Shown here: positions 1-64,000 of the stretch, in pieces
Position numbering within the stretch: position 1 is the first letter of the stretch
Layout of the letters: every line of letters begins with the position of its first letter
NCBI GenBank assembly: GCA_945861715.1
Contig: CAMAVK010000001.1
Location: 458,908 to 522,907 of the forward strand
Length of the DNA: 64,000 nucleotides
Direction: 5' to 3'
DNA from: Candidatus Woesearchaeota archaeon
Lineage (GTDB): Archaea; Nanobdellota; Nanobdellia; Woesearchaeales; GW2011-AR9
The notes under the pieces: generated by a model
The model's database searches: none
Seen by the model: the letters and a program-made list of their open reading frames with translations, nothing else
What the model was told of the DNA's origin: nothing
Program-made: the position numbers and the translations under genes

Positions 1-340
1 GAGATGTCTCGTGATGATCAATCCAAGATATCCCTTTCTCACCTAGTTGACTAGTAATACGTTCTAAAAGGGCATATGGACTACCCCCCGCATTTGCGAG
101 AGTCCCATTTAACCCAATATCCGCAACATACAATCGTGGACTAGATGAACAAGGGTGACCAGAAGCAATATCACCCAGTCTCTTCTCTACTTTTTCAAAC
201 TCAGAGACCAATCTATCATAGCGTGCAAAAAAATGGTTACACGGATCTTCTTTAGTAATACCCAGTGCATGAATCAACAGCGCATGAGATATGATACCAT
301 CAGGATCTTCACAATGTGTAAGTATTAGAGATGTGTTCAT
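1..340 (-). CDS. DHH-family phosphoesterase (RecJ/NrnA-like). N-terminal part only; the 3' end lies outside the window.
   Basis: Minus-strand ORF starting at the ATG at 338-340 and running to the window edge. Translation begins MNTSLILTHCEDPDGIISHALL (DHH motif I-like) and reaches ...ISWIDHHE (DHH motif III). Confidence 0.5.
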   Translation of the reverse strand, partial: MNTSLILTHCEDPDGIISHALLIHALGITKEDPCNHFFARYDRLVSEFEKVEKRLGDIASGHPCSSSPRLYVADIGLNGTLANAGGSPYALLERITSQLGEKGISWIDHHETS

Positions 341-438
341 TTAAATTGATTATTTTAGTCTATATTTATAAATGTTAATTCGAGTAATTGGTTTCTTTAT
401 GATGTCTATAGTAAATCCCAATCAAAATCATACTGACA

Positions 439-555
439 TCAAATAAAATCAGAACCTACTAGAACTAATCCTACTTTTTGTAGCGCATGCGTCATAACCA
501 CTTGCGAAATAATCCCATCTGGATCTTCAGCATGCGTAATAATATTATATCCCAT
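439..555 (-). pseudogene. 38-aa remnant duplicating the N-terminal motif of the adjacent DHH phosphoesterase
   Basis: Minus-strand translation MGYNIITHAEDPDGIISQVVMTHALQKVGLVLVGSDFI then stop. It closely mirrors the N-terminus of the 1..340 gene (THCEDPDGIISHALLIHAL). No continuation in frame. Confidence 0.3.
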
Positions 556-1061
556 AATGACCAAAATAAAACTTCCTATAAAAATAGTTCTGCATATTCT
601 GAATACCTACCTCATAAAATAACATACTCAAACAATGTCACTTTATTCTCGACCAACATTGTTCGTCCAACTTGCAATGATGTTGCAATATCACACATTA
701 CCAACACAATTTCATCTAAAACTATTTGCTTCCCATGCGCACCAACCGAACAAAAGGAAACCTCTCCTACTACTCCATAATCAGCAACGCGAACACCAAC
801 TCTACTCTCCAGAAATGACTTACTTAGAATGCGATGAATTTCTTTTTCACCTTCATTAACATCAATGATTTCACCCGTTACCCTCTCAAAAGGAACATAC
901 AGCATATACATCGATTGTTGTGTAGCTATCAGCGGCAAATAAGCATCTACTTTCATACATCCTTTACTCTTATCAAAATCTTTATATCTTGCTTAGAACA
1001 ATACATCAAAATTATGGATTGTTGTTAATAAACAAACGTCCTTCCCACAATACCCTCTATT

Positions 1062-2162
1062 CTACTTCCCCCACAACCGTCGAACTGCATCATCAATTTC
1101 ATTGCCTGTTGATTTTTCACCAAGTGCCACTTTAAGAGTGCTCCCCTCTCCTATTGTATTACTATTCCCTCCCTTAGCATCACCAACTTTTTCCACAACT
1201 TTCTCTTCAACCTTCCTAGGCGTAGCGGGTGCAACATACTTCACATTCCACATCGCATCCTTAATTTTCCCACCCATCCCTGCTAGATCATATTTTGGCT
1301 GTTCTGGATTCCACACTAACCCTTGTAACCCATCCCCTTGTTTGCGTGCAATAATATGCATACACAAAAACCCATCCTTATTATCATCGGAATGACCAGA
1401 CTTCAAAATAAAATTTGTACCTTGTGGTTGCAAAACAGAAAACAGTACCGAAGAAACATATGCACAAATCGAAAAAAAGTGAATCGCTTGAGACGCACTC
1501 AACTTCTCAATAAATTTTTGTTCAATCTTAGAATATACTTCCACATGCCCCATACATATTCCTTTACCAACAGCACACACAATCAACTCCGAATCTTCAA
1601 ATAATACCAGCGACCCACGAACCCTATCCTCAACCCACGTAGAACGAGTACCCTTCTCAGGAAAAGCACCATCCCCCATACCAGCAAAATACTGTTTCAT
1701 TGCCGCAGGAAACACCCGCATCATTTGTTCTTGAACTGCAACCGTGAGTTCCACACGTGGCTTAAACAAAAAATTCAAAAATCCATCTCCTGGTTCGCGA
1801 GGAATAATATGAGTAACAAAATGGGGCATCTGTTGCCCTGCTGCACCGCCTGATGCAACAAATAAAGTAACTCCAGTCGATATGGTGGCACCCTTAATCG
1901 ATTTCACCATCTGAGGAATAAGACCATAAAACGGCGTAATCTCCTGGGGTTCATAATACATTAAAATTGGATAATGTTCTTTCGGAAAAAACAGAGTATG
2001 TCCCTTCGTAACAGGATAAACATCAAGAATCGCCTCAACCATCCGATCTTCAAATACGACTTGAGTTTGAATCTCGCGAGTTATAACTTTACAAAACACA
2101 CACTGCTTCTTCTGCTCAGCAAGTTGAGCCTTTTGTTCTGGTGAGAGTGCCATAGAATTCAA
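1062..2162 (-). CDS. Tandem HIT (histidine triad)-like domain protein
   Basis: The N-terminal half has a Hint-like CVFCKV...VVFEDRMVEAILDVYPVTKGHTLFFPKEHY followed by HFVTHIIPR. The second half repeats the pattern (LVLFED...ICAVGKGICMGHVEV...FLCMHIIARK). It starts on TTG with the first ATG 3 codons in, and ends on TAG. Confidence 0.5.
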   Translation of the reverse strand: MNSMALSPEQKAQLAEQKKQCVFCKVITREIQTQVVFEDRMVEAILDVYPVTKGHTLFFPKEHYPILMYYEPQEITPFYGLIPQMVKSIKGATISTGVTLFVASGGAAGQQMPHFVTHIIPREPGDGFLNFLFKPRVELTVAVQEQMMRVFPAAMKQYFAGMGDGAFPEKGTRSTWVEDRVRGSLVLFEDSELIVCAVGKGICMGHVEVYSKIEQKFIEKLSASQAIHFFSICAYVSSVLFSVLQPQGTNFILKSGHSDDNKDGFLCMHIIARKQGDGLQGLVWNPEQPKYDLAGMGGKIKDAMWNVKYVAPATPRKVEEKVVEKVGDAKGGNSNTIGEGSTLKVALGEKSTGNEIDDAVRRLWGK

Positions 2163-2256
2163 AACAGGACTGCAAATATAAGTTTTCCTAATCCTTGATG
2201 TCCTTTTTAACAGAACAATCTAATACAAAAAAACCAAATAACAAAAATAGAATAAT

Positions 2257-3183
2257 TTACTTCTTTTTATTCTTCTCAACATCCTTACCAAGTTTCAATT
2301 TTTTAATCAATTCTTTATATCGATTTCGAATAGTAACTTCAGTAACGCCTGCAACATCAGCAACTTCTCTTTGAGTTCGCTTCTCACCGTGAATAAGTGA
2401 GGCAACATACAAAGCCGCAGCTGCAATTCCAGTAGGTCCTCGACCTGATGTCAACTCAATATCTCGAGCCATCTCTAAAATTTCAACAGCCTTAGATTGA
2501 GTTTCAGCACTCAGTTTAAGCGCGGATGCAAATCGAGGAATATAATCTGCCGGATTACTAGGACGAATTGTTATTTCAAGTTCTCGAGTAACAAAACGGT
2601 ATGTTCGACCAATTTCTTTCTTCTCAATGCCAGACGCTTCACCCATCTCATCGAGTGTTCGTGGAATCTCATGACGTCGACATGCTGCATACAATGCTCC
2701 TGCAATAACTGACTCCATAGACCGACCACGAACTAATCCTTTCTGTACGGCAAGTCGATATATTCGAGCCGCTTCCTCTTCAACAGAACGCGGTAATCGT
2801 AAATAGGAACTCACTCTTTTCAACTCAGCTAAAGCAACCTTTAAGTTTCGCTCAATTGCCGTACTAATACGGATATTCCATTTTCGAAGTCGAAAGAACT
2901 TATCTCTTTCTTTATCCGAATCCAGTTTATAAAAATCGGACGCCGATCCTACTTCTGTTCCAAGGCCACGATCGAATTGCGTCTCAGATGTAGGTGCCCC
3001 AGTTCGTCGTCTGGCTCCTTCTCCACCATCATCATCAAAGTCCCGCCATTCTTGAGAAAAATCAACCATTCTATCTTCTAAAACAAGACCACAATCTCTA
3101 CAAGAGGTTTCACCTTTTTCAACATCCCGGTAGATATTTTTACTTGCACACTCCGGACATTCTTTAATGGTTTTGCGGATCAT
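2257..3183 (-). CDS. tfb: Transcription initiation factor IIB (archaeal TFB)
   Basis: N-terminal zinc ribbon CPECAS...CRDCGLV, then two cyclin-fold repeats with a TFB-typical C-terminus (GRGPTGIAAAALYVASLIHGEKRTQREVADVAGVTEVTIRNRYKEL). TAA stop. A GGGGAG Shine-Dalgarno-like motif sits upstream. Confidence 0.9.
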   Translation of the reverse strand: MIRKTIKECPECASKNIYRDVEKGETSCRDCGLVLEDRMVDFSQEWRDFDDDGGEGARRRTGAPTSETQFDRGLGTEVGSASDFYKLDSDKERDKFFRLRKWNIRISTAIERNLKVALAELKRVSSYLRLPRSVEEEAARIYRLAVQKGLVRGRSMESVIAGALYAACRRHEIPRTLDEMGEASGIEKKEIGRTYRFVTRELEITIRPSNPADYIPRFASALKLSAETQSKAVEILEMARDIELTSGRGPTGIAAAALYVASLIHGEKRTQREVADVAGVTEVTIRNRYKELIKKLKLGKDVEKNKKK

Positions 3184-3523
3184 ATTAATATGTCTCCCCT
3201 GTAGAACTGCATAGGTAAATGATAGTAACTTATTTTAATTGATTTATAAATATTTCGAAAAAATAATCCTATTGCTCTCAAGATATGCAAAAATTCCCCT
3301 TTATAACCCTACCCTTTGTATGTAACTATCACGGCCACCCATAATCTTTAATTTTCACCTATGATCACCTGATAATATCAAATAGATCTATCGGTTTCTA
3401 GCCTATATCACCATATGTACCTAAGTGTATAACTATATGTCTCATACGTATCCATAAATCAAAATAACGGGCCCCACTACCCAAAAAGAAACTTTTATAA
3501 ACCGTAATATTCTAACCTGCCTT

Positions 3524-3829
3524 ATGGAAAAGAGAGGTCAGCTTGCAGGTATAGAGTTTCATTATTTTATTATAGGTTTTTTTACAGGAATTGCAAGTGG
3601 TCTGCTCCTTGTTTACCTTGGAACAGCCAAAATTATTGGTTTCCAAGTTCCTGTTGTATGTGGATTCTTTAAGAATAAAAAAGCACAATTAGTTGCAATT
3701 GAATTTCATTTTGCGCTTGCTGGATTTGTGGTAGGTATAATCGGTGCTTTGATTCTAGTGTATTTAGGACAAAATGGCATCATACCTTTCCAAATACCTG
3801 TGTGCGGCATCCCAAGCCCAGCAAAATAA
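3524..3829 (+). CDS. Small membrane protein built from an internal tandem duplication (2 x ~45 aa)
   Basis: QLAGIEFHYFIIGFFTGIASGLLLVYLGTAKIIGFQVPVVCGFF is repeated as QLVAIEFHFALAGFVVGIIGALILVYLGQNGIIPFQIPVCG. Each copy has a hydrophobic TM-like core. Confidence 0.4.
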   Translation: MEKRGQLAGIEFHYFIIGFFTGIASGLLLVYLGTAKIIGFQVPVVCGFFKNKKAQLVAIEFHFALAGFVVGIIGALILVYLGQNGIIPFQIPVCGIPSPAK

Positions 3830-4027
3830 TTTTTAAATATAATTTTTTTCATTTATCATCGCCTCCTAAATCATACTTTTATTTACCTAGTCTACTGCTT
3901 TTTCCAAGGGATACTTCTCTTTTCATGTGCATATGCTCCTGTTGTATATCTACCAGTATAGAAAACATTATAAGGCACATCCCACGCAAAAAACAAAAAA
4001 CCTGAGTAAACAAAAAGAGGCGTTAAA

Positions 4028-4537
4028 ATGGATGTTGAAAGAATTCAAAAAATAAATACTCTAGCACTTGATCTTCTAAAACAAGGCTTAGCTGGTGACC
4101 GAGAAGAAGCAGTCATCATGGCTGAAAAAATATTTCGAAACCGAGATGGTTCAAACAGTGAGATTCGTGAGACCATGGGTGAAGTGCAACGTCATCAAAA
4201 TGCTCAAAGTGGTGGATCATCTTCAGAACGAGAAATGTCCCAAGACAATATTCGTCAAATTCTAGAACAAAATACAAAATTCATCGTAGCAAAGTTCAAA
4301 GAAATTCAAGAGAAAATGACCGCAATGGAACATGAAATTGCTTCTCTAAAAGGTGGACGCTCTCAATCTCCAACCACAAATCATTCTAAATTGCTGCCAA
4401 GCGATCCGCAATTACGAGGTTCAGCAAGTGCCCCACAAAGTCAGGGATCTGCAAGCTCGCCAAGTCACCCACGCTCAGGCGGATACAACGCATCAGACGT
4501 ATCAATTGAGAAATTCTTTTACATGGGCTCAAAGTAA
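4028..4537 (+). CDS. Hypothetical protein with a coiled-coil N-terminus and a low-complexity S/Q-rich C-terminus
   Basis: ORF with ATG start and a purine-rich upstream region (gagg). No recognisable catalytic motif. Confidence 0.35.
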   Translation: MDVERIQKINTLALDLLKQGLAGDREEAVIMAEKIFRNRDGSNSEIRETMGEVQRHQNAQSGGSSSEREMSQDNIRQILEQNTKFIVAKFKEIQEKMTAMEHEIASLKGGRSQSPTTNHSKLLPSDPQLRGSASAPQSQGSASSPSHPRSGGYNASDVSIEKFFYMGSK

Positions 4538-4682
4538 GTCAGTTAATTTTTTTCTTTTTTTCTATCCCCACCTAGTGGCTAATAGTCGTGAATTACCTCT
4601 TTTTTACTGAACATTTATATAATCCACACTACAAAACCTTAAAAACAAAGTAACTACTTTAAAATAAAAACTATCGGTTGGG

Positions 4683-6179
4683 GTGGGTAACATTAAATCA
4701 ACAATTTTCATCGGATTAATTATCTTATTATCTTTGGTAGGTGCGTCGCAAGTAAACGCAGCTCTCGAAATCTTAGAACAAAACGTAACTTTAGACGTTG
4801 ACTATGGCGACTTCATAAACGAAGATCAACTCACTATACGTGAAAGTTTTTCTTTTACGGTAAGAAATTCAAACAATGATGCAGCATCATTAAAATTTAC
4901 ATTCGATAGTTTACCTTCTGGCTATAACGCCTCAACAATAAATACCATCAATTTAAGTGCAGGTGAAGAACGTTCAATAACTGGTTCAATTGAAGTACCA
5001 CACACCCGCGCAACCGGTCGTTCAAATATTGGTTCTTTAGTATTACGAGATCTCAATAACGCTGAGTTAGATCGCTTAACTATTGACCAAACGACCAAAA
5101 GCATGCTTTTCATTGATAGACTAGAAGTTGATTATACTGACGTAGACGGAAACTCACAGTCCGACCGGTTTGATGCAGCTGATCAAACGCTCAATCTTGA
5201 CGAAAATGTTCGTCCCGGAAGTGAAATTACTATTACTATAACCTACAAAAATCAATTTGATCGTGATTACGATAGCGATAAATCTGTTATTGAAGATATT
5301 ACTCTTGATATAGAAGCAAGTGATAGCGACTTATTTGATGACAGTATAGATGACAATGTCGATCTTTCTGATCTGGATGCAAATGACAAAGAAGAGTATC
5401 AAATTCAAGTTAAAATCTCTGACACCATTGACGCTGATAGTTATGATGTCGAATTCACCTTAGAAGGAACTGATGGAGAAAATTTTGACCATAATGATCA
5501 AAAGACCTTAAAAATTGATGTTGAACGTCTAAGAAATGATGTTCGAGTTACCAATAGCGAAATTACCGGGCCCGTTGATAGCTGTGTCCAAAGTTTATTC
5601 TTTGATATCAGTATACAGAATTTTGGAACAAGAGATCAAAAGTATGTTGCCTTTGCTCTAACCAACACGGAGATGGGCATAAATTATAAAGTCAATGATC
5701 TCCTGCTAGAGAAATTCGATGATGACGACACATATTCCAATCATGTTGAAATTCCTCTAACTAAGACCTTGAAGGAAGGGTCACAATCAATCGATCTCAA
5801 AGTGTTCACTGATCGCGATAATCTCATTGACCAAAAAAGAATTCCACTACAAGTAACAAAGTGTACAACGGCTTCAAATACTCCTGTGCAGACAACCACC
5901 TCAACGGGTTCCAGCACGAGTGTCAGCTCTGGAAATGGAACAACTGCTGGTACAACAAGCACTAAAAACGCAACCGCAGCTCAAACTGGGGCCGGATCAC
6001 AAACAACGACTCCTTCCACATCAGATACCACTACCTCCTCTGTCCCGGTGGGAGCAAGTGTCATACAAACAGTCGAAGAACCCTACAGCACAGATGATTT
6101 CTTTGTAGGTGGCTTAATTGTTGCAATAATTGTGGTTGTGGCATTAATAGTCGTATTTTTCATACTGCTCCTTCGATAA
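4683..6179 (+). CDS. Secreted, very acidic (D/E-rich) surface protein with an S/T-rich stalk and a C-terminal TM anchor
   Basis: GTG start. Signal peptide IFIGLIILLSLVGASQVNA. Long D-rich tracts (DSDLFDDSIDDNVDLSDLDANDKEE). S/T-rich linker (TTTSTGSSTSVSSGNGTTAGTTST...). C-terminal GGLIVAIIVVVALIVVFFILLLR. Confidence 0.6.
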   Translation: MGNIKSTIFIGLIILLSLVGASQVNAALEILEQNVTLDVDYGDFINEDQLTIRESFSFTVRNSNNDAASLKFTFDSLPSGYNASTINTINLSAGEERSITGSIEVPHTRATGRSNIGSLVLRDLNNAELDRLTIDQTTKSMLFIDRLEVDYTDVDGNSQSDRFDAADQTLNLDENVRPGSEITITITYKNQFDRDYDSDKSVIEDITLDIEASDSDLFDDSIDDNVDLSDLDANDKEEYQIQVKISDTIDADSYDVEFTLEGTDGENFDHNDQKTLKIDVERLRNDVRVTNSEITGPVDSCVQSLFFDISIQNFGTRDQKYVAFALTNTEMGINYKVNDLLLEKFDDDDTYSNHVEIPLTKTLKEGSQSIDLKVFTDRDNLIDQKRIPLQVTKCTTASNTPVQTTTSTGSSTSVSSGNGTTAGTTSTKNATAAQTGAGSQTTTPSTSDTTTSSVPVGASVIQTVEEPYSTDDFFVGGLIVAIIVVVALIVVFFILLLR

Positions 6180-6217
6180 ACGCAGCATTAAAAAGCAAAA
6201 TCTATGAGGTAAATCCC

Positions 6218-9178
6218 ATGAAACATCAACTTTCCTTTATTTTCATTCTATTATGTCTTGTTTGTACTTCTGTGTATGCAGAAGTCCCTACAATTACTCC
6301 TTTTGAAAATATCTACTTTATTCAAGGTATGAGCAACACCTATCAAGTAGAAGTAGATGGTCATGGTGATCAATTAATTTACCGATTAGTTGGTGCTCCA
6401 AATGGAATGACAATTAACAACAACGGCATTATCAGCTACACTGCTAACCTTGATGATCAATTCTATTTAATAGTCGACCTCACAGTAGAAAACCAAAATC
6501 AAGAACAATCAACATTACGCTTTGTTGTAACAACGAGGTCAGCTCTCCAAATAAATAATGTCATGATTGGAACATCAGACGACGATCTTCGCCAGCTAAA
6601 TAATGGTGGCTCTAGCATTCCTTTTCATCCTGGTGAAGAGGTCTATCTTACGTTTCAATTGGATAATGCCTACACCTTAGTAAATAACCCCTATCTCGAA
6701 CACGACATTTCACCAACCATTGAATCAATTGAGTACACGCTTAGCGAACAGGTAGGGATTTCATTTTTCAATGACCATGTGAGTGTGAATCAACCAATAA
6801 GAGCCCAAGGCATGCAGCAATACATCGTAAAAGGTCGACTACCTGTTGACCTTCAACTCGGAAATTATAATATTGAACTCACTGCAACAGGGTTTGATCA
6901 AGATGTACCTGCAAACGAACAAAGGGACACATTTACATTCAGTCTCCCCATCAGACGAAATCCACACGCACTAATGCTCACACCAACAACACCAAACGAA
7001 GTACTCGATAGAGTATTAACTTGCGATGAAACTTCCCAAATAGCAATCCCAGTTACATTTGCAAATACTGGTCAAGTCGATGAATTCGTCGTTGTAACAA
7101 TTGAAGACCATCATGGCAATTTCCTTGGTGATCTGCAATACCCTATAGCTGTAGGTGATGAGACGACGCAGACTGTGGATGTATTCCTCCCACGAGAAGA
7201 TGACAACAGCGTAACTGTGTATATAGCGCGGATACAAGACCAACAGACTATTATGGATAAATACGCCTTCAGTTATAGTTCAAGCGCGTGCTCGTCATTA
7301 AGTGTTGATGGTTCAAGCCCTAACTCCAATGACCTTACCCTACGAACCGGCTCTAATCAAGGCTTTGAACTTCTTATATCCAACCCCAGCAACACACCTT
7401 ATCAAGTACAATGGCGCTACAATAATCAACTCGTAAGCAATGGCAACACTTTCAATCTTCAAAATGTTCAAACGGGAATTCATACCCTTACTGTAAATGT
7501 AATTCAAGAGGATAGTATTGTATACCAAAAAACGTGGGATATCACTGCATCCAATCTACCACTTGGCTTCGATGCATTCACTGGTCCAGCAACAACCAAC
7601 CCTGCCAATATTATCAACATTCATTCAACTCCTCTAACACTCGAAAATAACTTTGGAAAAATAGTCTTCGATGCCAACCTTGATTTAAGTAACATAGAAG
7701 ATCTCTCAAGAGTCATTTCAATTACAAGTGGAAAAGTAGCAATTGATACTATTACAGCACCTGCATTAAATCGTCCAGCTACCATCACATTGTACCGGTC
7801 CTACGCAGATCCAAAAATAATGGTACAACCTGGTTTCAACAACGGGCAACTGAGCATCTGTAATGTATGTGTCATAACTTCAAATCAAGTAAATGCACTT
7901 ACATTCCACGTTCCGAATTTCTCAACATATGTTGGGGTTGAAAACAGCGGTATCGAATTAACAATTAATGAAATTGTAGCAACCAATATCATGCCAGGTA
8001 CTTCAGGTAATACCACTATCACCATCATAAACACTGGCGCTCAAGATCTAACCAACATACGCACGACTCTTCAAAATATAAACGCTAAATACCAAGCTAG
8101 AATAATCCAACAGCCACCTGCCGTGCTACATTCAGGCGAACAAGCAACACTCACACTAAGTCTCTTCATCCCTCTAGACGAGTCAGATGCAATACATACC
8201 ATTGGTACACTTCAGTTCACTTCAACGGAATTAAGTGCATCACAGCTAATTCAAGTTGACCCCACAAGTTATATCGAAATACAAAGTATCAAAGTCAATA
8301 GCAAAAGCAATGGTGATCTCGAATTAAATTCAAACCAGATCGAGTTCAAGGTAAAGAACAATTATCCTGAAGACATGGACGACGTAACAGTTACAGTTCG
8401 CATTCTTGATGTTAATGGTGATGACCTTGAAGAAGAAGTTGACAGTTTCAAATTGAGAACTGGAGATGACAAAAAAGTCACTGTTGACTTCGACCTCTCA
8501 GGCGAAACACTTGATGAAGATAGCTATACCATTGAGATAGAAATCGAAGCCGAAGCAGATGATAACTCCAACCATGATGCCGCAACAGACTTCACTGCTG
8601 ATGTTGACCGTGATCGTCATAACGTTGTATTCACCAGAACAGATCTCTCCATATCAAAATTATCTTGTGAGATGCAAACGGCATTGTATGTTACTATTGA
8701 AAATAAAGGAGAAAGCGACGAAGATGATCTTGAAATAAGAGTTTCAAACACCAACCTTAACATCGCCGAATCAAAGCGTTCCATTGATGTAGATGATTAC
8801 AGTGGTCCAGATCAAGAATATTCCGCCATATTCCCACTTGATCTAACAGGTAAAAATATCGGTACTTACCCCATCAAAGTGGAGTTGCTTCGCGACGGGG
8901 AAGTTGACGAAACACAATCTGTAACTCTTGAGATTACCACCTGTAGCAGCGGCACAACTAAAGCTGGCAGCATAACTGTGCTTGGTGATTCCAACCGTGG
9001 TGACGCGCTGCGAAATCAACTGGATCAAGCCCTCATTCAACACCAAGGAGGATCAAATTCACAAGTGACTGCATCATTTAGAGACTCAAATGTGTACACT
9101 TTGTTCCTTGGCGGACTTGTTTTGTTTGTACTCATCGCCGTGATGTTAGGGATTGCTGTTGCAATAAAACGTAAATAG
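6218..9178 (+). CDS. Large secreted surface protein (986 aa) with a C-terminal TM anchor and short basic tail
   Basis: Signal peptide LSFIFILLCLVCTSVYA. Multiple beta-rich repeat modules. C-terminal LFLGGLVLFVLIAVMLGIAVAIKRK. Confidence 0.6.
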   Translation: MKHQLSFIFILLCLVCTSVYAEVPTITPFENIYFIQGMSNTYQVEVDGHGDQLIYRLVGAPNGMTINNNGIISYTANLDDQFYLIVDLTVENQNQEQSTLRFVVTTRSALQINNVMIGTSDDDLRQLNNGGSSIPFHPGEEVYLTFQLDNAYTLVNNPYLEHDISPTIESIEYTLSEQVGISFFNDHVSVNQPIRAQGMQQYIVKGRLPVDLQLGNYNIELTATGFDQDVPANEQRDTFTFSLPIRRNPHALMLTPTTPNEVLDRVLTCDETSQIAIPVTFANTGQVDEFVVVTIEDHHGNFLGDLQYPIAVGDETTQTVDVFLPREDDNSVTVYIARIQDQQTIMDKYAFSYSSSACSSLSVDGSSPNSNDLTLRTGSNQGFELLISNPSNTPYQVQWRYNNQLVSNGNTFNLQNVQTGIHTLTVNVIQEDSIVYQKTWDITASNLPLGFDAFTGPATTNPANIINIHSTPLTLENNFGKIVFDANLDLSNIEDLSRVISITSGKVAIDTITAPALNRPATITLYRSYADPKIMVQPGFNNGQLSICNVCVITSNQVNALTFHVPNFSTYVGVENSGIELTINEIVATNIMPGTSGNTTITIINTGAQDLTNIRTTLQNINAKYQARIIQQPPAVLHSGEQATLTLSLFIPLDESDAIHTIGTLQFTSTELSASQLIQVDPTSYIEIQSIKVNSKSNGDLELNSNQIEFKVKNNYPEDMDDVTVTVRILDVNGDDLEEEVDSFKLRTGDDKKVTVDFDLSGETLDEDSYTIEIEIEAEADDNSNHDAATDFTADVDRDRHNVVFTRTDLSISKLSCEMQTALYVTIENKGESDEDDLEIRVSNTNLNIAESKRSIDVDDYSGPDQEYSAIFPLDLTGKNIGTYPIKVELLRDGEVDETQSVTLEITTCSSGTTKAGSITVLGDSNRGDALRNQLDQALIQHQGGSNSQVTASFRDSNVYTLFLGGLVLFVLIAVMLGIAVAIKRK

Positions 9179-9189
9179 TTTTTATCTTT

Positions 9190-9870
9190 TTATTTTTTTA
9201 ACTTTTCTTTCGCCAACGTCACTTTAAAAGCATCCATTCTCTTCCACATCAAATCCATCTTTGTATTTACAAGTGCGGTGAGCCAAGAAACATCACCAGA
9301 AAAAACACAAATCCCATCTACATATAATGGCATCTCAATTATGTCCCCTCCCTTTATCTCAACAATTATCTTATTGCTCGCAGACAAGATAGCACTCCGC
9401 TTATAGTGTTCGCGACAACACAGCAACAACCAATTTGCAGTTTCAATGGTATCGCAGCAAACATGAAAAATAGAAGATTCAAATCGAATCCACACTACTC
9501 CTTTTTCTTTCACCTGTAAATCCAATCCAAAAAACGACTCTGAGATAGGATCATGACTCATCGTAACCCATTCTGTTTCATTCTTTTTCCCAGAACCTCG
9601 CCAAAGATAGACCCTCCCAGAACATGACGAAGTAGAGAACATTGATTCATACGAATTAATTGTCTCAAGAAGAGGGATAGCACGCACATCAATCCCGCCT
9701 TTCTTACTTTTGTCTATCTTAGACAAAAAGGTCTTTTTCTCATTTGCAAAGGCTTTAACAGAATGTGTTTTCATGCTGAGTTTATTTTTAACATTAGCAT
9801 CCTTCTGCATGGTTGCTTGTGGTGCATTCTTTTTGGGCATCGGATTTTGTTGTTGTTCTGTACTCTTCAT
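9190..9870 (-). CDS. taw3: tRNA wyosine-derivative methyltransferase Taw3 (TYW3 family)
   Basis: KSKKGGIDVRAIPLLETINSYESMFSTSSCSGRVYL carries the TYW3 SCSGR signature. The size beyond a K-rich N-terminal extension is appropriate. TAA stop. Confidence 0.55.
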   Translation of the reverse strand: MKSTEQQQNPMPKKNAPQATMQKDANVKNKLSMKTHSVKAFANEKKTFLSKIDKSKKGGIDVRAIPLLETINSYESMFSTSSCSGRVYLWRGSGKKNETEWVTMSHDPISESFFGLDLQVKEKGVVWIRFESSIFHVCCDTIETANWLLLCCREHYKRSAILSASNKIIVEIKGGDIIEMPLYVDGICVFSGDVSWLTALVNTKMDLMWKRMDAFKVTLAKEKLKK

Positions 9871-9911
9871 TCACTTACCTCGCAAAAATGTTATTTACAA
9901 AAGAATATATC

Positions 9912-12077
9912 TTATAATATCGGACTTCCATTTGCTACTCCGTCCACTCGTATTGCAACCCCATTACTCTCAAGAACCGCTCCTTCAAACACCACAGTAT
10001 CCCCAAGCGTTACAAGTCCTATTTTCTTAAACTCATCATAGGTAATCAGCGTTGAAGAAACAACAAATCCTCTAGGTGCAACAGCTTCACCAATCTTTAA
10101 CCCAGGAGCTCCAAGAAATGAGATTGCAGTTTTTCCATCAGCAATCATAACCATTGCTTCACTCATCTCACCACGCAATTTCGCAGGCTTCAGCGACAAA
10201 CAAAACACTGCCTCAAGTCCTATCAACTGTTCAACTGATCTATCCTTACGTAACCCCGCAACAACTTGCTTACGTCCACGTGCTCCAAAATCAACAGATA
10301 ATACATACAAACTATCGGCGTTCGAGTGCGCCCGAACATCCACAATTTTCCCAACACACAAATCGAGCGGAAATTTTTTCTCACAAGGGATAGTCTCTAT
10401 CTTAACTGCCAACATTTCTGGTTCAAACAACTGTCCTTTGAAGTGAAAAGAAATATCACTCCATTTCAAACCATGCCCACTGACATCATCGCACTCCCCA
10501 ACAGCTCGATAAACCTTTTGTGAAAATGTGGGAACAATCGGACTCACAATTATAGCAAGATTTCGAGCTAGATTCACACAAAATCCAACAATTGCTTTTG
10601 TTTGAGGATCATTCTTTGTCTTCCATGGCTCCGCTTTTTGGAACATACTGTTCCCAATATCAGATAACCGTAAAATCAACTGCACCGCTGATTTGAAATC
10701 CAAATGCAAATATTTGTCTTTGATTTCAGCAATAAGTGCATCTACCTGGAGTTGTTCTCCACGTGGTATACCCACATGTTCAATAATTCCATAATTTTTT
10801 TGTGCAAATGTGAGAGTTCGATAACAAAAGTTAGCCACATTTCCTAAATATACATTATTATTTACTGCCTGTAAATTCGCAAATGACAAATCAATATCTG
10901 ACACGCTCGTATCTAAGTGTGATGCATAGTAAAATCGAAGTGACTCGCAAGGAAATAATTTTAAAAAGTCATCTGCGGTATAAAACGTACCACGTGACTT
11001 ACTCATTTTCTGACCATTAACTGTGATAAACCCATGCGTTGAAATACGCGGAAAGGGAATTCCCATCCCTCGCAACATCGCAGGCCAAAATAAATAATGA
11101 AAATAAACGATATCTTTACCTATCAGGTGATGAGCAACTCCTCGTTGAAAATAATCCTGCCAGGTAGGGTTCTCTTGATTATGAATTGACCTTCCTTCAC
11201 CCACTCCTCGCGCTCCTCCTCCAACTCCAATGGCAGATCCATATTTAGTATCAAGGAAATTTTTTGTAGATGAAATATATCCAACAGGGGCGTCGAGCCA
11301 TACATAGAAATATTTCTTTTCTCCCATTTCTTCAAGAGATCCTGGAATTTCAAAACCAAAATATGGTCCATCTCGTGATATACACCAATCTTCAAGACCT
11401 TTATTCATCCAATCAGCAAGCCAGTTTTTAATCTCTTTTTGAATGCCAGATTCGCGTGATGCAACCCAAGTAGATAACTCATCAAAAAAAGAGCTTAACC
11501 GAAAAAAGTAGTGCTTTGAGTCCTTAGCTATTGGTCGTCCTTTAACACTATTACATAACGTGCAATAAGGATTAATCAAATCAATGCCTTTCAACACCGA
11601 TGAACATTTCTCACACACATCCCCATATTGATCTGTTGCTTGACATTTTGGACATTCACCTTTCACAAATCTGTCTGGAAGTGAGCGAGCACAATGTTCG
11701 CAATACACTACTTTCATCGAAGATACATAAATATGTCCGCGAGCTCGTAATTCTCTAAAAAAATATTCTGCTAATTCTTTATTCTCCTTTGAGTTAGTAT
11801 GATAATAATTATCAAATGAAATTCCATACTGAGTAAATGTTTTTTGATGTTCTAGCCAGTATTTTTCCGCAAATTCGGCAGCACCAATTCCCGCTTTAGC
11901 TGCATTAATCTCTATTGGTGTCCCATGCATATCTGAGCCACAAATAAAAAGAGTATCATTTCCTATCAGTCGAGAAAATCGTGCATGTATGTCTGTCTGA
12001 ATAAAACCCAACATATGCCCAATATGAATTGAGCCGTTTGCATACGGAAGCGCATATGTTATGAGATGTCGTTGCAT
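9912..12077 (-). CDS. metG: Methionyl-tRNA synthetase with an appended C-terminal tRNA-binding (Trbp111/EMAP-like) domain
   Basis: HIGH motif (SIHIGHMLGF). KMSKS motif (KMSKSRG). Zinc knuckles (CEHCARS...CPKCQ...CEKC...CTLC). C-terminal OB-fold domain (LDLCVGKIVDVRAHSNADSLYVLSVDFG...). Confidence 0.92.
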   Translation of the reverse strand: MQRHLITYALPYANGSIHIGHMLGFIQTDIHARFSRLIGNDTLFICGSDMHGTPIEINAAKAGIGAAEFAEKYWLEHQKTFTQYGISFDNYYHTNSKENKELAEYFFRELRARGHIYVSSMKVVYCEHCARSLPDRFVKGECPKCQATDQYGDVCEKCSSVLKGIDLINPYCTLCNSVKGRPIAKDSKHYFFRLSSFFDELSTWVASRESGIQKEIKNWLADWMNKGLEDWCISRDGPYFGFEIPGSLEEMGEKKYFYVWLDAPVGYISSTKNFLDTKYGSAIGVGGGARGVGEGRSIHNQENPTWQDYFQRGVAHHLIGKDIVYFHYLFWPAMLRGMGIPFPRISTHGFITVNGQKMSKSRGTFYTADDFLKLFPCESLRFYYASHLDTSVSDIDLSFANLQAVNNNVYLGNVANFCYRTLTFAQKNYGIIEHVGIPRGEQLQVDALIAEIKDKYLHLDFKSAVQLILRLSDIGNSMFQKAEPWKTKNDPQTKAIVGFCVNLARNLAIIVSPIVPTFSQKVYRAVGECDDVSGHGLKWSDISFHFKGQLFEPEMLAVKIETIPCEKKFPLDLCVGKIVDVRAHSNADSLYVLSVDFGARGRKQVVAGLRKDRSVEQLIGLEAVFCLSLKPAKLRGEMSEAMVMIADGKTAISFLGAPGLKIGEAVAPRGFVVSSTLITYDEFKKIGLVTLGDTVVFEGAVLESNGVAIRVDGVANGSPIL

Positions 12078-12265
12078 AGTGTATCAAATGAACAGCTAAG
12101 AAACATACTTTATAAACATTTCATATGACTTTTTCTACACTTGAAATAACTCAAAAATTAAAATAGTGTATATCCCTCTTCCACTAAATTTCTTTCTCTT
12201 CCCTCTCTAAAAAACCCTCCCAAGTTGCCGACACATATATATACCATAATTAACCTCTTCCACCT

Positions 12266-13573
12266 ATGAATCAGTACAAGGTGATAATGCTAAGTATAGC
12301 TCTACTTATGCTAAGCACAAGCCTTATTTATTCCATCACCATCATCTCACTAACCGGTGCTGCAACCGATTCTGCCGGTACTGTCGGTTTTTGCAAAGTT
12401 CTCTATCCACGTTTAGACACCATTCCCAATCAAATAGGTTATGTCGGAACACCTTTCACTTATCCAGTCAATGTAAGCCCAGATTGTGGGGAGAGAATTA
12501 CCTTCTCCGGAGTACCGGTTCCTGATCTCTCCTCATTTCATATTAACTCCTCAACTGGTGTCATTGATATAACTCCTCAAGCAGGCGAAGAAGGTGTGTA
12601 TGATCTCAACATCTTCGTGGTAAAAAATGGGTTCGCATTAAACACGACTGTCTTTACATTTACTATCTTAGGAACCATTCGACCAACCAATTTTACGTGC
12701 ATAAAAAACACAACCAACTCCAGTAGAGTATACCTTAATTGGGATAACGTATCCACTGCATCATATTACAAAATCTATTACGCAACCAACATCTCCCAAG
12801 TCGCAAATATGACCTCAAACACCAGTCTGGGCAGCAATGTCAGTACCATATCATTACTTAATCAAAGTGAGTGGAGCGACAACAACCATCTTGGTGTCTT
12901 AAGGCGTTATTACACTGTTGTGGCTGTAGTAAACGGAACCGAAGGATACTCAGACGAACCAGTTTGTGGAAAAATCACCTATCAATACACCGCACCAGTT
13001 TCTAGCACCTATGGTACATTAGCCTCAAACCGTATTGTCCATTATCTCAACACCACAATGGACGCAGAAACGTGGCTTCAAGAAATTCCAGAAGGAAATA
13101 ATCCTACTATCTCTCGATTGGATAAATCAAACGCCTCAGGTGAGTATTATACAACCCATGTTCGTGGTCTACTCGATGGAAACAATTTCAATGTTGATCC
13201 AACCATTGGATATTTAATCACCACAGACAACTATTATAATCAAACCGTAGTCGGAAAAATATATCGACCTCCCTATAATATCAGCTACGACGCCCCTGTC
13301 TCAACGGTGTATGGAACACTTGCTTCAAACGCCAGAGGACCGCATGATAGCATCAAATATTATTATGCTGAAACATTTTTACAAGAAATCCCTGCCGGAC
13401 TCAACCCAACCGTATCACGTTTAGATAAGGGTAATGCCGAAGGAGAATATCTAACAACTCACGTGCGTGGTTTAGATGATGGAAATAATTTTTATATGCA
13501 GCCAGGAATTGGATACCTCATAACCACAGATGGATATTATAATCACTCCACCTGTAGCATGTGTTTTAGATAA
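12266..13573 (+). CDS. Secreted protein: Ig-like domain, FN3-like domain, then two tandem ~100-aa repeats
   Basis: Signal/TM peptide VIMLSIALLMLSTSLIYS. FN3-like segment (RPTNFTCIKNTTNSSRVYLNWDNVSTASYYKIYYAT). Repeats PVSSTYGTLASN...TISRLDKSNASGEYYTTHVRGLLDGNNF... and PVSTVYGTLASN...TVSRLDKGNAEGEYLTTHVRGLDDGNNF.... Confidence 0.55.
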   Translation: MNQYKVIMLSIALLMLSTSLIYSITIISLTGAATDSAGTVGFCKVLYPRLDTIPNQIGYVGTPFTYPVNVSPDCGERITFSGVPVPDLSSFHINSSTGVIDITPQAGEEGVYDLNIFVVKNGFALNTTVFTFTILGTIRPTNFTCIKNTTNSSRVYLNWDNVSTASYYKIYYATNISQVANMTSNTSLGSNVSTISLLNQSEWSDNNHLGVLRRYYTVVAVVNGTEGYSDEPVCGKITYQYTAPVSSTYGTLASNRIVHYLNTTMDAETWLQEIPEGNNPTISRLDKSNASGEYYTTHVRGLLDGNNFNVDPTIGYLITTDNYYNQTVVGKIYRPPYNISYDAPVSTVYGTLASNARGPHDSIKYYYAETFLQEIPAGLNPTVSRLDKGNAEGEYLTTHVRGLDDGNNFYMQPGIGYLITTDGYYNHSTCSMCFR

Positions 13574-13621
13574 AGAAAAGTATATACACCCCCAAAGAAA
13601 AAATAAACTTCCGGTGAAATC

Positions 13622-14749
13622 ATGAAAAGACAACACACAAACATCAATTATCATCGCACAAATATCAATTATCATCATCTAACTTTATTTCTAACTCTAT
13701 TTCTGATTTTACTCATTCCTGATGTATTAGCCACCAGTAAACCAATCTCAAGCACCCTGCAGTTTCCAAGTGGTTCTATCCACTCAGTGCCAATTACTGT
13801 TCACGCCCAAGCAACCGGAACGGGTACTCCTCAAGAATGTATCACCAACCCTCTTGTGTACACTGGAGAGAAAGGAAGTTTTGCAACTAATTTAGATAAT
13901 CTCATAATTAAAAGTGCACCCTCCCTTCGTTGCAATGGACTATGGTCAATTGGAGATAAAATCTGGTATAGCTATACCCTCAACAATCAAGAGTATTCAT
14001 CGCCTGTTGACACCATTAAATCAGGAACCGGCTTACAAGTTCTTATACCAATGGATGTTGGTCCCCTTGTACCAAACCCTTCATCACCCCCTGGATCATC
14101 CCCTGGTAGTTCAAATGAAAACACTAACCCCTCCTCCCCCAATCCTACCACTCCACCCAACGCTGACAATAATGGCAAAATCACAGCATCGCCAGACGCA
14201 TCAACTATTGAATTATTACTTCAATCGACACCCATTGACGACATCGTAAAGGTAACTGTATTTGGCCGAGTAACAAAAGGTGATCTCACAACCGCTACAA
14301 TTCGCATCGAACTACGAAGAATGCCAGACAATAAATTAGTTGATTATAGGGAAGTTGAATCCTCATTTCCATCAACAACAGAAGTAAATTTTGATGTCTC
14401 TCAAATCAAATCTGGTTTATACCAAGTCCAAGCCACTGCTCTACAAAACGGAGTCATTATTGCCGCTTCAGCCCCTGATACATTCACCCTTCGTAGACCT
14501 AATGAAGAGATACCTGCAAAATCAAATCTTGGTGGCATGGCAATAGCATTAAAAAATAATACTTCCTCACTTTTAGACAGCCCCTATCTTGCACTAGCCT
14601 CATACTTTATCTCATTTTTCCTCATACTTATTGCGCTCCTACTTTTCATGTACAAAAGGCGACACTACGCAACACCAATCCCAGTAGAAATAATCGGGGA
14701 AACAGTTGAACAATCAGGGAAATCAGAGAAAACAATCACCAAAAAATAA
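13622..14749 (+). CDS. Surface protein with a conserved two-cysteine N-terminal module, a P/S-rich linker, an Ig-like domain and a C-terminal TM anchor
   Basis: Signal peptide LTLFLTLFLILLIPDVLA. N-terminal module TSKPI...QECITNPLVYTGEKGSFATNLDNL...CNGLWSIGDKIW...SGTGLQVLIP, shared with the 16077 protein. C-terminal ALASYFISFFLILIALLLFMYKRRH. The true start is probably internal because the first 20 codons are a low-complexity NINYH repeat. Confidence 0.55.
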   Translation: MKRQHTNINYHRTNINYHHLTLFLTLFLILLIPDVLATSKPISSTLQFPSGSIHSVPITVHAQATGTGTPQECITNPLVYTGEKGSFATNLDNLIIKSAPSLRCNGLWSIGDKIWYSYTLNNQEYSSPVDTIKSGTGLQVLIPMDVGPLVPNPSSPPGSSPGSSNENTNPSSPNPTTPPNADNNGKITASPDASTIELLLQSTPIDDIVKVTVFGRVTKGDLTTATIRIELRRMPDNKLVDYREVESSFPSTTEVNFDVSQIKSGLYQVQATALQNGVIIAASAPDTFTLRRPNEEIPAKSNLGGMAIALKNNTSSLLDSPYLALASYFISFFLILIALLLFMYKRRHYATPIPVEIIGETVEQSGKSEKTITKK

Positions 14750-14773
14750 TCAACCAAAAATAACATCTTCCCC

Positions 14774-15757
14774 CTAACATGCAGGAGTTACTTGATACGA
14801 AATAGGAATTTTTTCATTATGAAAATATAATTCCATCTGGGTATAATCAGTAATCACATCAAGCGGTGTAGGGTCAATAATAGTTACAGATAAAACATAT
14901 TCTGTTCGTTCGAGAAGTTCTTCGATTGTGTCAGGCGCGCCATCCCAACAACCAGTATTGATATGATTCAGCCATGTCTGTACTACTCCACGAGGTCTAT
15001 CCATCAAAAAATCAGGCATCATCATTTCCTCTCTAGGATCATAAACAAAGTGGGGACGAAACGTAGTAGAATATTTCAAATCTTTCAAATACATTTCTAA
15101 AAACGAGACATCCTTACATCTTCGCATTAATTGTTCCAATTCTCCATACGTATCCGCGAGCACCATATTTGTGGATTCAAACATTTCCTTTGTCAATAAC
15201 CACGGTGTACCAGGATTAAGCTCATCCATCCACTGCAACAAATGATACAATTCAACTCGTGCATATTTCGAACCAACTTTTGGAAGGGCAGGTAATCCAA
15301 GCATACAAGAAAGACCTCCTTCCTGTCTGGTTTGTACTGGTCGTAAAATTCCAACCCCATATGTTAAAATTTCGAATGCTTGCGCCACACTTGACCACAT
15401 TGGATGTACTCCTCGGCGAAGTCGAATTCCCCCAGGCCTAATATGCCTTGGATCGTGATACAAATATTCATTGCAAAGATTAACGCCACCATTTGAAAAA
15501 AACCACCCTTCTACATCCTTCTGCGATAGGACCCATGCAGGTGTTCCCTCAGGAAAAACAATTTCTGCAGCCACCGGTGTCGGGTGATGGCGCACAATGT
15601 TTCCGTTGCCAATCAACATGTCAAAATCTTTCGTTAAAATTCGATAAGGGGCGTGTTTTGGATGTTCTGGAAAAACAAATTGGTTCATATCACTTTTTTC
15701 TAATCCATATTTAAAAATCAATTCTCCTATTATGTCATTGTTCCAAAAATGGAACAA
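14774..15757 (-). CDS. Hypothetical cytoplasmic protein (327 aa) embedded in the surface-protein cluster
   Basis: Long ORF with coherent composition. No motif I can assign. Possibly a glycan or surface-modification enzyme by context only. Confidence 0.3.
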   Translation of the reverse strand: MFHFWNNDIIGELIFKYGLEKSDMNQFVFPEHPKHAPYRILTKDFDMLIGNGNIVRHHPTPVAAEIVFPEGTPAWVLSQKDVEGWFFSNGGVNLCNEYLYHDPRHIRPGGIRLRRGVHPMWSSVAQAFEILTYGVGILRPVQTRQEGGLSCMLGLPALPKVGSKYARVELYHLLQWMDELNPGTPWLLTKEMFESTNMVLADTYGELEQLMRRCKDVSFLEMYLKDLKYSTTFRPHFVYDPREEMMMPDFLMDRPRGVVQTWLNHINTGCWDGAPDTIEELLERTEYVLSVTIIDPTPLDVITDYTQMELYFHNEKIPISYQVTPAC

Positions 15758-15828
15758 TTAACCCAAAAATAAAATAATTATTTCAAAAAAGGAACATTTA
15801 AAAAGGCAAAACCCCGAACCAAGCCTAA

Positions 15829-16080
15829 ATGCCTGCAGTACTTGATGGACTATTGGATAAAAAGACCGCATCATTACTGAAAGTTCTTTTAAAAAATAAA
15901 GACGAAATATACCATCTCCACTCTCTTTCTAGGGCGTCAAAAGTACCCGTCTCCTCTACTTCTAGAATTGTAACTAAACTAATCAAATTAGATCTGATAA
16001 CAACAAGAAAAGTCGGCAATATGGTCCTATTCCAAGCATCAAATTCTGAAAAAGCAAAATTGGTGGGTGATTTGCTATGA
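15829..16080 (+). CDS. Small winged-helix (MarR/ArsR-like) transcriptional regulator
   Basis: 83 aa. Helix-turn-helix region IYHLHSLSRASKVPVSSTSRIVTKLIKLDLITTRK followed by a beta-wing (VGNMVLFQ). Its TGA stop overlaps the start of the giant surface-protein gene (ATGA). Confidence 0.5.
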   Translation: MPAVLDGLLDKKTASLLKVLLKNKDEIYHLHSLSRASKVPVSSTSRIVTKLIKLDLITTRKVGNMVLFQASNSEKAKLVGDLL

Positions 16081-19000
16081 GTCAATCCACTAAGTCTACC
16101 AAAACCGTACTCCGCCTAAGTTTATTCATAATCATCCTCCTCCTCACATCAGCAACCGTACTCGCAGCTACAAAACCTATTGCTGGCTATATTTTCAAAA
16201 CAGACGGAACAACAGTGGCACCAAACGCGAGCGTACGAGTCTACGTAAACCAAGCTTCCGTGAGTGCAGCAAACCCGTGCTACACAAACCCTGCTGTTCT
16301 CTCCGGTGTAGATGGTTCATGGTCTACTAATCTCGCAAATTTGAAGCGAGCAGATAATGGGAATGATTGCTCTGGATTTTGGGCAACAGGGGATGCAATA
16401 TGGGCAAACGCCATTGGCCAAAACGTAACTCCTGAACACGGAAACCTTTCCACTGCAAATACAACCATCGCATCAGGAACCGGACTCCAGTATCTCTCAA
16501 ACGTTAGTCTCCCTGCAGGGCCGGATCGAATCGCACCAGTAATTCGTCTCATCGCCCCACCAAACGCCACCAACAACACCAACGGCTCCATCCTCTTTCA
16601 ATACAATGTAACCGATGACAGTCTCATTAGTAATTGTAGTGTACTATTCAACGGTACAATAAATACGACAAATACCTCTATAACCAGAAACATCACCATG
16701 AACTTCAGCCTCACCAATATTGCTGATGGCCACTATAATTGGTCTGTTGGATGTTATGATAACGTTACAAATTATAACACCAGTATTGAGACATGGTTCC
16801 TAAACGTATCGAAAGTAGGTCATTATAACTTAAGTCTTGTAACCCCGACGTCCAACACCAGCGTTGAACAGAATCAATTTTTTACTTTTACTATGCAAGT
16901 GAAATGTTATGATGGAAGCTGTGGTGATACAAATGCAAGTCTTGACCCTATTATTCTTGGTGAAGATCAAACAATTGTCTCCCAGAACAAATTTCACTCA
17001 CAAGGATTCTTTGAAAAAATATGGTCTTACTTCGCTGAATTCTTTTCAGGGAATCTCATCACCGGGCAAGTAACAGGTGCGCTCGTTCCCATGGTACCAA
17101 CCACACCATTTTACACTAATATGTCAAACCCTATGAACCTAAGTAATGTAAGTTGTCTAGCTAATATGGCTCAAAATAGCGCATGCAACGTAACATGGTA
17201 TGTCAACGCGTCAGGTCCTGTTGGGACCGTAGCAGAGTTCTGGGCATTTACTAACTCTACCATATACACCGCGCTGAACAATGAGACTCCACATTTATTT
17301 ATCAGTATAGTTGAATCAATCCCACCTGCTATTATTAATTACACTCCTCGAGGAGAGACTTTTAATGTCACCCAATTAATAGAAATCAGTCTTAACACCA
17401 CCGACCCCCAAAACATATCTTTTGTAAAAGCAAACATTACATATCCTAATGCAACCGTTGACCTAATTAATCTTACTCGTGTGGGTACTACCGATAAATA
17501 CAACAGCAGTTACACCATCCCGCCAAGAACTGGGTTCTACCTAATCAAATTTTGGGTAAATGATACAGGAAACAACATCAACGGAACAACTCAAACAAAT
17601 TTCACAGGTCAAGATATTGTCCCTCCTAACGTTACCACCCTCCTCCCTGCAATTTCAACAAGCTACAACACATCCCAAATAATTCAAATATCACTTAACG
17701 CAACTGACGTAACAAATATCAGCACAACGTTTGCCACCATCACTTCACCCAACAGCACCAAAACAAACGTCACCCTAAGTCGCCAAGGCACTACATACAA
17801 ATACAATGGAACCTACACTGTTCCTCCCCGCATTGGCACATTCAACATTACCTTCTTTGCAAATGATAGTAAAAATAATATCAACAATAGTGAAGTTTCA
17901 AACTTCACGGTACTCGATGGCGAATATCCTCGCCTAGCAACCATTGTAGAAGCCCCAACTGACCCGGCAACATACGTATATAATCAAACATATTTTTTCA
18001 ACATTACTATCACTGACAATATTGGAATAAACAATGTTATCATGCAATTCAATAACACAAATTACACCGCAGAAATAAAAAATCAAAGCACCATTTTTCA
18101 ATTCAACATCTCAGATCTCGCAGCCGCAACATACAATTATGTCTGGTATGCAAATGACACCAGTGGCTACATCAATTCTACTTCCTCTACCTACACCATC
18201 AGCAAAGCATCATCAACTGTAAATCTAACTTTATATGGAAATGATAGTAACACCAATATCAGTGTAAACACACCAGTTAACCTAAGCGGGGTACGAATCG
18301 CCGGTGATGGACAAATAGAATTACTTCAAAACGGATCCGTTCTCTCACTTGGCAATACAAGTACCTCCTCGAACCAAACCTATACCACGCTAACTTCATA
18401 TAATATCAGCATTCGACACAATTCTACTCAAAATTTCACTGCAAGTCAAGAAGATCATGTCCTCGCAATAAAGGATTATATTTCACCAAACGTCACCCTT
18501 GTAACCGTAAACGCTTCAAGCGTCAATCAAACGCAACATGTCAGAATAAACGCAACGATAATTGACAATCTTCAAATTGATTCCATTAAAACACAAATTT
18601 GGTTCCCCAACGGATCGGTCCAAAATTTCACCATGAATAACATCAGCTCTTCGTTTAATACCACCTATATCACAATTCTCACATCAAACATAGGAAACCA
18701 CACTGCACAAATTCTAGCTAACGATACCTCCGGAAATAGAAATACCACTCAAAACGTAAGCTTTTGGGTGTATGACATAACTCCACCTGCAGTTACTTTA
18801 CTCATACCCGCAAATCAAACTACTCTAGGAAATGGGACTACTATCCAATTGTCATCAACAACGACAGATAATATCGCAATATCGAGTACATATGCAAATA
18901 TTACTTACCCAAATAATTCCATTCAATCTATCCCCCTCACACTTACCACCGCATCAAAATATAATTCATCCTTGCTTCTAGGTCAACAAACAGGAATTTA

Positions 19001-21080
19001 TCTGATGCAAATATTTTCCAATGATTCAAGTAACAACATCAATGCAACAGAACAAGTATTGTTCTATGTGAACGAGACGGACGGTCCTCCAAATGTAACT
19101 CTAGTTGCAGTAAACGTATCAAGCGTTAATCAAACGCAGCATGTCAGAATCAATGCAACTGTCATGGATGCAATAAGTGTAGATACCGTTAAAACGCAAA
19201 TATACTTCCCTAATGGCTCAATCCAAAATTTCACGATGAGTAATGTGAGCTCCTACTATAACACCACCTATATCACAATTCTCACATCAAACATTGGAAA
19301 TCATACCGCGCAAATTATTGCAAACGATACCAATGGAAATAGAAATACCACTCAAAACGTCACCTTTTGGGTATACGACATCACACCACCCAATGTCACA
19401 GCTTTAATCCCGACAAATCAATCCACTGTATTCACCGGAACCAGCATTCAAATCGCAGCGAATGTAACAGACAACACTGCTCTCTCAACAGTATACGCAA
19501 ATATCACCTATCCAAATAGTTCAATCACCTCATTGCCCTTATCGTTAGCAACAGGTGCCAAATACAACTCTACTCTCACCTTGGGTTCATACAATGGAAC
19601 CTACACACTCCTTATCTTTTCCAATGATAGCAGCAATAATATCAACGCCACCGAACAAACACAGTTCTTTGTAAACACCTCAGATAATGCGCCAGTTGTA
19701 ACCTTGCTAAACCCTGCAGACAGCTATACGAATACTACTTCTACCTATCTTGAGATGAACTTTTCATGTTCTGCAACCGATGATTACGCCCTACGCAATA
19801 TCTCATTATACCTAAGCAATCCATCAAACACCAATTTTAGTCAGAATCAAAGTACTCTTCTTAATGGTACAACTAACTCTACTTCATGGCTACTTAATCT
19901 TACCCAAGGCTCCTTCACCTGGAACTGTCAAGCAATTGACAACAGTACTCAACTCGATTGGGCATCAAACCGCAGTATAACCCTATCTGCCCCTTCTTCC
20001 TCAAGCAGCAGTTCAAGCTCCTCCGGTGGTGGTGGTGGAAGTAGTTCAAGTACATCGAGTAGTAGTGGCGGGCCTATACCACAAAAAAGAGTAGATGTAA
20101 ATGCAACCCCGACATGTCTATGGAATGAAAGCATCATCGCAGGAAATTGCATGTACAATGAAAGTAATGTATTGCTAAATGCTTCACCTACTGAGATCCC
20201 AATAAACTCAAACCAAGGAATATTCAATTTAGTGGGAAGAGCATTTGATATAAACATCCATGCCTTTGGTCTAGACCTTAGTCTACTTTACATTGCCTTG
20301 ATGGTATTCCTCTTGGGCTTATTAGTGCTTTTACTGACCAGACGAAAACGACCATACCTTATTATTCAAGCACCAACCATGGCCGCCCCCGGTGACACCT
20401 TTGATGTAAACGTCAAACTAGGTAATGATTATCGGCCAGTTGTATTAAGAATTTGGAGTATTTTCGTTCCTGAGGGAGAAGTTGGTCTGCTAAACATCAA
20501 AAATATTATCGGCAAAGGCCCAACCTATCGTCTCGAAGTAGACCGATCAGAAATAAGGCGTGGCACCATTCCTGTGGCTATACCAGCACAGTTTATGCCG
20601 GGGAAATATCGAATCATCACGTGTGTGCGGTGGGAATACAAGAAGACAAATGAGCCAAAATCCCTTGTAGAAAAAGGAACAACCCAAGAAAAAATAAAAA
20701 TAACTGCTCATCAAAATAAAATAACGGTTACCCAAACTAAGTTACCTATCCCACCTGCGCTTCTAGTATTAGTGGGTAAACGAAGTCGGCTTCCAGAAAA
20801 TATCGCAATCAACTTACAAACCATGCGTGAAAAGCTCGCGCCAACTGCAAACATTGTTGAACTCGCAAGAACTCGTGAAGAAATTGTACTACGTATGCAC
20901 CAAGCAGAGAAAATGCATAACTTGCGTCTCAAAAAGTTAGAAATCGAAGAGGATATGCGACACACCGAAGAAGAAGGAGTACTACAGCTTCAGTTAACGA
21001 GACTAAATAGTACATTAACTAAGAATGCGGCACCCGTGCAACGCTCAACACAAACACCCACAAAAAGGGACAGAAAGTAA
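16077..21080 (+). CDS. Giant (1667 aa) heavily sequon-decorated surface protein: signal peptide, conserved N-terminal module, about 12 beta-sandwich repeats, poly-Ser/Gly stalk, single TM, ~260-aa cytoplasmic tail with a coiled coil
   Basis: Signal peptide LRLSLFIIILLLTSATVLA. N-terminal module homologous to the 13622 protein (ANPCYTNPAVLSGVDGSWSTNLANL...CSGFWATGDAIW...SGTGLQYL). N-x-S/T sequons occur every ~5-10 residues. Stalk SSSSSSSSSGGGGGSSSSTSSSSGG. TM LLYIALMVFLLGLLVLLLTRRKRP. The cytoplasmic tail ends in a K/E/R-rich coiled coil. Confidence 0.7.
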   Translation: MSQSTKSTKTVLRLSLFIIILLLTSATVLAATKPIAGYIFKTDGTTVAPNASVRVYVNQASVSAANPCYTNPAVLSGVDGSWSTNLANLKRADNGNDCSGFWATGDAIWANAIGQNVTPEHGNLSTANTTIASGTGLQYLSNVSLPAGPDRIAPVIRLIAPPNATNNTNGSILFQYNVTDDSLISNCSVLFNGTINTTNTSITRNITMNFSLTNIADGHYNWSVGCYDNVTNYNTSIETWFLNVSKVGHYNLSLVTPTSNTSVEQNQFFTFTMQVKCYDGSCGDTNASLDPIILGEDQTIVSQNKFHSQGFFEKIWSYFAEFFSGNLITGQVTGALVPMVPTTPFYTNMSNPMNLSNVSCLANMAQNSACNVTWYVNASGPVGTVAEFWAFTNSTIYTALNNETPHLFISIVESIPPAIINYTPRGETFNVTQLIEISLNTTDPQNISFVKANITYPNATVDLINLTRVGTTDKYNSSYTIPPRTGFYLIKFWVNDTGNNINGTTQTNFTGQDIVPPNVTTLLPAISTSYNTSQIIQISLNATDVTNISTTFATITSPNSTKTNVTLSRQGTTYKYNGTYTVPPRIGTFNITFFANDSKNNINNSEVSNFTVLDGEYPRLATIVEAPTDPATYVYNQTYFFNITITDNIGINNVIMQFNNTNYTAEIKNQSTIFQFNISDLAAATYNYVWYANDTSGYINSTSSTYTISKASSTVNLTLYGNDSNTNISVNTPVNLSGVRIAGDGQIELLQNGSVLSLGNTSTSSNQTYTTLTSYNISIRHNSTQNFTASQEDHVLAIKDYISPNVTLVTVNASSVNQTQHVRINATIIDNLQIDSIKTQIWFPNGSVQNFTMNNISSSFNTTYITILTSNIGNHTAQILANDTSGNRNTTQNVSFWVYDITPPAVTLLIPANQTTLGNGTTIQLSSTTTDNIAISSTYANITYPNNSIQSIPLTLTTASKYNSSLLLGQQTGIYLMQIFSNDSSNNINATEQVLFYVNETDGPPNVTLVAVNVSSVNQTQHVRINATVMDAISVDTVKTQIYFPNGSIQNFTMSNVSSYYNTTYITILTSNIGNHTAQIIANDTNGNRNTTQNVTFWVYDITPPNVTALIPTNQSTVFTGTSIQIAANVTDNTALSTVYANITYPNSSITSLPLSLATGAKYNSTLTLGSYNGTYTLLIFSNDSSNNINATEQTQFFVNTSDNAPVVTLLNPADSYTNTTSTYLEMNFSCSATDDYALRNISLYLSNPSNTNFSQNQSTLLNGTTNSTSWLLNLTQGSFTWNCQAIDNSTQLDWASNRSITLSAPSSSSSSSSSSGGGGGSSSSTSSSSGGPIPQKRVDVNATPTCLWNESIIAGNCMYNESNVLLNASPTEIPINSNQGIFNLVGRAFDINIHAFGLDLSLLYIALMVFLLGLLVLLLTRRKRPYLIIQAPTMAAPGDTFDVNVKLGNDYRPVVLRIWSIFVPEGEVGLLNIKNIIGKGPTYRLEVDRSEIRRGTIPVAIPAQFMPGKYRIITCVRWEYKKTNEPKSLVEKGTTQEKIKITAHQNKITVTQTKLPIPPALLVLVGKRSRLPENIAINLQTMREKLAPTANIVELARTREEIVLRMHQAEKMHNLRLKKLEIEEDMRHTEEEGVLQLQLTRLNSTLTKNAAPVQRSTQTPTKRDRK
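18485..19690 (+). repeat. Near-identical 603-nt (201-aa) tandem duplication inside the giant surface-protein gene
   Basis: Unit 1 (NVTLVTVNASSVNQTQHVRINATIIDN...ITILTSNIGNHTAQILANDTSGNRNTTQNVSFWVYDITPP...FSNDSSNNINATEQ) is repeated immediately as unit 2 (NVTLVAVNVSSVNQTQHVRINATVMDA...ITILTSNIGNHTAQIIANDTNGNRNTTQNVTFWVYDITPP...FSNDSSNNINATEQ). Nucleotide strings such as caagcgt(c/t)aatcaaacgca(a/g)catgtcagaat(a/c)aa(c/t)gcaac recur at 18519 and 19122. Confidence 0.85.
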
Positions 21081-21291
21081 AAAAATGATCAGTACCAAAA
21101 AAAATAAAAAGGTGAAACAAATGAATTATATCAAAACAAAAATACGCACATCTCAACATTACAAAAATCCAGATGAAACTAAAGAAAAATCCCTGGGTAT
21201 AATATTATACAATCCAAAAGTAATAATCCCTGGAATACATTAGCATGGCAAAATCAACCAAGAAAAAATTTCAAACAAGACAGGTGCAAAC

Positions 21292-21564
21292 GTGTTAACC
21301 CTAATGTCCCTAAGTATTGGAATCAGTGGCAGCCTTGTAGCTGCTGCCTTATACCTTTTTGTATTTCATCATAGCGCTCACGTTCGTCGGATGGGTACTG
21401 TCACAGTTGAAATCGATGGCCTCTCAATTGAGTCAGAAACGCGTGTCCGTTGGATCCCATTTTTTCAACCCCAAACTTTTGAAGAACTAAGAGTACTTGA
21501 TGAAGAGAATTATTACATTTTAAGAGAAAAACATCCACTCCCAGAAATCGTAGACGAGTTGTAA
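21292..21564 (+). CDS. Small hypothetical protein with an N-terminal TM helix
   Basis: 90-aa ORF. LSIGISGSLVAAALYLFVF hydrophobic segment. GTG start. Confidence 0.25.
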   Translation: MLTLMSLSIGISGSLVAAALYLFVFHHSAHVRRMGTVTVEIDGLSIESETRVRWIPFFQPQTFEELRVLDEENYYILREKHPLPEIVDEL

Positions 21565-21644
21565 CCAGCACCCCGTGCTCAACTAAATTTGTGACTCCTT
21601 AAACGTGAGAAAAGACTTAAAAATAAACCCCTTTTAATCAGTAC

Positions 21645-22364
21645 ATGTCCAATACTAATCGACGAGAAATGCTACTATCCCTAACCTCAATTATTGTTAC
21701 ATCACTACTTGACCCTCTCCCTCAACAAGCTCAAGCAGAGACCCCGCGCGAGTTGAAAAGAAAAGAAGAAGAGCTAAGAACAATCTATCTTTTACAAAAC
21801 GCAAGAACCCAGTATCCTCTTCCCCAAGGCGTACACGTCATTGATTCAGTAAGTGGTGGCCGAGATTTTGGTGCAACCAGGTGGCGTCATGGGAAACGCG
21901 AAAGGCACAACGGTATTGATCTCTTTGTTCATCAGGGAACCGATGTCTACCCGATAATTCAGGGAAAAGTAAAATCAGTAACCAGGGAACGATACGCCGG
22001 CAAATTTGTTACTGTTGAATCTCTCTATCCTTTCAAATTCAAAAAAAGTTCTCCCATTGAAGATGCAATCATCTATACCGACTACATGCATTTACAAACC
22101 CAAACAGTTCGTCCTGGCCAGAGCGCACAATTCAACACTATTTTAGGAAAAGTAGGCAGGACAGGAGTACATGTATCTGGGCCACATCTCCATGTGCAGA
22201 TGTACACTAAACGAAACGGCGCAAAAATATTCATTGATCCACGAAAAGCGCTTTCGAGTGGTTCCTATTACAGTCTCATTGAATCCAGAGGAAAAGAAGA
22301 TGTATATCGCGAGGAATTTAATCGTATCAATTATCCTACGCAGTACGTCAGAACAACACTCTGA
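21645..22364 (+). CDS. Secreted M23 (LytM/lysostaphin-type) zinc metallopeptidase
   Basis: N-terminal signal/TM (LLSLTSIIVTSLLDPLPQQAQA). M23 HxxxD motif HNGIDLFV and HxH motif GPHLHVQMY, with the intervening glycine-rich core (ILGKVGRTGVHVSG). Confidence 0.7.
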   Translation: MSNTNRREMLLSLTSIIVTSLLDPLPQQAQAETPRELKRKEEELRTIYLLQNARTQYPLPQGVHVIDSVSGGRDFGATRWRHGKRERHNGIDLFVHQGTDVYPIIQGKVKSVTRERYAGKFVTVESLYPFKFKKSSPIEDAIIYTDYMHLQTQTVRPGQSAQFNTILGKVGRTGVHVSGPHLHVQMYTKRNGAKIFIDPRKALSSGSYYSLIESRGKEDVYREEFNRINYPTQYVRTTL

Positions 22365-22384
22365 ACTTCCATTTCCATTTTATA

Positions 22385-23335
22385 TTAATTGGGTCCTTTA
22401 TCAATAATATAAAATATCTCATTTTCAAACTCAAGTATTTCAAATGCCCATCCCAGGCGATGACATAACCATTCCATCCATCGTCGTTTCGGAGCAGTCA
22501 TGGGTTTACCTGACATGGTCTTTGTAGCAAAACTTGCAACGACAAATCGGCAAGGAATTCGTGATAGGAGCGTCTCCGAACGGGTGTGACCGGAATTTCG
22601 ATCAATCACATCCAATATTTTAAAACAAAATGCCACATCACCTTTCTCTATCTCACAACTTCGAATGTCACCCACTATTGCTAACCATTGTTGTACGGAG
22701 TTTTTTTTGCGTGAAGAAAAAAAATGATTCAAAACATCAATTTCTTTCGTATTAATATCATATCCTACATACTTTATGACTTTTAATGGTGCTACAGAAA
22801 CACTAATCGGATTAAGTCCACAAGCTAAATCTACAATTCTAACCCCTTGTTTGTACTCCTGTCCACGTAACCTTACAATGCTTGAAAAAATATCTGAATA
22901 TAATGTTGGATATATTGGCTTTCTCTCCTTTGTTGATTCATGCAGTCCCAAAAGTGTTTGTACATTTCTCACAGACGGATTCTTCAAATATGCGCTCAGA
23001 GCCTCATCAAGTTCGCTTGAGTCACGCGCTCGAAATAAACCATACGTACGACGCATTCTTTCTCGCGTGAGTTTTAAAAGCATCTTAAACTCTTTGGATT
23101 TAGTATGAATCAATGTATCTAACAAATTTGGGTCATCCTTTCCTTTAATCAGAGAAATATTTTTTACTTTATGTTTTAATATAGATGGATTTGAAATAAT
23201 GACTTTTTCAAGTTCACATAATATCACTGTAGGAGTAAGGGCCTTCAATTCTTTTTTCTTTTGAATTTCGCAAACAAGTATATCTTTCCAAGACGTTTGA
23301 CCCTGCGCCACATGTAATAACTTTGACATCCTCAA
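22385..23335 (-). CDS. FmrO-family (ArmA/RmtB-like) 16S rRNA (guanine1405-N7) methyltransferase homologue
   Basis: Blocks characteristic of the aminoglycoside-resistance methyltransferases: LLGLHESTKERKPIYPTLYSDIFS (compare ...HASTKER...LY.FIF), the SAM motif IVDLACGLNPISV (compare VLDIACGLNP), FCFKILDVIDRN, and FATKTMSGKPM near the C-terminus (compare FPT(R/K)SLGGR.KGM). Confidence 0.5.
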   Translation of the reverse strand: MRMSKLLHVAQGQTSWKDILVCEIQKKKELKALTPTVILCELEKVIISNPSILKHKVKNISLIKGKDDPNLLDTLIHTKSKEFKMLLKLTRERMRRTYGLFRARDSSELDEALSAYLKNPSVRNVQTLLGLHESTKERKPIYPTLYSDIFSSIVRLRGQEYKQGVRIVDLACGLNPISVSVAPLKVIKYVGYDINTKEIDVLNHFFSSRKKNSVQQWLAIVGDIRSCEIEKGDVAFCFKILDVIDRNSGHTRSETLLSRIPCRFVVASFATKTMSGKPMTAPKRRWMEWLCHRLGWAFEILEFENEIFYIIDKGPN

Positions 23336-23342
23336 ATAAGGG

Positions 23343-24095
23343 TTGAAGCGTATAAAAAGGTTTTTAAATTGCCCTCTCCCTATGCTTGATATGTCTCACT
23401 CATCATCTTCTCATTCTCCATCCTCTCCCACTCCATCCTCAAATCCAACTAACTGGAAATCAAAAGCGAAGCGAGCGTGGAAATTCTTTTGGCATGACGA
23501 TTCTCTTGCGAGCTGGCTTGCAAATATGGTTGTTGCTTTCTTGGTCATATATTTCATCGTCTATCCAGTTCTAGGATCCGCTCTAGGCACTAGTTTTCCT
23601 ATAGTGGCTGTATTGAGTGAAAGTATGCAACATAATATCCATGATGAAAATCTCTGCGGTCAAAGTATGGACAGAAGCACCTGGAAAGACTCTTTTGACA
23701 ACTATTGGGATCTCTGTGGGTATTGGTACGAACAACGAAATATTACAAAGGAACAATTCACTGATTTTCCTCTCAAAAATGGTTTTAACAAGGGAGATGT
23801 CATTATCCTCTACAAACCAAACAATATCCAAGTGGGTGATGTACTTATATTTCAGGGCAACCGTCCACAACCAATCATCCATCGAGTCGTAAAAGTATGG
23901 CAAGAGGATAGCAATACCTATTATCAGACAAAAGGTGATCACAATGGTGACAGTATCACGGGCGCACTTGGTGAATCAAAAATAAGCAAGGATCGCTTAC
24001 TGGGTAAAGGAGTAATACGACTCCCTTATCTGGGGTGGGTCAAAATTCTCTTTGTTGAGTTCATGTCTTTGTTTGGGATTCAAATCACCAGATAG
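23343..24095 (+). CDS. Signal peptidase I, archaeal/eukaryal Sec11 type
   Basis: N-terminal TM. Catalytic Ser box VLSESMQH. GDVIIL box. Conserved His (QPIIHRVVKV). GDHNGDS (GDN...D) box. Confidence 0.6.
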   Translation: MKRIKRFLNCPLPMLDMSHSSSSHSPSSPTPSSNPTNWKSKAKRAWKFFWHDDSLASWLANMVVAFLVIYFIVYPVLGSALGTSFPIVAVLSESMQHNIHDENLCGQSMDRSTWKDSFDNYWDLCGYWYEQRNITKEQFTDFPLKNGFNKGDVIILYKPNNIQVGDVLIFQGNRPQPIIHRVVKVWQEDSNTYYQTKGDHNGDSITGALGESKISKDRLLGKGVIRLPYLGWVKILFVEFMSLFGIQITR

Positions 24096-24264
24096 CATTA
24101 ATCAACGTTCTTTCATAATTTCTTTGATTCTTTCATAAAATATGACCCAGTGATAAAAAATGTATACCATGTGCCACTAGACATGATTTAATATTAAGAA
24201 GTATATACTATTCGAAAAATATACAGAGCAAACCCATAAATAAATTCACTTCTACTCTTTATCC

Positions 24265-25458
24265 ATGTCAAAAAATCTGAACTATTATGTTTCTCGTGGT
24301 GCAGGAGTTTTAACCTACCTCATTTCATTTAATTATTCTCCACTGAGTGTCTCACCCCATTCACCCCATCTCTCAACGAATTCCAGTTTTTTATCGCAAT
24401 CAAATGCCGAATCTGTTAGTCCATTAGAAGACCGAATATATGCACCAAATCCTGAATTTCGAAATTCAAGCTCGCAAGCAAATCAGAAAATATCAAAACA
24501 ATCTATTAGTAATGCACAAACCACAGCGCAAACAACAAACTTAGTAAGATGCTTAGAGGGAAAAACCAAAGCAGTAATTGGTCAGTATGATGGCCAAACT
24601 TTATTACTTTTCCCAGACGGTGCCCCGATTCCGGATTCCTTTTCAAGACTGTATCAGTTTAGCCTTCTTTCAGGTAATTCAAGTTATTTTATACTAGATG
24701 AGGTTGAGTCAGGAATAGTAATTTTTCCTGGAACTTCTGCTAGTTTTACTCCAGATGAATTTACTCCCCTTCCTGTTCGTGCACTTGCTAATATATTCAA
24801 GTCCATTGTTAATAGTCCTTATATTGATAATGAAGAAGAATCTCACTGGCGTACGTCATGGTCAGAATGTTTTAATTATGCAACCACCGCTCAAGAAGCA
24901 GCCAAACCACTCACCTGGATTATGACCACCCCAGAAAAACAAACTGAACCGCAAATAGACTACATCCCAATACAAGCTTTACCACCTTTGCCAAAACCAC
25001 AATACCATACATCACCCTCACACTATAAACAAGGAACGCTCACCATAAATCCTAGCGTAAATATTTACGGTAAAAAGAAACCCAAAGGAAATGATCCAAA
25101 AGACTATGCAAAATTAAATCCCTCACCCACTCAAAGAATAATTCTTCCTACCATAACACTTGAAGCACAAATTGATCCTGAACTCGCCATCTGTGCCGCA
25201 ACACCCGAAGAACAAGATAATGTTATCGAATTTCTCACCACCACCACAAATTATTTTTCACCCAACCCCTACGAAGCAGTACAAGAAATAGATGGTATTA
25301 AAGAATCTTGCCATGACATATTACATGACTACCATCTTGCTCCTAGCGACCACCATACTCTTTCCGCAACACTTGCTCTCACCACACCACCAAAATCAGA
25401 CAATTATCTAACCATTAACCGCGCAGAGTTTATAATGTCACTCGATAATGACAATTAA
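24265..25458 (+). CDS. Hypothetical Pro/Ser/Thr-rich protein (397 aa)
   Basis: Long ORF. No assignable motif. Confidence 0.3.
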   Translation: MSKNLNYYVSRGAGVLTYLISFNYSPLSVSPHSPHLSTNSSFLSQSNAESVSPLEDRIYAPNPEFRNSSSQANQKISKQSISNAQTTAQTTNLVRCLEGKTKAVIGQYDGQTLLLFPDGAPIPDSFSRLYQFSLLSGNSSYFILDEVESGIVIFPGTSASFTPDEFTPLPVRALANIFKSIVNSPYIDNEEESHWRTSWSECFNYATTAQEAAKPLTWIMTTPEKQTEPQIDYIPIQALPPLPKPQYHTSPSHYKQGTLTINPSVNIYGKKKPKGNDPKDYAKLNPSPTQRIILPTITLEAQIDPELAICAATPEEQDNVIEFLTTTTNYFSPNPYEAVQEIDGIKESCHDILHDYHLAPSDHHTLSATLALTTPPKSDNYLTINRAEFIMSLDNDN

Positions 25459-25494
25459 CGCAACCTTTTTAAATAACCATCACTTTGAACTATT

Positions 25495-25860
25495 ATGTCT
25501 AGAAAAAAACAGGAAATGCCCTATTTAATCGCCCAGCGGATTACAAGTACCTACCATTGTGTTCCTCAAGATCGCACGAGCCAAGAGACCCTCATACGTA
25601 TAAGATATACCAAACTCCGAGGCACTCCTTTAGATCAATGCTCCCAAGGTCAAATACATGCCGTAGCAGAAAAAATGTTTCATGAATCGTATTTGCGTGT
25701 AAACGGCGTAAGTTACCGTGAAGCATTCGAAGTCCCCCAATGTAGAAACGATTATCACACACGACTCTATGATATGTTTAATATCCCTGCAGAACAAAGA
25801 AATTCCTCTGTATCCGGTTATATTCATCCAGGCGAGTTAGAAAAAAGGCTTTTAGATTAA
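25495..25860 (+). CDS. Hypothetical protein (121 aa)
   Basis: ORF with ATG start. No assignable motif. Confidence 0.25.
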   Translation: MSRKKQEMPYLIAQRITSTYHCVPQDRTSQETLIRIRYTKLRGTPLDQCSQGQIHAVAEKMFHESYLRVNGVSYREAFEVPQCRNDYHTRLYDMFNIPAEQRNSSVSGYIHPGELEKRLLD

Positions 25861-25960
25861 TTCCTTAGCCACAGATTTTCCTTATTATCTGCTCTCAATC
25901 TCTTTATCTACCTCTAATTTAAACTTAAACATAAGTATGAAGAGAAGTAAGAAAAATGAG

Positions 25961-26072
25961 CGGGCCCTGAGGGATTTGAACCCCCGACCTCGTGGTACCT
26001 ATCAATTACTCATTCCTTTCGGATTAGCAATGTTAAGAGCCACGCGCTCTAGCCAGCCTGAGCTAAGAGCCC
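25961..26072 (-). tRNA. tRNA-Lys (anticodon CUU) with a ~37-nt canonical-position intron (after nt 37). CCA is not encoded.
   Basis: Minus-strand read GGGCTCT-TA-GCTC-AGGCTGGCTA-GAGC-G-CGTGG-CTCTTA[intron ACATTGC...GATAGGT]A-CCACG-AGGTC-GGGGG-TTCAAAT-CCCTC-AGGGCCC-G. All four stems pair, U33 and A37 are present, and the T-loop is TTCAAAT. Exons are at about 26034-26072 and 25961-25996. Confidence 0.85.
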
Positions 26073-26169
26073 GTTATTGAGGAAAAAACCGTATCTATAT
26101 TATAAATCTTATCACTTGGGAACATACCAACCACGTTGCTTAACCAACCACAGCTTTTTCAAATCAAAT

Positions 26170-26345
26170 AAGCAGGAATCCCCTGGATTCATCCGGGGGA
26201 GGAATGCGAGTTCCACATTGGGATTCCGCTATATTTGATTTTAGAAAATCCGTATTAGAAAAAGGGCGAAAATCCCCTCCCTTGGGGCGGGGGTATTTTC
26301 CGTAGGAAAGCTCGGAACGGCAGTGACGCTGGCCCCTTTTCAGGA
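26170..26345. ncRNA. GC-rich structured RNA candidate. Identity and strand unassigned; SRP RNA, a reduced RNase P RNA or an H/ACA-like sRNA are possible.
   Basis: An island of ~55-60% GC in a ~35% GC genome, directly beside a tRNA. An 8-bp helix GGAATCCC/GGGATTCC (26176/26220) encloses a GGAA-tgcgag-TTCC hairpin. A C-rich/G-rich hairpin CCCCTCCC-tt-GGGGCGGGG follows. Then comes GGAAAGCTCGGAACGGCAGTGACGCTGGCCCC. Confidence 0.35.
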
Positions 26346-26407
26346 TTTTCTTTAAATTTAAACCCTAATACCAAAATAATTTTAAACCCATTAGAACTTT
26401 AATCATC

Positions 26408-26965
26408 ATGACCCAAAAACAATACATCACAGCAAACGACTTTCTTCTCGATTCCTATAGACTCGCAAAACAAATTTTAGACTCAAATTTCAAGCCAAAC
26501 TTCTTAGTTGGGTTCTGGCGTGGTGGAACGCCAGTAGGTATAGCTGTACAAGAATACTTACTAACCAAAGGGGTTCCAACCGATCACATCGCCTTAAGAA
26601 CAAAGGCCTATGAAGCAATCGGCAAGATGCAGATTGAAATAAACGTTGATGGTCTCGATTATTTAATTAAACATGCAAACCAAAATGATTCGATCCTCCT
26701 AGTTGACGACGTCTTTGATACCGGTCTCTCTATGCAAGCGGTAATTGAAAAATATCAACAAGAAGCTCGAAAAAACACAGCACATGACATACGAATTGCA
26801 ACCGTCTATTTCAAACCAGAAAATAACAAAACCAAAAGACAACCCGATTTCTTCATCCACCAAACCAGAGAATGGCTCGTTTTCCCACATGAACTAAAAG
26901 ACCTAACTCCTGAAGAAATAAAAGCAGGCAAAGGTCAAGAAATATACGATTTATTGTATAAATAG
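26408..26965 (+). CDS. Type I phosphoribosyltransferase (purine/hypoxanthine-guanine PRTase family)
   Basis: PRPP-binding motif SILLVDDVFDTGLSM. Size (~185 aa) fits archaeal purine PRTases. Confidence 0.6.
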   Translation: MTQKQYITANDFLLDSYRLAKQILDSNFKPNFLVGFWRGGTPVGIAVQEYLLTKGVPTDHIALRTKAYEAIGKMQIEINVDGLDYLIKHANQNDSILLVDDVFDTGLSMQAVIEKYQQEARKNTAHDIRIATVYFKPENNKTKRQPDFFIHQTREWLVFPHELKDLTPEEIKAGKGQEIYDLLYK

Positions 26966-26969
26966 GAAG

Positions 26970-28145
26970 TTAAATAGACTTCAAATAATGTTCCAAGAAC
27001 GTCTCTGTAAACCGTTGCCGATGCGGCTCAAACACTTCAGCTCCAGACTTATTCTCCCCCCTCATACAAAAATGCCGTCGTTCAAAAAAAGTTTCAAGTG
27101 CAGTATGAGCATCCTGAACCACATCGTAAAGATTAATCAAAGTACTTATTTCTAAATGTAAGATGTTCTCCAATGAAGACAGAGTACGAACACCAAATAA
27201 ATTTCTTGGGTCATCTTGCGTCAGTTTTTTAGCTATTTTTATCTTTTGAGTCCTAATCAAATACTCTGTTTGCAACGCATGTAAACGCACAAACGCAGCA
27301 TCATAAAGTGGCGTGCCTCTATTGCTAATTAAAGAGATAGTCCTCTCTTGAAAATCTAATTTTTCTTGCAGCTCCAATAGCTTACGTTTATCAAACATAT
27401 CTTCTTCTATTAATTCAAACAACCTTGCCGTTCCAAAATCAATCACTTTTCGAGTTCCCTTAAAGTTAGACCGAAACTCATCCATACAATGACCATGATT
27501 ATAATTAATACCGAGCCCCGCAAGATCCGCATACGTTCTTGCACATTCTTCAACAATAGAACCCATCGCAGCACAATAGTGATCAAGCCGATCGGATTTT
27601 GAGTCTAGGGTTGGCAAAGTTTGTTTCGAGAGTAACTCTTCTGCATAAAATTGAGAACCAAGATGAAGTACCTTGGGCCCTATTTTACCACTTACAATCT
27701 CAAGCACTTTTTTCTCCATGGATTGATTATATTTGTCATAAGGTTTTACAACAAACTGTCCGCACGATGCACTAACGACAAGCGGAATCCTCCCACTACC
27801 TCGAACCAAACGAGCTGCATGTCCACGCCGCTTCTCAAACGCCGTTTGTTCTCGCATAAAATCAACCTGACAAAATCCCACACCCATCTCGACAAGAAGT
27901 AACTCGGCTTCACGAAAATACGCATCACTTACTTGAACATAATTTGGAACATAAACCTTATCCTGCATATCCTGATACAACTCATCTTCTGTTCTTCTAC
28001 ATTTGAACAATACTCCTTGCGGTGGTCCACGTTGATTCCCATTTGTAAGCAAAGTGTGAGTCTCCCGTGTTCGACCATATTGTTCCACATAAGTCAAACC
28101 TTGAACACCTACCATTGATCGAATCACAAGAGGTTCTGCAGTCAT
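26970..28145 (-). CDS. Divergent protein-kinase-like (ePK-fold) protein, paralogue A
   Basis: beta3-Lys-like QFVVKPYD. alphaC-like VLEIVSG. Catalytic-loop-like CMDEFRSNF (D...N spaced as in HRDLKPxN). DFG motif VIDFGTARLF (compare DFGLAR) 16 residues after the catalytic Asp. A unique ~140-aa N-terminal domain. Overlaps the next gene by 4 nt. Confidence 0.5.
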   Translation of the reverse strand: MTAEPLVIRSMVGVQGLTYVEQYGRTRETHTLLTNGNQRGPPQGVLFKCRRTEDELYQDMQDKVYVPNYVQVSDAYFREAELLLVEMGVGFCQVDFMREQTAFEKRRGHAARLVRGSGRIPLVVSASCGQFVVKPYDKYNQSMEKKVLEIVSGKIGPKVLHLGSQFYAEELLSKQTLPTLDSKSDRLDHYCAAMGSIVEECARTYADLAGLGINYNHGHCMDEFRSNFKGTRKVIDFGTARLFELIEEDMFDKRKLLELQEKLDFQERTISLISNRGTPLYDAAFVRLHALQTEYLIRTQKIKIAKKLTQDDPRNLFGVRTLSSLENILHLEISTLINLYDVVQDAHTALETFFERRHFCMRGENKSGAEVFEPHRQRFTETFLEHYLKSI

Positions 28146-29362
28146 AATCTTTGCTCCAACAGATATTCCTCTAAAAACCGTACTATGAATTTCTGTTCAA
28201 ATGGCCTAAACAAATCATACCCTGATACCTTATCAAATGACCAACCCGATTGACGACATTCAAAAAATGAACGCATTGCTCCTTTAGCACTATCGAGACA
28301 AAAATAAGAGTTCACTAACATATGAGGTGAAACTCGTTCAAAATATTCCACCGGGAATTGTTCTTTGAGTTCAAACAACGCATGACCTCCTTTATCAGTA
28401 AGTATTCCTAACAAAGAGATACATTCTCTTCGTTCATTCCAAGAAGAAAATGCGGGTTTAACAATCTCAATTTCTAACTTTTTATGAGCTTCACTTTCAT
28501 CCATCGGGATAGCCTTGCGAAGTGAAAAAGCTAAATTTAACTTTTCCTCACTCTCACGCAAAACATCAGAAGAAAAGTATGATTCATCATAAAATAATCG
28601 AGAAGTCCCAAAATCAGTAATTTTTCGGATACCAGCGAAGTTAGACCGAAATTCATCCATGCATTTTTGGTGATTATAATTTATTTCCTTCTTTGCCAGT
28701 TGTGCATAAATCACTGCTGCTTCAAGTACAATCATTTCCATCTCAGGGCAATCATGTTGTAAACCATTTGTTTGTTCAAATAGTGTTGGCATGGTGTTGA
28801 AGTCAATAAACTCCTCAGCATACATATCTTTACTAAATGCTCTGATTTTTGCACCAATGTTCCCACTAACTGTCTCCAATACTTTTCTTTCAATAACATG
28901 ATCGTAGTCATCATACTTTTTTACCACAAATTGCTCATCTGGTGTTGAGACGAGAAGTGGTATTCGTGTACTTCCTCTGACATACTTCCCTTTATTCCTC
29001 ACAAAATCAACTTCGGCTTTGACAATTCCCATGTCATGAAGGAAAAGTTCAACATTTCGAAAGTATAAATCATCAAGTGCTCGAAAGTGATACCTCTCAA
29101 TATCCTCCAATTCAGAATAATACTCATCGTTTGATCTTCTGCAATTAAAATGAACGCCTTCCTTAAAGTTCCTTTCTTGTTTTTCGCGCTCAAGAAATAA
29201 TCCAATCAGTCCGTTCCAGCTGGTTTTAGATTCTCCTTGCTGCCGTTTGGCATATGTTTGTGGAGTATATCCATCTTGCTCAGTTTGAGTTAACAACGCT
29301 AAATATTTTCTGTCCTCTGGTTCAACTGACGTAATAAGAAAAGGTTGTTGTAATAAGACCAT
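28142..29362 (-). CDS. Divergent protein-kinase-like (ePK-fold) protein, paralogue B
   Basis: Same architecture as paralogue A: QFVVKKYD, VLETVSG, INYNHQKCMDEFRSNFAGIRKITDFGTSRLF. Roughly 30% identical to A across the full length. Confidence 0.5.
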   Translation of the reverse strand: MVLLQQPFLITSVEPEDRKYLALLTQTEQDGYTPQTYAKRQQGESKTSWNGLIGLFLEREKQERNFKEGVHFNCRRSNDEYYSELEDIERYHFRALDDLYFRNVELFLHDMGIVKAEVDFVRNKGKYVRGSTRIPLLVSTPDEQFVVKKYDDYDHVIERKVLETVSGNIGAKIRAFSKDMYAEEFIDFNTMPTLFEQTNGLQHDCPEMEMIVLEAAVIYAQLAKKEINYNHQKCMDEFRSNFAGIRKITDFGTSRLFYDESYFSSDVLRESEEKLNLAFSLRKAIPMDESEAHKKLEIEIVKPAFSSWNERRECISLLGILTDKGGHALFELKEQFPVEYFERVSPHMLVNSYFCLDSAKGAMRSFFECRQSGWSFDKVSGYDLFRPFEQKFIVRFLEEYLLEQRL

Positions 29363-29436
29363 AATATCCTCATTTCTCCCTTATTATAAAAAGATTACCA
29401 CTAATAAAGAACAACTTATTCTCCCTTAACCTTTAA

Positions 29437-30705
29437 TCAAACTTTACTTCCAACAAAAATATTGTGTTTATCTCGAGCAATCTTCACTTTAATTGGCATA
29501 TCACGGCGAAACTCAACATCCGGAATAGATATTGTTCGACCCTGTGCAACCGCAATAACTCCACCCGGAAAACGATCCACTGATTTAACAATCGCATTCA
29601 CCACATCTGCTTTCTTAAATGGTTTAGGAAGTTTCTTCGTTTCACGGATTTTAAAATCATCCTTCGACCAACGCAGTTTAATCTTGTACTTTGTCTCCCA
29701 TCCTTCAATGAGCTTGTAAAATTTGTCCCATGGAATTTCTTGTGCAGGATTACGTCCCGTTTTATATCGTAAGAAATTTTGAATACCTAATTTAGGCTGT
29801 ACCTCAAGACCAGCAATCCATGCAATAACCTTTTCCATCTCAGCTTCATTGTATTTTTTTACCATCACCGGAGCTACAATCACATTCAACCGAGCAGAGG
29901 CATATGAAATAACCTCGAGCACGTGCTTAATATTATAATTAGTAATACCTGCCATCTTCTTTGCAATGTCAGGGTCAATTGCATCCAGCGACAAATTAAG
30001 TTGCAATTTAGTACACAACGCCAACCTATCAATCATAGCTTTCGAAAGCATCGTACCATTTGTGTCAATAGAAATGGTATGTATCATCGGATGCGCTTGC
30101 AAATCGGTTATCAATCCCTCAATATCTCCATACAGAAATGGTTCGCCCTGTACCCCAATGTGTATCTCAACTGGTTCACCAACAAACTCCAGTAAGGTAA
30201 ATAATTCCGAGACCATATAATCTTTCTCAACGACAAAATCATTTTTACGCGATGACAAACCCTCTGAAATAGAGCAGTACACACAATCCAAATTGCATCC
30301 ATTCATTGGTTTTATCTCAATTATACTCGATTCGCGATACACAATACCAAACGCCACATTACCAAAGAGTGGGATTCCAGAGTTACGATGAAGATACGTT
30401 GCTTTATTCCCTGTTAAACTTGTTTTCAAGGAATCCAACGCCTTCGAAAACATATGTGAAAATTTTATTTCGGCCTTTTCTTGATCAATTTTAGTGAATT
30501 CAATGGTATGGGCATCAATAAGCTTCCAAGGAGAAATTCTATCCATCTCAGAACACAAAATTTCCGTAGTGTACAACTTAAGCAAGGTAATCTTGAGTAC
30601 ATCTCCTATTTGTTGAAATGAAAGAGTTTCAAATGTGAGTATTGCCATGTATTTTGTTTTGTAAATTTTAAATATTGGATCAAGCACTATTAACGGGCCA
30701 GCCAA
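29437..30705 (-). CDS. Radical SAM enzyme with a C-terminal TRAM-like domain. Not MiaB/RimO type; the ~120-aa N-terminal domain is unique.
   Basis: CxxxCxxC cluster CNLDCVYCS. GGEP-type motif GVQGEPFLYG. SIDTNGTML. C-terminal VVNAIVKSVDRFPGGVIAVAQGRTISIPDVEFRRDMPIKVKIARDKHNIFVGSKV resembles a TRAM beta-barrel. Confidence 0.55.
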   Translation of the reverse strand: MAGPLIVLDPIFKIYKTKYMAILTFETLSFQQIGDVLKITLLKLYTTEILCSEMDRISPWKLIDAHTIEFTKIDQEKAEIKFSHMFSKALDSLKTSLTGNKATYLHRNSGIPLFGNVAFGIVYRESSIIEIKPMNGCNLDCVYCSISEGLSSRKNDFVVEKDYMVSELFTLLEFVGEPVEIHIGVQGEPFLYGDIEGLITDLQAHPMIHTISIDTNGTMLSKAMIDRLALCTKLQLNLSLDAIDPDIAKKMAGITNYNIKHVLEVISYASARLNVIVAPVMVKKYNEAEMEKVIAWIAGLEVQPKLGIQNFLRYKTGRNPAQEIPWDKFYKLIEGWETKYKIKLRWSKDDFKIRETKKLPKPFKKADVVNAIVKSVDRFPGGVIAVAQGRTISIPDVEFRRDMPIKVKIARDKHNIFVGSKV

Positions 30706-30826
30706 ATTTACCTTACATTCAAAAGAATTTTCATTTTTTAATAAAACTATTCCTCTATTTCACAAAAAATAATATCATCCTCTCATTCCGTAATCGTGTC
30801 TAATAATGTTTTTTAAAATTCTCTTT

Positions 30827-31555
30827 TTATTTCCTACCCCGGACTTCAGGTAAGCAAGTATATGCAATTTTACGTATTTGCTCAATTGTCTTTCGCTCAA
30901 CCCCACACGTCCGTTCTGCAGCAATTTGAAAATAATCCTGCACCTTAGCCATATTTTTTTTAATTTTCCCTGGTTTTCCGGAACGAGCACCTTCAACAGC
31001 GAGCCCATAATACACACGACCAAGTTCCATTGGAATGACTGAGTTCAAAGGAAAAAGTTGAATTCCTTCTCGTAAAACATCTTCTACTCTACCCACTCGA
31101 ATTTCGCATGGATTTTGAAAATACCTGGCAACAAAATTATACAATGGTTCATATACAGATATAGGCAAATTCTGCTCAGCTCCCAATTCAAATTCTAACA
31201 TATCTCCGGGTGGAATATCTAATGTTGCTCTAGTTTCCAACTTCAATAGAGCCTTAATACGTAGCTCTTGTTTTTGTTTTTCTTCAATAGCAAGCAGAGA
31301 TAATTGAACGGGGACCCGAATTACTTCTTTAACAACCGCATCACTAATCTCACCTACCTCGGCATACGCTAGTAATGTGTAGGCATCCTTCATTTCCTTA
31401 TGAAGACGATATGTATTAACCTGATCAAATGGAATTCCTTTTAAGACCTGAAGTACTTCTTCTAGCGCTGATATGTTCCTTTGTGTGCTCATATCCTTTT
31501 CAAACGGGAATCTTTTAAAAACTTGTTCCTCAAAAAGGACAAATATATGATTCAT
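30827..31555 (-). CDS. Hypothetical protein (242 aa), first gene of the rSAM/kinase-like operon
   Basis: Same strand as the three downstream genes, about 120 nt upstream of them. No assignable motif. Confidence 0.3.
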   Translation of the reverse strand: MNHIFVLFEEQVFKRFPFEKDMSTQRNISALEEVLQVLKGIPFDQVNTYRLHKEMKDAYTLLAYAEVGEISDAVVKEVIRVPVQLSLLAIEEKQKQELRIKALLKLETRATLDIPPGDMLEFELGAEQNLPISVYEPLYNFVARYFQNPCEIRVGRVEDVLREGIQLFPLNSVIPMELGRVYYGLAVEGARSGKPGKIKKNMAKVQDYFQIAAERTCGVERKTIEQIRKIAYTCLPEVRGRK

Positions 31556-31660
31556 ATGCCACCACTCATCATCCGACTATCATCTCAACTTCAGTTTTGT
31601 TTTGCCTAAACAGTAGTAATCAACACAAAGATATTTAAAAAATCAAGAAAATAGGGAAAT

Positions 31661-33538
31661 ATGGCTCTTACTAGTTCAGATATGTACACAATTCTTGGTT
31701 TAGAGCCTGGTTGTACAATAAAAGATGTACAACAAAGAAGAAGAGTACTTCAACGAAAATATCACCCTGATCAAAATCCAAACGACCCGGAAGCTGAAGA
31801 GCAAGCAAAAAAAGTAAACAACGCTGCAAGCGAACTTGAAAGAATTCTCACCCAAAGTACTACAGTACCCCCCGCACCAGAGCATAGTACACCAAGACCA
31901 TCTATGGGTAGCATTGCTCAAAGATTAGCAGCAAAAGTAAAAGCGGAAAAATCACCGTCAACTGACCATTCCTCGTTTAAAAAATACTCTCCCCCCCCCG
32001 TCAACGTTACTCGGGACATACCCCATCCTTCGCCTGCATCAAGCGAAAAAAGTATGTTTCAACAAAGACTCAACGCACCTCCCAGCATACGCGAAAATGC
32101 AGGCACAAATGCGGGAGGAAGAATAATTCTGGGTAACATCAATGAAAGTTATCGAGAGGTCTATTTTAGTCTTGAAGATAATTTTGCAAAAGCAGCTAAT
32201 CAGTATTTATTCAATATGCAAGGGACATCCGCATCAACAGTGTATGGAGAGTTACACCATCTCGATTCAGATCTTCTTATCTGCAGCTCTATTTTAGATG
32301 AGGTCTACTTAAAGAAATTTTCAAATAGCTCCCTAGAACGACGACAAAAAATAGTACTTCCATTAGTAACCCCAAAAACTGATCAATTAAAACAATTAAG
32401 TCTTGAGGATCTCATCATCGCCTTTGGAACTACTATCGCGCTTATACCTCATCCCAACAGAAATCCAATCTCCTCTCAATATGAGCAATCATTTTGGACA
32501 ATCTATAATCACATCACAACGAATATGAGAAGTGCTGAAATAGAAAATACACCCTATCTCCATCAACTAACAAATCTTGCGGGGACCATTGTTAGGTTAA
32601 GTACGGACCCCAAAATTCGAAAAGAGCTCACCTCCTTTTTACCTGATCAGCATTCGCTATTATCCCAAACACTTAATGCTATACTCCCTGTGAGTACAAA
32701 TATCTATACATGTATAACACTATTTTCTAGCTTATCAAAAGTAGCCACTAACCATACATATCTTCATTGGAGCGAAAAAAACGTAAAAGTAACCAAAACC
32801 GCCGTGGCGTTCATTAAATCCCAAGAATTAACTCTTAACCAACATACCCCTGATAACGTGCCAACACAATCGATATCACCTGATCAAAAGTGGCAAGTCA
32901 TCTGCGAAGCTACTGAATTTGTAAATGATTATGACCTGGGATTATCCAAAAACTACTACAGTACCTGGGAAGCTACTATAACCAAACTCTCCTCCTTATA
33001 TTTTTCTCCGGATTTGGAAATTCTGGTTCCACTCATTTTAACTCTCAGCGATGCAAGCCATAGGTATGAACAAGTACGATACCCTGCAAATCTCGAAGAG
33101 GCAATCACAGCGTTAACCATCTTATTACCCGTATACCAACACAAAACGGGTATAATTGAGGAAGCTTCCAAAGGTCTGTATGAATTAAAAAGAGACGCAC
33201 GTGGCAAAAAAAGCCCCCATTATACTGTCACCGCGCGTGTTGCCCGAGCAGTTGAATATATCTCCTATTGTATTGAACAATGCAATCAATATCCACACTT
33301 AGAAAATAATCTTCCTCAACTAACGGAAATTTTAGGTGGATTTGCAAAGAGTCGGTATTACCATGAACCACACCAATCTCAAAAAGTACGAGAAAAAATA
33401 GCTCCCCCAACTGACCACACCACTCAGTTAATCTATGGACGTTTAGAACAAGTTCAAACCAAACCACACGATAAAAGAACACTTTCAACTGATGATATTC
33501 ATTATATCATTGATACCTTTGTTGCAAAATTCAAATAG
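31661..33538 (+). CDS. J-domain (DnaJ-like) protein with a large unique C-terminal region (625 aa)
   Basis: N-terminal J domain DMYTILGLEPGCTIKDVQQRRRVLQRKYHPDQNPNDPEAEEQAKKVNNAASEL with the HPD tripeptide. No zinc-finger or DnaJ C-terminal domains. Confidence 0.55.
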   Translation: MALTSSDMYTILGLEPGCTIKDVQQRRRVLQRKYHPDQNPNDPEAEEQAKKVNNAASELERILTQSTTVPPAPEHSTPRPSMGSIAQRLAAKVKAEKSPSTDHSSFKKYSPPPVNVTRDIPHPSPASSEKSMFQQRLNAPPSIRENAGTNAGGRIILGNINESYREVYFSLEDNFAKAANQYLFNMQGTSASTVYGELHHLDSDLLICSSILDEVYLKKFSNSSLERRQKIVLPLVTPKTDQLKQLSLEDLIIAFGTTIALIPHPNRNPISSQYEQSFWTIYNHITTNMRSAEIENTPYLHQLTNLAGTIVRLSTDPKIRKELTSFLPDQHSLLSQTLNAILPVSTNIYTCITLFSSLSKVATNHTYLHWSEKNVKVTKTAVAFIKSQELTLNQHTPDNVPTQSISPDQKWQVICEATEFVNDYDLGLSKNYYSTWEATITKLSSLYFSPDLEILVPLILTLSDASHRYEQVRYPANLEEAITALTILLPVYQHKTGIIEEASKGLYELKRDARGKKSPHYTVTARVARAVEYISYCIEQCNQYPHLENNLPQLTEILGGFAKSRYYHEPHQSQKVREKIAPPTDHTTQLIYGRLEQVQTKPHDKRTLSTDDIHYIIDTFVAKFK

Positions 33539-33550
33539 AAAAAAGGAATA

Positions 33551-35056
33551 TTATGCATTACTTTCTAAAGCTCCCTTAGCTCTTCGCCGAAATACACCCA
33601 TACCCATTGATGCCATCTGAGATACTGATGCTGGAACTTCTACATTCAATCCGCGCAATATTTCTGCTGCCTGAGCTGCTTTTCGAGCTTTAGCAAAATC
33701 AACCGGTGCCGCAGCAAGTGCATAACGCGCCTCATCAATGAGTTCTCGCAGTGGTTCACCAACTTCATCAGCGACAAGTTCCGCAACATCTGATACCGGA
33801 ACAAGCGCTGTACTGACATCTTGAGAACTTGAAATAGCAGAATGCTCATACCCAAGCAACGCAAGCGCCTTATGAGCACTTCCAATTACTTTGGTATCGC
33901 CACCTTGAATAGATTTCACCACAGGTCCAACATGTGTAAGAGCATCAAAAGCCGCCTTTCTATTCTCACCCAAATCATATTCTAGGCGAGTAAGTAAACT
34001 CGCAAAAAAAGTATCTGTGTACGGTGTAATCTCTATAACATTATGTCCTCTATCTAATCCCTCAGATTCCAGGAATCGAACTGGTGGAGCACGTTTATTT
34101 ACTCTGCCTCGAGTGGCACTGGCTGGACCTTGTTTTTGAGGTGTATAATTTTCATTAATCAAATATAACAAACGACTCTCAAGCGGACCAACATCAAGTC
34201 GTTCCCCTACTTCTCTCTAACTTAAATCACGTGCAAGGCCAACAAGACCTGGGAGAATTTGTCCATATGTTCTCATCTCGGAACCAACAGTATACATCTC
34301 TTGACGTAGAGGTCTCATAACAAAATCAGCTCCACTCACACCACTATTAAAAAGATTACCAATTCGGCCACTATAATGATGCGAAATAGCTTCTGAACCA
34401 CGTGATCTTTTAACATACTGATTGTGATGATGTGCATTTGCTTTAGCTTCAACGCGTTCAACATAATATTCTAAACTCTTCTCCATTTGGAGCGCAATAG
34501 CAGTACAATCGCGACCTCCATACGCCGCTCGAATTTCTTCAAAAACGGAGTCATCCAATGCAGGGGCCAACTCAGAATCCTTTTCATACAAATCGATGAG
34601 TGATGAAACATCACCAGCACGAAGAACATCTGTGGCGTAGGTTAAAACACCTGTTAAAATAAAATCTCGTCTTGCATCTCGGCCTAGAGAATTAAGAAAA
34701 CCATCATCTAAACCCCACTTTTTCTCAAGCTCTCGTGTATCCATCTGATTATACGCAAGATGCATTGCAACAAATGGTGCAAGAACAGGACTTATATGTT
34801 TAGATACAAATACCCGTGAATTTCCATCTGTATCACTGTCAGAATAACCTATCTTACTATGACAAATATCACTCAACGCAGTTTGAGGTACAATATAATA
34901 TGAAATTTTCTCTTCACCAACAGTGGTTGTCCAAGGTTTTGAATGTTCTACAATCTCATCCGTAGAATATCCTACCTGTTGAGTTGGTATAAGCTTTAAT
35001 TCCAGCGTAAATGTCATACTACCCTCTAATCGGCTTTTATTTAATAATCTTATCAC
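33551..35056 (-). pseudogene. ~500-aa conserved-looking hypothetical gene interrupted by a single in-frame TAG; alternatively a stop-codon readthrough gene
   Basis: Track ORFs 34217..35056 and 33551..34171 lie in the same frame, separated only by TAG (...GLVGLARDLS*REVGERLDVGPLESRLLYLINENY...). The downstream part has no ATG or RBS of its own; the track 'M' is a TTG. Confidence 0.45.
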
Positions 35057-35145
35057 GTAAAAGTAAATAATTCACCCCCTTTAGATTATAAATCAGCAAC
35101 CTTACCACAACAATCTTTAAAATCACCTCTCCCAACCAAACACTG

Positions 35146-37638
35146 ATGACCAATAGTGTACTTGATGTTGATGAACAAAATCTTACTCCTGGGATGAAAC
35201 AATACAGGGAAGTAAAAGAAAAACATCCAGACTGTGTAGTCATGCTTCGCATGGGAGACTTCTTTGAAATGTTCTATGAAGACGCGGTCACTGCGTCAAG
35301 AGAGCTCGACATCACTTTAACATCCCGTGGTCAAGGTGAAAAACGCGCACCACTCGCAGGCATTCCCTTTCATGCTATTGAACCGTATCTAGGAAAACTT
35401 GTAAAGCGCGGCTACAAAGTTGCAATTGTAGAACAACTTGAAGATCCAAAAAAAGCCAAAGGTCTAATCAAGCGTGGAGTAGTGCGAATAGTTACCGCAG
35501 GAACTTTAGTTGAATCATCTCTTCTTACCGAAAAAGAAAATAACTATCTAGCAAGCATTGCAATTCACAACACAAGCGCAGCTCTTGCCATTGCTGACAT
35601 CTCAACAGGTGAGTTTCGAATCGAATCATTTTCAACATTATCAGACCTATTCGCATCCCTCACCCAAAATAATCCCTCAGAAATACTGCACGCGCACAGC
35701 TTAGCTGTAAACTCCGACATCATCGCCCGTCTGAAAATCATCGCTCCTCTTGAATCACTTGATGACCAACTTTACAAATATGACGCAGCAAAAAAAAGAA
35801 TCTGTGATTTCTTTAATCTAACTTCTCTAGATCCCTTTCAGCTTGAGAATCAAAAATTAGAAGTTGCGGCCGCCGCATCACTATTGAACTATCTCGAGAA
35901 AACCCACAAAACAAAACTAGTACACCTAACAAAAATAACCAGATCAAGTACCAAGCATATGATCATTGACGCAAATACCTTTCGCAGTTTAGAAATCACG
36001 AAATCCCTTAAAGACGGATCAAAAAAAGGCACGTTACTTGAAGTATTAGACGACACCAAAACAGCCCTCGGCGGACGCCTCTTGAACAAATGGCTCACAG
36101 CTCCCCTCCAAGATCAAATTCAAATGCAAGACCGCATCGCAGCCATTACTGATTTAAAGTCATCTTCTCTACGTCTCGCCCAACTCCAAAATACCCTCAA
36201 CACTATTCAAGATATCGAACGACTTCTATCGAAGGTACATACAGCCATTGCCACCCCAAAGGACATCTTAAGTTTACGTAACTCGCTGCGACCACTCCCA
36301 ATCCTCATAACTCAACTCTCACCAAAAACACTTCGTGCATTAAGATTAAAAGAAATCGCCACCTTAAATACTCACCACGAGTTGGTTCATTATCTCACAC
36401 AAGCAATGCGTGATGAAGCTCCGCACAGCACCCGTGAAGGTGACATCTTCAACTCAGAGTTTCACCAAGAACTCTCTAGTTTGAGAAACATCCGTGATCA
36501 CGCATCCGACATCATAACGAAAATTGAAGAAGCTGAAAAAAAGAAAACGGGAATTAATTCTCTCAAAGTAGGCTACACACGAATATTTGGGTACTACATC
36601 GAAATACCTCGAAAGAATACTCAACAAATCCCTACGACCTACATGCGAAAACAAACAACTGCCAACGCCGAAAGATACATAACTTCCGAATTAAAAGAAA
36701 TGGAAGACAAAGTTCTCAATGCTGATGAGAAAATAAAAGAGTTAGAATATACCCTCTTCCATGAACTTTTAAACAACATAAAATTTCATACTTCCGAGTT
36801 ACAAGAAACTGCCAAGCATATCGCAGAGCTCGACGTACTCTGCGCGCTCACCAGCGTCGCGATAAAAAATAATTATCATGCCCCAACACTATCCAACGAA
36901 AAAGATCTAATCCTTACCAACGCAAGACACCCCGTCGTAGAAACGCTTGCATCAAATTTCATCTCAAATAGTATCACGCTGCAAGACGGACATATGATGA
37001 TCATCACTGGACCAAACATGGCTGGTAAATCAACCATCATGCGACAGTGCGCATTAATAATCTACTTAGCTCATATTGGCTCCTACGTTCCAGCAACATC
37101 CGCAATCATCCCACTCACAGATAAAATATTTAGTCGAGTAGGAGCTCAAGACGATTTAGCAACAGGAAAATCAACCTTCTTAGTTGAAATGCATGAAACT
37201 GCACACATAGTAAACAACGCAACCGCCAATTCATTTATTATCCTTGACGAAATCGGAAGAGGAACAAGCACCTTTGATGGTGTCTCCATTGCGTGGAGTG
37301 TAGCTGAGTACATTCATAACCACATCCGCGCAAAAACCATGTTTGCCACACACTATCACATACTAAACAATCTCACTCAAACTCTTCCTCGAATTGAAAA
37401 CTTCAACATCGCAGTCGAAGAAAATCAAAAAGAAAATTCCATCACCTTCTTACACACATTAATCCCCGGCGGAACGGATCAAAGTTATGGGATTCACGTC
37501 GCAAAAATCGCAGGCATCCCCCAACAAATCCTCGAGCGTGCAACACAAATACAACAGACATTAGAAAAAGATGACAAAATGGTGCGTCTCCTTAAAGCGA
37601 AGCGACTCGACGACCAGAAATCAATAACTGAATTTTAA
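35146..37638 (+). CDS. mutS: DNA mismatch repair protein MutS (bacterial-type MutS1)
   Basis: Domain I mismatch-binding motif LTPGMKQYREVKEKHPDCVVMLRMGDFFEMFYEDA (Phe-x-Glu). Walker A ITGPNMAGKSTIMRQ. Walker B/ABC signature IILDEIGRGTSTFDG. HTH-like C-terminus. TAA stop. No mutL in the window. Confidence 0.88.
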   Translation: MTNSVLDVDEQNLTPGMKQYREVKEKHPDCVVMLRMGDFFEMFYEDAVTASRELDITLTSRGQGEKRAPLAGIPFHAIEPYLGKLVKRGYKVAIVEQLEDPKKAKGLIKRGVVRIVTAGTLVESSLLTEKENNYLASIAIHNTSAALAIADISTGEFRIESFSTLSDLFASLTQNNPSEILHAHSLAVNSDIIARLKIIAPLESLDDQLYKYDAAKKRICDFFNLTSLDPFQLENQKLEVAAAASLLNYLEKTHKTKLVHLTKITRSSTKHMIIDANTFRSLEITKSLKDGSKKGTLLEVLDDTKTALGGRLLNKWLTAPLQDQIQMQDRIAAITDLKSSSLRLAQLQNTLNTIQDIERLLSKVHTAIATPKDILSLRNSLRPLPILITQLSPKTLRALRLKEIATLNTHHELVHYLTQAMRDEAPHSTREGDIFNSEFHQELSSLRNIRDHASDIITKIEEAEKKKTGINSLKVGYTRIFGYYIEIPRKNTQQIPTTYMRKQTTANAERYITSELKEMEDKVLNADEKIKELEYTLFHELLNNIKFHTSELQETAKHIAELDVLCALTSVAIKNNYHAPTLSNEKDLILTNARHPVVETLASNFISNSITLQDGHMMIITGPNMAGKSTIMRQCALIIYLAHIGSYVPATSAIIPLTDKIFSRVGAQDDLATGKSTFLVEMHETAHIVNNATANSFIILDEIGRGTSTFDGVSIAWSVAEYIHNHIRAKTMFATHYHILNNLTQTLPRIENFNIAVEENQKENSITFLHTLIPGGTDQSYGIHVAKIAGIPQQILERATQIQQTLEKDDKMVRLLKAKRLDDQKSITEF

Positions 37639-37732
37639 ATGATTAGAAAATCACCACTAACTCCTATCTCCCCACCCCTTAAGCCCCTACTCCCTAAAAG
37701 ATAACTCCTTTACAGAAGTAACATTTAAATAA

Positions 37733-38113
37733 ATGGCCTACTTTTTAATAAGTATGAACACAATTGAATATACTCTTAAGTCGAATCCACACAAGCAAGT
37801 GGACGTCCCAACCCATTATGGTAAGCAGGCAGAGATTTTGGTAAATCTCGCTCTTGGTTTAGAAAGTCCTCATCAGTTAAGACAATCAATTTTTGAACAT
37901 CCCTATCTAGGTAACCAGGGCATCCTTCATAAAACGACAGAATTAATTGTAACACCACGTGGAATTCCCCTATCCATTCAGCTTCAAGACGAAGTTTACC
38001 TTCGAATTTGTGTATATGGCTGTGAAAAAATAGGCGGTTCTCATAGGGAAGAAACTGAGCAAATCAGCATTACACTTATGCAAATAATTAATTCACTATC
38101 TCATAATTTTTAG
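37733..38113 (+). CDS. Hypothetical protein (126 aa)
   Basis: ORF only. Confidence 0.25.
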   Translation: MAYFLISMNTIEYTLKSNPHKQVDVPTHYGKQAEILVNLALGLESPHQLRQSIFEHPYLGNQGILHKTTELIVTPRGIPLSIQLQDEVYLRICVYGCEKIGGSHREETEQISITLMQIINSLSHNF

Positions 38114-38191
38114 CGATAAATCATTGAGTGATAATTGTTGCTAGAATCAATATTACCAATTCATCATTAAGATAAAACAAATTTCCACCTC

Positions 38192-39274
38192 ATGATCTAC
38201 GCTACCCTCACCCAAGAAAACCGTACAGAGAACTCGTTTAGTTTAGAAGGAAACACTGCAATTGGTCGCAAGCTCCTTCCGGATAAGGACTTATTCGAGT
38301 TATGGGAACGAAGAATAACCTCTTCCAAGCACAAAAATAATGGTGCCACACGCATGGCGCCCATTTCAGTTACAGAATTACAACATCAATATTCTCAAAA
38401 AAATCTCGATCTCATAATCAGCGACAATATTGACGTATCGCGTCGTCATCTCCTATTTTGTGTGCCTAACTGGGGAATGAATGCCTATCACGTAATCGAT
38501 TTATTCAGTTATTATGGCACCACCGTAAACGGCGAAAACTTAACTCCTGCGGTGCCTAAAAAGGTAAGCCATGGTGATAGAATCACAATTCTAGGCAAAA
38601 CTGAAATCCCTTTTATATTCAAAGAAGTAGAACGCGTTACAAAGTATGAAGCAATTATTATCGCGAACCCAGACGGGACCTTAGACTGTAATGAGCCTAT
38701 CGCAGCGGAACTAGAAGATTTACTTCTCAAACGTAATTTCAAAGTAGACACATTAAAATCAAATGTTCAACTTAAACAAGTAACAAATAGTATAGCACAA
38801 AAAGCGAGATCATTACGGTCGCACGACTATTTATTATTTCTGTATCTTGGGCATGGATCAAAAAACGGCGAATTACGTTTTGCAGATAATGGTTTCGTGC
38901 ATGCCTCAAATTTATACTCCTCACTAAGTACTGTTCCCGCAAAAAAAATCATTTTATTAGATTGTTGTTATGGGAAGAATTTTCTCATTCCTGAGATTCC
39001 TCTGAACTCAGCTGTTGCCGTAAGTACATCGAGGCTAGATCTATCTTACACCAATACGTTTACCAAGGGATTAATTCGACGATTACAAGACCCGAGGGGG
39101 GGTTATTTTGAGCGTGTGATTGATGATGCTTGCCATTATGCCGAAGTAGAATTACGTCTATGTGGGATGGAACCCGGAACAAAAGCCTCAATGGTCACTT
39201 ATTTTAATACAGCAAGAGATGAAGATCGTGAACAAGCTCGCAAAGATATGAATAATTTTATTCATCAAAAATAA
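38192..39274 (+). CDS. FHA domain - caspase-like (peptidase C14, metacaspase/orthocaspase) fusion protein
   Basis: N-terminal FHA signatures: NTAIGRK, VSRRHLLF, GTTVNGENL, GDRITILG. C-terminal C14 catalytic dyad: His in LFLYLGHGSKNGELRF and Cys in KKIILLDCCYGKN (compare the DCCHSG of metacaspases). Confidence 0.65.
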   Translation: MIYATLTQENRTENSFSLEGNTAIGRKLLPDKDLFELWERRITSSKHKNNGATRMAPISVTELQHQYSQKNLDLIISDNIDVSRRHLLFCVPNWGMNAYHVIDLFSYYGTTVNGENLTPAVPKKVSHGDRITILGKTEIPFIFKEVERVTKYEAIIIANPDGTLDCNEPIAAELEDLLLKRNFKVDTLKSNVQLKQVTNSIAQKARSLRSHDYLLFLYLGHGSKNGELRFADNGFVHASNLYSSLSTVPAKKIILLDCCYGKNFLIPEIPLNSAVAVSTSRLDLSYTNTFTKGLIRRLQDPRGGYFERVIDDACHYAEVELRLCGMEPGTKASMVTYFNTARDEDREQARKDMNNFIHQK

Positions 39275-39488
39275 TTTTATCCTCATAAAGAAACGAATAA
39301 AATCAGCCCCTTTTGAAAAAAAGAAGAAAATATTTGGCAGTATAAGAAAGAAACGGGTTTAATCTCTCCTTTTTTGAAATCCATCATCCTTTTCAGCTAG
39401 AAAAACAAAAGGGAAAAGTTTTTAAGCGAATGGCATCTCAAAACGTAATTTTTCAAATATAATCATCAGAGGTCAAATCAAACTCAAC

Positions 39489-40040
39489 ATGAACGACAAC
39501 GGACAACATATATCATTAATTTGGCAAAATAACCCTAAAATCATCCTTCCTGAACTAAAAAATCAGTGGGAAACGGCAATTTCACATGCCACCTCACCTG
39601 AAATTCTTGCTAGATTAATTGGCTATGCAACCTTATGCGAACGAAATTTCAACGCTACTGAAGAATACGTACGAACGCATGACCTCACTCATCCGCGTGC
39701 CCTTGATGGAACAACTTTCATCACCGCTCCAACACTACTCAATTTATTTCCAAAGGATCAAAAACCAAATTACGAATCTCTCACCTCTACATATGGCGTA
39801 GGAAGTAATGGTGTGTGCGAAATGACTTTTATGATACTATCAAATCCATCAGGTGATGAAATGCATCTAGAAGCTCGTTTACAGTTTGACACGGATGCAA
39901 GAAATCTTCCATTGGAAGGAAGAGATCAACAGTATCGTGCACTTGCCTCAGTATTATTTGGGGAAAAACTTCCTCAGGCATTGTATACTCTACGAACCCC
40001 CCCCCCTCCGCCTACAAAAAAAAAACTTCTTGAAAGTTGA
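39489..40040 (+). CDS. Hypothetical protein ending in a poly-Pro/Lys tail
   Basis: ORF. C-terminus RTPPPPPTKKKLLES. Confidence 0.25.
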   Translation: MNDNGQHISLIWQNNPKIILPELKNQWETAISHATSPEILARLIGYATLCERNFNATEEYVRTHDLTHPRALDGTTFITAPTLLNLFPKDQKPNYESLTSTYGVGSNGVCEMTFMILSNPSGDEMHLEARLQFDTDARNLPLEGRDQQYRALASVLFGEKLPQALYTLRTPPPPPTKKKLLES

Positions 40041-40085
40041 CACAATTCGAAAACTATATAATACAAACAAACCATTCCACCACTG

Positions 40086-41330
40086 ATGATAGGTTTGGAT
40101 TTAGTGCAACGATTACTCATTGCCCTAGCTCTTGGAGCACTTATCGGACTCGAGCGAGAATACGCAACCAGTAAATCCCGAGTCAACGCCTATGCGGGTA
40201 TTCGTACATTCCCACTCATTGCCATGTTTGGCGTTCTCGCCGCATATTTTGGAGATCTCTACAGCCAATGGATATTTCTTGCTGCCATGCTTTTAATAGG
40301 ACTCCTTGTCATTACGGCATACTATCTCATCTCCGCACATTCACATCAAAATTACGGCGCAACATCAGAAATAGCCGGCTTACTAACCTTCTTCATTGGT
40401 GTTCTCGTCTATCAAAACGAAACCCTACTCGCAACTGTCATAACCATCATCATGACTGTCTTATTATATATGCGATCTGTCTTACACACCTTTGCTCATA
40501 AAATCCGCCAAGCTGAACTCACCGACACACTCAAATTTGCCATCATCGCATTTGTTATTCTTCCTTTCCTTCCGGACAAAGGATACGGTCCGCATGAAAT
40601 ATTCAATCCCTACCTTGCGTGGTTAATGGTCGTATTCATCTCCGGCATTTCCTTTGTAGGGTATTTTGCCATGAAATGGTTTGGTGAACGTGGCATTGCT
40701 TTAGCAGGAATCCTCGGCGGCCTCGTATCCAGTACTGCCGTAACAAGCAGTTTTGCGGATCGTAGCAAGAAAGAACAAAAAGTTTACTTAGCTCTCGTGC
40801 TTGGTGTCATCTTAGCTAATGTACTCATGTTTGGCCGAATAATCATAGAAGTATTTGTTCTAAATCCCCCGTTATTGCCCTATGTCATCGTACCTATTGG
40901 TCTCCTCGCTATTATCACTCTTATCTTTAGTTATTTCATTTGGGAAAAAGCAAAGAAAGTCAAAGGAAAAGTTCACCTCACATCGCCTTTCACCCTCACT
41001 CCCGCATTAAAATTTGGATTCATCTTTGCTGCGGTGCTCGCTTTAGCAAAACTAGCTGACATCTATCTCTCTTCAAAAGGAGTATACTTAGTAAGCATCA
41101 TCTCCGGAATTGCTGATGTCGATGCAATTACTGTCTCCCTCTCCCAACTTGGTGGAAAAAGCATGGCGCTTGAAACGGCAAGAAATGGAATAATCATGGC
41201 CGCCCTCACCAACGTCGCAGTAAAAGGAGGTATTGCCTTCTTTATGGGTGGAAAACAATTTGGAAGAATAATTGCTGGCTTTTATGCAATTCTTATCGTA
41301 CTAGGCGTAATATTTTTGCTAGTTTTCTAA
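40086..41330 (+). CDS. MgtC/SapB-family integral membrane protein with a DUF4010-like C-terminal half
   Basis: N-terminal MgtC signature LLIALALGALIGLEREYATSKSRVNAYAGIRTFPLIAMFGVLAAY. About 10 predicted TM helices. GTG/ATG start. Confidence 0.5.
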   Translation: MIGLDLVQRLLIALALGALIGLEREYATSKSRVNAYAGIRTFPLIAMFGVLAAYFGDLYSQWIFLAAMLLIGLLVITAYYLISAHSHQNYGATSEIAGLLTFFIGVLVYQNETLLATVITIIMTVLLYMRSVLHTFAHKIRQAELTDTLKFAIIAFVILPFLPDKGYGPHEIFNPYLAWLMVVFISGISFVGYFAMKWFGERGIALAGILGGLVSSTAVTSSFADRSKKEQKVYLALVLGVILANVLMFGRIIIEVFVLNPPLLPYVIVPIGLLAIITLIFSYFIWEKAKKVKGKVHLTSPFTLTPALKFGFIFAAVLALAKLADIYLSSKGVYLVSIISGIADVDAITVSLSQLGGKSMALETARNGIIMAALTNVAVKGGIAFFMGGKQFGRIIAGFYAILIVLGVIFLLVF

Positions 41331-41763
41331 CTCCTCTTGGTTCATTTGGAAACAAATTTCTACTTCTAGCATAACCTTCGAGTAAAAATTGTTGGCAATC
41401 CCGTAAAAATGGAGTATTCTTATACAGTCTCTCTTCTGCAAGAATGTTCTCGTATCGCATGCTATCCACGCGCTCATCCTCATTATTCATCGGTACTAAC
41501 CCATATAATAGGGCCTCAGGATATACAGAATGAATAACTCGTGCAACTTCTTCTGATAAATCAGAATATTCATCTGCAACAAAGAAATCAAGAAACCCTA
41601 TGTTCACTCCTCCTCTGCTACCAACCAAACTAAGTACGCTTTTATCATAGCCACAAATCAAATTCGCACCATCTGGGATTTTTTTCGATTCGACCATCTC
41701 TGTAAAGAATCGCTCAAACTCCAACGTGTCCTCTCGACAAGGGTCAAAATATAAAACCTGCAT
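41293..41763 (-). CDS. Hypothetical cytoplasmic protein (156 aa)
   Basis: ORF. Its 3' end overlaps the MgtC-like gene on the opposite strand by ~38 nt. Confidence 0.3.
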   Translation of the reverse strand: MQVLYFDPCREDTLEFERFFTEMVESKKIPDGANLICGYDKSVLSLVGSRGGVNIGFLDFFVADEYSDLSEEVARVIHSVYPEALLYGLVPMNNEDERVDSMRYENILAEERLYKNTPFLRDCQQFLLEGYARSRNLFPNEPRGVRKLAKILRLVR

Positions 41764-41915
41764 ACATCACTCCTTTGAAGTAGGTCCTTATATACTTTCT
41801 GAAACTAACCATTCATTTTAACTCTTCACCCCCACCTAACTAATCCCGCCTAACTCCATTCTACTCACTCAAGGTCACCTAAACACATATATATCACACA
41901 TCCTCTTTCAATAAA

Positions 41916-42359
41916 ATGGCATACGCTCGATACAAACAAAAATGTGCAATCTGCAAAACCAACATGGTTGAAATGTTTTCTGCTCGTCAATTTCCTATCT
42001 GTTCACCCTGTCAAATGAAACGTATTAATCAAGAGATAAAAGATCCAAAATTCAAAAAGTTTTTTGATATCGGCCAAGATCTCTATGAAAAATCCTCGTT
42101 CTTACGAAATATCAAAGAAGCATACTTGCGCTATGACTCATTAACTGAAAAACAAACCGAGGCATTTCTCAAGGCAGTTGAAGACGTCAAAAAACCACGC
42201 GAAGTAAAAGAGCCAAAGCCAATCGAGTTTGATGTACCAATTGATAGTAATATTTCGATGCGTGCTCAACGTGTTGCGAAAAAAGCTGCCACCGCCGCAA
42301 AGAAAGTCGCCAAAGCCGCAAAACTAGCCGAAGACAAAAAAGGAAAAGACGAAGAGTAG
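41916..42359 (+). CDS. Zinc-ribbon protein with a Lys/Ala-rich (histone-H1-like) C-terminal tail
   Basis: Zinc ribbon CAICKT...CSPCQM. Tail AQRVAKKAATAAKKVAKAAKLAEDKKGKDEE. Confidence 0.4.
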   Translation: MAYARYKQKCAICKTNMVEMFSARQFPICSPCQMKRINQEIKDPKFKKFFDIGQDLYEKSSFLRNIKEAYLRYDSLTEKQTEAFLKAVEDVKKPREVKEPKPIEFDVPIDSNISMRAQRVAKKAATAAKKVAKAAKLAEDKKGKDEE

Positions 42360-42432
42360 GTTCCTTCTCCACCCATACGGTCACTGGGCACCAAACATAA
42401 GTTTTATTAATCCCACACTGTCATTATCCTCC

Positions 42433-43632
42433 ATGAAAAAGGTGGTTGATGCTGTTATAATTATTATACTTCTATTATCACTCACATCCATCGCACTAGC
42501 TGACACCTATATCAGTGGAGTTTTTCCCACTATCAATAGTACCAACATCAACGCGTTTCAAGTCAATGGAAATGCAGCACAAACCGGAAGTGTACTCCGG
42601 CTTACTCCCGCGTCTAACAATCAAGCAGGTAGTGCATTTTGGAAATACAAAACGGATTTTCCTGCCAACCGCTCATTTGCAACTTATTTCTCATTTCAAA
42701 TAACAAGCACGGGTGGCGGCGGAGCTGACGGATTAGTCTTTGTCATACAACCCGATTCAAATACGGCTGGATCTTCAGGAGGCGGCCTTGGATTCTCCGG
42801 CATACCAAACGCATTTGGTGTCGAATTTGATACCTATCAAAACGGTGACTATGGTGATCCGAACGGGAATCACATTGGTATTGATTTAAGCCCGGGTGGT
42901 TTGGGCAGCGTTACTTCTGTAGCCACTGTTACCGTTGACTCAATCAACTCCTCGTGGTCTCTTGAAGATGGGGCAATATATCACACCTGGGTTGAATATA
43001 ACGGGAGTACCCAAAATATTACTATTCGCTTGAACCGCAACAACAATACTCGTCCAATAAATGCAGTATTAAATTACACCACAAACCTCTCCAATGTATT
43101 TGCACAGCAAGCGTACGTCGGCTTTACTGCTGCTACTGGCGGTGCCTACGAGAATCACGATATAAACAGCTTCTTCATAAATAATAACTATCTCTCTGAC
43201 GGAATAAACATTAATACGACCACTTATCAACCCTATGCATACAGGCTACTATTAAGCCAAAGTCATTTAAACGTCTCCGCCGATGGATACTCCGTCTCCG
43301 CTATAACCATCAACGCAACCGATCTTGATGGAAACTTATTACCCACTCAAAACATTTCTTTTACAACAACCTTGGGAAACATTATGCCTTTAGGGGATAA
43401 ATATGCTTCAAGTGGTTTAACTAATAGCACAGGTCAATTGTATCCAGTCTACGCTAGTTCCCATCTACCTGGAACCGCAACTATCACTGCCTCCGTCCCA
43501 GGTGGAGCATATAATATCACTACTGTGACTTTTTTAAATAGTGGTGCAACTGTTCCTGAGTTATCAACTATAGCTCTATTCCTCATCATCGCATCTGTTT
43601 TCTCTGGGTTCTTTTATATACGCACAAAATAA
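42433..43632 (+). CDS. Secreted surface protein with an N-terminal L-type (legume-lectin-like) lectin domain, a Big-like domain and a C-terminal TM anchor
   Basis: Signal peptide IIIILLLSLTSIALA. Legume-lectin signature blocks FQVNGNAAQTGSVLRLTP...NQAGSAFW...FATYFSFQITSTGGGGADGLVFVIQP...GGGLGFSGIPNAFGVEFDTYQNGDYGDPNGNHIGIDL. C-terminal ELSTIALFLIIASVFSGFFYIRTK. Confidence 0.65.
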   Translation: MKKVVDAVIIIILLLSLTSIALADTYISGVFPTINSTNINAFQVNGNAAQTGSVLRLTPASNNQAGSAFWKYKTDFPANRSFATYFSFQITSTGGGGADGLVFVIQPDSNTAGSSGGGLGFSGIPNAFGVEFDTYQNGDYGDPNGNHIGIDLSPGGLGSVTSVATVTVDSINSSWSLEDGAIYHTWVEYNGSTQNITIRLNRNNNTRPINAVLNYTTNLSNVFAQQAYVGFTAATGGAYENHDINSFFINNNYLSDGININTTTYQPYAYRLLLSQSHLNVSADGYSVSAITINATDLDGNLLPTQNISFTTTLGNIMPLGDKYASSGLTNSTGQLYPVYASSHLPGTATITASVPGGAYNITTVTFLNSGATVPELSTIALFLIIASVFSGFFYIRTK

Positions 43633-43767
43633 TTGACCTAGCATCCCAATCCCACTGTCTCATCCTCCCCGAAAACTTTATAAACAACCTACATTCTTGG
43701 TCCCTTACCGTTAAAACTACACACAGTATGCGTCATATTCTGCGTTCTGCCAATGTAGGAGGGAAAT

Positions 43768-44409
43768 ATGGAAAAAGCTGAAATTCAAAAAGCACTCAAG
43801 GAAGTAAACGCGCAACCAAAACGCAAGTTTGTACAATCCTATGAGTTAATAATTAATCTAAAAAACATTAACCTAAAACAAACATCTGTAGATTTCTCTG
43901 CAACACTTCATCACACAACAGGTCGAAAAGTAAAAGTATGTGCTTTTGTTGACAATGCACTTTTTGACCAAGCAACCAAATCCTGTGACAAAGTAATAAG
44001 AGATACTGAATTCGCTCTCTACCAGCAAGATAAAAAATTAGCAAAACAGTTAGCCCAAGAGTTTGATTATTTTGTAGCTCAATCAACTCTTATGGCTAAA
44101 GTTGCAGCTGCCTTTGGTAAAGCACTTGGAACCAGAGGAAAGATGCCAAACCCAAAAATGGGTTGCGTTGTACCACCAAACTCTGCTATGGAACCGCTTA
44201 TTAAAAGACTCAATACCACCGTAAGATTTGTTGCCAAAAAAGGTATGAATTTACAAGTACCAATTGGTAAAGAAAATCAATCAGAGGAAGAAGTAATCGA
44301 TAATATTTTTACTGCTGTTCAAACTGCAATAAAATCACTTCCAAACGAGTCCCAAAACATCAGAAACGTATTGCTCAAACCAACAATGGGCAAGCCGGTG
44401 AGGATCTAA
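43768..44409 (+). CDS. rpl1: 50S ribosomal protein L1 (uL1)
   Basis: AAAFGKALGTRGKMPNPKMG and the overall L1 fold pattern. GGAGG 8 nt upstream of the ATG. TAA stop. Confidence 0.88.
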   Translation: MEKAEIQKALKEVNAQPKRKFVQSYELIINLKNINLKQTSVDFSATLHHTTGRKVKVCAFVDNALFDQATKSCDKVIRDTEFALYQQDKKLAKQLAQEFDYFVAQSTLMAKVAAAFGKALGTRGKMPNPKMGCVVPPNSAMEPLIKRLNTTVRFVAKKGMNLQVPIGKENQSEEEVIDNIFTAVQTAIKSLPNESQNIRNVLLKPTMGKPVRI

Positions 44410-44410
44410 A

Positions 44411-45250
44411 ATGGTTAACGAGCAAAAGAAAACAATAGTTACCCAACTAGTCAGCGACATTAAATCATACCCTATTGTTGGATTAGTAAATATGTCCAGT
44501 CTTCCTGCACCACAATTACAAAAGATGCGTAGCGCCTTAAATGCTAAGGGTGTAAAAATCACCATGGCTCGAAAACGCATTTTAGAGCGTGCCTTAGGTG
44601 AATCCAAACGAAGCGGAATTGACTCACTCACCAAAATGCTTAAAGGAATGCCAGCCTTAATTTTTGCAAAAGACAATCCATTTGCGCTCTACGGCACACT
44701 TCAAAAGAGTAAATCTGAAGCACCTGCAAAAGCGGGCCAAATTGCTCCTCGAGATATCGTAGTAAAAGCTGGTGCAACAAACTTCTTACCAGGTCCAATC
44801 ATTTCCGAGTTAGCAGGAGTAGGAATCAAAACGAAGGTAGAAGGTGGAAAACTCGCAATCATCTCCGACACAACAGTAGCAAAAGAAGGTCAAATGATTA
44901 CTGGCAAACTTGCTGAGACCCTAAAACGACTTGACATCAAACCAATGGAAATTGGTCTTGACCTTGTTGCAGTATGGGAAAACGGCGAAGTCTTCGAAGG
45001 TAAAATCCTACATATTGATGAAGCAGAATTTGCAGCGAAACTTACACAAGCAGCATCATGGGCAGTTAATCTCTCCGTTGAAGCAGCATACCCAACTCAC
45101 GACACATCCGAAATCATCCTTCAGAAAGCATTCAGAGAGGCTAAAGCAGTTGCCATTGAGGGCGCTATCATCACTGAAGAAACCCGAGACGAGATCCTCG
45201 CCCGAGCCGATCGCCAAGCTCATAGTGTCCAAAAAGAGGCCAATCTCTAA
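44411..45250 (+). CDS. rpl10: 50S ribosomal protein L10 / acidic ribosomal protein P0 (uL10)
   Basis: N-terminus KKTIVTQLVSDIKSYPIVGLVNMSSLPAPQLQKMRSAL... typical of archaeal P0. Immediately follows rpl1. Confidence 0.85.
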   Translation: MVNEQKKTIVTQLVSDIKSYPIVGLVNMSSLPAPQLQKMRSALNAKGVKITMARKRILERALGESKRSGIDSLTKMLKGMPALIFAKDNPFALYGTLQKSKSEAPAKAGQIAPRDIVVKAGATNFLPGPIISELAGVGIKTKVEGGKLAIISDTTVAKEGQMITGKLAETLKRLDIKPMEIGLDLVAVWENGEVFEGKILHIDEAEFAAKLTQAASWAVNLSVEAAYPTHDTSEIILQKAFREAKAVAIEGAIITEETRDEILARADRQAHSVQKEANL

Positions 45251-45282
45251 TCAACTAAAACGAAATCACACGGAGGAAAAAA

Positions 45283-45582
45283 ATGGAATATATTTATGCC
45301 GCAATGTTGCTTCATAAGGCAAGCAAACCAATGAGCGAAGATGCAGTAACTGCTGTTTTAAAAGCAGCTGGTGTTACCGTTGACGCAACCCGAGTAAAAG
45401 CTCTTGTAGCAGCTCTTGCTAACGTAAACATCGAAGAAGCTATTAAGAAAGCTGCAATAGCTGCTCCTGTAGCTGCTGCTCACGCTCCAGCTCACGTTGA
45501 AGCAAAGAAAGAAGAGAAGAAAGAAGACAGCAAGAAATCAGAAGAAGCTGCTGCTGCTGGTTTAGGCGCACTCTTCGGATAA
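45283..45582 (+). CDS. rpl12: 50S ribosomal stalk protein L12 / P1
   Basis: [13 protein letters not shown]...[13 protein letters not shown], an Ala-rich hinge, acidic [14 protein letters not shown] and C-terminal GLGALFG. GGAGG precedes the ATG. Confidence 0.88.
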
Positions 45583-45589
45583 ACCTCAA

Positions 45590-45615
45590 GCATCATTTCT
45601 TTTTTTTATTTTTTC
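45590..45615 (+). terminator. Oligo-T archaeal-type transcription terminator after the ribosomal operon
   Basis: catttcttttttttattttttcat immediately after the rpl12 stop. Confidence 0.45.
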
Positions 45616-45695
45616 ATAGTATATTTTACAATTTACCCCCATTTTATCTTCAAAAATAATAACAAAATAAGAGCATCCAAATACGAAAGTAAAAA

Positions 45696-46559
45696 GTGTG
45701 TACCATGAATCAACCTGAAGCCCTCGAGCAACTCAAATCAAAGAGAAAAGAACTTTCTGCGCTAAAAGCTAAATTAAGCACGGCTCTACGAGTCAAGGAA
45801 GAAACATTCAAAGACCTTCGCTCAATTCGCGACAAAATAAAATCACGCTCACAAAAAATCACTAACTTGAAACAAGAGAGAAACGCGCTCACTGACGAAG
45901 TAAAAAAACTAAAAGGCGAGCGTGACAAATTAAACGATACTGTCAAAAACGCCGCAACAATGCGCAAACAAGTGGATGAAAAAAAGAAGGACATTGGTAA
46001 TGACACTTATCAAGATCCACGTAAAATAAAAATTCTAATTGAACAAATAGAGCGTAAAATTGAAACCGAAGTAATGCCATTCAATAAAGAGCAGGAATTA
46101 AACAAACGAGTAAAAGAGCTCAAAGCAGAATACAAAAAGATCTCTGAGCTTGGACAAATATTTCAAGCCGAAAAAGTAGCGGGAAAAGAGTTTGTTGAAA
46201 GTCGTAAAAAAGCTCAAGAGTCTCATAAAGAAGTACAAGAAAAAGCACATGATTCTCAAGAAAAGCACGTCGAAGTCAACAAAATGTACGAAGAACTTAA
46301 ATCACTTCGCGAGCAAGAAAAACCAATCAATGATAAATTCTCCTCTCAAAAAAAAGAGTTTGAAGATTTAAAAGTGCAAGCCGACGCAATTCAAATTCAA
46401 GTGTCTGAATTATCCAAAATATGCAACGAAGTAGAAGATAAGAGTTTCAAGGACCAAATCGTTGAAAAGACCACCGCAGTGAAAGAGAAATTAAAGAAAG
46501 GCGGAAAACTCACCACCGCAGACATTCTTGCCTTACAAGCTCTTGACGAAAGAGATTAA
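45696..46559 (+). CDS. K/E-rich coiled-coil protein (287 aa)
   Basis: Heptad-like K/E-rich sequence throughout. No catalytic motif. Confidence 0.4.
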   Translation: MCTMNQPEALEQLKSKRKELSALKAKLSTALRVKEETFKDLRSIRDKIKSRSQKITNLKQERNALTDEVKKLKGERDKLNDTVKNAATMRKQVDEKKKDIGNDTYQDPRKIKILIEQIERKIETEVMPFNKEQELNKRVKELKAEYKKISELGQIFQAEKVAGKEFVESRKKAQESHKEVQEKAHDSQEKHVEVNKMYEELKSLREQEKPINDKFSSQKKEFEDLKVQADAIQIQVSELSKICNEVEDKSFKDQIVEKTTAVKEKLKKGGKLTTADILALQALDERD

Positions 46560-46743
46560 TTAATCCCCTCAATCTTTCTCTCTCTCAATCAACGAAGTAG
46601 AATTCTCCAATCATCCAATGCAAGTTATCATTAAAAAAATTCAATAACTCAATACGGTTGGCATCGCATCACCCAAACAAGTAGAAGCATATTTCGGTGA
46701 GAGCATAATGAGCTTTTTTAATTAAAAAAATATTGTGAAGGTT

Positions 46744-47190
46744 TTATCTCTTTCTCTCAAGTCTTTCTCGAACTGCACCTTTAAGCAACTCTTGCTGCAA
46801 TCGATGTCGCTCAATTTCACGCAACCAAAGCGTCCCAATCTTAATGGTCATTTTATTAAATTTATCAGAAATTTTATACTTCTTATCATACAAATCATAC
46901 TCAATAAGACCCATTCCTCGCATCGGTGTGAGAATACGATCATAAAACTGTCTTTTATTATACGATATGCGCAACGGTCCATCACTTGAACGACCCTCGC
47001 CACCTCGCATCATCAATTTACCCTCATGAAGCTGCATGGCAAACACTCCCATCTCACTTTTACCAATCTCACCACCGCTCTCCATCATATATCGTATAAG
47101 CATTTTAGCAACAATCTCCTGCTGTTCAGTTGCAAAAATAATCTTAAAAATATCTTCTGGAAGATTGTCAAGATCAAAGAGAATAACCAT
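46744..47190 (-). CDS. Hypothetical protein (148 aa)
   Basis: ORF only. Confidence 0.3.
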   Translation of the reverse strand: MVILFDLDNLPEDIFKIIFATEQQEIVAKMLIRYMMESGGEIGKSEMGVFAMQLHEGKLMMRGGEGRSSDGPLRISYNKRQFYDRILTPMRGMGLIEYDLYDKKYKISDKFNKMTIKIGTLWLREIERHRLQQELLKGAVRERLERKR

Positions 47191-47291
47191 ATGCCAAGAA
47201 GCATTTTCTCAATATATAAATATTACGCATATGTATACTGGGGTCTAGATTTTTCTCTTAAGAGGGATGTCATCTACCCTTAACAAAGCAC

Positions 47292-48305
47292 CTATATTTT
47301 TCCCTTTAACCAACCATCAACCAAAACATATTCCTTGGGTTTATATCGAGCCCGTTGTGCTGCAAGCAACTCTTTGTATTCTCTCAAAACAGAACTTAAC
47401 TGCACGCAACTTTTTTTATCTTCTAAGTATACCATCGGGTCAATCCATCGAAGTTTCTTTGCTATCTCAAAACAAGATTCATTTACCAAAGAATCAGTTA
47501 CAACACTAAACTTTTCCGTACCTTCCAATAACAACAGTCGAGCCAGCAAATCATCTGCACCACTACGTAAAATTTTGTCCATACAATGCACATCATCAAC
47601 CCAAAAATCATCCATGGTCAATATTTTTCGTTTAATGGCAGCTTTTAACACCTCTGAAAAAAGAGCATATCGAACTATCTTATCCTGTCCGCCCCAATGT
47701 TCATCTTGTGCTTTCACATATCCTTTACTAAAATAAGTCGCTTCCTCAATATTATTAAAGCACAACTTTCCATCAACCGCAATAATACTTTGCGCACATC
47801 TAGCAACCTTACCTGCATTATCACCAAACGCAACTAACAGCTCATGTAATGTATAATCAGCTCTATCTGCACAAAGTGCCGGGGCATCCTGCTCAAGCAA
47901 CGAAAATTGATGACAATCTGCAATACGATCAAAATCAAATCCATACTTTCGCAAAATATCAGCAGCGTCCGACCGAGCAAGATATTGCTCATGATGTAAA
48001 TCTTGAAAATCCTCTTTTTCTGTATGCCCAAATACAACATCTGCAACATGTGAAAACGCGGTATGCGACGCGTCATGTAATAGCCCTGCTGCTTGTTCTT
48101 CTACGCTAGCACCAACCTTACGTAAGATGAGCATCACCCCTACACTATGATCATATCGAGAACAAGTATGAGTTCCGCAATATTGAAACGGCACTCCACC
48201 TTGACTAATACCCTTTAACCGTTGAATAGTATTGCTAGCAAGTAAATCAACAAGAACAGGTTCAGTTATATCCCATGAACCATAAATCGGACTATCTAAT
48301 CTCAT
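47292..48305 (-). CDS. HD-domain metal-dependent phosphohydrolase
   Basis: HD signature: H in YDHSVGVMLIL, HD in GLLHDASHTAFSH, and downstream His/Asp residues. Confidence 0.6.
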   Translation of the reverse strand: MRLDSPIYGSWDITEPVLVDLLASNTIQRLKGISQGGVPFQYCGTHTCSRYDHSVGVMLILRKVGASVEEQAAGLLHDASHTAFSHVADVVFGHTEKEDFQDLHHEQYLARSDAADILRKYGFDFDRIADCHQFSLLEQDAPALCADRADYTLHELLVAFGDNAGKVARCAQSIIAVDGKLCFNNIEEATYFSKGYVKAQDEHWGGQDKIVRYALFSEVLKAAIKRKILTMDDFWVDDVHCMDKILRSGADDLLARLLLLEGTEKFSVVTDSLVNESCFEIAKKLRWIDPMVYLEDKKSCVQLSSVLREYKELLAAQRARYKPKEYVLVDGWLKGKI

Positions 48306-48447
48306 ATTTTATCTAAAACCGTGATTCATTAAAAAAGTATCATCAAAAATAAATATTCTTTAAATTTAATTTTCCCCAATAAACATTAAATAATATCTCT
48401 CATTAGCCCACAATACCATTAAATATCCCCCAACAATTTAACCTTTT

Positions 48448-49359
48448 ATGGCAACTCTACTCAATCTCCCCTGGTGGGCATTTCCAATTATCATCGCACT
48501 TATTTTCATTTTCTTTGCAGGGATTCGAATTATTCGACCAACGCAACGTGCAATTCAAGAACGACTTGGAAAATACAAAAAATTCCGTCAGCCAGGTTTC
48601 GCTTGGATTATCCCCCTAGTTGACCGCCTCTATGTGGTAAACATCACGGAAAAAATGATCAACGCCGAGCCGCAAGAAATCATAACAAACGACAACCTCA
48701 ACGCACGAGTTGATGCTCAAGTCTATTTCAAAGTAAAACCGGATGAAGCAAGTGTTAAAGCATGTCAGTATAATGTCTTTGATTACGAAACACAAATCGT
48801 AAGTCTTGCGAGATCAACTCTTCGAAACATTGTAGGCACTCTTACATTAAAATCCGCAAATAGCGAACGTGATAAGATCAACAATGCCCTTATGGAAACC
48901 CTCAAAAAAGAAACAAAAGACTGGGGAATTGACGTCGTGCGAACAGAATTAAAAGAAATTGATCCACCTAAAGACGTCCAAGACACCATGAACAAAGTAG
49001 TAAAAGCAGAAAACGAAAAAATAGCAGCCGCAGACTTTGCAACCGCAAGAGAAATCGAAGCAGATGGAATACGTAGGGCAAAGATAAAAGAAGGTGAAGG
49101 AGCAAAACAATTTGAAATTCTCCAAGCCGAAGGAAAAGCTCAAGCCATCAAATCTGTAAACGAAGCCGCAAGTAAATATTTCGTAGGTAACGCCCAACTT
49201 CTCAAACGCTTGGAAGTAACAGAAAACTCCTTGAGTCGCAACACCAAAATTGTTGTACCCTCCAACACCGAATTAGTAAACGTAATTGGTGACATGGCAG
49301 GTGTTGGTCCCATGAGAAAGGCAACGAAGTCAAACAAGATGGGCAATTCGCAAGAATAA
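48448..49359 (+). CDS. SPFH/Band 7 (stomatin/prohibitin-like) membrane protein
   Basis: N-terminal TM FPIIIALIFIFFAGI. Band 7 core GFAWIIPLVDRLYVVNITEKMINAEPQEIITNDNLNARVDAQVYFKV. Coiled-coil C-terminus. Confidence 0.75.
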   Translation: MATLLNLPWWAFPIIIALIFIFFAGIRIIRPTQRAIQERLGKYKKFRQPGFAWIIPLVDRLYVVNITEKMINAEPQEIITNDNLNARVDAQVYFKVKPDEASVKACQYNVFDYETQIVSLARSTLRNIVGTLTLKSANSERDKINNALMETLKKETKDWGIDVVRTELKEIDPPKDVQDTMNKVVKAENEKIAAADFATAREIEADGIRRAKIKEGEGAKQFEILQAEGKAQAIKSVNEAASKYFVGNAQLLKRLEVTENSLSRNTKIVVPSNTELVNVIGDMAGVGPMRKATKSNKMGNSQE

Positions 49360-49522
49360 ATCGCACTTTTTTTAAATTCTTAATTCATTTCTCGTACGTT
49401 TCTCATATAACCCTAAAATGATCTTATACTCTATGCTATGATCTTTTTTTAATAGATATTTAAAACATCAAACAACAAATTTCATCAAAACCTTTAATAA
49501 TAGAAAAAATGTACTTCCCATC

Positions 49523-50080
49523 ATGGTGGAGAAATCAACAGCACATTTACGTAGCATCATCACTCAAATTCATACTCTCTCAAAGGATCTCCTCGCAAAA
49601 ATTAACGACGACATTCGAGAGAATTCTGTCACCCTAGGGGTAAGACCACGAAAATTATCAGATTTATCGGTAGCATCCAAAGGTATCCTAGAAGCCCAAA
49701 TCATAATCAAAAAGATACATAAACTCAGAACTGATATGAATGTGTATCAGGTGGTATGGGCTAAAACGCAAATCGCAGCTCTGCCACGAGAAAACATTGA
49801 AACGAGGTGGACTATCGCCGTTTCTCAATTAAATCAAGAGATTGCGCAAAGAACAACCCTCATTCAAAAAAATCTCCTCAATGCCTACGAACTCTTAGAT
49901 CATTACTCAACTAATTCAATTCAAGATCAGCATGAGCAAGGAGCTACAGATGATGATATCAACAGTTCATGGCAAACTAATCACAGCATTCTCACCGAAT
50001 TATTGCGACAAACACGACAAGCATCAGACGAAATGAGAGACAAAATTAGTACCACCCTCATGTTTTTACCAACGGCATAG
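49523..50080 (+). CDS. Hypothetical protein (185 aa)
   Basis: ORF only. Confidence 0.3.
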   Translation: MVEKSTAHLRSIITQIHTLSKDLLAKINDDIRENSVTLGVRPRKLSDLSVASKGILEAQIIIKKIHKLRTDMNVYQVVWAKTQIAALPRENIETRWTIAVSQLNQEIAQRTTLIQKNLLNAYELLDHYSTNSIQDQHEQGATDDDINSSWQTNHSILTELLRQTRQASDEMRDKISTTLMFLPTA

Positions 50081-50113
50081 GTAACTTTACAAGATCAAGT
50101 AATCATCCACTAT

Positions 50114-50797
50114 CTACTTAAACAACTGCATCACATATTTCTTCGAACCAATATACTCTTGATCCATAATCTCTCGAACTCGAGCTAACTCCATTGCAGG
50201 TTTATACACTCGTTTAGAACTAAGTGCATCATAAATATCCGCGCATGCAAGCATTTCTCCCAAGCTCAAATTAACCGCGTTGGTTTGCCTACGTTCCAAA
50301 CTCCAGTCCCTTCGATCAGACTTGGCTCGAGCATCCACCGGAACCATCAGTTCACGGTTTCTCCTTTCCTCGAGTCGACGATCATCTCCACTACGAGGAT
50401 ACGATGCAATTTGATATTCATGATGACTCACAACAATTTCTCGTACATCTTGTTTAACTCCAGTAAGAATCATAAACCCAAGTCGGGCATGAGATTGCAT
50501 CACTTTTCGCTCCGCTTCATCAAGTGGTCATGCTTTGCACAGTACACAGCCTGGAATATCTTTTTTTCCCACATCATGTAAAGTACCTGCTTCACCAATG
50601 TTTCTAAGCTGCTCATCACACAAATGATTACGCACCCCCAGATACATACTCAAACGTCCAACTCGAACCATATGTTCATAACTATCTTGATGCACTGCTC
50701 GAACCTCCTCTAAGTGTTCTTTAACCGTTTTATCTTCAAGAATGGAAGCATACATAGCAGTAACACGTAATGGAAGTGTGAATTTGTCTCTTGTCAT
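50114..50797 (-). pseudogene. HD-GYP-like (HD superfamily) phosphohydrolase interrupted by one in-frame TGA
   Basis: Upstream piece ...LHDVGKKDIPGCVLCKA, then TGA, then in the same frame PLDEAERKVMQSHARLGFMILTG...VVSHHEYQIASYPRSGDD. This matches the HD-GYP consensus HDIGK..IP..IL.KPGKLT.EEF..MK.H...G.....HHE..DGSGYP, with the stop sitting where the KPG glycine would be. Confidence 0.5.
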
Positions 50798-50903
50798 ATT
50801 AGTCTAAAAAGAGCTCTTTTTTTAAAAGATCGTTGCCTCTATTTTCAAAAAATAGTAATCTCATGATGTAATCTTTTTATAGAATATTCCTTCTCATAAT
50901 CCA

Positions 50904-51395
50904 ATGAAATATCTTGCATATTTTCAACCTAGTCCGGAACTTGCAACTCTCATCCAGACTCAGGACTGCATCATAATTCCTTCCTCTGGTTTACACACAA
51001 CACTTTGCACCTTTCACATGGAACAAAACCAAGAGTCCATCCTGATCTCAAACCTTTCGAAAATCCCCCTCAGCGCATTTGAAGTTGAAACTCAAACCAT
51101 CGCCCTTTTTGACAAAGAATCCCTCGTTCTGAAACTAACTCGTCCACCTGAATTATATCAATTACATCAAGACATCACAGAAATAGTACGTACCCACGCA
51201 ACGCCAGAATTCAACCAAAGGTATCAAACATACTTTGGACCAAAATATAACCCTCACATTACTATCTCTAAATCCTACACAGACTTCAACACGTCCACCC
51301 CTCTATTAAGCGGGCACACCTTTCGGGTAGAAAATTTTTATCTAGCAAAAAAAGTAGAAGAAAAGTGGATTGAAATTTCTAACTTTACCCCATAA
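50904..51395 (+). CDS. 2H phosphoesterase superfamily protein (LigT / 2'-5' RNA ligase-like)
   Basis: Two H-x-T/S-x motifs in the correct spacing: GLHTTLCTF and NPHITISKS. Confidence 0.6.
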   Translation: MKYLAYFQPSPELATLIQTQDCIIIPSSGLHTTLCTFHMEQNQESILISNLSKIPLSAFEVETQTIALFDKESLVLKLTRPPELYQLHQDITEIVRTHATPEFNQRYQTYFGPKYNPHITISKSYTDFNTSTPLLSGHTFRVENFYLAKKVEEKWIEISNFTP

Positions 51396-51400
51396 ATAAA

Positions 51401-52108
51401 TTACCTATCACTCAGTTCATCAATCGTCTTCGCTCTCCACTCCAATAAAGCATCATCCTCACTAGGAGCATGCCTGATAGCATAACATATCCCCGCAAGA
51501 CCAAACGATTTCCAAATCGGTTCCACAAAACATGCTGCTCGTTCATACTCGGGAATACGACTGCTCACTTTTGGAATAACTCCAGCACTTCCCGAACAAT
51601 TAATTTTACCTGTTCCATTCCCCATTAAATAGGCAAATCCTTCATCAATCATTTTTTCACCACGATTCGCTACTCTGGCATTTGGACAAATTCGCGCAAC
51701 TATAGAATGTGTTGCTTCATGACGAATCATTTCACTAATTTGCGATTTAACCGAATCCCTCAGCTGTAAAAGTTGACTATCTCTGAACTCAGCGCTAAAG
51801 AAAAATATCTCTCCTTGCTCATTTGTAACGGCAGCTATACGTGCATCTGAAAAAGGAATCCAAGGATAAGTGTTTTCATAAAAGTCATGGTCACCAAAGT
51901 AATGTGGTGCAGCAGTTATCTCACTATGTCCTAATGCCTTTGCTTGAGAAATATACTCGCTATCAAACACAGAGTCAATATACCCCTCAACCAGCTTATC
52001 TCGACCGTACTTTTCATGATAAAAATAGGTACCCCATCTGTTCACAAGTATACCAGCATACATTGCAAGTCCGAGATACATTACCTGTTTTAGCTTTACC
52101 ATAATCAT
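51401..52108 (-). CDS. Membrane-anchored putative zinc metallopeptidase (HExxH)
   Basis: N-terminal TM MIMVKLKQVMYLGLAMYAGILV. HEATH motif in ISEMIRHEATHSIVARI with a downstream EGFAY. Confidence 0.45.
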   Translation of the reverse strand: MIMVKLKQVMYLGLAMYAGILVNRWGTYFYHEKYGRDKLVEGYIDSVFDSEYISQAKALGHSEITAAPHYFGDHDFYENTYPWIPFSDARIAAVTNEQGEIFFFSAEFRDSQLLQLRDSVKSQISEMIRHEATHSIVARICPNARVANRGEKMIDEGFAYLMGNGTGKINCSGSAGVIPKVSSRIPEYERAACFVEPIWKSFGLAGICYAIRHAPSEDDALLEWRAKTIDELSDR

Positions 52109-52140
52109 AGTAACATCAGAAAAACCACTCTAAATGAAAT

Positions 52141-52294
52141 ATGCGGGGGACGTGACTTTCTCATTGTCAATCGATCATTGTCGGTGAACAATATTTGAAC
52201 ACGCGTACCCACTAAGGGACTACCCATTTGACACATTACTGTGACCTCAAGGTAGCGGATTTGACCGCTCTCCCACCCCCGCATTAGTCACGGT
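52141..52294. ncRNA. GC-rich structured RNA candidate closed by a 9-bp terminal helix. Identity and strand unassigned.
   Basis: ATGCGGGGG...CCCCCGCAT at the ends (9 perfect bp). Internal hairpin AGCGG-atttga-CCGCT. Repeated GTGAC/GTCAC elements. GC well above background. Lies in the 30-nt gap upstream of the minus-strand peptidase gene. Confidence 0.35.
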
Positions 52295-52402
52295 GAATAA
52301 ACAGTGACCTATTTAAAAAGATTCCGACGGCAATTGAAGACATAACAAAAATTAATAATGACGCAAGAAAATTAAAAATCTAAAAAAGAAAAAAACAAAA
52401 GC

Positions 52403-52708
52403 TTAACGCTTCTTAGCAGGAGACTTCTTAGCAGGAGCTTTCTTTACTGCCTTTTTAGCAGGAGCTTTCTTAGCAGCCTTTCGACCACGTGCCATCTTTG
52501 CTCGACAAACGTTTCCTTTACCATCGATAAAGTACAAATAACCAGATTCCTTCTTCACACCAGCTCGTGCAACAAGTTCTTTCTTGGTCTTACCTTTCTT
52601 GCGACCTGCTCTGCTCATTACAGCTCGGCAAACATCGCCATTCTTATCAACGAAGTATAGATACCCACCTTCTTTCTTTACAGCAGTTTTTGCTACGACT
52701 TCAGCCAT
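52403..52708 (-). CDS. Small basic protein: two 36-aa tandem repeats plus a histone-H1-like AKK-rich tail; putative nucleic-acid-binding protein
   Basis: Probable start at the ATG at 52706-52708 (MAEVVAK...). Repeat VAKTAVKKEGGYLYFVDKNGDVCRAVMSRAGRKKGK then VARAGVKKESGYLYFIDGKGNVCRAKMARGRKAAKK. Tail APAKKAVKKAPAKKSPAKKR. AGAGGTGGA is upstream. The track ORF (52403..52810) extends further upstream through a low-complexity leader. Confidence 0.5.
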   Translation of the reverse strand: MAEVVAKTAVKKEGGYLYFVDKNGDVCRAVMSRAGRKKGKTKKELVARAGVKKESGYLYFIDGKGNVCRAKMARGRKAAKKAPAKKAVKKAPAKKSPAKKR

Positions 52709-52839
52709 ATTACATCCACCTCTTTTTTGAAAAATTCTAAGTTGATGAAGAATTAAAAGTATATAAAGGTTTCGAGTACACTGTATTTTCCCCCGTCTAC
52801 AAAAGAACAAACATCAACCAGAATCACTGTTTTTATGCT

Positions 52840-54000
52840 CTAATTCAGCCCAGCATCAACCCGTTCAGGCAAATCAACTGCACTTACGTTTGGCACATCA
52901 ATCGTTGGTAACTCAGCCCGATTTTTCGTGATAGAAAGCCGATTGGATAAAATATTATACTCTTTACAAAATCGGAGTAAATTATCTGTCTTTCGTTTTT
53001 CTGGCTCACAATGCAGCACCTCACGAATAGAGTACGCAAACAAGTTCCGAGACTCCTTTGGTAACATCTGCATAAAAGGTGACCATGCAAGTGCTTGAAC
53101 AATGCGTTCAACATTGGATGTTTCTAAAACATTTGCTCTAATAAATTTTTCCACCTCCAATCCATCGCGTGATTCAAGTCGAGCAAATGGATACCTATCT
53201 AACAGTTCTAATGTTACAAGACCAAGTGCATAATAATCTGATTTCAAAGTTGGGCACCCTCGAGCCTGTTCGGGAGCGACATACTCAACCGTTCCACGAA
53301 ATGTCCCATCATCTGGTAAACAGTTTGCTTCCCCTAACCTTAATTGATCAATATTTCGAATGACTCGGCTTTCAAGTGACAGTGCAGCTGTATAATCAAT
53401 GAGTACAATACCTTCAGCTCCAAGCATGATATTACCTGGTTTAATGTCCAAGTGCATAAACCCGAGTGAGTGAAACGCATCAACTGCATCGGCTAGTTCA
53501 GAACAAAATTCTACTTTCTGTGATTTTCCATATGGTACTCGAAGATGCGAAAGTGGGTCTCCTTGTACCCGGTCCATCCCCACAAGTACACTTAACCACC
53601 CCTCATCATCAACAAATAATGTGTGGGAGCAATACCCCACCAGTCGTCCACCGTCCATTACCGAATATTTTTTTGCATCTTGTAAAATCCCAATCTCTTG
53701 GGTAATCATCTGCAATCGAACAAGCTCTGAGGGAAAGAAATCGACTATCTCTGCAAATGTCTCATCTCCAATCCTACGGCTAACCTCAAATTGCGAAAAT
53801 CTCCCCGTTTGACCAACATAGGTGCATTCTGAATCAATACTTCTCCCCTCACACCCTAATAACTTAATCTTCATTAATTTTGCAACTCGATAAGGCGACT
53901 CGGTGGCATATACAATCCCAAAACCACCTCTACCTAACTCTTCTCGTAGTCCAAAATATTCTTGAATTGTTTTCGTAACCATTTTATAAATAAGTATCAA
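52840..54000 (-). CDS. Eukaryotic-like Ser/Thr protein kinase (Hanks type) with a C-terminal extension
   Basis: Gly loop LGRGGFGIVY. VAIK Lys (RVAKLMK). Catalytic loop HLDIKPGNIML. APE motif EYVAPEQ. Confidence 0.8.
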   Translation of the reverse strand: MILIYKMVTKTIQEYFGLREELGRGGFGIVYATESPYRVAKLMKIKLLGCEGRSIDSECTYVGQTGRFSQFEVSRRIGDETFAEIVDFFPSELVRLQMITQEIGILQDAKKYSVMDGGRLVGYCSHTLFVDDEGWLSVLVGMDRVQGDPLSHLRVPYGKSQKVEFCSELADAVDAFHSLGFMHLDIKPGNIMLGAEGIVLIDYTAALSLESRVIRNIDQLRLGEANCLPDDGTFRGTVEYVAPEQARGCPTLKSDYYALGLVTLELLDRYPFARLESRDGLEVEKFIRANVLETSNVERIVQALAWSPFMQMLPKESRNLFAYSIREVLHCEPEKRKTDNLLRFCKEYNILSNRLSITKNRAELPTIDVPNVSAVDLPERVDAGLN

Positions 54001-54152
54001 ATAATCTTTAGAAACACCACCAAAACATATACTTCATATAAAAATCAATTTTATTTAAAAAGTTTCCCTCCTAAAGCACCTCACTCTCTTTTTCAAAAAA
54101 AAATCAATACCACTAGAAATCTTTATTAACTGTCCCAAACCCCAAGAACATC

Positions 54153-54707
54153 ATGGCCTCTATTCCTAAACGATATTTTCTAATCTCACTCGCCATAGCG
54201 ATCATTTACGCCTTTTTCATCGGATACGGAATCGAAGTATTTCATGAAGGGAAAAACTACGAAGATTTCTGCTCTCAACGAGTTTACGAGGCACGAAATC
54301 AAACTGCTTGCACAGAATTAAATGGAACCTGGCAATCATACCCTCCTGCCATGGATGTTAAAGCCCCTCAACCAGTTCAAATTGATCCAAGCATACAAAC
54401 TGGATCATGTTCCAACTCTTACTCTTGTCAGGAAAAATATGAAAACACATCTCTCACTCACGATCGCATTGTATTCATCGTTGCACTAATCGGATCCATA
54501 GTCGCCTTTATAATTGGAACACTTCTCTCTCGAGAAATAACCAGCACCGGTCTATATGGTGGAGCCGTTTTAACCCTACTATATGGAACAATGCGCTATT
54601 GGCAGCACGCCGACAATCTCTTGAAATTTGTACTTCTTGGGGTTGCACTTGCAATTCTCATCTGGATTGCGATAAAAAAACTCCAAGACAATAAAGGCAA
54701 AAAATAA
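54153..54707 (+). CDS. Membrane protein: N-terminal TM, Cys-containing ectodomain, two C-terminal TMs
   Basis: LISLAIAIIYAFFIGYGI; IVFIVALIGSIVAFIIGTLL; LKFVLLGVALAILIWIAI. Confidence 0.4.
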   Translation: MASIPKRYFLISLAIAIIYAFFIGYGIEVFHEGKNYEDFCSQRVYEARNQTACTELNGTWQSYPPAMDVKAPQPVQIDPSIQTGSCSNSYSCQEKYENTSLTHDRIVFIVALIGSIVAFIIGTLLSREITSTGLYGGAVLTLLYGTMRYWQHADNLLKFVLLGVALAILIWIAIKKLQDNKGKK

Positions 54708-54729
54708 TCCAGCCTCCCCCAAAAAACAG

Positions 54730-55131
54730 GTGATACCAATGTTTGAATTCCTCAAAAAATCTAAGGCCACACTTACCTTAAGCGCTGAGTCCGCTGTAAA
54801 AAACCAATCCTTTCCAGCACAAGAGTTCATTCTCAAAGAAGAGAAAATTGAAATTGGAAAAAATAAATCTCCTTTCAGCGAAAAATTCATCTCTAAAATC
54901 GGCTCAAAAATTACCATCGCAAGTAATGACCTAACAAAAAAAATAAGCATAAATCACAGTCTTCTCACCTGGGATATGAACACCAGTACCTACACCTATC
55001 AAGAACAATCTGAAAAAGGATCATTAGTCAATGGCGAACCACTTGAGAAAGGAGAAGAAACGGTTTTAGAAGATGGAAGTGAAATATTAATTCACCCCTT
55101 CAAATTCACTCTGAAGTATACTCCAAAGTAA
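54730..55131 (+). CDS. FHA-domain protein
   Basis: IEIGKNKS...ISINHSLLTWD...KGSLVNGEPLEKGEETVLEDGSEILI follows the FHA pattern G(R/K)...S..H..l...(S/T)xNGT.vNg..l...l.dGD.i. Confidence 0.5.
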   Translation: MIPMFEFLKKSKATLTLSAESAVKNQSFPAQEFILKEEKIEIGKNKSPFSEKFISKIGSKITIASNDLTKKISINHSLLTWDMNTSTYTYQEQSEKGSLVNGEPLEKGEETVLEDGSEILIHPFKFTLKYTPK

Positions 55132-55214
55132 TCACCCATTACCAATCACCTCAGCTGCTGTGCGGTCTGGTTTCATTGGTTTTCATTCCATAATCTCGCT
55201 TTTCCTACCTACCC

Positions 55215-55685
55215 ATGAAACGACTCCAACTAAGATCAAAAGAAGTACAAGACCAGGTGGAACAGTATAATATTATCATCACCAAAAAAGATAACGTAGA
55301 ACTTCTTGAAGACGAGCAACTTAAACTCATCCTTCTCAACAAAGAAATTAGTTTCTTCTATCACCAAGAAAAAATAATCCCCAGTTTACAATTCATCGTA
55401 AAACATCCAGAGATTTCAACACTGAAAAAAATAACCGTGGATATGGGTGCAATAAAACATGTGGTAAGCGGAGCTGATATCATGCGACCTGGTATCACCC
55501 ACATCGAAGAAGGAATCCACGCCCAAGATCCTGTCCTCATAATCGACCAAACACACAACAAACCAATCGCAGTTGGTCTTGCATTATTCGACTCCCAAAC
55601 TATGCAAAATCTCGACAAAGGCAAAGTTATTGAAAACATCCATTATATTGGGGATAAAATTTGGGCATTCAAAATTGTAAAATAA
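55215..55685 (+). CDS. PUA-domain RNA-binding protein (archaeal small PUA protein)
   Basis: C-terminal PUA block ITVDMGAIKHVVSGADIMRPGITHIEEGIHAQDPVLIIDQTHNKPIAVGLALFDSQTM. Confidence 0.5.
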   Translation: MKRLQLRSKEVQDQVEQYNIIITKKDNVELLEDEQLKLILLNKEISFFYHQEKIIPSLQFIVKHPEISTLKKITVDMGAIKHVVSGADIMRPGITHIEEGIHAQDPVLIIDQTHNKPIAVGLALFDSQTMQNLDKGKVIENIHYIGDKIWAFKIVK

Positions 55686-55723
55686 CCATCTAGCCACAAC
55701 AAAAATAATTCTGAATAAATCAA

Positions 55724-56050
55724 ATGATATTCAACAAAACCAAAAATATCTGCATCAGTAAAGACGAAATCAACGCCATCAGCTTGGTAAAACAAGCTCG
55801 TGGCCTCATGTTTAAAACAAAACAGAACTGCCTCATGACCTTCAAAGAGCCACAACCCATCTCACTTCACAATTTTTTCGTATTCTATTCCTTAGACATC
55901 CTTATTCTAAACAACCAGCTAAAAATAATCGAAATAAAACGAAACTTCAAACCTTTCACATTTTGGAAATCGACAGCAAAAGGAAAATATTGCCTGGAGC
56001 TTGCACACCAAAGCGAATATGATACTGGTGACGAACTCGTATTCACGTAA
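55724..56050 (+). CDS. DUF192 (COG1430)-like small protein
   Basis: ARGLMFK...HNFFVFYSLDILILNNQLKIIEI resembles the DUF192 core (GLMFR...FWMKNT.IPLDIIF). Confidence 0.35.
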   Translation: MIFNKTKNICISKDEINAISLVKQARGLMFKTKQNCLMTFKEPQPISLHNFFVFYSLDILILNNQLKIIEIKRNFKPFTFWKSTAKGKYCLELAHQSEYDTGDELVFT

Positions 56051-56102
56051 AGATTCTCACAAAATCCAAACCTTTTTATAATCAAGAACCATTAAAATAA
56101 CC

Positions 56103-56900
56103 ATGTCTACAGCCTGGGAAGTCACACTGCAACAAAAGCAACTACCAAAACTACATAATCCTCTATTAGTGGAAGGATTACCTGGAATTGGCAACGTAGG
56201 AAAGATAACCTCTGATTTTTTGGTAGAACATTTCAAGGCCAAAAAACTATACTCCTTTTATTCTCATAAATTTCCTCACAGTGTATTCGTAAGTCCGATT
56301 GGAATTATCGAGGCACCCAAACTCGATTTGTATTTCAAAGCAGGAAACGGAAAACATCGAGATCTTCTCATTTTGATTGGAGATATTCAGCCAATAGACG
56401 AAGAGAGTTGTTATTCTTTCTGTGAAGAAGTTATCCGTGTCTGTAAACGTCTTGATTGCAAAGAAATAGTAACAACTGGTGGCATTGGTTTAGAGCACGT
56501 CCAAGATCCACCCCAGGTATTCATAGCCGCAACGAGTGAAAAAGTAATCACACAATTCACCAAGCCAAAATTGGGGGTCCAACGCGATATTTTCGGAATT
56601 GTTGGGCCAATTGTTGGCGTCTCAGGAATCCTTCTCGCAGTAGGCGGCAGACGAGAAATGGACGGTGCGTGCTTACTTGCCGAGACCTACGCGCATCCAT
56701 TATATTTGGGAATCAAAGGTGCAAAACAAATCCTTTCCGTAATCGATAAAAAATATCTTCTCCAATTAAATCTCAAAAAACTCAACAAAGATATTGGTGA
56801 CATGGAAGAAGATCTCCTAAAAAAGACGCACGAGTGGTCAGAAAATGTTCTTTCATCCAAAAAAGGCAAACCTCACAAAGATCAAAATTATATTGGGTAA
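56103..56900 (+). CDS. PAC2-family proteasome-assembly-chaperone-like protein
   Basis: LLVEGLPGIGNVGKITSDFLVEHF matches the PAC2 N-terminal signature (l.EGfPGiGlVG.ia..yli). Length ~265 aa. Confidence 0.55.
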   Translation: MSTAWEVTLQQKQLPKLHNPLLVEGLPGIGNVGKITSDFLVEHFKAKKLYSFYSHKFPHSVFVSPIGIIEAPKLDLYFKAGNGKHRDLLILIGDIQPIDEESCYSFCEEVIRVCKRLDCKEIVTTGGIGLEHVQDPPQVFIAATSEKVITQFTKPKLGVQRDIFGIVGPIVGVSGILLAVGGRREMDGACLLAETYAHPLYLGIKGAKQILSVIDKKYLLQLNLKKLNKDIGDMEEDLLKKTHEWSENVLSSKKGKPHKDQNYIG

Positions 56901-57033
56901 TTATATTCCTCATCATTTTATCCACCAATGAACCCTTACTAATCATCATTGAATAATCAATCAGCATCATTCGATAATCTAAATCCATAAATAGATTCAT
57001 ATCCCTCCTACCCCCATTAAGGTAAATCCCACT

Positions 57034-57186
57034 ATGACCCTATCCTACTCTCAAATCGTGCACGCAGTCGGTCTGCCTTTTCTATTTTTACTAACTCTCG
57101 TAATTATCTTATTCACTTTCCTCATATTACTATATTTTGGCAAATCAAAGCGACACATTCGAAGATCAAGCCCGGTAAACAACTGA
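57034..57186 (+). CDS. Possible 50-aa single-TM micro-protein. Not in the ORF track because it is under 60 aa.
   Basis: ATG...TGA ORF MTLSYSQIVHAVGLPFLFLLTLVIILFTFLILLYFGKSKRHIRRSSPVNN upstream of the 57319 gene. Hydrophobic core plus a basic tail. Confidence 0.2.
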   Translation: MTLSYSQIVHAVGLPFLFLLTLVIILFTFLILLYFGKSKRHIRRSSPVNN

Positions 57187-57318
57187 GTTAAATGCACTTT
57201 TTTCCCATTCACTGCATCCACACTTATCTTCAAGCAAGTAAAAAATACTCCTTAAAGACGCTATTTCTCCCGCACAAAATAAGCAATATTTATAAACCAA
57301 ATCGACCTGCTTCAACGG

Positions 57319-59355
57319 ATGTTCCAAAAGAGGTCAGATGTAGAGGTACGTATAGCACCACCATATCTAAATTCACCTCGCAAACACCCACATTCAAGAA
57401 GACACCTCAGAAGCCACAAAGGTCAAATCACTATCTACATCATTTTAGGAATAATTATTCTATTGGCCTTAAGTCTCTTCATGGTGTTTCAATATTCTAT
57501 CACCACAAGTAAACCCGATGCTGTACTACCAGGGGGACAAGGAAAAGTGAGCAACTACCTCACCAGTTGCATTGAACAAGTTGCCAGTCAAGCCCTCTCA
57601 CATATGGGGCAACAAGCAGGCTACGTCACCGTACCAAAAGAAGTCGAACTTGACGGTGCAAAACATCTACGCACCTCACCAGTAACAGTCGCACCATTTT
57701 GGGCCTACGGAACAACCACCACAATTCCAACCCAAGATCAACTCAAAAGTCGCCTCGATACCTATATCCAAACGAACCTTCGCGATTGCGTCATGAACTC
57801 CCAAGGACTGAGAGATTCCTACAACATACTCGAAAAAAGTGAAGTTTCTTCAGACGCTAAAATCCACCCAAAAGGAATTACCTTCAGTGTAAAATGGTCA
57901 ATTGAAATACAAGACAAAGCAGGCGAAGTTATCACCCAAATAGATGATCATATCTACGAATCAAACGTCAAACTTCAAGACCTTCGGGATCTAGGAGAAA
58001 AAATAATCCTTGCCGAACTAAGTGAAATGAAACTTGAAGACTTAACTCAAGACATGATCGCTCTTGAACATCCACAACTTCCTGTTTCAGGAATCGAGTT
58101 TGCGTGCTCAAAAAAGAAATGGAAGTTTGATGAAGCAAAAGACACCTTGCAAAACATGCTTCGAGTAAACCTCGCGCAACTACAAATCAAAGGAACCAAT
58201 CCTTCAACGCCTCACACTGCAGATCTTCCTTATTATCAAAATCACTACGAATGGAACATCGGAGAATTATCGTATTCCAAAATCACTCCACAATTCCACT
58301 ATGATGCAAACTATCCATTCTCATTTGATGTGTCCCCGCGTGGCGGAAATTATTTACAAAGTGAAAACCTCATCCCCAAATCAAAATACATTTCATTATT
58401 ATGCCTTCAAACCTGGAAATTCGCATACGATGTAACCTATCCTATCATGCTTACATTAACAGACGACACCACTGGCTATCAACTTAAAATCCCCTTCACA
58501 GTTGAAATGGAAAACAATTACGCCAACCGTCATCAAACAATAAAACCAAATTCACCAATTCTCCTGAGTACTCAAACGAGTGATGACTACTGTAAAACCG
58601 CAAAAACACCTATGCTCGTAAAGACCCAAGAAATTGTGGATAACCCCTATACCGGCGTGCACACAACTCAACCACTAGACAACGCAAAGATCACCTTTGT
58701 ATGTCTCAAATATGATTGTACTATCGGACAAACCGAATATAACTACGGCGGCATGGGTGACGTCGCTGCAATCAACACTAACTTCCCTGCGTGTGTTGGT
58801 GGATACGTGCGATCTGAAAAACCATATTATACCATGGCTCAAGAACGTGTCATCATCAACTCAAATCCAAATCAAGAAGTAACCCTCAACTCTATTCCTC
58901 TCTATCCTGTAAGTTTAAACAAAATCACCATTAAAACTCACACCAATAGTGAGGATGGAATCGGTCCTGCTCAAGACTTAAAAGACAATCAAGTAGCCCT
59001 CATCAAAATCACTTTTGATCGCGGAAACGAGACATACAACCCACTCCACTTACCAAATCAAGAGTCATCACTTGTCGTATCTCCCTTACTCGACGAAAAA
59101 ACAAAATCATCGCAAACACTCGACCTCCTCGCTATGGCCGAGTTTACCTACGATGTGGATATCCAAGTGTACGAAGATGAAAACCTCATCTCTTCCTATC
59201 GTGGAAACTGGACAGTTCCGTGGGAAGACCTTGAGTACAGCTCACATATTACCTTCCATACGATTCAAGCACCAACCGAAGACGAAAAATTATACAACTA
59301 CATCGAAGATTTAGGAACCATCAGTAAAACAGTTCCCCTCCCTGAAATTCAATAA
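57319..59355 (+). CDS. Membrane-anchored large extracellular protein (678 aa)
   Basis: Basic N-terminus, then the TM helix ITIYIILGIIILLALSLFMVF. Long beta-rich ectodomain with scattered Cys. TAA stop. Directly upstream of the giant Cys-rich ORF on the same strand. Confidence 0.5.
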   Translation: MFQKRSDVEVRIAPPYLNSPRKHPHSRRHLRSHKGQITIYIILGIIILLALSLFMVFQYSITTSKPDAVLPGGQGKVSNYLTSCIEQVASQALSHMGQQAGYVTVPKEVELDGAKHLRTSPVTVAPFWAYGTTTTIPTQDQLKSRLDTYIQTNLRDCVMNSQGLRDSYNILEKSEVSSDAKIHPKGITFSVKWSIEIQDKAGEVITQIDDHIYESNVKLQDLRDLGEKIILAELSEMKLEDLTQDMIALEHPQLPVSGIEFACSKKKWKFDEAKDTLQNMLRVNLAQLQIKGTNPSTPHTADLPYYQNHYEWNIGELSYSKITPQFHYDANYPFSFDVSPRGGNYLQSENLIPKSKYISLLCLQTWKFAYDVTYPIMLTLTDDTTGYQLKIPFTVEMENNYANRHQTIKPNSPILLSTQTSDDYCKTAKTPMLVKTQEIVDNPYTGVHTTQPLDNAKITFVCLKYDCTIGQTEYNYGGMGDVAAINTNFPACVGGYVRSEKPYYTMAQERVIINSNPNQEVTLNSIPLYPVSLNKITIKTHTNSEDGIGPAQDLKDNQVALIKITFDRGNETYNPLHLPNQESSLVVSPLLDEKTKSSQTLDLLAMAEFTYDVDIQVYEDENLISSYRGNWTVPWEDLEYSSHITFHTIQAPTEDEKLYNYIEDLGTISKTVPLPEIQ

Positions 59356-59393
59356 ACCCCGCGTGCTCAATACCTAATCAAAAGACAATCAAC

Positions 59394-62300
59394 ATGAAAA
59401 CTGCAACACGTTCAAAACAATTAACGGTACTCGTTTTCCTCACTCTATTATTTCTAACCCCAATTGCGCACGCGCTCGAAATAAGTAATGTCCAAACAAC
59501 TGATATTACCCAAAATAGCGCATCTATAACCTACCAAACAGATGAACCTGCTAATACCATCATAAGCTACGGAACCGATGCAGCCCAACTCAAAACCATT
59601 GGTGATGCGCCAAAAGTCACAACGCACAAGCTCATACTCCCTGATTTAACCGCAAATACAAACTATATCTATAAAGTACAAAGCGAAGAAGTAACCAACG
59701 ATAACCAAGGAGCACTCTATACCTTCCAAACTCTTGCACCCGACACAACCCCTCCAACTATCACAGCTGACATCCAAGCCACCCTCACCGCAACCCAACT
59801 CTCATTTACGGGAACAACAGAAGCGCACACCCAAGTCATCCTCAAACTCAACAATAAATACGTGCAAGAAACAAATACCAAAGACACCACCACTTTCGAG
59901 TTCAACAATATTATTCTTCTCCAAGACGTACAAAATAATATCACTCTCACAGCTAAAGATGCTGCAAATAATGAAGCAAGTATAACCGCAATTGTTACTG
60001 CTGACATTGCAGCACCAAGAATTATCCTCGCTGAATTTCCTGAGTTTGTCTCAGACCACAAAGTCACCCTCAAAGGAAATCTCACCGAACCAGCAAAAAT
60101 TCAGATTGAAATTAATGATCGAAAACTCCAAGATGTAGATCTAACAAACACACCAACCACACTCAATCAATTCATTCCGTTCTCTGTTGATCTTCAATTG
60201 CAAGAAAACATGAATAACATCACCCTCACCGCAGTTGACGCAGCAAACCACTCAACCACCAAAGAAATCAAAATACTCTCAGATACCCAACCCCCCCAAG
60301 TAAGAATTGACATCAGTCGCGGTAAAGAATACTATGAAGGTCGAGCCACATCCACTATTGATGGACATACCGATCCACTTGCCACTCTCTACCTATATAT
60401 ATACACCCCGCAGCCTGCAGAATATTATCCTGACTTCAAACGCGCACGAGCAAAAACAACCGCCGATGAAAATGGAGACTTCACATTCAAAGACGTATCG
60501 TTTTCTGGACCAGGATTTAGAGATGCAACCTTAGAAGACTTCACCCCAAAAGAACTTCCAAGCGCATTAGTGCAAGAACCAATCTATCCATTCCAAACCG
60601 GAACAAATGCAGAGTCTAAACCCTATTATATCTATATTATTGCTGAGGACAAAGGAGGACACACCGGCTACGGAAAAGAAACCGTTCAGGTAAACTCCTG
60701 TTACTCTCCAAACTTTGATTTCTCAATTGAAAGCATGCCAGAATTCCAAGCACCACTCAAACTCATGCCTCAACTTCTCGATGACGGAAGGCAAGACATC
60801 CAAGCAACCTTCAAATTCACATATCTGGGTCAAGGCATGCCAAGCAATAATCCTAATGGCGGCCTGGAAGATCGTGGCATCAGAATTACTCAAATGGATA
60901 TCGAACCGGCATGTACCGATGGCATGGCTAAAGATGATAAATATAGTATCGGCTGCAAAATATTCCCTCGGTCTCAACCTAACCCAAAAATTCCAAACGT
61001 TGACAAAACCATATGGTATACTGGATGGAAATTATTACCTGCTGCTGACTTCTTAGAACGCGAAGACAGCACCTGGGACGACTTCAAAAAACGCCAAGTC
61101 ATCTTTCCAATCAAAGTAAAATTACGGTATTCCGAAAAAACCGCGGAAAACTCGTGGAGCGAAGCCAAAGAACAATACTTCTGTACTGACATTGGCTACT
61201 TCGTTGACATCCCTCTTGAATCCAAAGAATATATGCCTGACTTCCTCGCACACGACGCAGTCAACGCACTCAATTGGACAATTGACAAATTACATACCGC
61301 AACCCCCTATGTTGAACAAGCCTATTTAATTTCAGGCTACAGCTGTATGGGTTCCTTCTTACTCAAAACCACCGCTCGCTTCGGTCGAATCTTCACCACA
61401 AAATTAGAAGTAATATATGGGGTATTCAAAGGCTCAGCATCCAAAGCCGAGCGAGATGCCAAAAACATAGATGTAGCCAAGTGCCCAACTACTCAAGATG
61501 AATTATACCGTGAAGATGAATTAGAAAATTATCTGAAAATAAAACAAAACAATAATGATGCTTGGAATCAGTTCTTGGCCAGTTTTCCAAACACTGCAAA
61601 AGGTAAATCGAGAAAGGCCGCTCTCGAGTTAGCGTTACAATCCCCGCATGGTAAAGATTGGGAGATCATTTCCTTAGACAAACGATGCCCCAAAACAGCA
61701 ACCGCATGGACCATTGAATCCGCTTTAGATAAAGCGTACAAGTGGAGTTGTGATCGAGCATTCTGTCGAACCGTTCCCGCCGGATGGACATCGGATGTTG
61801 ATTTGGGAGCAATTGACAAAGTAATCCAATCCCAAAAGGAATGTGCCGTAACAGGTCGCGGCGTTCCTCTTGTCAAAAAAGAAAACTGTAAAGAATTAAT
61901 TAAGAGCAACGTCGTTGCAAGTTATGAATCAATTGGCGACTCTGGAACATGCTGGCAAACCGCTGATGGAAGCCTTTATGTTAATGATCAAACTGATGAC
62001 GCCGTTGAAAAAATAGAAAAATCAGGCAGTTTAAAAAGTACTATTCAAGATAATATTGAAGACCCAAATAGTGCAGGAGTATACTATTTGCGTTTCGTTG
62101 GAAAGCCACTAGAAGATTTTGTCGCCAAAAAGCCAAATCTCCTCGTGTACAAACCTGCAGGCTCCGACACTCCAATTGTTGGTCGTGATAAAACCTGTCA
62201 ACAAGTCTGTGGAGGAAACTCTCGGGTACAAGGATTTGGTGCTGATGTAAAAGATAGCCCTCCTCATGGATGTTGGGATGAAGTAAAAGATGATTTAGGC

Positions 62301-64000
62301 AAAACAATTTTCCAAAAACCAGGCACCACTGAAAAATTAGGCGATAAAACTGCTGGTGACGCAAACCAGCCAAAAAAATATCCTGCTGGGTACACCAGTG
62401 ATTGTTTTATCAAATCAAACACCTTTGTAGGTCCCCTGCAAGAAGGACAAACGTCTCGACCAGAAGATGTTGTAACAAATGAAAACGGCGAACCAATCCT
62501 CCAACAGTGTGTCTGTGTTGGAGCATCACCTGAACAATCCGAATATTCCGCTCGAACTGCAATCAAAGAGTATTCTAATGTGAAAGAAGAATGGTTCTAC
62601 CATCAAGAACAGGTATTTAGAGAAGACAAAAGTAGTGGAGTAGGTACATACTATCCAAAACAACGATATTATACTGGCCGCGACGTGTCAGGGGCCTTTG
62701 GAGCAGACTATCTCTTTGACTACATTCACACAACTGATGAGACTAAAACAGAACCAGTGGTAAGTCCTCATGCAAGTATTGTTGGAACCGTGCAAACGAT
62801 GTGCCTCTCCGGCATCCTCAAAAATATGAAAATGCTTGAAGCCATGTTAACCGGTATTCGAAATTGTTTAGTAGAAGCAAAATATACTGGACTCCAAGAT
62901 GCCGGCATGTGTAAAACATTATTCACGCAGCAAGTCTGTGGACTTCTCTACAAAGCCATTGCCTCAGCAACTTCAGGCTGTACACCATCAACATTTGAAG
63001 ATTTAGCAAAAGAGACAATCTTTGGTGATGTAGGCACCATCATCAAAGCAGGAACCGAAGGAATGGGTGAAGCCGTATCAACGAGCATCAATGACATTCA
63101 AGAGGATTATGGCAATGCCAAACTCAATGAATACTTCAAAGGTGGAACTCAAGGCTTCGCACAATCCATTTGCCTCGCTGCATTTGGATACGACATCCCG
63201 CTCTTCGACGATAGTTTCTTACTTGACGCAGCCTATAGCTTCCCTGTTCATTCCGCGGTCCTCGTCATGCCAGCAAATAGAGAACTCTCAAGCTACAACC
63301 CAGCCAAACAAACCGCTGTATATAATTATCAAGTTGGCGCAACGGTATTACCCGGCTGTAAAATGTCACATTGGTCGGTCAAACTCAAATGCATTGGCCC
63401 AGAAGACGCAACTGGTCAGGGAATCGATGAAAGCTGTGATGGTCAAGGTTGTGATTGTAAAAACATAGAGGGAGCATCCCCCTATGATAACCAACGAACA
63501 ATGATGCTCGCGCAAGACAACGCCGCACAATCAGGCAGTGTTCTCAATATTCCAATTGAAACACCAGTGCGCAGCGAAGGACCATTCAGATATGATCACG
63601 TTGTAGTTGAACTAACACTTGATGGCTCAGAAAAAGGAAACGAGGACGCGTGTTTCGATAAAGAATATTTGAATGGCAATAAAGCTACATATTACTATCC
63701 AATCTCCGATCATTCACCAAAAGTATTAGCCGGATGTTCCCCACACATTGCAACCGGTCGATTCACCTGTCCGCAACTTTCAAACCTTCTTGGTTTTGGC
63801 GCAGCATACATCGAAGCACCAGATGTATCCTGTTGGAATGAAAAAACACAAAGTAGAATGGATTGTAACACACCTAATCTCTACACCATCAACGATCGAA
63901 TTAAGGTAGGAGCACACCTTTACCTCGACGGAAAAACATACTGCCTCAAACGTACGATTACAGGTGTTCCAGGTATCGCGCGAGATGAACCACCAAAATT
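59394..64000 (+). CDS. Giant secreted cysteine-rich protein, more than 1535 aa, open to the end of the window (3' partial)
   Basis: ATG at 59394, signal peptide LTVLVFLTLLFLTPIAHA, and a reading frame with no stop through position 64000. It is absent from the ORF track only because no stop lies inside the window. FN3-like and Big-like N-terminal domains are followed by a >1000-aa region with dozens of Cys (CYSPNF, CTDGMAKDDKYSIGC, CDGQGCDC, CPQLSN, ...). Confidence 0.7.
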   Translation, partial: MKTATRSKQLTVLVFLTLLFLTPIAHALEISNVQTTDITQNSASITYQTDEPANTIISYGTDAAQLKTIGDAPKVTTHKLILPDLTANTNYIYKVQSEEVTNDNQGALYTFQTLAPDTTPPTITADIQATLTATQLSFTGTTEAHTQVILKLNNKYVQETNTKDTTTFEFNNIILLQDVQNNITLTAKDAANNEASITAIVTADIAAPRIILAEFPEFVSDHKVTLKGNLTEPAKIQIEINDRKLQDVDLTNTPTTLNQFIPFSVDLQLQENMNNITLTAVDAANHSTTKEIKILSDTQPPQVRIDISRGKEYYEGRATSTIDGHTDPLATLYLYIYTPQPAEYYPDFKRARAKTTADENGDFTFKDVSFSGPGFRDATLEDFTPKELPSALVQEPIYPFQTGTNAESKPYYIYIIAEDKGGHTGYGKETVQVNSCYSPNFDFSIESMPEFQAPLKLMPQLLDDGRQDIQATFKFTYLGQGMPSNNPNGGLEDRGIRITQMDIEPACTDGMAKDDKYSIGCKIFPRSQPNPKIPNVDKTIWYTGWKLLPAADFLEREDSTWDDFKKRQVIFPIKVKLRYSEKTAENSWSEAKEQYFCTDIGYFVDIPLESKEYMPDFLAHDAVNALNWTIDKLHTATPYVEQAYLISGYSCMGSFLLKTTARFGRIFTTKLEVIYGVFKGSASKAERDAKNIDVAKCPTTQDELYREDELENYLKIKQNNNDAWNQFLASFPNTAKGKSRKAALELALQSPHGKDWEIISLDKRCPKTATAWTIESALDKAYKWSCDRAFCRTVPAGWTSDVDLGAIDKVIQSQKECAVTGRGVPLVKKENCKELIKSNVVASYESIGDSGTCWQTADGSLYVNDQTDDAVEKIEKSGSLKSTIQDNIEDPNSAGVYYLRFVGKPLEDFVAKKPNLLVYKPAGSDTPIVGRDKTCQQVCGGNSRVQGFGADVKDSPPHGCWDEVKDDLGKTIFQKPGTTEKLGDKTAGDANQPKKYPAGYTSDCFIKSNTFVGPLQEGQTSRPEDVVTNENGEPILQQCVCVGASPEQSEYSARTAIKEYSNVKEEWFYHQEQVFREDKSSGVGTYYPKQRYYTGRDVSGAFGADYLFDYIHTTDETKTEPVVSPHASIVGTVQTMCLSGILKNMKMLEAMLTGIRNCLVEAKYTGLQDAGMCKTLFTQQVCGLLYKAIASATSGCTPSTFEDLAKETIFGDVGTIIKAGTEGMGEAVSTSINDIQEDYGNAKLNEYFKGGTQGFAQSICLAAFGYDIPLFDDSFLLDAAYSFPVHSAVLVMPANRELSSYNPAKQTAVYNYQVGATVLPGCKMSHWSVKLKCIGPEDATGQGIDESCDGQGCDCKNIEGASPYDNQRTMMLAQDNAAQSGSVLNIPIETPVRSEGPFRYDHVVVELTLDGSEKGNEDACFDKEYLNGNKATYYYPISDHSPKVLAGCSPHIATGRFTCPQLSNLLGFGAAYIEAPDVSCWNEKTQSRMDCNTPNLYTINDRIKVGAHLYLDGKTYCLKRTITGVPGIARDEPPK

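Follow-up and report, generated by a model that had tools for sequence, protein, structure and literature searches.

The question raised by this locus is why the gene of a small winged helix-turn-helix (wHTH) protein should run directly into the gene of a giant surface protein, and what the one might do for the other. The genes lie in a 64-kb stretch of DNA (64,000 nt, here called the window; all coordinates are counted from its first letter) whose host is a DPANN archaeon of the Woesearchaeota/Nanoarchaeota type. Homologues of the giant gene, here gene D, come from organisms named Woesearchaeota, Nanoarchaeota or Aenigmarchaeota.

A conserved cluster of surface-protein genes

Four genes of the window, designated A to D, are considered here:

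12266..13573, + strand, gene A: 435-aa secreted protein with a signal peptide and 18 sequons
13622..14749, + strand, gene B: 375-aa membrane-anchored protein
15829..16080, + strand, gene C: 83-aa wHTH protein, proposed dimeric autoregulator
16077..21080, + strand, gene D: 1667-aa predicted type-I membrane surface glycoprotein

Gene A, in which a TM scan found no membrane anchor, contains an internally duplicated C-terminal unit of ~100 aa, and its Pfam matches were confined to He_PIG/fn3, all of them sub-threshold. It is syntenic and 42–63% identical across all related loci. Gene B, syntenic in all related loci as well, has an N-terminal domain paralogous to the tip domain of gene D (35% identity over 125 aa); a stalk rich in Pro and Ser is also present, and the TM scan placed a C-terminal TM helix near aa 321. 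In locus L014 both A and B are present with no D within 10 kb downstream, which suggests A–B as a core. Judged from sequence comparison, A–B–C–D appears to be a conserved DPANN surface-protein cluster, of which C and D would form the part with its own promoter.

The ectodomain of gene D

The outer part of the giant protein was resolved into the following features:

16077..16166, + strand, signal peptide (aa 1–30), predicted cleavage between VLA and ATKP
16167..16526, + strand, tip domain (aa 31–150), a transthyretin-like/carboxypeptidase-regulatory-like beta-sandwich
17325..19988, + strand, Ig-like array of ~100-aa modules, delimited with an iterated internal-repeat HMM
19995..20072, + strand, Ser/Gly stalk (aa 1307–1332)

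The mature N-terminus, A[TS]KPI[AS]G, is kept in 14 homologues of D, and the tip domain that follows is conserved and has two invariant cysteines. The internal-repeat profile gave a total of ~11 modules, six of them clear (aa 417–514, 517–615, 804–901, 904–1001, 1005–1102 and 1105–1202) and five weak, the weaker ones being found at aa 619–800 and 1206–1304 with another upstream at aa 154–275. Big_7 (PF17957) reached 21.1 bits in gene D against a cut-off of 24.1, and several homologues have precomputed PF17957 matches; no S-layer family model was among the Pfam or NCBIfam matches of gene D. The poly-Ser/Gly stalk noted in a first-pass annotation of this DNA was found again at aa 1307–1332, and a similar run occurs in the homologue P0003. 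In all homologues of D a signal peptide and a sequon-rich ectodomain are followed by a C-terminal TM helix and a tail that lacks sequons, and the length of the protein varies between species from 1126 to 2481 aa.

The same annotation had described the protein as saturated with sequons, and the counts bear this out. Of the 126 sequons of gene D the 1398-aa ectodomain has 125 and the tail one, whereas 2000 composition-preserving shuffles of the ectodomain gave 43.4 ± 5.3 with a maximum of 62, i.e., the observed number lies more than 15 standard deviations above the mean. Gene D thus has 7.6 sequons per 100 aa, as against about 0.4 for cytoplasmic proteins of the same window and only 0.2 and 1.0 for two other proteins that have a signal peptide and a TM helix. 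The division of the sequons, 125 outside and one inside, recurs in homologues and supports the proposed topology; it fits with N-glycosylation of the outside part only, as far as the sequence indicates. An AglB/STT3 gene was sought within the 64-kb window and was not found there.

An old tandem duplication

Within the Ig-like array two units follow each other directly:

18486..19088, + strand, unit 1 (aa 804–1004), two Ig-like modules
19089..19691, + strand, unit 2 (aa 1005–1205)

The existence of two 201-aa units in tandem at this place, with an exact in-frame period of 603 nt, was recognized correctly in the first-pass annotation; their age was not. An identity of 85–90% in DNA had been given, and the measured values are 67.7% for DNA, 70.6% for the protein sequence and, for third codon positions alone, 43%. 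No identical run exceeds 32 nt, and 87% identity is attained only in 60-nt stretches around 18660–18780. Fourfold-degenerate sites are 43% identical (30% by chance), for a Jukes–Cantor distance of about 1.06, and since synonymous sites are so nearly saturated the duplication is old and has been kept by selection on the protein. The nearest orthologue has one copy, which is 67% and 64% identical to the two units, as compared with 71% between the units themselves, so that the duplication and the split from that orthologue are of about the same age. Sequons were retained as well: 19 of 20–22 positions are common to both units, which, taken together with the sequon excess, argues that the glycan shield is under selection.

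The idea of a fresh duplication that acts as a length-variable, contingency-like region, or else of an assembly artefact, can draw on the exact in-frame period, the 32-nt run with the short 87% stretches, and the single copy in the nearest orthologue. It is nevertheless scarcely credible at a synonymous distance of about one substitution per site, and Tandem Repeats Finder reported nothing. An artefact is ruled out by the difference of the copies at about one third of positions, too much for an assembler to have collapsed or duplicated them, and the contig was reported in two samples. The length variation that had been expected does exist, but it lies between species and did not arise by recent change in copy number.

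Membrane anchor and cytoplasmic tail

The remainder of the protein comprises:

20271..20339, + strand, TM anchor (aa 1399–1421), followed by RRKR
20355..20639, + strand, tail beta-sandwich (aa 1427–1521), ~95 aa
20796..21029, + strand, C-terminal charged helix (aa 1574–1651), ~78 aa

The single TM segment proposed earlier is thus retained, as a helix modelled with a pLDDT of 83–93; this TM helix is the anchor, and a PGF-CTERM motif was sought in gene D and is absent. The tail had been described as an intracellular coiled coil of ~260 aa. It is indeed sizeable, at 246 aa (aa 1422–1667), and includes a long helix (pLDDT up to 93), but this helix fails the heptad test, with a hydrophobic occupancy of a/d positions of 0.45 versus 0.51 in shuffled sequences (P = 0.95), and the tail also contains a beta-sandwich, modelled by AlphaFold2 with seven strands (pLDDT about 60–76), and a disordered linker of ~50 aa between the two. 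Fold matches of the beta-sandwich were of generic Ig/FnIII/macroglobulin type only, none at E <= 0.001. The beta-sandwich and helix may serve as an internal attachment or oligomerisation module.

The beta-sandwich is kept in P0002, P0003 and P0004 and, as a separate ORF, in locus L005. Among the orthologues that keep gene C, however, tails range from 20 through ~85 and ~245 to 473 aa and include unrelated sequences: that of P0009 has 20 aa, and those of P0006, P0008, P0010 and P0012 have ~85 aa with no similarity to the tail of gene D. Because the type of tail varies in this way, a conserved partnership between tail and regulator appears unlikely, and the suggestion that D is a signalling adhesin is unsupported for the same reason.

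The junction of C and D

Two features mark the place where the genes meet:

16062..16071, + strand, Shine–Dalgarno-like GGTGGGTGAT within the last codons of C, 5 nt before the D start codon
16077..16080, + strand, stop/start overlap ATGA, joining the end of gene C to the start of gene D

The 4-nt overlap between the 83-aa and 1667-aa reading frames is as it had been described, and comparison across related loci makes the coupling firmer than one sequence could tell. In 12 of the 14 D-family loci gene C overlaps D or lies directly against it (4-nt overlap, n = 8; 8-nt, n = 2; 11-nt, n = 1; 2-nt gap, n = 1), and GGAGG/GGTGA-like motifs occur at the same spot in most of the orthologous junctions. 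The other two loci have no C, and B and D are separated there by <50 nt, which leaves D with no separate promoter in them. Coupling of this kind extends beyond the D family, in that the wHTH genes of L008, L009, L023 and L024 overlap unrelated downstream genes whose products start with a signal peptide or TM helix.

The winged-helix protein

Gene C did not reach the cut-off of any curated family to which it was compared: in Pfam it scored 16.6 bits with HTH_IclR (cut-off 22), 16.7 with MarR_2 (27) and 14.9 with TrmB (25.6), and in NCBIfam 18.1 bits with HTH_metalloreg (ArsR/SmtB; cut-off 55), for which a fused two-domain homologue from L005 scored 38.5. The best curated models are thus the ArsR/SmtB, IclR and MarR HTH models, all below threshold. 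A profile built from six members of the C family did match the solved structure of Lmo1102 (E = 3e-4, profile positions 32–82), in an alignment that takes in the recognition helix, the wing and the C-terminal helix, and more weakly the 122-residue chains of cadmium efflux accessory protein, a known ArsR/SmtB repressor (E 0.19–0.6).

Among the 121 clusters of the family are forms in which wHTH domains are fused in twos or fours; of the 16 best representatives, 11 are two-domain fusions and another contains four domains. The match of these fused forms to palindromes and pairs of palindromes (see below) is the reason for regarding C as a dimer. The 83-aa sequence has no extra domain, no Cys and only two His (H29 and H31), and therefore no metal site. 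We infer that gene C encodes a minimal winged-helix protein that would act as a dimer.

Promoter and candidate operators

Upstream of gene C the following elements were found:

15737..15758, no strand assigned, distal operator candidate, a perfect palindrome ATTGTTCCA-AAAA-TGGAACAAT
15780..15795, no strand assigned, proximal operator candidate ATTTCAAAAAAGGAAC, degenerate, adjoining the TATA box, with its right arm overlapping the BRE position
15797..15804, + strand, TATA box TTTAAAAA of archaeal type, 32 nt before the gene C start codon

The element gaaacaTTTAAAAag is kept 29–33 nt before the wHTH start codon in the loci examined, and this spacing, set against the usual archaeal distance from TATA box to start site, suggests that the C transcript is leaderless or nearly so. 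The core of the distal site, GTTCCAAAAATGGAAC, is the sole match with zero mismatches within the 64-kb window. The proximal candidate of the window has three mismatches and is centred 40 bp from the distal site; its counterparts in L004, L005 and L006 are perfect.

Upstream of all wHTH genes examined there is a TATA box, together with palindromes of the TTCCA-N4-TGGAA type that recur in phase at intervals of ~20 bp and of which the nearest adjoins the TATA box; phased palindromes upstream of and abutting BRE/TATA were seen in 13 loci. Counting perfect 5+5 palindromes with 4–6-nt spacers, 23 were found in 9 loci of 80 nt each versus 1.7 ± 1.4 in shuffled sequences, with at least one in 8 of the 9 loci (1.4 expected), and the palindromes cluster at -17, -37 and -57 relative to the TATA box. 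A perfect xxxCA-N4-TGxxx site is present in 9 of 13 loci (window background, 0.01 per 130 nt), but this class was refined after seeing the data, so that its probabilities are optimistic and the unbiased test is the 5+5 palindrome shuffle.

The type of half-site is specific to each locus and common to the distal and proximal sites within it, and comparison of the loci gave no clean correspondence between half-site type and recognition-helix residues. In L022 the same operator architecture precedes a 178-aa member of a C subclass that is unlinked to a surface gene, so the wHTH gene itself is the constant partner of the palindromes.

AT-rich DNA between genes readily contains palindromes, and the candidate sites could be bound by another factor. 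The perfect site of the window is the one 40 bp further upstream, and an upstream site could equally fit activation.

A proposed circuit and its alternatives

The reading that we favor, and consider reasonably probable on sequence grounds, is that C is a dimeric autoregulator at the head of a leaderless operon of two genes, through which a surface fibril shielded by glycans, D, is made. Transcription would start ~25 nt downstream of the conserved BRE/TATA, so that the mRNA begins at or beside the C start codon, a leaderless arrangement deduced from the promoter spacing. A dimer of C would bind the array of palindromes (here xTTCCA-N4-TGGAAx), which are ~20 bp apart and would lie on one face of the DNA, and since the nearest palindrome overlaps BRE/TATA, its occupation would hinder TBP/TFB and repress C's own operon, repression being the preferred mode. 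D would be translated from the C mRNA by means of the ATGA overlap and the Shine–Dalgarno-like motif inside the end of C. The shared mRNA and the coupling at ATGA would lock the output of the regulator to synthesis of the giant protein and, if this is true, would amount to negative feedback on a very costly product. Once exported by its signal peptide and held by one C-terminal TM helix, D would be a fibril of ~11 Ig-like modules with a glycan shield of up to 125 sites and a transthyretin-like tip, lifted off the membrane by the Ser/Gly stalk; assuming roughly 4 nm per module, it would be several tens of nm long. More speculatively, since a paralogue of the tip sits on the short stalk of B, and A has no anchor, the tip might serve for docking and keep A, or a host ligand, at the surface of the cell.

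Of the other ways to read the locus, the one with the best claim, though still an unlikely one, is an S-layer system comparable to SlaA/SlaB of Sulfolobales, in which A forms a canopy, B and D are anchors that share a tip, and C sets the level of D as lattice or anchor protein rather than adhesin. The conserved order, in which a secreted protein that lacks an anchor comes before an anchored one, would suit it, as would the A–B core suggested by L014, and D has the Ig-like folds, sequons and C-terminal TM helix by which DPANN S-layer proteins are nominated, none having been determined by 2023 (bioRxiv 10.1101/2023.10.27.564410). Yet there is no similarity to any S-layer family in Pfam or NCBIfam, the transthyretin-like fold is generic, and a length that shifts from 1126 to 2481 aa between close lineages is more like that of stalk-like adhesins than of lattice subunits. 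It is more doubtful still that D is a contact-signalling adhesin, whose tail would sequester C at the membrane so that engagement of, or mechanical load on, the ectodomain alters transcription in response to host contact, much as a membrane anchor restrains a transcription factor or as in anti-sigma-like control. C and D would indeed come from one mRNA in fixed proportion, a folded cytoplasmic domain with a long helix is unusual for a surface protein, and the tail is kept in five lineages; but there are orthologues with C whose tail is very short (20 aa) or unrelated (~85 aa), C-family genes are coupled to unrelated membrane proteins as well, and the L022 subclass has the same operators with no membrane partner. 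A wider version, in which the C family is a DPANN-wide "leader regulator" of the output of membrane and surface proteins, the beta-sandwich-plus-helix tail, in the lineages that have it, captures the wHTH protein at the membrane, and the amount of correctly inserted or host-engaged fibril feeds back on transcription, is a long shot of the same order; if it were true, leader regulator and tail capture would together make a contact-sensing circuit in an episymbiotic archaeon.

Least probable of these is that C is not a transcription factor at all and helps D in the cytoplasm, for instance by binding the nascent chain or mRNA and so assisting the targeting of a secretory protein of such length, with the palindromes serving another regulator or promoter structure. 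Its strict coupling to genes that start with a signal peptide or TM helix, across unrelated proteins, would then find an explanation, and C is below all curated wHTH thresholds. Against this, the C-family profile aligns with recognition helix, wing and C-terminal helix of the solved Lmo1102 structure, phased palindromes accompany the wHTH gene also in L022, where it has no secreted partner, and the two- and fourfold fused forms fit palindromic DNA sites.

Comparison with known systems

The archaeal repressors MDR1, Phr and TrmB block recruitment of TBP/TFB or polymerase at BRE/TATA. With winged-helix repressors of the ArsR/SmtB, MarR and IclR types, whose binding sites are palindromes in their own promoters, C shares a winged helix of ~80 aa, a dimer-sized palindromic candidate site, its position over the BRE/TATA of its own promoter, and the placement of the regulator gene first. 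It differs from them in falling below the curated thresholds and in having neither a metal site nor a ligand-binding extension; moreover, its family has single, double and quadruple fused domains, and the cargo is a giant secreted protein in place of a detoxification or metabolic gene. The kinds of protein encoded here are themselves known. New in this analysis are the pairing of C before D across relatives, the phased palindromes and the fused wHTH forms.

The locus has no sequence homology to SlaA/SlaB of Sulfolobales, from which it also differs by the small size of A (only 435 aa) and the intercalated wHTH gene. The coiled coil of SlaB is extracellular, whereas the long helix of D comes after the TM helix, in the cytoplasm. 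Closer in kind are MJ1_0707, MJ1_0299 and MJ1_0309 of Nanobdella aerobiophila, candidate S-layer or surface glycoproteins with 13–17 sequons and 4–5 Ig-like folds (bioRxiv 10.1101/2023.10.27.564410). D has in common with such candidates, whose function is likewise predicted only from sequence and expression, the signal peptide, several Ig-like folds, many sequons, the C-terminal TM helix and a DPANN host; going by their descriptions it is set apart by its ~11 modules and 125 sequons (~9 per 100 aa), and it also has a folded tail of 246 aa in the cytoplasm and is coupled to a wHTH gene.

Many bacterial adhesins have near-identical repeats, whereas those of D are old and diverged. The adhesin-like proteins of Methanobrevibacter and Methanosphaera (PMC11532034), like the giant Ig-repeat fibrillar adhesins of bacteria (Big-domain, RTX-type), share with D the strings of ~100-aa beta-sandwich modules that present a distal domain, and a number of modules that varies among relatives by duplication of one or two modules. 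D differs from these adhesins in its C-terminal TM anchor, N-terminal tip and extreme sequon density.

A winged-helix gene coupled to a giant surface-protein gene

DPANN archaea are believed to live attached to the cells of a host, with surface proteins as the presumed points of contact; to our knowledge no DPANN surface protein has been characterised, and nothing is known of their regulation. The locus belongs to a cluster of four genes, A to D, whose order recurs across reference genomes and metagenomes, and in which C encodes a small winged-helix (wHTH) protein and D a giant surface protein. The features concerned are as follows.

12266-13573 (+): gene A, about 435 aa, secreted, without anchor
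13622-14749: gene B, protein of about 350 aa with a C-terminal anchor and an N-terminal domain paralogous to the D tip
15737-15758: distal operator candidate, perfect palindrome ATTGTTCCA-AAAA-TGGAACAAT
15780-15795: proximal operator candidate, degenerate copy adjoining the TATA box
15829-16080 (+): gene C, 83-aa ORF, wHTH
16077-21080 (+): gene D, 1667-aa ORF, giant surface protein
18486-19088: duplicated unit 1 of D, in frame
19089-19691: duplicated unit 2 of D, in frame
aa 1307-1332 of D: Ser/Gly run
aa 1399-1421 of D: single transmembrane (TM) helix, followed by RRKR

The overlap of C and D described in the first-pass annotation is present, the two reading frames having the four bases ATGA in common as stop and start. 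C lies immediately upstream of D in 12 of the 14 distinct loci of the D family, with a junction that is a 4-nt overlap in eight, an 8-nt overlap in two, an 11-nt overlap in one and a 2-nt gap in one, and in most loci a Shine-Dalgarno-like motif is found inside the final codons of C, ahead of the D start. In the two loci without C (L013 and L017), B and D are less than 50 nt apart; where C is present, it is set apart from B by an interval of between 125 and several hundred nt or, as in the window, by an inserted unrelated gene, so that C and D would appear to form a transcription unit of their own. The relatives of D carry the labels Woesearchaeota, Nanoarchaeota, Nanobdellota or Aenigmarchaeota, which places the source organism among the DPANN archaea, and an identical 1667-aa protein is already in public data, its contig being reported from two samples.

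Distant members of the C family (loci L008, L009, L023 and L024) overlap downstream genes that are unrelated to D and encode a signal peptide or TM segment at their start; no gene of this kind is coupled to L022, a 178-aa member of a subclass. The L008 member (83-997) is a 304-aa protein with four tandem wHTH domains, and has an ATGA overlap with the gene for a sequon-bearing membrane protein.

Promoter and operator candidates upstream of C

A BRE/TATA element, 'gaaacaTTTAAAAag', is found upstream of C in every locus, and its TATA box precedes the start codon by 29-33 nt, a distance that, given the usual archaeal spacing between TATA box and transcription start, would imply a leaderless C-D transcript. 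This element is directly preceded by two or three short palindromes (xxxCA-N4-TGxxx), whose positions relative to the TATA box, about -17, -37 and -57, give a period of about 20 bp; the arm closest to the TATA box overlaps the BRE position. Counted without bias, perfect 5+5 palindromes with a spacer of 4-6 numbered 23 in nine loci, against 1.7 ± 1.4 in shuffles, and eight of the nine loci had them where 1.4 were expected. The half-site is TTCCA, TACCA or TTTCA depending on the locus and is identical at the distal and proximal sites within one locus. Since the same arrangement precedes even the uncoupled L022 gene, the sites travel with the wHTH gene, which is a signature of autoregulation; the four wHTH domains of the L008 protein would fit two neighbouring palindromes.

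Within the 64-kb window the perfect site at 15737-15758 is the only exact match to the operator, and the 31 matches at up to three mismatches are at chance level (27 expected). One of the three-mismatch matches, at 12257-12272 over the start of A, was judged unconvincing.

The winged-helix family

C falls below every curated threshold, its top matches consistently being wHTH models (IclR, MarR, TrmB, ArsR/SmtB). The profile of the C family matches the solved structure of Lmo1102 (E = 3e-4) across the recognition helix, the wing and the C-terminal helix and, more weakly, chains of the cadmium efflux accessory protein, a known ArsR/SmtB repressor. An exhaustive search of 1.84 billion representatives recovered only 121 clusters; among the best 16 of these, 11 are two-domain wHTH fusions and one is a four-domain form, and a two-domain fusion stands in place of C in loci L005 and L006. 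The fused forms argue that the single-domain C would act as a dimer. No relatives turned up when metagenomes were scanned with the single wHTH protein. A code relating the recognition-helix residues (STSR, STAR or STFR) to the half-site type was sought for the family, and nothing beyond a loose trend emerged.

The giant protein: sequons, modules and tail

The extreme sequon density noted in the first reading of D was borne out: the ectodomain (aa 1-1398) contains 125 N-x-S/T sequons, compared with 43.4 ± 5.3 (maximum 62) in shuffles of the same composition, and 69% of its Asn residues are located in sequons, whereas the 246-aa tail that follows the TM helix has one. The load of about one per 11 residues is among the densest known to us. 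Per 100 aa, D has 7.6 sequons against about 0.4 for the cytoplasmic proteins of the window, and 0.2 and 1.0 for two other window proteins that combine a signal peptide with a C-terminal TM helix. The poly-Ser/Gly stalk and the single TM helix were likewise found, and the recurrence of the outside/inside sequon asymmetry among D homologues supports a type-I topology.

At 6218-9178 (+) and 42433-43632 (+), where a signal peptide and a C-terminal TM helix are likewise encoded, the 986-aa protein has only 2 sequons and the 399-aa protein 14; sequon loading is therefore specific to the protein and no general property of the secretome.

An internal-repeat profile resolved six clear and five weak modules of about 100 aa in D, for which a sub-threshold match to Big_7 was the sole Pfam hit. 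The best-conserved part of the family is the mature N-terminal 120 aa, the tip (38-80% identity among about 15 homologues), with two invariant cysteines. It was modelled confidently (pLDDT 86, pTM 0.74) as a transthyretin-like/carboxypeptidase-regulatory-like beta-sandwich, a fold that is also present in CnaB pilins and the Sulfolobus S-layer anchor SlaB and, being common in surface proteins, indicates no specific function.

The tail had been described as an intracellular coiled coil of about 260 aa. A cytoplasmic tail is indeed there, modelled as a beta-sandwich of seven strands (aa 1427-1521, moderate confidence) that a disordered linker joins to one helix of about 78 aa; since a heptad test of this helix detected no periodicity, the coiled coil is unproven. 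Foldseek comparison of the tail model with the PDB gave generic beta-sandwich matches only (Ig/FnIII/macroglobulin), none at E <= 0.001, and a homologue search with the tail alone retrieved nothing, not even the source protein, which is taken as a limit of the word index and not as absence. In the orthologous locus L005 (9925-10746) the tail domain, beta-sandwich and helix, is encoded by an overlapping ORF of its own in a different frame; the change of frame, directly after a KKKK/poly-A run, is probably a frameshift, real or due to sequencing error.

An old duplication

A 603-nt tandem duplication, each unit consisting of two modules, does lie within D, but the 85-90% nucleotide identity ascribed to it does not hold: the units are 67.7% identical in DNA and 70.6% in protein, their longest identical run is 32 nt, and 87% identity is confined to short stretches around 18660-18780. 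Tandem Repeats Finder reported nothing on the D gene, because the copies are too diverged. Third codon positions are 43% identical; fourfold-degenerate sites are also 43% identical (30% by chance), which corresponds to about 1.06 substitutions per site. In P0002, the nearest orthologue (69% identical), the unit is present once; this copy matches the two units of D at 67% and 64% identity, compared with 71% between the units themselves, and the duplication thus dates to about the time of the lineage split. The repeat is therefore neither recent nor unstable; its divergence makes it no plausible site of ongoing copy-number change, rules out an assembly artefact as the origin of the two units, and leaves a copy-number study unwarranted. 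The feature that made the locus sound unusual, a fresh and unstable duplication, was thus wrong. Of the 20-22 sequon positions per unit, 19 are common to both, and the sequons, kept in place across this ancient duplication, are under purifying selection.

Proposed mechanism and alternatives

We infer from these features that C would, as a dimer, bind the phased operators of the leaderless C-D operon to which it belongs, and would most probably repress this operon by blocking access of TBP/TFB. Translation of D would be tied to that of C by the ATGA overlap together with the internal Shine-Dalgarno-like motif, and the supply of regulator would thereby track production of the giant protein. A helper function of C that does not involve DNA binding is unlikely, as the operator candidates speak against it. 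D itself would be exported and, held in the membrane by its TM helix, would form a long string of Ig-like modules that is shielded by heavy N-glycosylation and bears a conserved tip; as B has the same tip and A is without an anchor, docking of A or of a host ligand is suggested as the function of the tip.

The idea that D is a signalling adhesin, prompted by its cytoplasmic tail, is weakened by the variation of the tail among orthologues that keep C. A role of A, B and D in an S-layer would be in keeping with all observations. Candidate DPANN S-layer proteins have the same features; no such protein had been identified experimentally by 2023 (bioRxiv 10.1101/2023.10.27.564410).

Winged-helix autoregulators and giant Ig-repeat archaeal surface glycoproteins are known kinds of protein, to which C and D, respectively, belong, both outside any curated family. 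No wHTH/surface-protein pairing in DPANN archaea was found in the literature searched, nor are the conserved C-D coupling, the array of operators and the fused forms with several domains described there. The locus is a small module open to testing, in which an unannotated wHTH family has a clearly predicted operator (a TTCCA-N4-TGGAA array with ~20-bp phasing over BRE/TATA) and is coupled in translation, in a conserved manner, to giant secreted proteins. Recombinant protein would suffice to test the regulator and its DNA site in vitro, without cultivating the organism, and A to D are candidates for envelope or adhesion machinery, so far not identified in Woesearchaeota-like archaea.

Neighbouring genes and other observations

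A is the best-conserved protein of the cluster (42-63% identity), belongs to no Pfam family and has an internal duplication of a ~100-aa unit with the motif GE[YF]LTTHVRG...DGN[ND]F. The gene between B and C (14774-15757, -) is divergent from C and without a Pfam or NCBIfam match; what occupies this position varies, other genomes having different genes or none, so insertions are tolerated at the B/C junction. The divergent promoter region common to this gene and C contains the distal operator candidate. In locus L004 (1-2101, on the same contig as L012) a gene for an STT3/AglB-like oligosaccharyltransferase lies directly upstream of A; no homologue of it was found within the 64-kb window.

Just 3′ of D are genes for an M23 (LytM-type) peptidase (21645-22364, +) and an FmrO-like 16S rRNA methyltransferase (22385-23335, -). 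M23 peptidases are known mainly from bacterial cell-wall hydrolases; one is unexpected for a DPANN archaeon and may have a bearing on lifestyle. A 112-nt tRNA at 25961-26072 (-), matched by the Rfam tRNA model (50 bits) and missed by ARAGORN, probably carries an intron, judging from its length. GC skew is below zero in all 2-kb blocks of the window (1-64000; cumulative -6.1), and at the fourfold-degenerate sites of D the share of G is 9% and that of C 26%; the bias, of strand or of codon use, is strong. Several third-party MAG records with the DPANN-type cluster (L010, L011, L012, L019 and L021) bear the title 'uncultured Methanosarcinales archaeon', in all probability a wrong taxonomic label.

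Follow-up and report, generated by a model that had tools for sequence, protein, structure and literature searches.

An FmrO/Arm/Rmt-family methyltransferase of a Woesearchaeota archaeon belongs to a large archaeal subfamily and may methylate the G1405-equivalent base of the small-subunit rRNA

The 64,000-nucleotide stretch of DNA analyzed here (the window), from a Candidatus Woesearchaeota archaeon (a very small DPANN archaeon of symbiotic type), encodes a protein whose family membership and fold identify it as a true relative of the m7G1405 16S rRNA methyltransferases. Its gene belongs to a large, vertically inherited subfamily of Woesearchaeota and Nanoarchaeota and is unlikely to be an acquired resistance element. 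We consider it probable (about 0.65) that the product is a functional SAM-dependent RNA methyltransferase of the FmrO/Arm/Rmt family, a member of a vertically inherited DPANN subfamily that most likely methylates, constitutively, the N7 position of the guanine equivalent to G1405.

The methyltransferase gene occupies an intact reading frame, present in both the open-reading-frame list and the public gene call, with a gene of the opposite strand on either side:

22385..23329, reverse strand: FmrO/Arm-family methyltransferase coding sequence, 314 aa, ATG at 23329, stop codon at 22385-22387
21645..22364, forward strand: M23 metallopeptidase (PF01551, 53 bits), convergent, with 20 bp between the stop codons
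23382..24095 (alternative start 23343), forward strand: archaeal-type signal peptidase I, 237 aa in the public call (TIGR02228, 68.7 bits against a cut-off of 51.85)
23330..23381: divergent intergenic region of 52 bp, common to the methyltransferase and signal peptidase genes
23351-23358: TATA-like A/T-rich element TATAAAAA, directed toward the peptidase gene
23361-23369: TATA-like A/T-rich element TTTTTAAAT, directed toward the methyltransferase gene

The mechanical ORF (22385..23335, reverse strand, 316 aa from a TTG at 23335) is two codons longer than the public call, whose 314-aa protein (P0001) is 100% identical to the window product. Both flanking peptidases named by the first-pass annotation were recovered by profile, M23 with PF01551 and signal peptidase with TIGR02228. 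The intergenic region at 23330..23381, with its two oppositely directed elements, is a putative bidirectional archaeal promoter; a sigma-70 promoter and terminator scan, which uses a bacterial model not applicable to archaea, returned the same count as shuffled sequence. The archaeal nature of the host, also proposed earlier, is supported by a TFIIB/TFB gene at 2257-3183 of the window, by a window tRNA whose anticodon loop is followed by a 39-nt insert and by the TFS genes that adjoin homologues in related loci. No 16S rRNA gene was found within the window or among the 82 loci examined.

Assignment to the FmrO/ArmA/Rmt (m7G1405-type) family, made at first from the letters of the sequence, held in profile searches, in PDB comparisons by sequence and in the predicted fold. 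The PF07091 (FmrO) profile, which was also present in all 93 close homologues, matched residues 125-310 over model positions 77-255 of 255 with 62.3 bits (E 6e-17) against a curated Pfam gathering threshold of 27 bits, and FmrO rather than another class I methyltransferase family was the best profile. The generic Rmt model NF000466 aligned residues 78-311 with model positions 30-253 at 113.8 bits (E 8.4e-33), short of its equivalog cut-off of 250 bits, while the RmtB-H 'exception' models gave 35-59 bits each against cut-offs of 500-550, so that by sequence score the protein is homologous to, yet lies outside, the curated clinical Rmt group of NF000466. A single-sequence search of the PDB was significant only for RmtB, RmtF, RmtC, ArmA and Sgm (E 6.5e-12 to 5e-4), and a search of the whole PDB with a 43-member clade profile matched the same five enzymes and no other entry (RmtC 1.3e-37, Sgm 8e-35, ArmA 5.7e-30, RmtF 3.9e-29, RmtB 1.3e-25).

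The AlphaFold (AF2) model of the protein (pLDDT 88.5, pTM 0.83) led to the same enzymes. In a Foldseek search of the PDB, the top 16 matches were m7G1405 methyltransferases only (E 5.5e-15 to 7e-10, TM normalized to the target up to 0.84), and the next family followed at E 5e-8. The predicted structure superimposed on full-length RmtB and Sgm over 302-310 aligned columns with TM normalized to the target of 0.82-0.84, which means that the N-terminal helical domain must align too; absence of an FmrO N-terminal domain, the circumstance named earlier as speaking against the assignment, was therefore not what we found. Membership in the Kam/NpmA (m1A1408) family was rejected because neither the sequence nor the fold resembled NpmA or KamB, as chains of that family were absent from the PDB sequence matches at E<=1, from the clade-profile search of the PDB and from the top 50 Foldseek matches.

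The catalytic domain contains all four motifs first read from the sequence, HESTKER, DLACGLNP, FKIL (aa 236-239) and FATKTMSGK. Residue numbers refer to the 314-aa protein and conservation to an hmmalign alignment of 301 clade proteins. The following elements, all on the reverse strand, have counterparts in the characterized enzymes or in the class I fold:

aa 86-99, 23033..23074: third N1 helix, KLTRERMRRTYGLF, placed by profile-to-PDB alignment and by hmmalign of the 301 clade proteins
aa 130-136, 22922..22942: HESTKER, family-specific SAM-binding motif, equivalent to RmtC H105-x-S107-T-x-E-R111 and Sgm H102/S104/T105/R108
aa 167-174, 22808..22831: DLACGLNP, motif I of the class I methyltransferase fold
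D191, 22757..22759: motif II acidic residue for SAM ribose binding, equivalent to RmtC Asp160 and Sgm Asp156
K237, 22619..22621: equivalent to RmtC Lys204, lysine in 299 of the 301 clade proteins
aa 267-277, 22499..22531: FATKTMSGKPM, counterpart of RmtC K236 and Loop237-246

The SAM-binding residues of the family, with roles described for Sgm (PMC2896518) and RmtC (PMC10288597), are present and conserved in the clade, namely H130, S132, T133, E135 and R136, D167, D191 and the motif III aspartate D221. Within HESTKER, S132 is kept in 299 and R136 in all 301 clade proteins; alignment A1 shows no variation at D167, N173 and P174, D167 being found in 299/301 clade proteins, and the position of D191 holds aspartate in 244 and glutamate in 56. 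The trio that positions G1405 in RmtC (Tyr60, Lys204 and Lys236) corresponds to F99, K237 and K270. F99 stands at the place of the aromatic residue at the flipped G1405 and is phenylalanine in 269 and tyrosine in 29 of the 301 proteins, and RmtC Lys204, the counterpart of K237, is universally conserved and contacts N7 of the flipped base (PMC10288597).

The loop that follows K270 retains S273 (RmtC S239), K275 (R241) and M277 (M245). K275 is a conservative exchange for the near-universal Arg241 of RmtC, shared with ArmA and typical of the clade (K in 241, R in 34 of 301), whereas M277 is methionine in 246, isoleucine in 40 and leucine in 8. MAFFT placed the Met245 loop inconsistently even among the solved enzymes, and we used a profile-HMM alignment, in which the methionine aligned in all five. 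This loop, which distorts h44 in the bacterial enzymes, is two residues shorter in the window protein, and RmtC T207 and N248 are replaced by aspartate and proline. The window protein keeps the clade residue at all columns that are invariant in the clade alignment.

An N-terminal helical domain is present in the AF2 model, with helices at residues 14-23, 33-46 and 79-96 predicted to form a three-helix N1 bundle and those at 104-116 and 120-127 to form N2. In RmtC, the N-terminal domain directs docking, with the near-universal N1 residues Lys20 and Tyr21 contacting h45 and the near-universal His54, essential for activity, contacting G1516 of h45 (PMC10288597). The third N1 helix of the window protein can be equated with RmtC through K86 (K47), R89 (R50), R93 (His54) and F99 (Tyr60). 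K86 is kept in 284 and R89 in 288 of the 301 clade proteins, while the His54 position is arginine in the window protein and in 244 clade proteins and histidine in 41. By contrast, the first ~75 residues, where equivalents of K20 and Tyr21 would be expected, were aligned neither by the Rmt models nor by the profile-to-PDB comparison; a nearly invariant KKKEL loop (aa 24-28) after helix 1 lies, by the topology of the predicted fold, at the place where K20/Y21 would be. The window protein also has two private insertions, at about residues 50-73 (pLDDT 64-69) and 152-163.

What RNA the enzyme acts on, how it docks, its constitutive expression and its role in the cell are inferred from these correspondences and from the distribution of the gene, and modification of the G1405-equivalent small-subunit base is the best hypothesis for the window enzyme. 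By analogy with RmtC, the N-terminal helical domain would dock on the conserved surface formed by h24, h27, h44 and h45 of the assembled small subunit, the K275/M277 loop would distort helix 44, the guanine equivalent to Escherichia coli G1405 would flip out between F99 and the bound SAM, and K237 would position its N7 for methylation. G1405 lies within the stretch 1392-1407 of the small-subunit rRNA, which is universally conserved, and the target base should therefore exist in archaea. Since the gene is a stable, lineage-wide component of the genome, the modification is probably constitutive in these archaeal ribosomes, and would, as a by-product, make them intrinsically insensitive to 4,6-disubstituted deoxystreptamine aminoglycosides, as opposed to a recently acquired resistance.

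No fewer than 582 GTDB species genomes encode a relative of the protein, and among clusters formed at 50% identity 861 scored E<=1e-30. The best 80 of the species genomes were all labeled as archaeal metagenome-assembled genomes, mostly Woesearchaeota or Nanoarchaeota, and included about two dozen TPA assemblies labeled 'uncultured Methanosarcinales'; the relatives come from habitats as diverse as aquifers, marine water, a trench and sediments. In 51 of the 80 related loci, signal peptidase I lies adjacent and divergent (head-to-head), typically ~60 bp away, and this synteny persists at only 30-49% protein identity. In a neighbor-joining tree, the five solved bacterial enzymes formed their own clade outside 300 archaeal-type proteins. 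The wide distribution, the synteny with signal peptidase I, the unremarkable GC content (0.36 for the gene and 0.395 for the window) and the separate bacterial branch together argue for vertical inheritance, and synteny and breadth suggest a housekeeping status. The other recurrent neighbors are archaeal TFS and a protein of 175 aa whose sole match, to PepSY, is faint, whereas the M23 peptidase is not conserved, with no homologue across the 80 related loci. Signal peptidase I, TFS and the 175-aa protein have no evident tie to rRNA modification, so we rejected them as a functional clue and used them only as evidence of vertical inheritance. One close homologue is labeled as a CPR bacterium, Candidatus Buchananbacteria.

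The same fold and chemistry could serve another target if the diverged N-terminal domain redirected m7G methylation to a different small-subunit guanine or another RNA. The exchange of His54 for arginine across most of the clade, the score under the NCBIfam equivalog cut-off, the shortened h44-distorting loop and the N-terminal ~75 residues unmatched by Rmt models all point in that direction, the more so as docking of RmtC is directed by this domain (PMC10288597) and as the first archaeal orthologue was noted in 2010 to have N-terminal domains that had diverged strongly and a function that was uncertain (PMC2896518). However, the clade keeps the residues that contact G1405 or distort h44 at A1408 and U1495 (Y60 as F, K204, K236, R241 as K, and M245), as well as K47 and R50 of the docking helix, and an arginine may be able to replace a histidine that contacts guanine or phosphate. 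The h24/h27/h44/h45 docking surface is, moreover, conserved across all domains of life. On balance we regard a redirected target as unlikely and favor methylation of the G1405-equivalent base.

A dedicated resistance determinant, kept or acquired from bacteria owing to aminoglycosides in soil, sediment or groundwater, would fit the facts that every characterized family member confers aminoglycoside resistance (PMC2896518, PMC10288597) and that the archaeal orthologue of 2010 fell nearer the pathogen-type enzymes in the published tree (PMC2896518), and the Buchananbacteria-labeled homologue hints at exchange or mis-binning. We hold this to be distinctly improbable, as hundreds of species living in very different habitats carry the gene, the clade excludes the solved bacterial enzymes, and the window ORFs scanned included none for aminoglycoside biosynthesis or other resistance. 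A recent horizontal transfer or mobile context was likewise rejected given the conserved synteny, the lack of a compositional anomaly and the absence of mobile-element genes among the window ORFs scanned with Pfam. The earlier suggestion that an archaeal copy might have been acquired horizontally, or might answer to environmental aminoglycosides, is thus unlikely in view of the synteny in 51/80 loci, the normal GC content and the separate branch of the bacterial enzymes. No member of the clade is more divergent than the window protein, which also has the two private insertions, and catalytic competence may have been lost in an inactive or decaying copy; its identity to the nearest relatives is only 44-49%, and it scores 326 bits on the clade profile against 440 for typical members. 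Decay is nonetheless very hard to reconcile with an intact frame, the retention of all invariant clade columns, a confident model throughout the catalytic domain and the recovery of the identical protein from independent assemblies, and a functional methyltransferase is the reading we carry forward.

Archaeal members of the family are already on record, and the archaeal-type branch proves here to be very large. NEQ545 of Nanoarchaeum equitans was the first archaeal orthologue described, its function being left uncertain and its N-terminal domains being strongly divergent, and was closer to pathogen-type than to producer-type enzymes (Husain 2010, PMC2896518). The gene was afterwards one of 15 proposed as putative signature genes of the Nanoarchaeota (Podar 2013, PMC3655853). 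Our literature search on FmrO in archaea, G1405 in DPANN and PF07091 returned nothing relevant beyond these two papers, and found no published biochemical or modification-mapping test of any archaeal member. The statement that the family is known mainly from aminoglycoside producers and resistant bacteria therefore understates the record, and since the branch is large, vertically inherited and noticed since 2010, the window gene is an ordinary member of a known group. NEQ545 and an Nst1 orthologue share with the window protein the Arm/FmrO family, a DPANN host and a catalytic domain better conserved than the diverged N-terminal one; the window protein most probably belongs, in a broad sense, to the same subfamily as NEQ545, which was compared by description only. 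One N-terminal helix was predicted to be missing from NEQ545, whereas the window protein is predicted to have a three-helix N1 bundle with an insertion.

The acquired 16S rRNA (guanine1405-N7) methyltransferases of Gram-negative pathogens, RmtC, RmtB, ArmA and RmtF (PDB 8GHU, 6PQB, 3FRH, 3FZG, 6PI9), share with the window protein an N-terminal helical bundle joined to a class I Rossmann methyltransferase, the HxSTxER motif, the D-x-x-C-G-x-N-P motif I, the motif II and III aspartates, the guanine-sandwiching aromatic residue and lysine (F99 and K237), and the basic residue and methionine of the loop (K275 and M277). Despite the similarity, the window protein is only 17-24% identical to them, scores 114 rather than 250 bits on the NCBI Rmt equivalog, differs at His54 (Arg), T207 (Asp) and N248 (Pro) and in its loop, shorter by two residues, and has first N1 helices unalignable by sequence in addition to its two private insertions. 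The pathogen genes lie on plasmids and transposons, while the window gene is chromosomal, syntenic and vertically inherited in archaea, and the substrate of its product would be the archaeal 30S subunit. Sgm, FmrO, KgmB and GrmA are the self-resistance methyltransferases of aminoglycoside-producing actinomycetes. Sgm (PDB 3LCU/3LCV) shares family and fold with the window protein (Foldseek TM to target 0.83-0.84, profile E 8e-35), and all of its cofactor-binding residues (H102, S104, T105, R108, D156 and D182) are matched. Sgm-type and window enzymes are alike chromosomally encoded and intrinsic, but the window gene has no aminoglycoside biosynthetic cluster nearby, a small-genome archaeal host and a separate branch in the neighbor-joining tree.

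A broader proposal, to which we give slightly less than even odds, is that small-subunit rRNA throughout Nanoarchaeota and Woesearchaeota natively and constitutively carries m7G at the G1405-equivalent base. If it holds, most natural sequence diversity of the ArmA/Rmt family would sit in DPANN housekeeping enzymes, gentamicin- and kanamycin-type drugs would be intrinsically ineffective on the ribosomes of an entire archaeal lineage, the His54-to-Arg docking variant of the archaea would represent a second mode of 30S surface recognition, and this clinically feared family might even have arisen in DPANN archaea. If the activity is real, a mark known almost only from antibiotic resistance would be a normal ribosome feature in a large uncultivated lineage, which would bear on the origin of ArmA/Rmt resistance genes, the size of their environmental reservoir and the role of m7G1405 in decoding without drugs, and the design of inhibitors against the clinical enzymes could draw on hundreds of natural variants of the 30S-docking surface. 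For the window itself, the main gain is a correct annotation of a lineage-typical gene.

In two cluster representatives (P0246 and P0263), FmrO is fused to a second methyltransferase domain. This domain did not resemble NpmA/Kam or other enzymes that act on rRNA and was rejected as a functional clue, its matches being to the generic Methyltransf_11/25 models and to uncharacterized PDB entries.

The public gene calls start the methyltransferase ORF at ATG 23329, two codons downstream of a TTG, so that the product has 314 aa and matches P0001 at 100% identity; P0001 occurs in independent assemblies, among them contigs of 124 kb and 797 kb. The gene and its immediate surroundings comprise:

22385..23335, − strand: methyltransferase ORF, 316 aa counted from TTG
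21645-22364, + strand: M23 metallopeptidase, convergent with the methyltransferase gene, stop codons 20 bp apart
23382-24095, + strand: archaeal-type signal peptidase I, divergent from the methyltransferase gene
23330-23381: 52-bp spacer between the divergent genes, with two TATA-like elements placed back to back
23351-23358: TATA-like element TATAAAAA in this spacer
23361-23369: TATA-like element TTTTTAAAT in this spacer

The first-pass annotation had assigned the protein to the FmrO/ArmA/Rmt family from four sequence motifs, all of which are present: HESTKER (aa 130-136), DLACGLNP (aa 167-174), FKIL (aa 236-239) and FATKTMSGK (aa 267-275). The family call proved correct, as the protein scored 62.3 bits against the Pfam FmrO profile (PF07091, cut-off 27), in agreement with sequence and fold matches in the PDB. 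It also matched the generic NCBIfam Rmt model (E 8.4e-33, aa 78-311 against model positions 30-253), with 113.8 bits falling far under the curated NCBIfam Rmt equivalog cut-off of 250. A single-sequence PDB search returned significant matches to RmtB, RmtF, RmtC, ArmA and Sgm only, and a 43-member clade profile recovered RmtC (1.3e-37), Sgm (8e-35), ArmA (5.7e-30), RmtF (3.9e-29) and RmtB (1.3e-25), with no PDB match below 1e-3 beyond these five solved enzymes. The AlphaFold model was confident (pLDDT 88.5, pTM 0.83), and its best 16 Foldseek matches in the PDB were all m7G1405 enzymes (E 5.5e-15 to 7e-10; next family 5e-8), with TM-scores normalised to the full-length RmtB and Sgm targets of up to 0.82-0.84. 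Since the catalytic domain makes up only ~3/4 of the RmtB and Sgm chains, the N-terminal helical domain of the model must superimpose too, and together with the PF07091 and PDB matches this argues against another methyltransferase family lacking the FmrO N-terminal domain. In two relatives, P0246 (482 aa) and P0263 (489 aa), an FmrO domain (aa ~3-282) is naturally fused to a second class I methyltransferase domain, a generic Methyltransf_11/25 with no specific similarity to characterised rRNA methyltransferases.

Functional residues were mapped by profile-to-PDB alignment and by hmmalign of 301 proteins of the archaeal-type clade with the five solved enzymes, the residue roles being taken from crystal and ITC work on Sgm (PMC2896518) and from RmtC-30S cryo-EM and MIC work (PMC10288597).

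Functional residues of the window protein, their equivalents and their conservation among the 301 clade proteins
S132: RmtC S107; S in 299
R136: RmtC R111, Sgm R108; R in 301
D167: motif I Asp; D in 299
D191: RmtC D160, Sgm D156; D in 244, E in 56
D221: motif III Asp; D in 246, N in 48
F99: RmtC Y60; F in 269, Y in 29
K237: RmtC K204, which contacts N7; K in 299
K270: RmtC K236; K in 193, R in 36
K275: RmtC R241, likewise K in ArmA; K in 241, R in 34
M277: RmtC M245; M in 246, I in 40, L in 8
K86 and R89: RmtC K47 and R50 of the docking helix; K in 284, R in 288

Differences from RmtC were also evident. His54, near-universal and essential in RmtC (PMC10288597), is replaced by Arg93 (Arg in 244/301 clade proteins, His in 41/301), T207 by Asp and N248 by Pro, while the h44-distorting loop is two residues shorter in the archaeal type (SGKxMTAPRRxW versus SGRxxGMEENY). 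The first ~75 residues, where the equivalents of RmtC K20/Y21 belong, are unalignable by sequence and contain a nearly invariant KKKEL loop after helix 1. The window protein is the most divergent within its clade, with two insertions private to it among 42 aligned relatives, one at aa ~50-73 within the N-terminal N1 bundle (pLDDT 64-69) and one at aa ~152-163 just ahead of motif I (VRLRGQEYKQGV).

A direct search recovered 93 clusters (90% identity level), each with PF07091 and sharing 29-48% identity with the window protein, and a profile search recovered 1,267 clusters at E<=1e-5. Among the best 120 of these, the named ones were all Woesearchaeota, Nanoarchaeota or 'archaeon', bar one Candidatus Buchananbacteria. 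When 1.84 billion cluster representatives (50% identity level) were scanned exhaustively with HMMER, 1,956 families passed E<=1e-3, of which 861 also passed E<=1e-30; each of the top 150 scored >=242 bits, versus only 133 bits for RmtC, the top solved enzyme, with the same profile. One peptide pattern placed a relative in at least 582 GTDB species-representative genomes. The best 80 all bore archaeal MAG labels, chiefly Woesearchaeota or Nanoarchaeota, and their sources were aquifers, marine water, a trench and sediments. In 51/80 loci the gene lies, as in the window, head-to-head with a homologue of the window signal peptidase (52-72% identical), mostly at ~60 bp, a spacing between divergent genes found again in most related loci; TFS and a 175-aa protein are recurrent neighbours, each in 35/80 loci. 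In an NJ tree rooted at its midpoint, the five solved bacterial enzymes grouped in a clade of their own, outside every one of the 300 archaeal-type sequences, which indicates separateness rather than direction of descent, as the method is crude and sampling used an archaeal profile. Together with distribution, synteny and a gene GC of 0.36 near the window mean of 0.395, this separateness argues for a long history of vertical descent in the lineage rather than recent transfer.

Roughly two dozen of the best 80 loci (L003, L004, L010 and others, all TPA assemblies) are titled 'uncultured Methanosarcinales archaeon', many showing the signal-peptidase synteny of Woesearchaeota- or Nanoarchaeota-labelled loci, and the close homologue P0126 carries the label of a CPR bacterium, Candidatus Buchananbacteria. 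These labels probably reflect mis-binning or placeholder taxonomy, with CPR-DPANN gene exchange a less likely alternative.

Family, fold and residue conservation are established by these results; for the RNA target, docking mode and physiology, we infer by analogy that an RmtC-like mechanism is best supported. The N-terminal helical domain would dock on the assembled small subunit at its conserved h24/h27/h44/h45 surface, h44 would be distorted by the K275/M277 loop and neighbouring residues, and the G1405-equivalent base (E. coli numbering) would be flipped out and held between F99 and SAM, with K237 orienting N7 for methyl transfer. As the gene is stably chromosomal in hosts from different habitats, we favour a constitutive modification of the ribosome that would bring aminoglycoside insensitivity as a by-product (probability about 0.65 for this reading overall); if true, m7G1405 could belong to the native rRNA modifications of a whole archaeal lineage.

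The altered N1 domain leaves some room for an enzyme that acts on another guanine or another RNA, which we consider unlikely beside the near-invariant K237. That the gene has resistance as its dedicated role, or was acquired from bacteria, comes close to the first-pass suggestion of a horizontally acquired or unusual archaeal resistance gene, which these results do not support; it appears unlikely, as the broad archaeal distribution, the 51/80 synteny and the near-window GC argue against it. The divergence of the window protein might also suggest an inactive copy, which is very improbable, as it keeps all residues that are invariant in the clade.

Husain et al. (2010) described an Arm-family protein of Nanoarchaeum equitans, NEQ545, as "the first archaeal ortholog", with perfectly conserved catalytic motifs, a strongly diverged N-terminal domain and its function left open (PMC2896518). 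Podar et al. (2013) included a homologue of the bacterial 16S rRNA methyltransferase in a set of 15 genes that both nanoarchaeal genomes shared and that no other archaeon had, which they put forward as a putative genomic signature for Nanoarchaeota (PMC3655853). The window protein is therefore a fresh member of an already known, uncharacterised archaeal branch. Our literature search found no study testing an archaeal member of the Arm/FmrO family and no paper tying the family to DPANN more broadly, and the size of the branch and its conserved synteny appear undescribed in the literature searched.

Both flanking genes named in the first-pass annotation, an M23 peptidase and a signal peptidase on the opposite strand, were confirmed. 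The paired TATA-like elements suggest a compact bidirectional archaeal promoter with near-leaderless transcripts. M23 is a peptidoglycan endopeptidase family, and the window copy, with a twin-arginine-like signal (NRREMLL...AQA), sits in an archaeon expected to be without murein; it could target the walls of bacterial cells, and its position next to the methyltransferase gene is not conserved among the 80 related loci.

The host is an archaeon, as first proposed. The window signal peptidase scores above the archaeal TIGR02228 cut-off, TFS, an archaeal marker, adjoins many homologues, and named relatives of the methyltransferase and its neighbour are all Woesearchaeota/Nanoarchaeota MAGs, except the one Buchananbacteria-labelled and some two dozen Methanosarcinales-titled entries. 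Two further features bear on the host:

2257-3183: TFIIB/TFB gene
25961-26072, − strand: tRNA gene (Rfam, 50 bits) whose anticodon loop is directly followed by a 39-nt insert

The insert is most likely an archaeal intron; ARAGORN reported zero tRNAs across the whole window, this one included. Elsewhere in the window, 16077-21080 (+) encodes a predicted 1,667-aa surface protein whose N-terminal segment is signal-like and whose Ig-like modules are repeated and contain dozens of N-x-S/T sequons. It also has a poly-Ser/Gly linker, a membrane anchor at the C terminus and a charged tail, and it resembles the giant glycosylated proteins for surface display or adhesion that are typical of DPANN episymbionts. 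Two architectures are unusual in an archaeon, namely FHA joined to caspase (Peptidase_C14) domains (38192-39274, +) and bacterial Ig-like domains fused to a lectin of the legume type (L-type; 42433-43632, +), and this small-genome archaeon encodes a full-length bacterial-type MutS with domains I-V (35146-37638, +). GC skew is negative in all 2-kb bins of window 1-64000 (about −0.04 to −0.35): on the + strand C outnumbers G strongly and uniformly, and cumulative skew drops monotonically to −6.1 with no switch point within the 64 kb.

Follow-up and report, generated by a model that had tools for sequence, protein, structure and literature searches.

The adjacent genes A and B encode members of a small, previously unannotated family with a protein-kinase-like fold, and the finding at this locus is a new family, atypical among kinase-fold proteins, rather than an established RNA-modification module. 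The family is rare: an exhaustive profile search of 1.84 billion cluster representatives recovered 61 at E <= 0.001, and a word-indexed protein search with B returned B itself and one relative. Judging by taxon labels from a few loci, it is apparently restricted to DPANN archaea. The two genes lie downstream of a radical SAM gene and an orphan open reading frame (ORF) in the window, by which we mean the whole 64,000-nucleotide stretch of Woesearchaeota DNA that was analyzed.

Locus layout and transcription

Features of the locus are listed below from upstream to downstream with respect to A and B; residue positions are those of the encoded proteins.

30827-31555, minus strand: orphan ORF, 242 aa; the public gene call is 221 aa from ATG 31492
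29437-30705, minus strand: radical SAM ORF; the start is probably ATG 30648, giving 29437-30648 and 403 aa
30274-30297, minus strand: CxxxCxxC motif of the radical SAM protein (C118, C122, C125), its sole invariant cysteines in a 40-sequence alignment (A3)
29440-29616, minus strand: five-stranded, S1/TRAM-like C-terminal barrel of the radical SAM protein, residues ~345-403, pI 10.4
29381-29392, minus strand: TATA-like box TTTTTATAATAA, unmapped, beginning 30 nt upstream of the B ATG
28142-29362, minus strand: kinase-like B, 406 aa, first gene of the coupled pair
28577-29029, minus strand: conserved kinase core of B, residues ~112-262, from 57-member column counts and model secondary structure
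26970-28145, minus strand: kinase-like A, 391 aa, family HMM match 4e-78; its ATG lies in the B stop (ATGA)
26408-26965, plus strand: phosphoribosyltransferase gene, convergent with A (Pfam Pribosyltran, 8.8e-12)
~26150-26360, either strand: G+C-rich, strongly folding intergenic stretch (MFE z-scores)
25960-26072, minus strand: tRNA-Lys(CUU) with a 37-nt intron (Rfam tRNA, 50 bits; ARAGORN intron mode)

A preliminary description of this DNA, made from the letters and a list of ORFs, had assigned the four co-directional minus-strand genes to one operon. The ORF coordinates agree with the four genes and their strand, and the ATGA junction with a 4-nt overlap of B and A; the operon of four does not hold, since coupling is evident for B-A alone. 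The 242-aa ORF and the radical SAM gene are 178 nt apart, and the radical SAM gene and B 74 nt apart, with a TATA-like sequence pattern at the genome-typical position in both gaps. The best TATA-like match starts at -33 to -24 in 20 of the 42 window ORFs, and TTTTTATA, identical to the box ahead of B, is found at -30 of two further ORFs (50904 and 56103). From its sequence pattern, the box at 29381-29392 probably serves B and A as a promoter of their own, although transcription of the radical SAM gene may still read through into them.

We consider it likely that the region comprises three separate transcription units that are neighbors by chance of gene order. These would be the orphan ORF (221-242 aa), a DPANN-wide radical SAM enzyme, and the tandem genes B and A, in that order and coupled in translation. 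Where a genome is compact and its genes are leaderless, each with its own promoter, adjacency should not be taken to mean an operon. Pfam and NCBIfam searches detected no family for the 242-aa ORF, which is not conserved beside radical SAM orthologues, and phmmer searches of all fetched loci with the window neighbors (this ORF, a DnaJ-domain protein, the phosphoribosyltransferase, and others) gave 0 matches.

The tRNA-Lys(CUU) gene, previously placed immediately downstream, is 897 nt away from A, beyond the convergent phosphoribosyltransferase gene, and has a TATA-like sequence of its own; it is not part of the A/B unit. It was missed by ARAGORN in a default run and found in intron mode. As for the structured RNA suggested nearby, the strong folding stood (MFE z-scores of -4.05 on the minus and -4.28 on the plus strand for ~26150-26360), and an Rfam family did not, as the search of this stretch gave nothing better than E ~1. 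A C/D-box-like AUGAUGA...CUGA match within it (E 1.1) was treated as chance.

The kinase-like family

With an identity of 38% (E 2e-69), A and B are paralogues, as first proposed, although they are moderately rather than "highly" divergent. The motif strings read from them (FVVK, CMDEFRSNF, and DFGT[S/A]RLF) are present in both. A unique N-terminal domain of ~140 aa had also been described; what is specific to the closest relatives is shorter, ~65-70 residues modeled with low confidence. In B numbering, the model and alignment place helices common to the whole family at 78-110 and the start of the N-lobe at about residue 112-116. The pair would represent a lineage-specific duplication, and A and B may work as a heterodimer.

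The family has no sequence match in Pfam, NCBIfam, or the PDB, and it could therefore receive a definition and a name of its own. A and B have no Pfam match at E <= 1, no Pfam family is matched by more than one of 57 members, a PDB sequence search with B alone returned nothing, and family profiles reached PDB kinases at sub-threshold E-values of 0.03-0.5. Consistent with the initial placement outside RIO, Bud32, KdoK, and APH, there was no Pfam or NCBIfam match to RIO, Bud32, Kdo, or APH families. Scans for further loci yielded 4 contig loci from a 13-sequence alignment, 5 loci from metagenomes, and 0 relatives on viral contigs, and PADLOC gave no match for A, B, or their neighbors. Members are 290-445 aa long and mostly acidic (median pI 5.7; pI >8 in 7 of 57), with a net charge of -14 for B.

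The kinase-like fold proposed for the paralogues is confirmed by two methods. As modeled, the family has a bilobal kinase fold, with a five-stranded N-lobe that includes alphaC, a hinge, and a helical C-lobe, and it carries the features by which PKL membership was judged, namely a beta3 Lys/alphaC Glu pair and a metal-binding DFG Asp. An hhalign comparison with PKA (probability 10%) pairs K148 with K72 and E158 with E91; its alignment is sensible in the N-lobe and at DFG and mis-aligned in the catalytic loop, and it was used for the Lys/Glu register alone. Landmarks of the B core are a beta1-beta2 loop G-x4-G-S-x-R-x-P, K148, E158, the hinge E183-E184, D250-F-G, and the loop Y229-x-H231-x-K233-x-x-D236-E237. 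Beyond the core, residues 265-405 of B are predicted to form an all-helical C-terminal domain of ~140 residues. Conservation is given below as columns of the 57-member alignment (B numbering), whose mean column identity is 16%.

R133: 57/57
P135: 57/57
K148 (beta3 Lys): 56/57
E158 (alphaC Glu): 56/57
E183 (hinge Glu): 56/57
H231: 46/57; Asp in 4
H233: 47/57; Lys in 4
D236: 48/57
E237: 52/57; Asp in 4
N241: 9/57
D250 (DFG Asp): 57/57
G252: 56/57

The family consensus for the catalytic loop is Y-x-H-x-[H/K]-W-L-D-E, and the canonical [HY]-R-D-x4-N loop is absent. The Gly loop is replaced by the beta1-beta2 motif given above, with Arg133 and Pro135 invariant. The D-x4-N geometry that had been read into the catalytic loop did not survive, given the scarcity of Asn241 and the too few residues between it and the DFG Asp in the strand register of the model (beta6 227-228, beta7 238-240, beta8 246-248, DFG Asp 250); it was probably mis-registered. 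In the model, 25-26 residues separate the DFG Asp from the point where alphaE ends (~residue 224), like PKA. In profile alignments with LIMK1 and MSK1, Y229 falls on the HRD H/Y and H231 on the catalytic Asp, while the Asn is matched by D236 or E237. His231, not Asp236, is thereby predicted to align with the catalytic Asp, in a register that combines secondary-structure spacing with alignments none of which is significant by itself (E 0.03-0.5), for H231 as for the choice between D236 and E237. None of the 57 members matches Pkinase (PF00069) at E <= 0.1; GxGxxG and APE are both lacking, and the post-DFG region is helical.

Among known kinases, RIO proteins (Rio2 1tqi, Rio1 1zp9) and Bud32/PRPK (4ww5) resemble the family in several respects: a compact bilobal fold that lacks both an activation segment and APE, helices at the N-terminus that pack against the N-lobe, a beta3 Lys, an alphaC Glu, and a metal-binding Asp (D-F-G as in Bud32), and occurrence in archaea, sometimes beside translation genes (in the family, the ribosomal protein/RpoD cluster at locus L007). 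However, superpositions give family members just 11-16% identity, the loop Y-x-H-x-H-W-L-D-E and the Arg/Pro motif stand in place of H-x-D-x4-N and the glycine-rich loops, and the large C-terminal domain is an addition. No member (0 of 57) matches Pfam RIO1 (PF01163) or Kdo, and neither the RIO nucleotide loop nor the H-x-D-x4-N / I-D-x-x-Q pair was found. Nearly all archaea have RIO and Bud32, whereas the family is rare.

The group of APH, ChoK/EthK, MTR kinase, and YtaA/CotS has a Brenner motif (HxDxxxxN) that the family lacks, and in the aminoglycoside/choline kinase group the metal loop is ID-x-[DE], in contrast to the DFG-like loop of the family. Across Pfam APH, Choline_kinase, and EcKL, the 57 members gave a single match, to Choline_kinase at E 0.07. 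ArkI (7vnx), the archaeal tRNA U47 2'-kinase, ranked 47 in the fold comparison, and sequence searches with A, B, and the 57 members returned no ArkI-related family. ArkI has ~216 aa, a basic tRNA-binding surface, an HGQ catalytic loop, a DFE metal loop, and a C-terminal YKR motif (PMC9095486); the family differs in being longer, mostly acidic, and in keeping DFG, and A and B fall outside the ArkI family by its defining features.

By the mechanism we propose, A and B would bind ATP-Mg as RIO/Bud32-type atypical kinases do, Asp250 and the Asp236/Glu237 pair would hold metal, and His231 (at the HRD Asp position) and His/Lys233 (at the catalytic-loop Lys position) would help to transfer or hydrolyze the gamma-phosphate. 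The proteins would then act as stand-alone phosphotransferases or ATPases, for which RNA is a less likely substrate than a protein or a small molecule. If catalytically active, the family would be a distinct branch of the protein-kinase-like superfamily confined to genome-reduced DPANN archaea, with His at the expected catalytic Asp and an Arg/Pro-containing loop replacing the glycine loop. It would offer a case for how extensively the active site of a kinase can be remodeled, and for which signaling or maturation steps minimal, host-dependent cells retain.

The radical SAM enzyme and gene neighborhoods

The radical SAM protein consists of an N-terminal beta-rich domain (residues 1-113), a radical SAM core with the CxxxCxxC motif in a partial TIM barrel, as in the superfamily, and a C-terminal S1/TRAM-like OB barrel that superposes on the RlmCD TRAM domain and on S1 domains. 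Homologues are 403-405 aa long, which fits the 403-aa start, and the public gene call likewise gives 403 aa. The earlier reading of a TRAM barrel without the MiaB-type Cys triad is supported as far as a TRAM/S1-like barrel goes, and second-cluster cysteines are absent; unlike MiaB/RimO/MtaB, the protein also has no UPF0004 domain. It scores 67 bits against an NCBIfam cut-off of 284 for MoaA and 33 bits against 180 for viperin (viperin_w_prok), and no counterpart to the 113-residue N-terminal domain was identified. PADLOC pVip matched the core at 39.5 bits, a generic-core-level similarity. A defense reading of viperin plus kinase was set aside on account of this generic match and the empty PADLOC result for A, B, and their neighbors.

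The radical SAM gene is widely conserved in DPANN archaea, across Woesearchaeota and Nanoarchaeota, with at least 821 close homologues; a literature search returned nothing useful on COG2100 or an archaeal radical SAM/TRAM enzyme. The product would be a DPANN-wide housekeeping enzyme with a single [4Fe-4S] motif, acting probably on RNA or another polyanion. Uncharacterized and present throughout Woesearchaeota and Nanoarchaeota, it is a reasonable target for RNA-modification studies by itself.

Co-occurrence of the radical SAM and kinase-like genes in other archaeal genomes had been put forward as a check on their association, and the adjacency is conserved in neither direction. Profile searches found no window-type radical SAM gene near family members at L001, L007, L009, L011, L012/L014, L013, and L015-L018, nor did called genes and Pfam entries at L019-L022; this leaves ~10 distinct loci with family members and without such a gene. 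Conversely, no kinase-like gene was found near radical SAM orthologues at three loci (L004-L006).

The contexts of family members are mostly housekeeping, including the ribosomal protein/RpoD cluster, ProRS, a methionine aminopeptidase-type M24 protein, and RadA. HAD hydrolases adjoin two members, a 54-aa RHH_1 gene ends 1 nt ahead of the member at L021, regulators recur nearby (TrmB twice, HTH_10, RHH), and PIN and MazEF genes are present in some compared loci. No metabolic gene recurs in the neighborhoods examined. In the L012/L014 lineage, an unrelated radical SAM gene lies directly upstream of the family member, so some looser link between the family and radical SAM enzymes may exist.

Alternative readings

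The preliminary description took the region to be an RNA-modification or RNA-phosphorylation module, a view prompted by the tRNA and the structured RNA nearby. On such a reading, the radical SAM/TRAM enzyme and both kinase-like proteins would act together on tRNA or another RNA, for example in ArkI-like ribose phosphorylation. Gene direction and adjacency, the basic S1/TRAM-like barrel, and the different radical SAM gene upstream of a family member in one other lineage all fit such a module, yet we regard it as very improbable. It is not supported because the neighborhood is not conserved, the outcome that the description itself had named as refuting it. The gap in abundance (at least 821 close homologues vs. 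61 cluster representatives), the genome-typical TATA-like box of B inside the 74-nt gap, the remote and separately equipped tRNA, and the acidity of the family and of B likewise argue against it. By analogy with ArkI, the DPANN-specific branch with its His loop might phosphorylate a non-protein substrate such as a tRNA or rRNA ribose hydroxyl, the pair having been recruited beside an RNA-binding radical SAM enzyme for two-step RNA modification, a prospect to which we give very little credence. Three separate units, with A and B acting on their own, is the reading we prefer.

Several other functions can be weighed for such a stand-alone pair. That of aminoglycoside/choline-kinase-type small-molecule kinases, with the C-terminal helical domain as substrate pocket, is unlikely: the helical half at 265-405 recalls that group, the proteins are acidic, and HAD hydrolases adjoin two members, but the Brenner motif is absent, the one Pfam match is weak at E 0.07, and no metabolic gene recurs. 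We find scarcely credible that these are toxin-like kinases of toxin-antitoxin-type or mobile modules with a HipA-like logic. The single RHH neighbor at L021 that prompted a toxin-antitoxin reading, the PIN and MazEF genes, the recurring regulators, and a patchy distribution in variable contexts point that way; against them stand the mostly housekeeping contexts, the empty PADLOC and viral contig searches, and the lack of any conserved small partner gene, and the reading was rejected as unsupported.

A His for the catalytic Asp, together with the lost Gly loop, could also mean pseudokinase scaffolds or a kinase fold used for other chemistry (AMPylation as in SelO). His in 46 of 57 members, the absence of GxGxxG, an Asn of D-x4-N that is not conserved, and an all-helical post-DFG region with no activation segment or APE would suit this reading, which we nonetheless hold to be improbable. 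In many true pseudokinases, one or more of the beta3 Lys, alphaC Glu, and metal-binding residues is gone; here Lys148, Glu158, and Asp250, with Asp236/Glu237, are almost invariant despite the low mean column identity, as is typical of active enzymes that depend on a nucleotide and a metal. Moreover, catalysis by ArkI tolerates a non-Asp residue at the HRD position (PMC9095486).

A tandem pair from a rare kinase-fold family

The preliminary description of this region had combined four co-directional genes, two of them encoding the kinase-like paralogues A and B, with a nearby tRNA and structured RNA into a module acting on RNA. The features concerned are as follows (window positions).

30827–31555, minus strand: orphan open reading frame, 242 aa; 221 aa from 31492 in the public gene call
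29437–30705, minus strand: radical SAM gene; start probably the ATG at 30648, giving 403 aa
28142–29362, minus strand: B, 406 aa
26970–28145, minus strand: A, 391 aa
26408–26965, plus strand (convergent with A): phosphoribosyltransferase gene, between A and the tRNA
~26150–26360, both strands fold: G+C-rich stretch, between the tRNA and the phosphoribosyltransferase gene
25960–26072, minus strand: tRNA-Lys(CUU), interrupted by a 37-nt intron (detected by Rfam and by intron-mode ARAGORN)

The four minus-strand reading frames are present as described, as are the ATGA overlap between the B and A genes and the strings FVVK, CMDEFRSNF and DFGT[S/A]RLF, all of which are found in both proteins. A and B are 38% identical across 354 residues (E 2e-69). 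We prefer the 403-aa start for the radical SAM gene because the public gene call and the lengths of homologues (403–405 aa) agree on it.

Neither A nor B has a meaningful match among Pfam and NCBIfam models at E ≤ 1, and a sequence search of the PDB with B returned no match. A word-indexed protein search with B recovered only B itself and a single 36%-identical protein. With these two and A as the seed of a profile, an exhaustive search of 1.84 billion cluster representatives yielded 61 proteins at E ≤ 0.001, of which 23 reach E ≤ 1e-30. Family members are mostly about 290–380 aa long and align with B from residue ~70–100 on. Scattered Pfam matches look like chance, since among the 57 aligned members no two hit the same Pfam family. 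The few labelled loci are assigned to Nanoarchaeota, Woesearchaeota or simply “archaeon”, and two carry an automated “Methanosarcinales” label; no relatives were found in a scan of viral contigs. The window host is itself a genome-reduced DPANN archaeon; TFIIB and an intron-containing tRNA are encoded in the window, whose genes also occur on a metagenomic contig of 796,844 bp.

The claim of a kinase-like fold stands. The AlphaFold2 model of B, built from the 57-sequence alignment, has a pLDDT of 87 and a pTM of 0.86 and is weak only at residues 1–70, and an independent Foldseek search gave 358 matches at E ≤ 0.001, with kinase-domain proteins in all 50 of those listed; a non-kinase fold, named beforehand as grounds for refutation, was not indicated. 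A and B, a tandem duplicate in the window, belong to a DPANN family of atypical proteins with a kinase fold that is rare and has no annotation. The “unique” N-terminal domain of ~140 residues ascribed to the pair survives in part: an extension of 65–70 residues, modeled with low confidence, is confined to the closest relatives, but the two helices at 78–110 are common to the whole family and the remainder consists of N-lobe strands up to Lys148. Residues 24–36 of B (window ~29255–29293, minus strand) carry the motif L-T-[YQ]-[TV]-E-x-x-G-x-[TP]-[PR], which has equivalents in A and in two of the closest relatives, P0125 and P0127; this motif, shared by the long-form members, might serve in regulation or autophosphorylation.

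A rebuilt catalytic loop

Conservation was assessed as column counts across the 57 aligned members, with residues numbered as in B.

Near-invariant residues of the kinase-like family (residue; count; likely role).
Gly130; 51/57; beta1–beta2 loop
Arg133; 57/57; beta1–beta2 loop
Pro135; 57/57; beta1–beta2 loop
Lys148; 56/57; beta3 Lys
Tyr150; 55/57; after beta3 Lys
Glu158; 56/57; alphaC Glu
Glu183; 56/57; hinge
Tyr229; 49/57; catalytic loop
His231; 46/57, Asp in 4; catalytic loop
His233; 47/57, Lys in 4 including B; catalytic loop
Asp236; 48/57; catalytic loop
Glu237; 52/57, Asp in 4; catalytic loop
Asp250; 57/57; DFG
Gly252; 56/57; DFG

In the model of B, beta6 (227–228) is followed by a helical turn (234–237), beta7 (238–240), beta8 (246–248) and then Asp250. 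The DFG Asp follows the end of alphaE (~residue 224) by 25–26 residues, the spacing seen in PKA, whose sequence has alphaE ending at 158/159 and the DFG Asp at 184. The beta7–beta8–DFG register is exact with PKA 172/180/184, whereas beta6–beta7 is longer by one residue in B. From this strand spacing we infer a mapping onto the kinase catalytic loop: Tyr229 would correspond to the H/Y of HRD and His231 to the catalytic Asp, while His/Lys233 would take the place of the catalytic-loop Lys and Asp236/Glu237 together that of the metal-binding Asn. The same register comes out of sub-threshold profile alignments with LIMK1 (E 0.03) and with MSK1 (E 0.46), which disagree with each other only on whether Asp236 or Glu237 is the partner of the Asn. 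The register proposed earlier, based on a D-x4-N motif, is probably wrong: its Asn (Asn241) is Asn in only 9 of the 57 members, and the 9 residues from it to the DFG Asp are too few for a beta7–beta8 hairpin.

Elsewhere in the domain, G-x4-G-S-x-R-x-P stands in place of the glycine-rich loop, and the post-DFG part of B (260–405) is helical, without an activation segment or APE motif. In sum, the residues that bind ATP and Mg in kinases are retained, and the phosphotransfer loop has been rebuilt in a His-containing form. ArkI, which has HGQ and no Asp at the HRD position, is nevertheless an active kinase-fold kinase (PMC9095486), a precedent indicating that a kinase fold without the HRD Asp can still be an active kinase.

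The radical SAM gene and the proposed RNA module

The radical SAM protein, with a C-terminal barrel resembling S1 and TRAM domains and no MiaB-type N-terminal Cys triad, was described essentially correctly. It matches Pfam Radical_SAM (2e-22). Among NCBIfam models MoaA comes first, with 67 bits where the cut-off is 284; viperin reaches 33 where it is 180. Only Cys118, Cys122 and Cys125 are invariant, so that there is no second cluster and the protein is neither a MiaB/RimO-type methylthiotransferase nor a SPASM/twitch enzyme. It has at least 821 homologues at E ≤ 0.001, the best 120 being 59–67% identical, and the closest are labeled, e.g., Candidatus Woesearchaeota and Nanoarchaeota; judged by these sequences, the gene belongs to the conserved core of these archaea. 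With a pI of 8.7 overall and 10.4 in its C-terminal barrel, the protein is basic. It likely acts on RNA, although this is not certain, as the TRAM domain of RimO binds a protein. Members of the kinase-like family have a median pI of 5.7 and exceed pI 8 in only 7 of 57 cases, and B has a net charge of −14; this acidity is a weak argument against direct RNA binding.

The reading of these genes as an operon forming an RNA module had been made to depend on conservation of the neighborhood, and it is not borne out. At three loci carrying orthologues of the radical SAM gene (L004–L006) the flanking genes differ from those in the window, and the kinase-family HMM had no match in these flanks. The window-type radical SAM gene was absent from all loci of kinase-like family members examined (L001, L007, L009, L011–L022); a profile search with its 40-sequence alignment covered L001, L007, L009, L011, L012/L014, L013 and L015–L018, and L019–L022, which carry three of the closest relatives (P0125, P0126 and P0127), were assessed via called genes and Pfam entries. 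Neighbors of family members vary, and include a ribosomal protein/RpoD cluster, ProRS, an M24 peptidase, HAD hydrolases, a ZIP transporter and RadA. The 242-aa reading frame and other window neighbors had no homologues at any comparison locus. The sole echo of the arrangement comes from one other lineage, in which the gene next upstream of a family member, in the same orientation, encodes an unrelated 337-aa radical SAM protein (L012 4766–5779, L014 2495–3508).

That 337-aa protein is unusual in its C-x5-C-x2-C spacing and matches B12-radical-SAM models only weakly. Genes for small transcription regulators also recur beside family members: RHH_1 abutting (L021 3055–3219), TrmB twice, and HTH_10 (further regulator coordinates: L019 4707–5462, L007 8135–8863, L011 5066–5701). 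Around the radical SAM orthologues, a Methyltransf_30 protein (MnmC-like, PF05430) of ~220 aa is encoded ~5 kb or less away at L004, L005 and L006, Gins51 at two of these three loci, and MutS near the gene at L006, likewise in the window. This partial synteny may hint at the real partners of the radical SAM gene.

Transcription signals and flanking RNA features

Among the 42 window reading frames of at least 150 aa, the best TATA-like match begins −33 to −24 of the start codon in 20, compared to a uniform expectation of ~8, which suggests from sequence that genes are mostly leaderless and individually promoted. B has TTTTTATA at −30 of its ATG (29362), with an identical box at the reading frames at 50904 and 56103. 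Promoter-like boxes also precede the radical SAM ATG (30648) and the 221-aa start (31492); the intergenic gaps of 74 and 178 nt each contain one. A has no TATA-like box upstream, and a single unit is, on these signals, evident for B–A only.

The tRNA and structured RNA had been placed immediately downstream of the pair; in a transcriptional sense, neither is. The tRNA-Lys(CUU), missed by ARAGORN at default settings, is 897 nt past the end of A, on the other side of the convergent phosphoribosyltransferase gene, and Rfam and ARAGORN detected no further tRNAs in the 64-kb window. The G+C-rich stretch does fold far better than shuffled sequence (z −4.05 on the minus strand, −4.28 on the plus strand) but matches no Rfam family, and is possibly an unrecognized small RNA. 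On its minus strand, a TATA-like sequence lies ahead at ~26350–26363 and a T-run at ~26253–26262 follows the first hairpin domain. A C/D-box sRNA-like arrangement (AUGAUGA...CUGA; 26338–26409, minus strand; weak Rfam match, E 1.1) runs into the start of the phosphoribosyltransferase gene; it is probably a chance match.

Plus-strand GC skew stays negative across 1–64000, ranging from about −0.04 to −0.35 over 2-kb intervals, and does not track the direction of the genes. AT skew is positive for the most part, and the pattern suggests a single replichore with marked strand asymmetry. Two plus-strand genes encode large lineage-specific proteins: one of 625 aa (31661–33538), whose sole domain is an N-terminal DnaJ, and one of 1667 aa (16077–21080), for which the public gene call records no family.

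Follow-up and report, generated by a model that had tools for sequence, protein, structure and literature searches.

A single in-frame TAG codon divides a gene on the minus strand of the 64,000-nucleotide stretch of woesearchaeal DNA analyzed here (the window). The question is whether this codon has put an end to the gene, whether it is an error of the sequence, or whether functional protein is made in spite of it, either in two pieces or by decoding of the stop. The initial annotation described two open reading frames (ORFs) lying in the same frame and parted by TAG alone. Translation of 35056..33551(-) bears this out, since it gives a single open frame with one internal stop (TAG 34219..34217, 'cta' on the plus strand, codon context AGT TAG AGA) and no frameshift. 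In the list of ORFs, the frame appears as 34217..35056, 279 aa from a GTG, and 33551..34171, 206 aa from a TTG.

The interrupted gene and its family

The GTG at position 35056, which had been taken as the start codon, gives way to ATG 35017. This ATG is probably the true start because the N-termini of the family match MTFTLELKL and because a GAGGG sequence is found 4 nt upstream (Table 1). From ATG 35017, the frame counts 488 positions: 266 codons precede the TAG and 221 follow it. The apparent start of the downstream half is indeed TTG 34171, as first proposed, and the only ATG codons of this half are close to its C-terminus.

Table 1. Position and strand of the features discussed in the text; numbering is that of the window unless a locus is named.
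Feature	Position	Strand	Basis
N-terminal part, 266 codons (ATG to last sense codon)	34220..35017	-	ORF/translation, family alignment, codon log-odds
Putative Shine-Dalgarno-like motif GAGGG, 4-nt spacer to ATG 35017	35022..35026	-	sequence
Premature in-frame TAG	34217..34219	-	translation and family alignment
C-terminal half of the ancestral gene, 221 codons, containing VGPLESRLLYL	33554..34216	-	open frame, homology, codon log-odds
Original TAA terminator; the convergent J-domain gene ends 13 nt away	33551..33553	-	sequence
TTG, first in-frame start-type codon past TAG, within VGPLESRLLYL	34169..34171	-	ORF list/translation
Convergent gene for a 625-aa J-domain (DnaJ, PF00226) protein	31661..33538	+	Pfam; homology along the whole length
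HD-GYP-like phosphohydrolase gene with in-frame TGA 50530..50528	50114..50797	-	translation, Pfam HD_5/HD
Tail-to-tail pair, window	31661-33538 with 33551-35017	+ and -	
Tail-to-tail pair, L082	5245-8258		
Tail-to-tail pair, L083	506-2762		
Tail-to-tail pair, L085	6001-9003		
Tail-to-tail pair, L092	57-2307		
Large orphan ORFs and ORFs with signaling domains	16077-21080, 6218-9178, 42433-43632, 38192-39274 and 52840-54000	+, +, +, + and -	

The family to which this gene belongs becomes visible only in an exhaustive profile search. Such a search over 1.84 billion representatives gave 43 family members, with 26 at E <= 1e-30; the majority are single proteins of 430-490 aa that cover the whole profile. 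The word-indexed protein search gave one homologue, P0001 (450 aa, 27% identity), which runs unbroken over both halves of the gene. When the TAG is read through, the sequence aligns in one segment across the stop with more than 25 full-length homologues, residues 5-475 matching for instance residues 6-443 of P0007, and the 266 N-terminal codons match the first 247 or so residues of the full-length members. Relative to these homologues of 430-490 aa, which match the gene before and after the TAG, the stop is premature. An intact homologue was also found at 5245..6600 of the metagenomic locus L082, the sole match of the metagenome scan, and a scan of genome contigs with the family motif gave no match.

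The initial annotation had called the gene conserved-looking, which is only partly right. The nearest relative of the window protein is only about 29-35% identical, and neither Pfam nor NCBIfam, nor PADLOC, has a family for this protein or for any of 36 family members. The named members are hypothetical proteins of Candidatus Woesearchaeota. Judged from these sequence matches, the gene is a member of a narrow, uncharacterized orphan family of DPANN/Woesearchaeota. Two of its uncharacterized woesearchaeal members, HIH11627.1 (P0047) and MBI5390277.1 (P0042), share with the window gene a tail-to-tail arrangement with a J-domain gene. Their identity to the window protein is about 25-32%; P0047 is unbroken, and P0042 is frameshifted at another site. 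A sequence profile search of the PDB gave insignificant matches, the best at E = 0.017 to a coiled-coil region of PtuA. An AlphaFold2 model of P0001, built with the family alignment, has a mean pLDDT of 89.5 and a pTM of 0.86, which suggests one integrated, well-defined fold. Foldseek found no match to it in the PDB at E <= 1e-3.

The downstream half has all the features of a coding sequence. A run of 221 codons free of stops has a probability of 4.7e-7 at the base composition of the window, where 33 of 6662 inter-stop intervals are that long. In-frame codon usage gives log-odds of 0.23 bits per codon for the N-terminal half and 0.255 for the C-terminal half, as in genuine genes of the window, and the two remaining frames are strongly negative. 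These values show that the downstream half did not stay open by chance. Moreover, the best-conserved motif of the family, VGPLESRLLYL, lies 10 codons past the TAG and is intact, with the same sequence as in P0001.

The stop itself falls at a variable position of the family. As to which residue aligns with it, a check that had been proposed at the outset, the alignment of 36 sequences places TAG at a variable column (with residues such as P, T, E, N, G, C, and R) within the pattern hLxxL-x-[stop]-hxxGxxhxV-GPLESRLLY. The column corresponds to residue 248 of P0001, in a loop that the AlphaFold2 model places between a helix (236-246) and a strand (254-257). The homologues run through it unbroken, and none of the 35 has a stop there.

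Nor does any homologue end naturally at this point. The sole candidate, P0029 (256 aa), stops at precisely the TAG column, but it matches residues 1-256 of P0047 (465 aa) with 100% identity, and P0047 continues past the end of P0029 with an AGT codon; by this comparison, P0029 is a contig-end fragment. P0036 and P0040, which could pass for split members, derive from one gene of a single MAG that is broken over the ends of two contigs. Another member, P0042 (L083/L084), carries a frameshift about 35 codons upstream of the stop column of the window. The break lies at about positions 480-520 of L083 (GCA_016219835.1, JACRKL010000040.1) and is present in both the NCBI MAG and the Logan assembly (L084). 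Since both the site and the kind of break are different, P0042 seems to have been damaged independently or to be misassembled. Thus, no family member is naturally split at the stop of the window, the short ones being either contig-end fragments or this frameshifted gene.

Stop codons of the window and a second interrupted gene

The use of stop codons was considered within the window. Among its 57 non-overlapping ORFs of 100 aa or more, the final codon is TAA in 34 cases, TAG in 17 and TGA in six, so that TAG accounts for 30% and TGA for 10% of these terminators. In the 16 other ORFs ended by TAG, the next stop follows after 1-75 codons, as compared to 221 here. The convergent J-domain gene also stops at a TAG, and its C-terminus is typical of its homologues. 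TGA acts as a stop in an ATGA stop/start overlap at 28142-28145. TAG is thus a normal terminator here, and the window bears no sign of an alternative genetic code: reassignment throughout a genome is not what one sees where both TAG and TGA are normal terminators.

The marks of programmed read-through are missing from the site as well. The stop is not conserved, it stands in a TAG-A context that is the commonest among the true TAG terminators of the window, and the RNA around and after it folds no better than shuffled sequences (z = -0.31). The window encodes no suppressor tRNA, its sole tRNA being an intron-containing tRNA-Lys(CUU), and no pyl element (pylT tRNA-CUA, pylS or pylBCD). By Pfam and NCBIfam, the protein is neither a methylamine methyltransferase nor another known pyrrolysine protein, and a literature search on DPANN archaea and pyrrolysine returned nothing relevant. 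A scan for sigma-70 promoters and terminators is not informative for an archaeon.

The tRNA-Lys(CUU) gene lies at 25960-26072 (-) and has a 37-nt intron at the canonical position of the anticodon loop; it is not a suppressor. Default ARAGORN missed it, and it was found by Rfam (50 bits) and by ARAGORN with introns enabled. The presence of such an intron-containing tRNA indicates that the window is archaeal.

A second gene of the window is interrupted in the same manner. The TGA-interrupted HD-GYP gene that had been reported along with the TAG is real, and the Pfam HD_5/HD match extends across its TGA. In the solved HD-GYP proteins 4mcw and 5z7c, the corresponding residue is the Gly of the conserved motif 'KPGKL', and this alignment fits a GGA to TGA substitution. 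The base that follows is a C. The two interrupted genes are unrelated and 16 kb apart. They are the only single-stop interruptions within coding ORFs in the 64 kb, one by TAG and one by TGA; the two other single-stop pairs given by the scan are antisense to real genes. Another candidate for an interrupted HD-GYP pair, 39489-40040 with 40086-41330, was rejected because two stops lie between the ORFs, which are unrelated. As the two stop codons differ and the genes are unrelated, mutational decay fits the two interruptions better than a single recoding mechanism.

Origin of the stop

We favor a recent nonsense mutation, with a probability of about 0.7. TAG 34219-34217 would have arisen by a base substitution in a gene that, until recently, encoded a single protein of about 487 aa. 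Read by the release factor as an ordinary terminator in this archaeon, it would end translation from ATG 35017 after 266 residues and leave the 221 C-terminal codons untranslated apart from background read-through. According to the model, the shortened product would be devoid of nearly half of the fold. Because the cut falls in a loop ahead of a β-strand of one compact fold, this product would probably be non-functional or impaired. The locus would then be a young pseudogene, or a truncated, loss-of-function allele fixed in the sequenced population, and the downstream half, having had too little time to decay further, would still look coding. The preservation of the C-terminal half, taken alone, is equally expected of functional read-through or of a gene working in two pieces.

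The situation resembles that of nonsense (unitary) pseudogenes of prokaryotes, in which a single premature stop, also used as a normal terminator, interrupts a frame supported by homologues; here, in addition, a nearby gene has the same kind of lesion. It differs from them in that we infer the loss of function, and in that the nearest relative is too distant to date the event or to reveal relaxed selection on the downstream half.

An improbable alternative is that the gene functions in two pieces. The 266-aa product would work alone and/or the C-terminal part would be produced by reinitiation at TTG 34171, so that the split would be tolerated or even adaptive. The perfect preservation of the C-terminal half and the position of the stop in a loop between secondary-structure elements would agree with this, as would a weak GAGAG located 4 nt before TTG 34171 and the fact that P0042, of the same family, is also broken. 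However, this TTG lies inside the most conserved motif, so that a C-terminal piece started there would lose VGPLESR. In addition, no other member is split at this point, the break in L083 is of a different kind and at a different site, and the pTM of 0.86 points to one integrated fold. Split protein genes are a known feature of DPANN archaea, Nanoarchaeum equitans being one example. There, as here, a single ancestral protein of a DPANN-type archaeon is spread over two ORFs, and the break falls between structural elements. However, the halves in N. equitans are separate genes, usually distant and having their own starts, whereas the two parts are here contiguous, in frame and separated by one stop, and the downstream part has no credible start that would keep the conserved motif.

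Of similarly low probability is the view that the organism has a sense codon at this site and that TAG entered the consensus as a sequence error, a minority variant or an amplification variant. This view can draw on the fact that a single organism, represented by one or two samples, supplies all the evidence, on the occurrence of two nonsense codons within 64 kb of a compact genome, and on the undecayed state of the C-terminal half. It is weakened, as compared to its standing among the initial options, by the recurrence of the stop. Three contigs (NCBI/ENA and Logan) have exactly this 266-aa truncated product; they probably represent one or two samples and are therefore not independent isolates. 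The 89-aa truncated HD-GYP-like product is called on the same three contigs, so that the TGA is reproduced too. Over 6.8 kb, an independent Logan assembly of ERR3719144 matches the window with 100% identity, and its contig continues unbroken through the site for 124.5 kb. Since the same product is found on three contigs, including this independent assembly, an assembler artefact behind the TAG is unlikely. Furthermore, consensus substitution errors are rare as compared to indels, and neither interrupted gene has a frameshift. As evidence against a sequence error, the agreement between assemblies is strong but not decisive.

Programmed decoding of the TAG is less probable still. By means of pyrrolysine, a suppressor tRNA or read-through dependent on context, it would yield the full-length protein, alone or beside the short form. 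The intact C-terminal half, with the conserved motif just past the stop, would be expected in this case, and in the second interrupted gene a C comes after the TGA, a context known as leaky in other organisms; the tRNA search, moreover, covered 64 kb of the genome. Against it stand the use of TAG and TGA as terminators, the variable stop column without a stop in any homologue, a protein outside the known pyrrolysine families, and the lack of structured RNA after the stop and of a suppressor tRNA in the window. Also, one mechanism would not cover two interruptions that use different stop codons. The pyrrolysine genes mtmB, mtbB, and mttB of Methanosarcinales and some bacteria likewise have an in-frame UAG followed by an intact frame, in archaea as here. 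However, homologues of those genes share the column of the UAG, and pylTSBCD is present in the genome, whereas here the column varies and is free of stops in the homologues, the protein belongs to none of those families and no pyl element occurs in the window. The unbroken homologues, the two terminators and the single tRNA of the window thus agree with the original ranking, in which recoding came last. Equally remote is leaky termination that is tolerated or exploited, with a useful amount of read-through at both the TAG and the TGA-C of the HD-GYP-like gene; a short and a full-length product would then come from each gene, its C-terminal half would stay under selection, and this would be a case of regulated stop read-through in an archaeon devoid of pyrrolysine machinery.

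The J-domain neighbor and the meaning of the locus

In every locus recovered, members of the orphan family are arranged tail-to-tail with a gene for a protein of 476-625 aa having an N-terminal J-domain, and the two genes often overlap. The loci considered for this pairing are the window, L082, L083/L084, L085-L088, and L092 (Table 1). Their J-domain proteins are homologous to each other along their length. The association suggests that the gene pair is a lineage-specific module linked to chaperones.

Other genes of the window give an idea of the organism. The window encodes ribosomal protein L1, P0 with an RL10P insertion domain, PAC2, and a DUF1947-PUA protein, which, like the intron-containing tRNA, mark it as archaeal. 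Its proteins are singletons at 90% identity. Among species-representative genomes, MutS reaches at best 52% identity, which means that the organism has no close representative among them. The DNA would accordingly come from a deep-branching archaeon, probably of DPANN type, that has no close relatives with sequenced genomes. The closest MutS is on L002 (CAZXEM010000079.1), a 4.7-kb contig binned as Methanosarcinales, and the other matches are bacterial (41-45%); this archaeon may therefore carry a bacterial-type MutS, or else the L002 contig may be mis-binned. Large orphan ORFs are common, two of them (1667 aa and 986 aa) having no Pfam match. Eukaryote-like or signaling domains are found in a protein with legume-lectin and Big_1 domains, in a protein with FHA and caspase domains, and in a Ser/Thr protein kinase. 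This content resembles the surface and signaling repertoire of a DPANN-type archaeon.

For annotation, 34217..35056 and 33551..34171 should be merged into one disrupted gene with its start at ATG 35017, instead of being listed as two hypothetical proteins. A gene disrupted by a nonsense codon is an ordinary phenomenon, which as it stands matters little. As a by-product, the analysis brings out a small unnamed family of DPANN/Woesearchaeota, with a confident predicted fold that matches no solved structure, and its pairing with J-domain proteins offers a lead to what may be a chaperone-linked module particular to this lineage.
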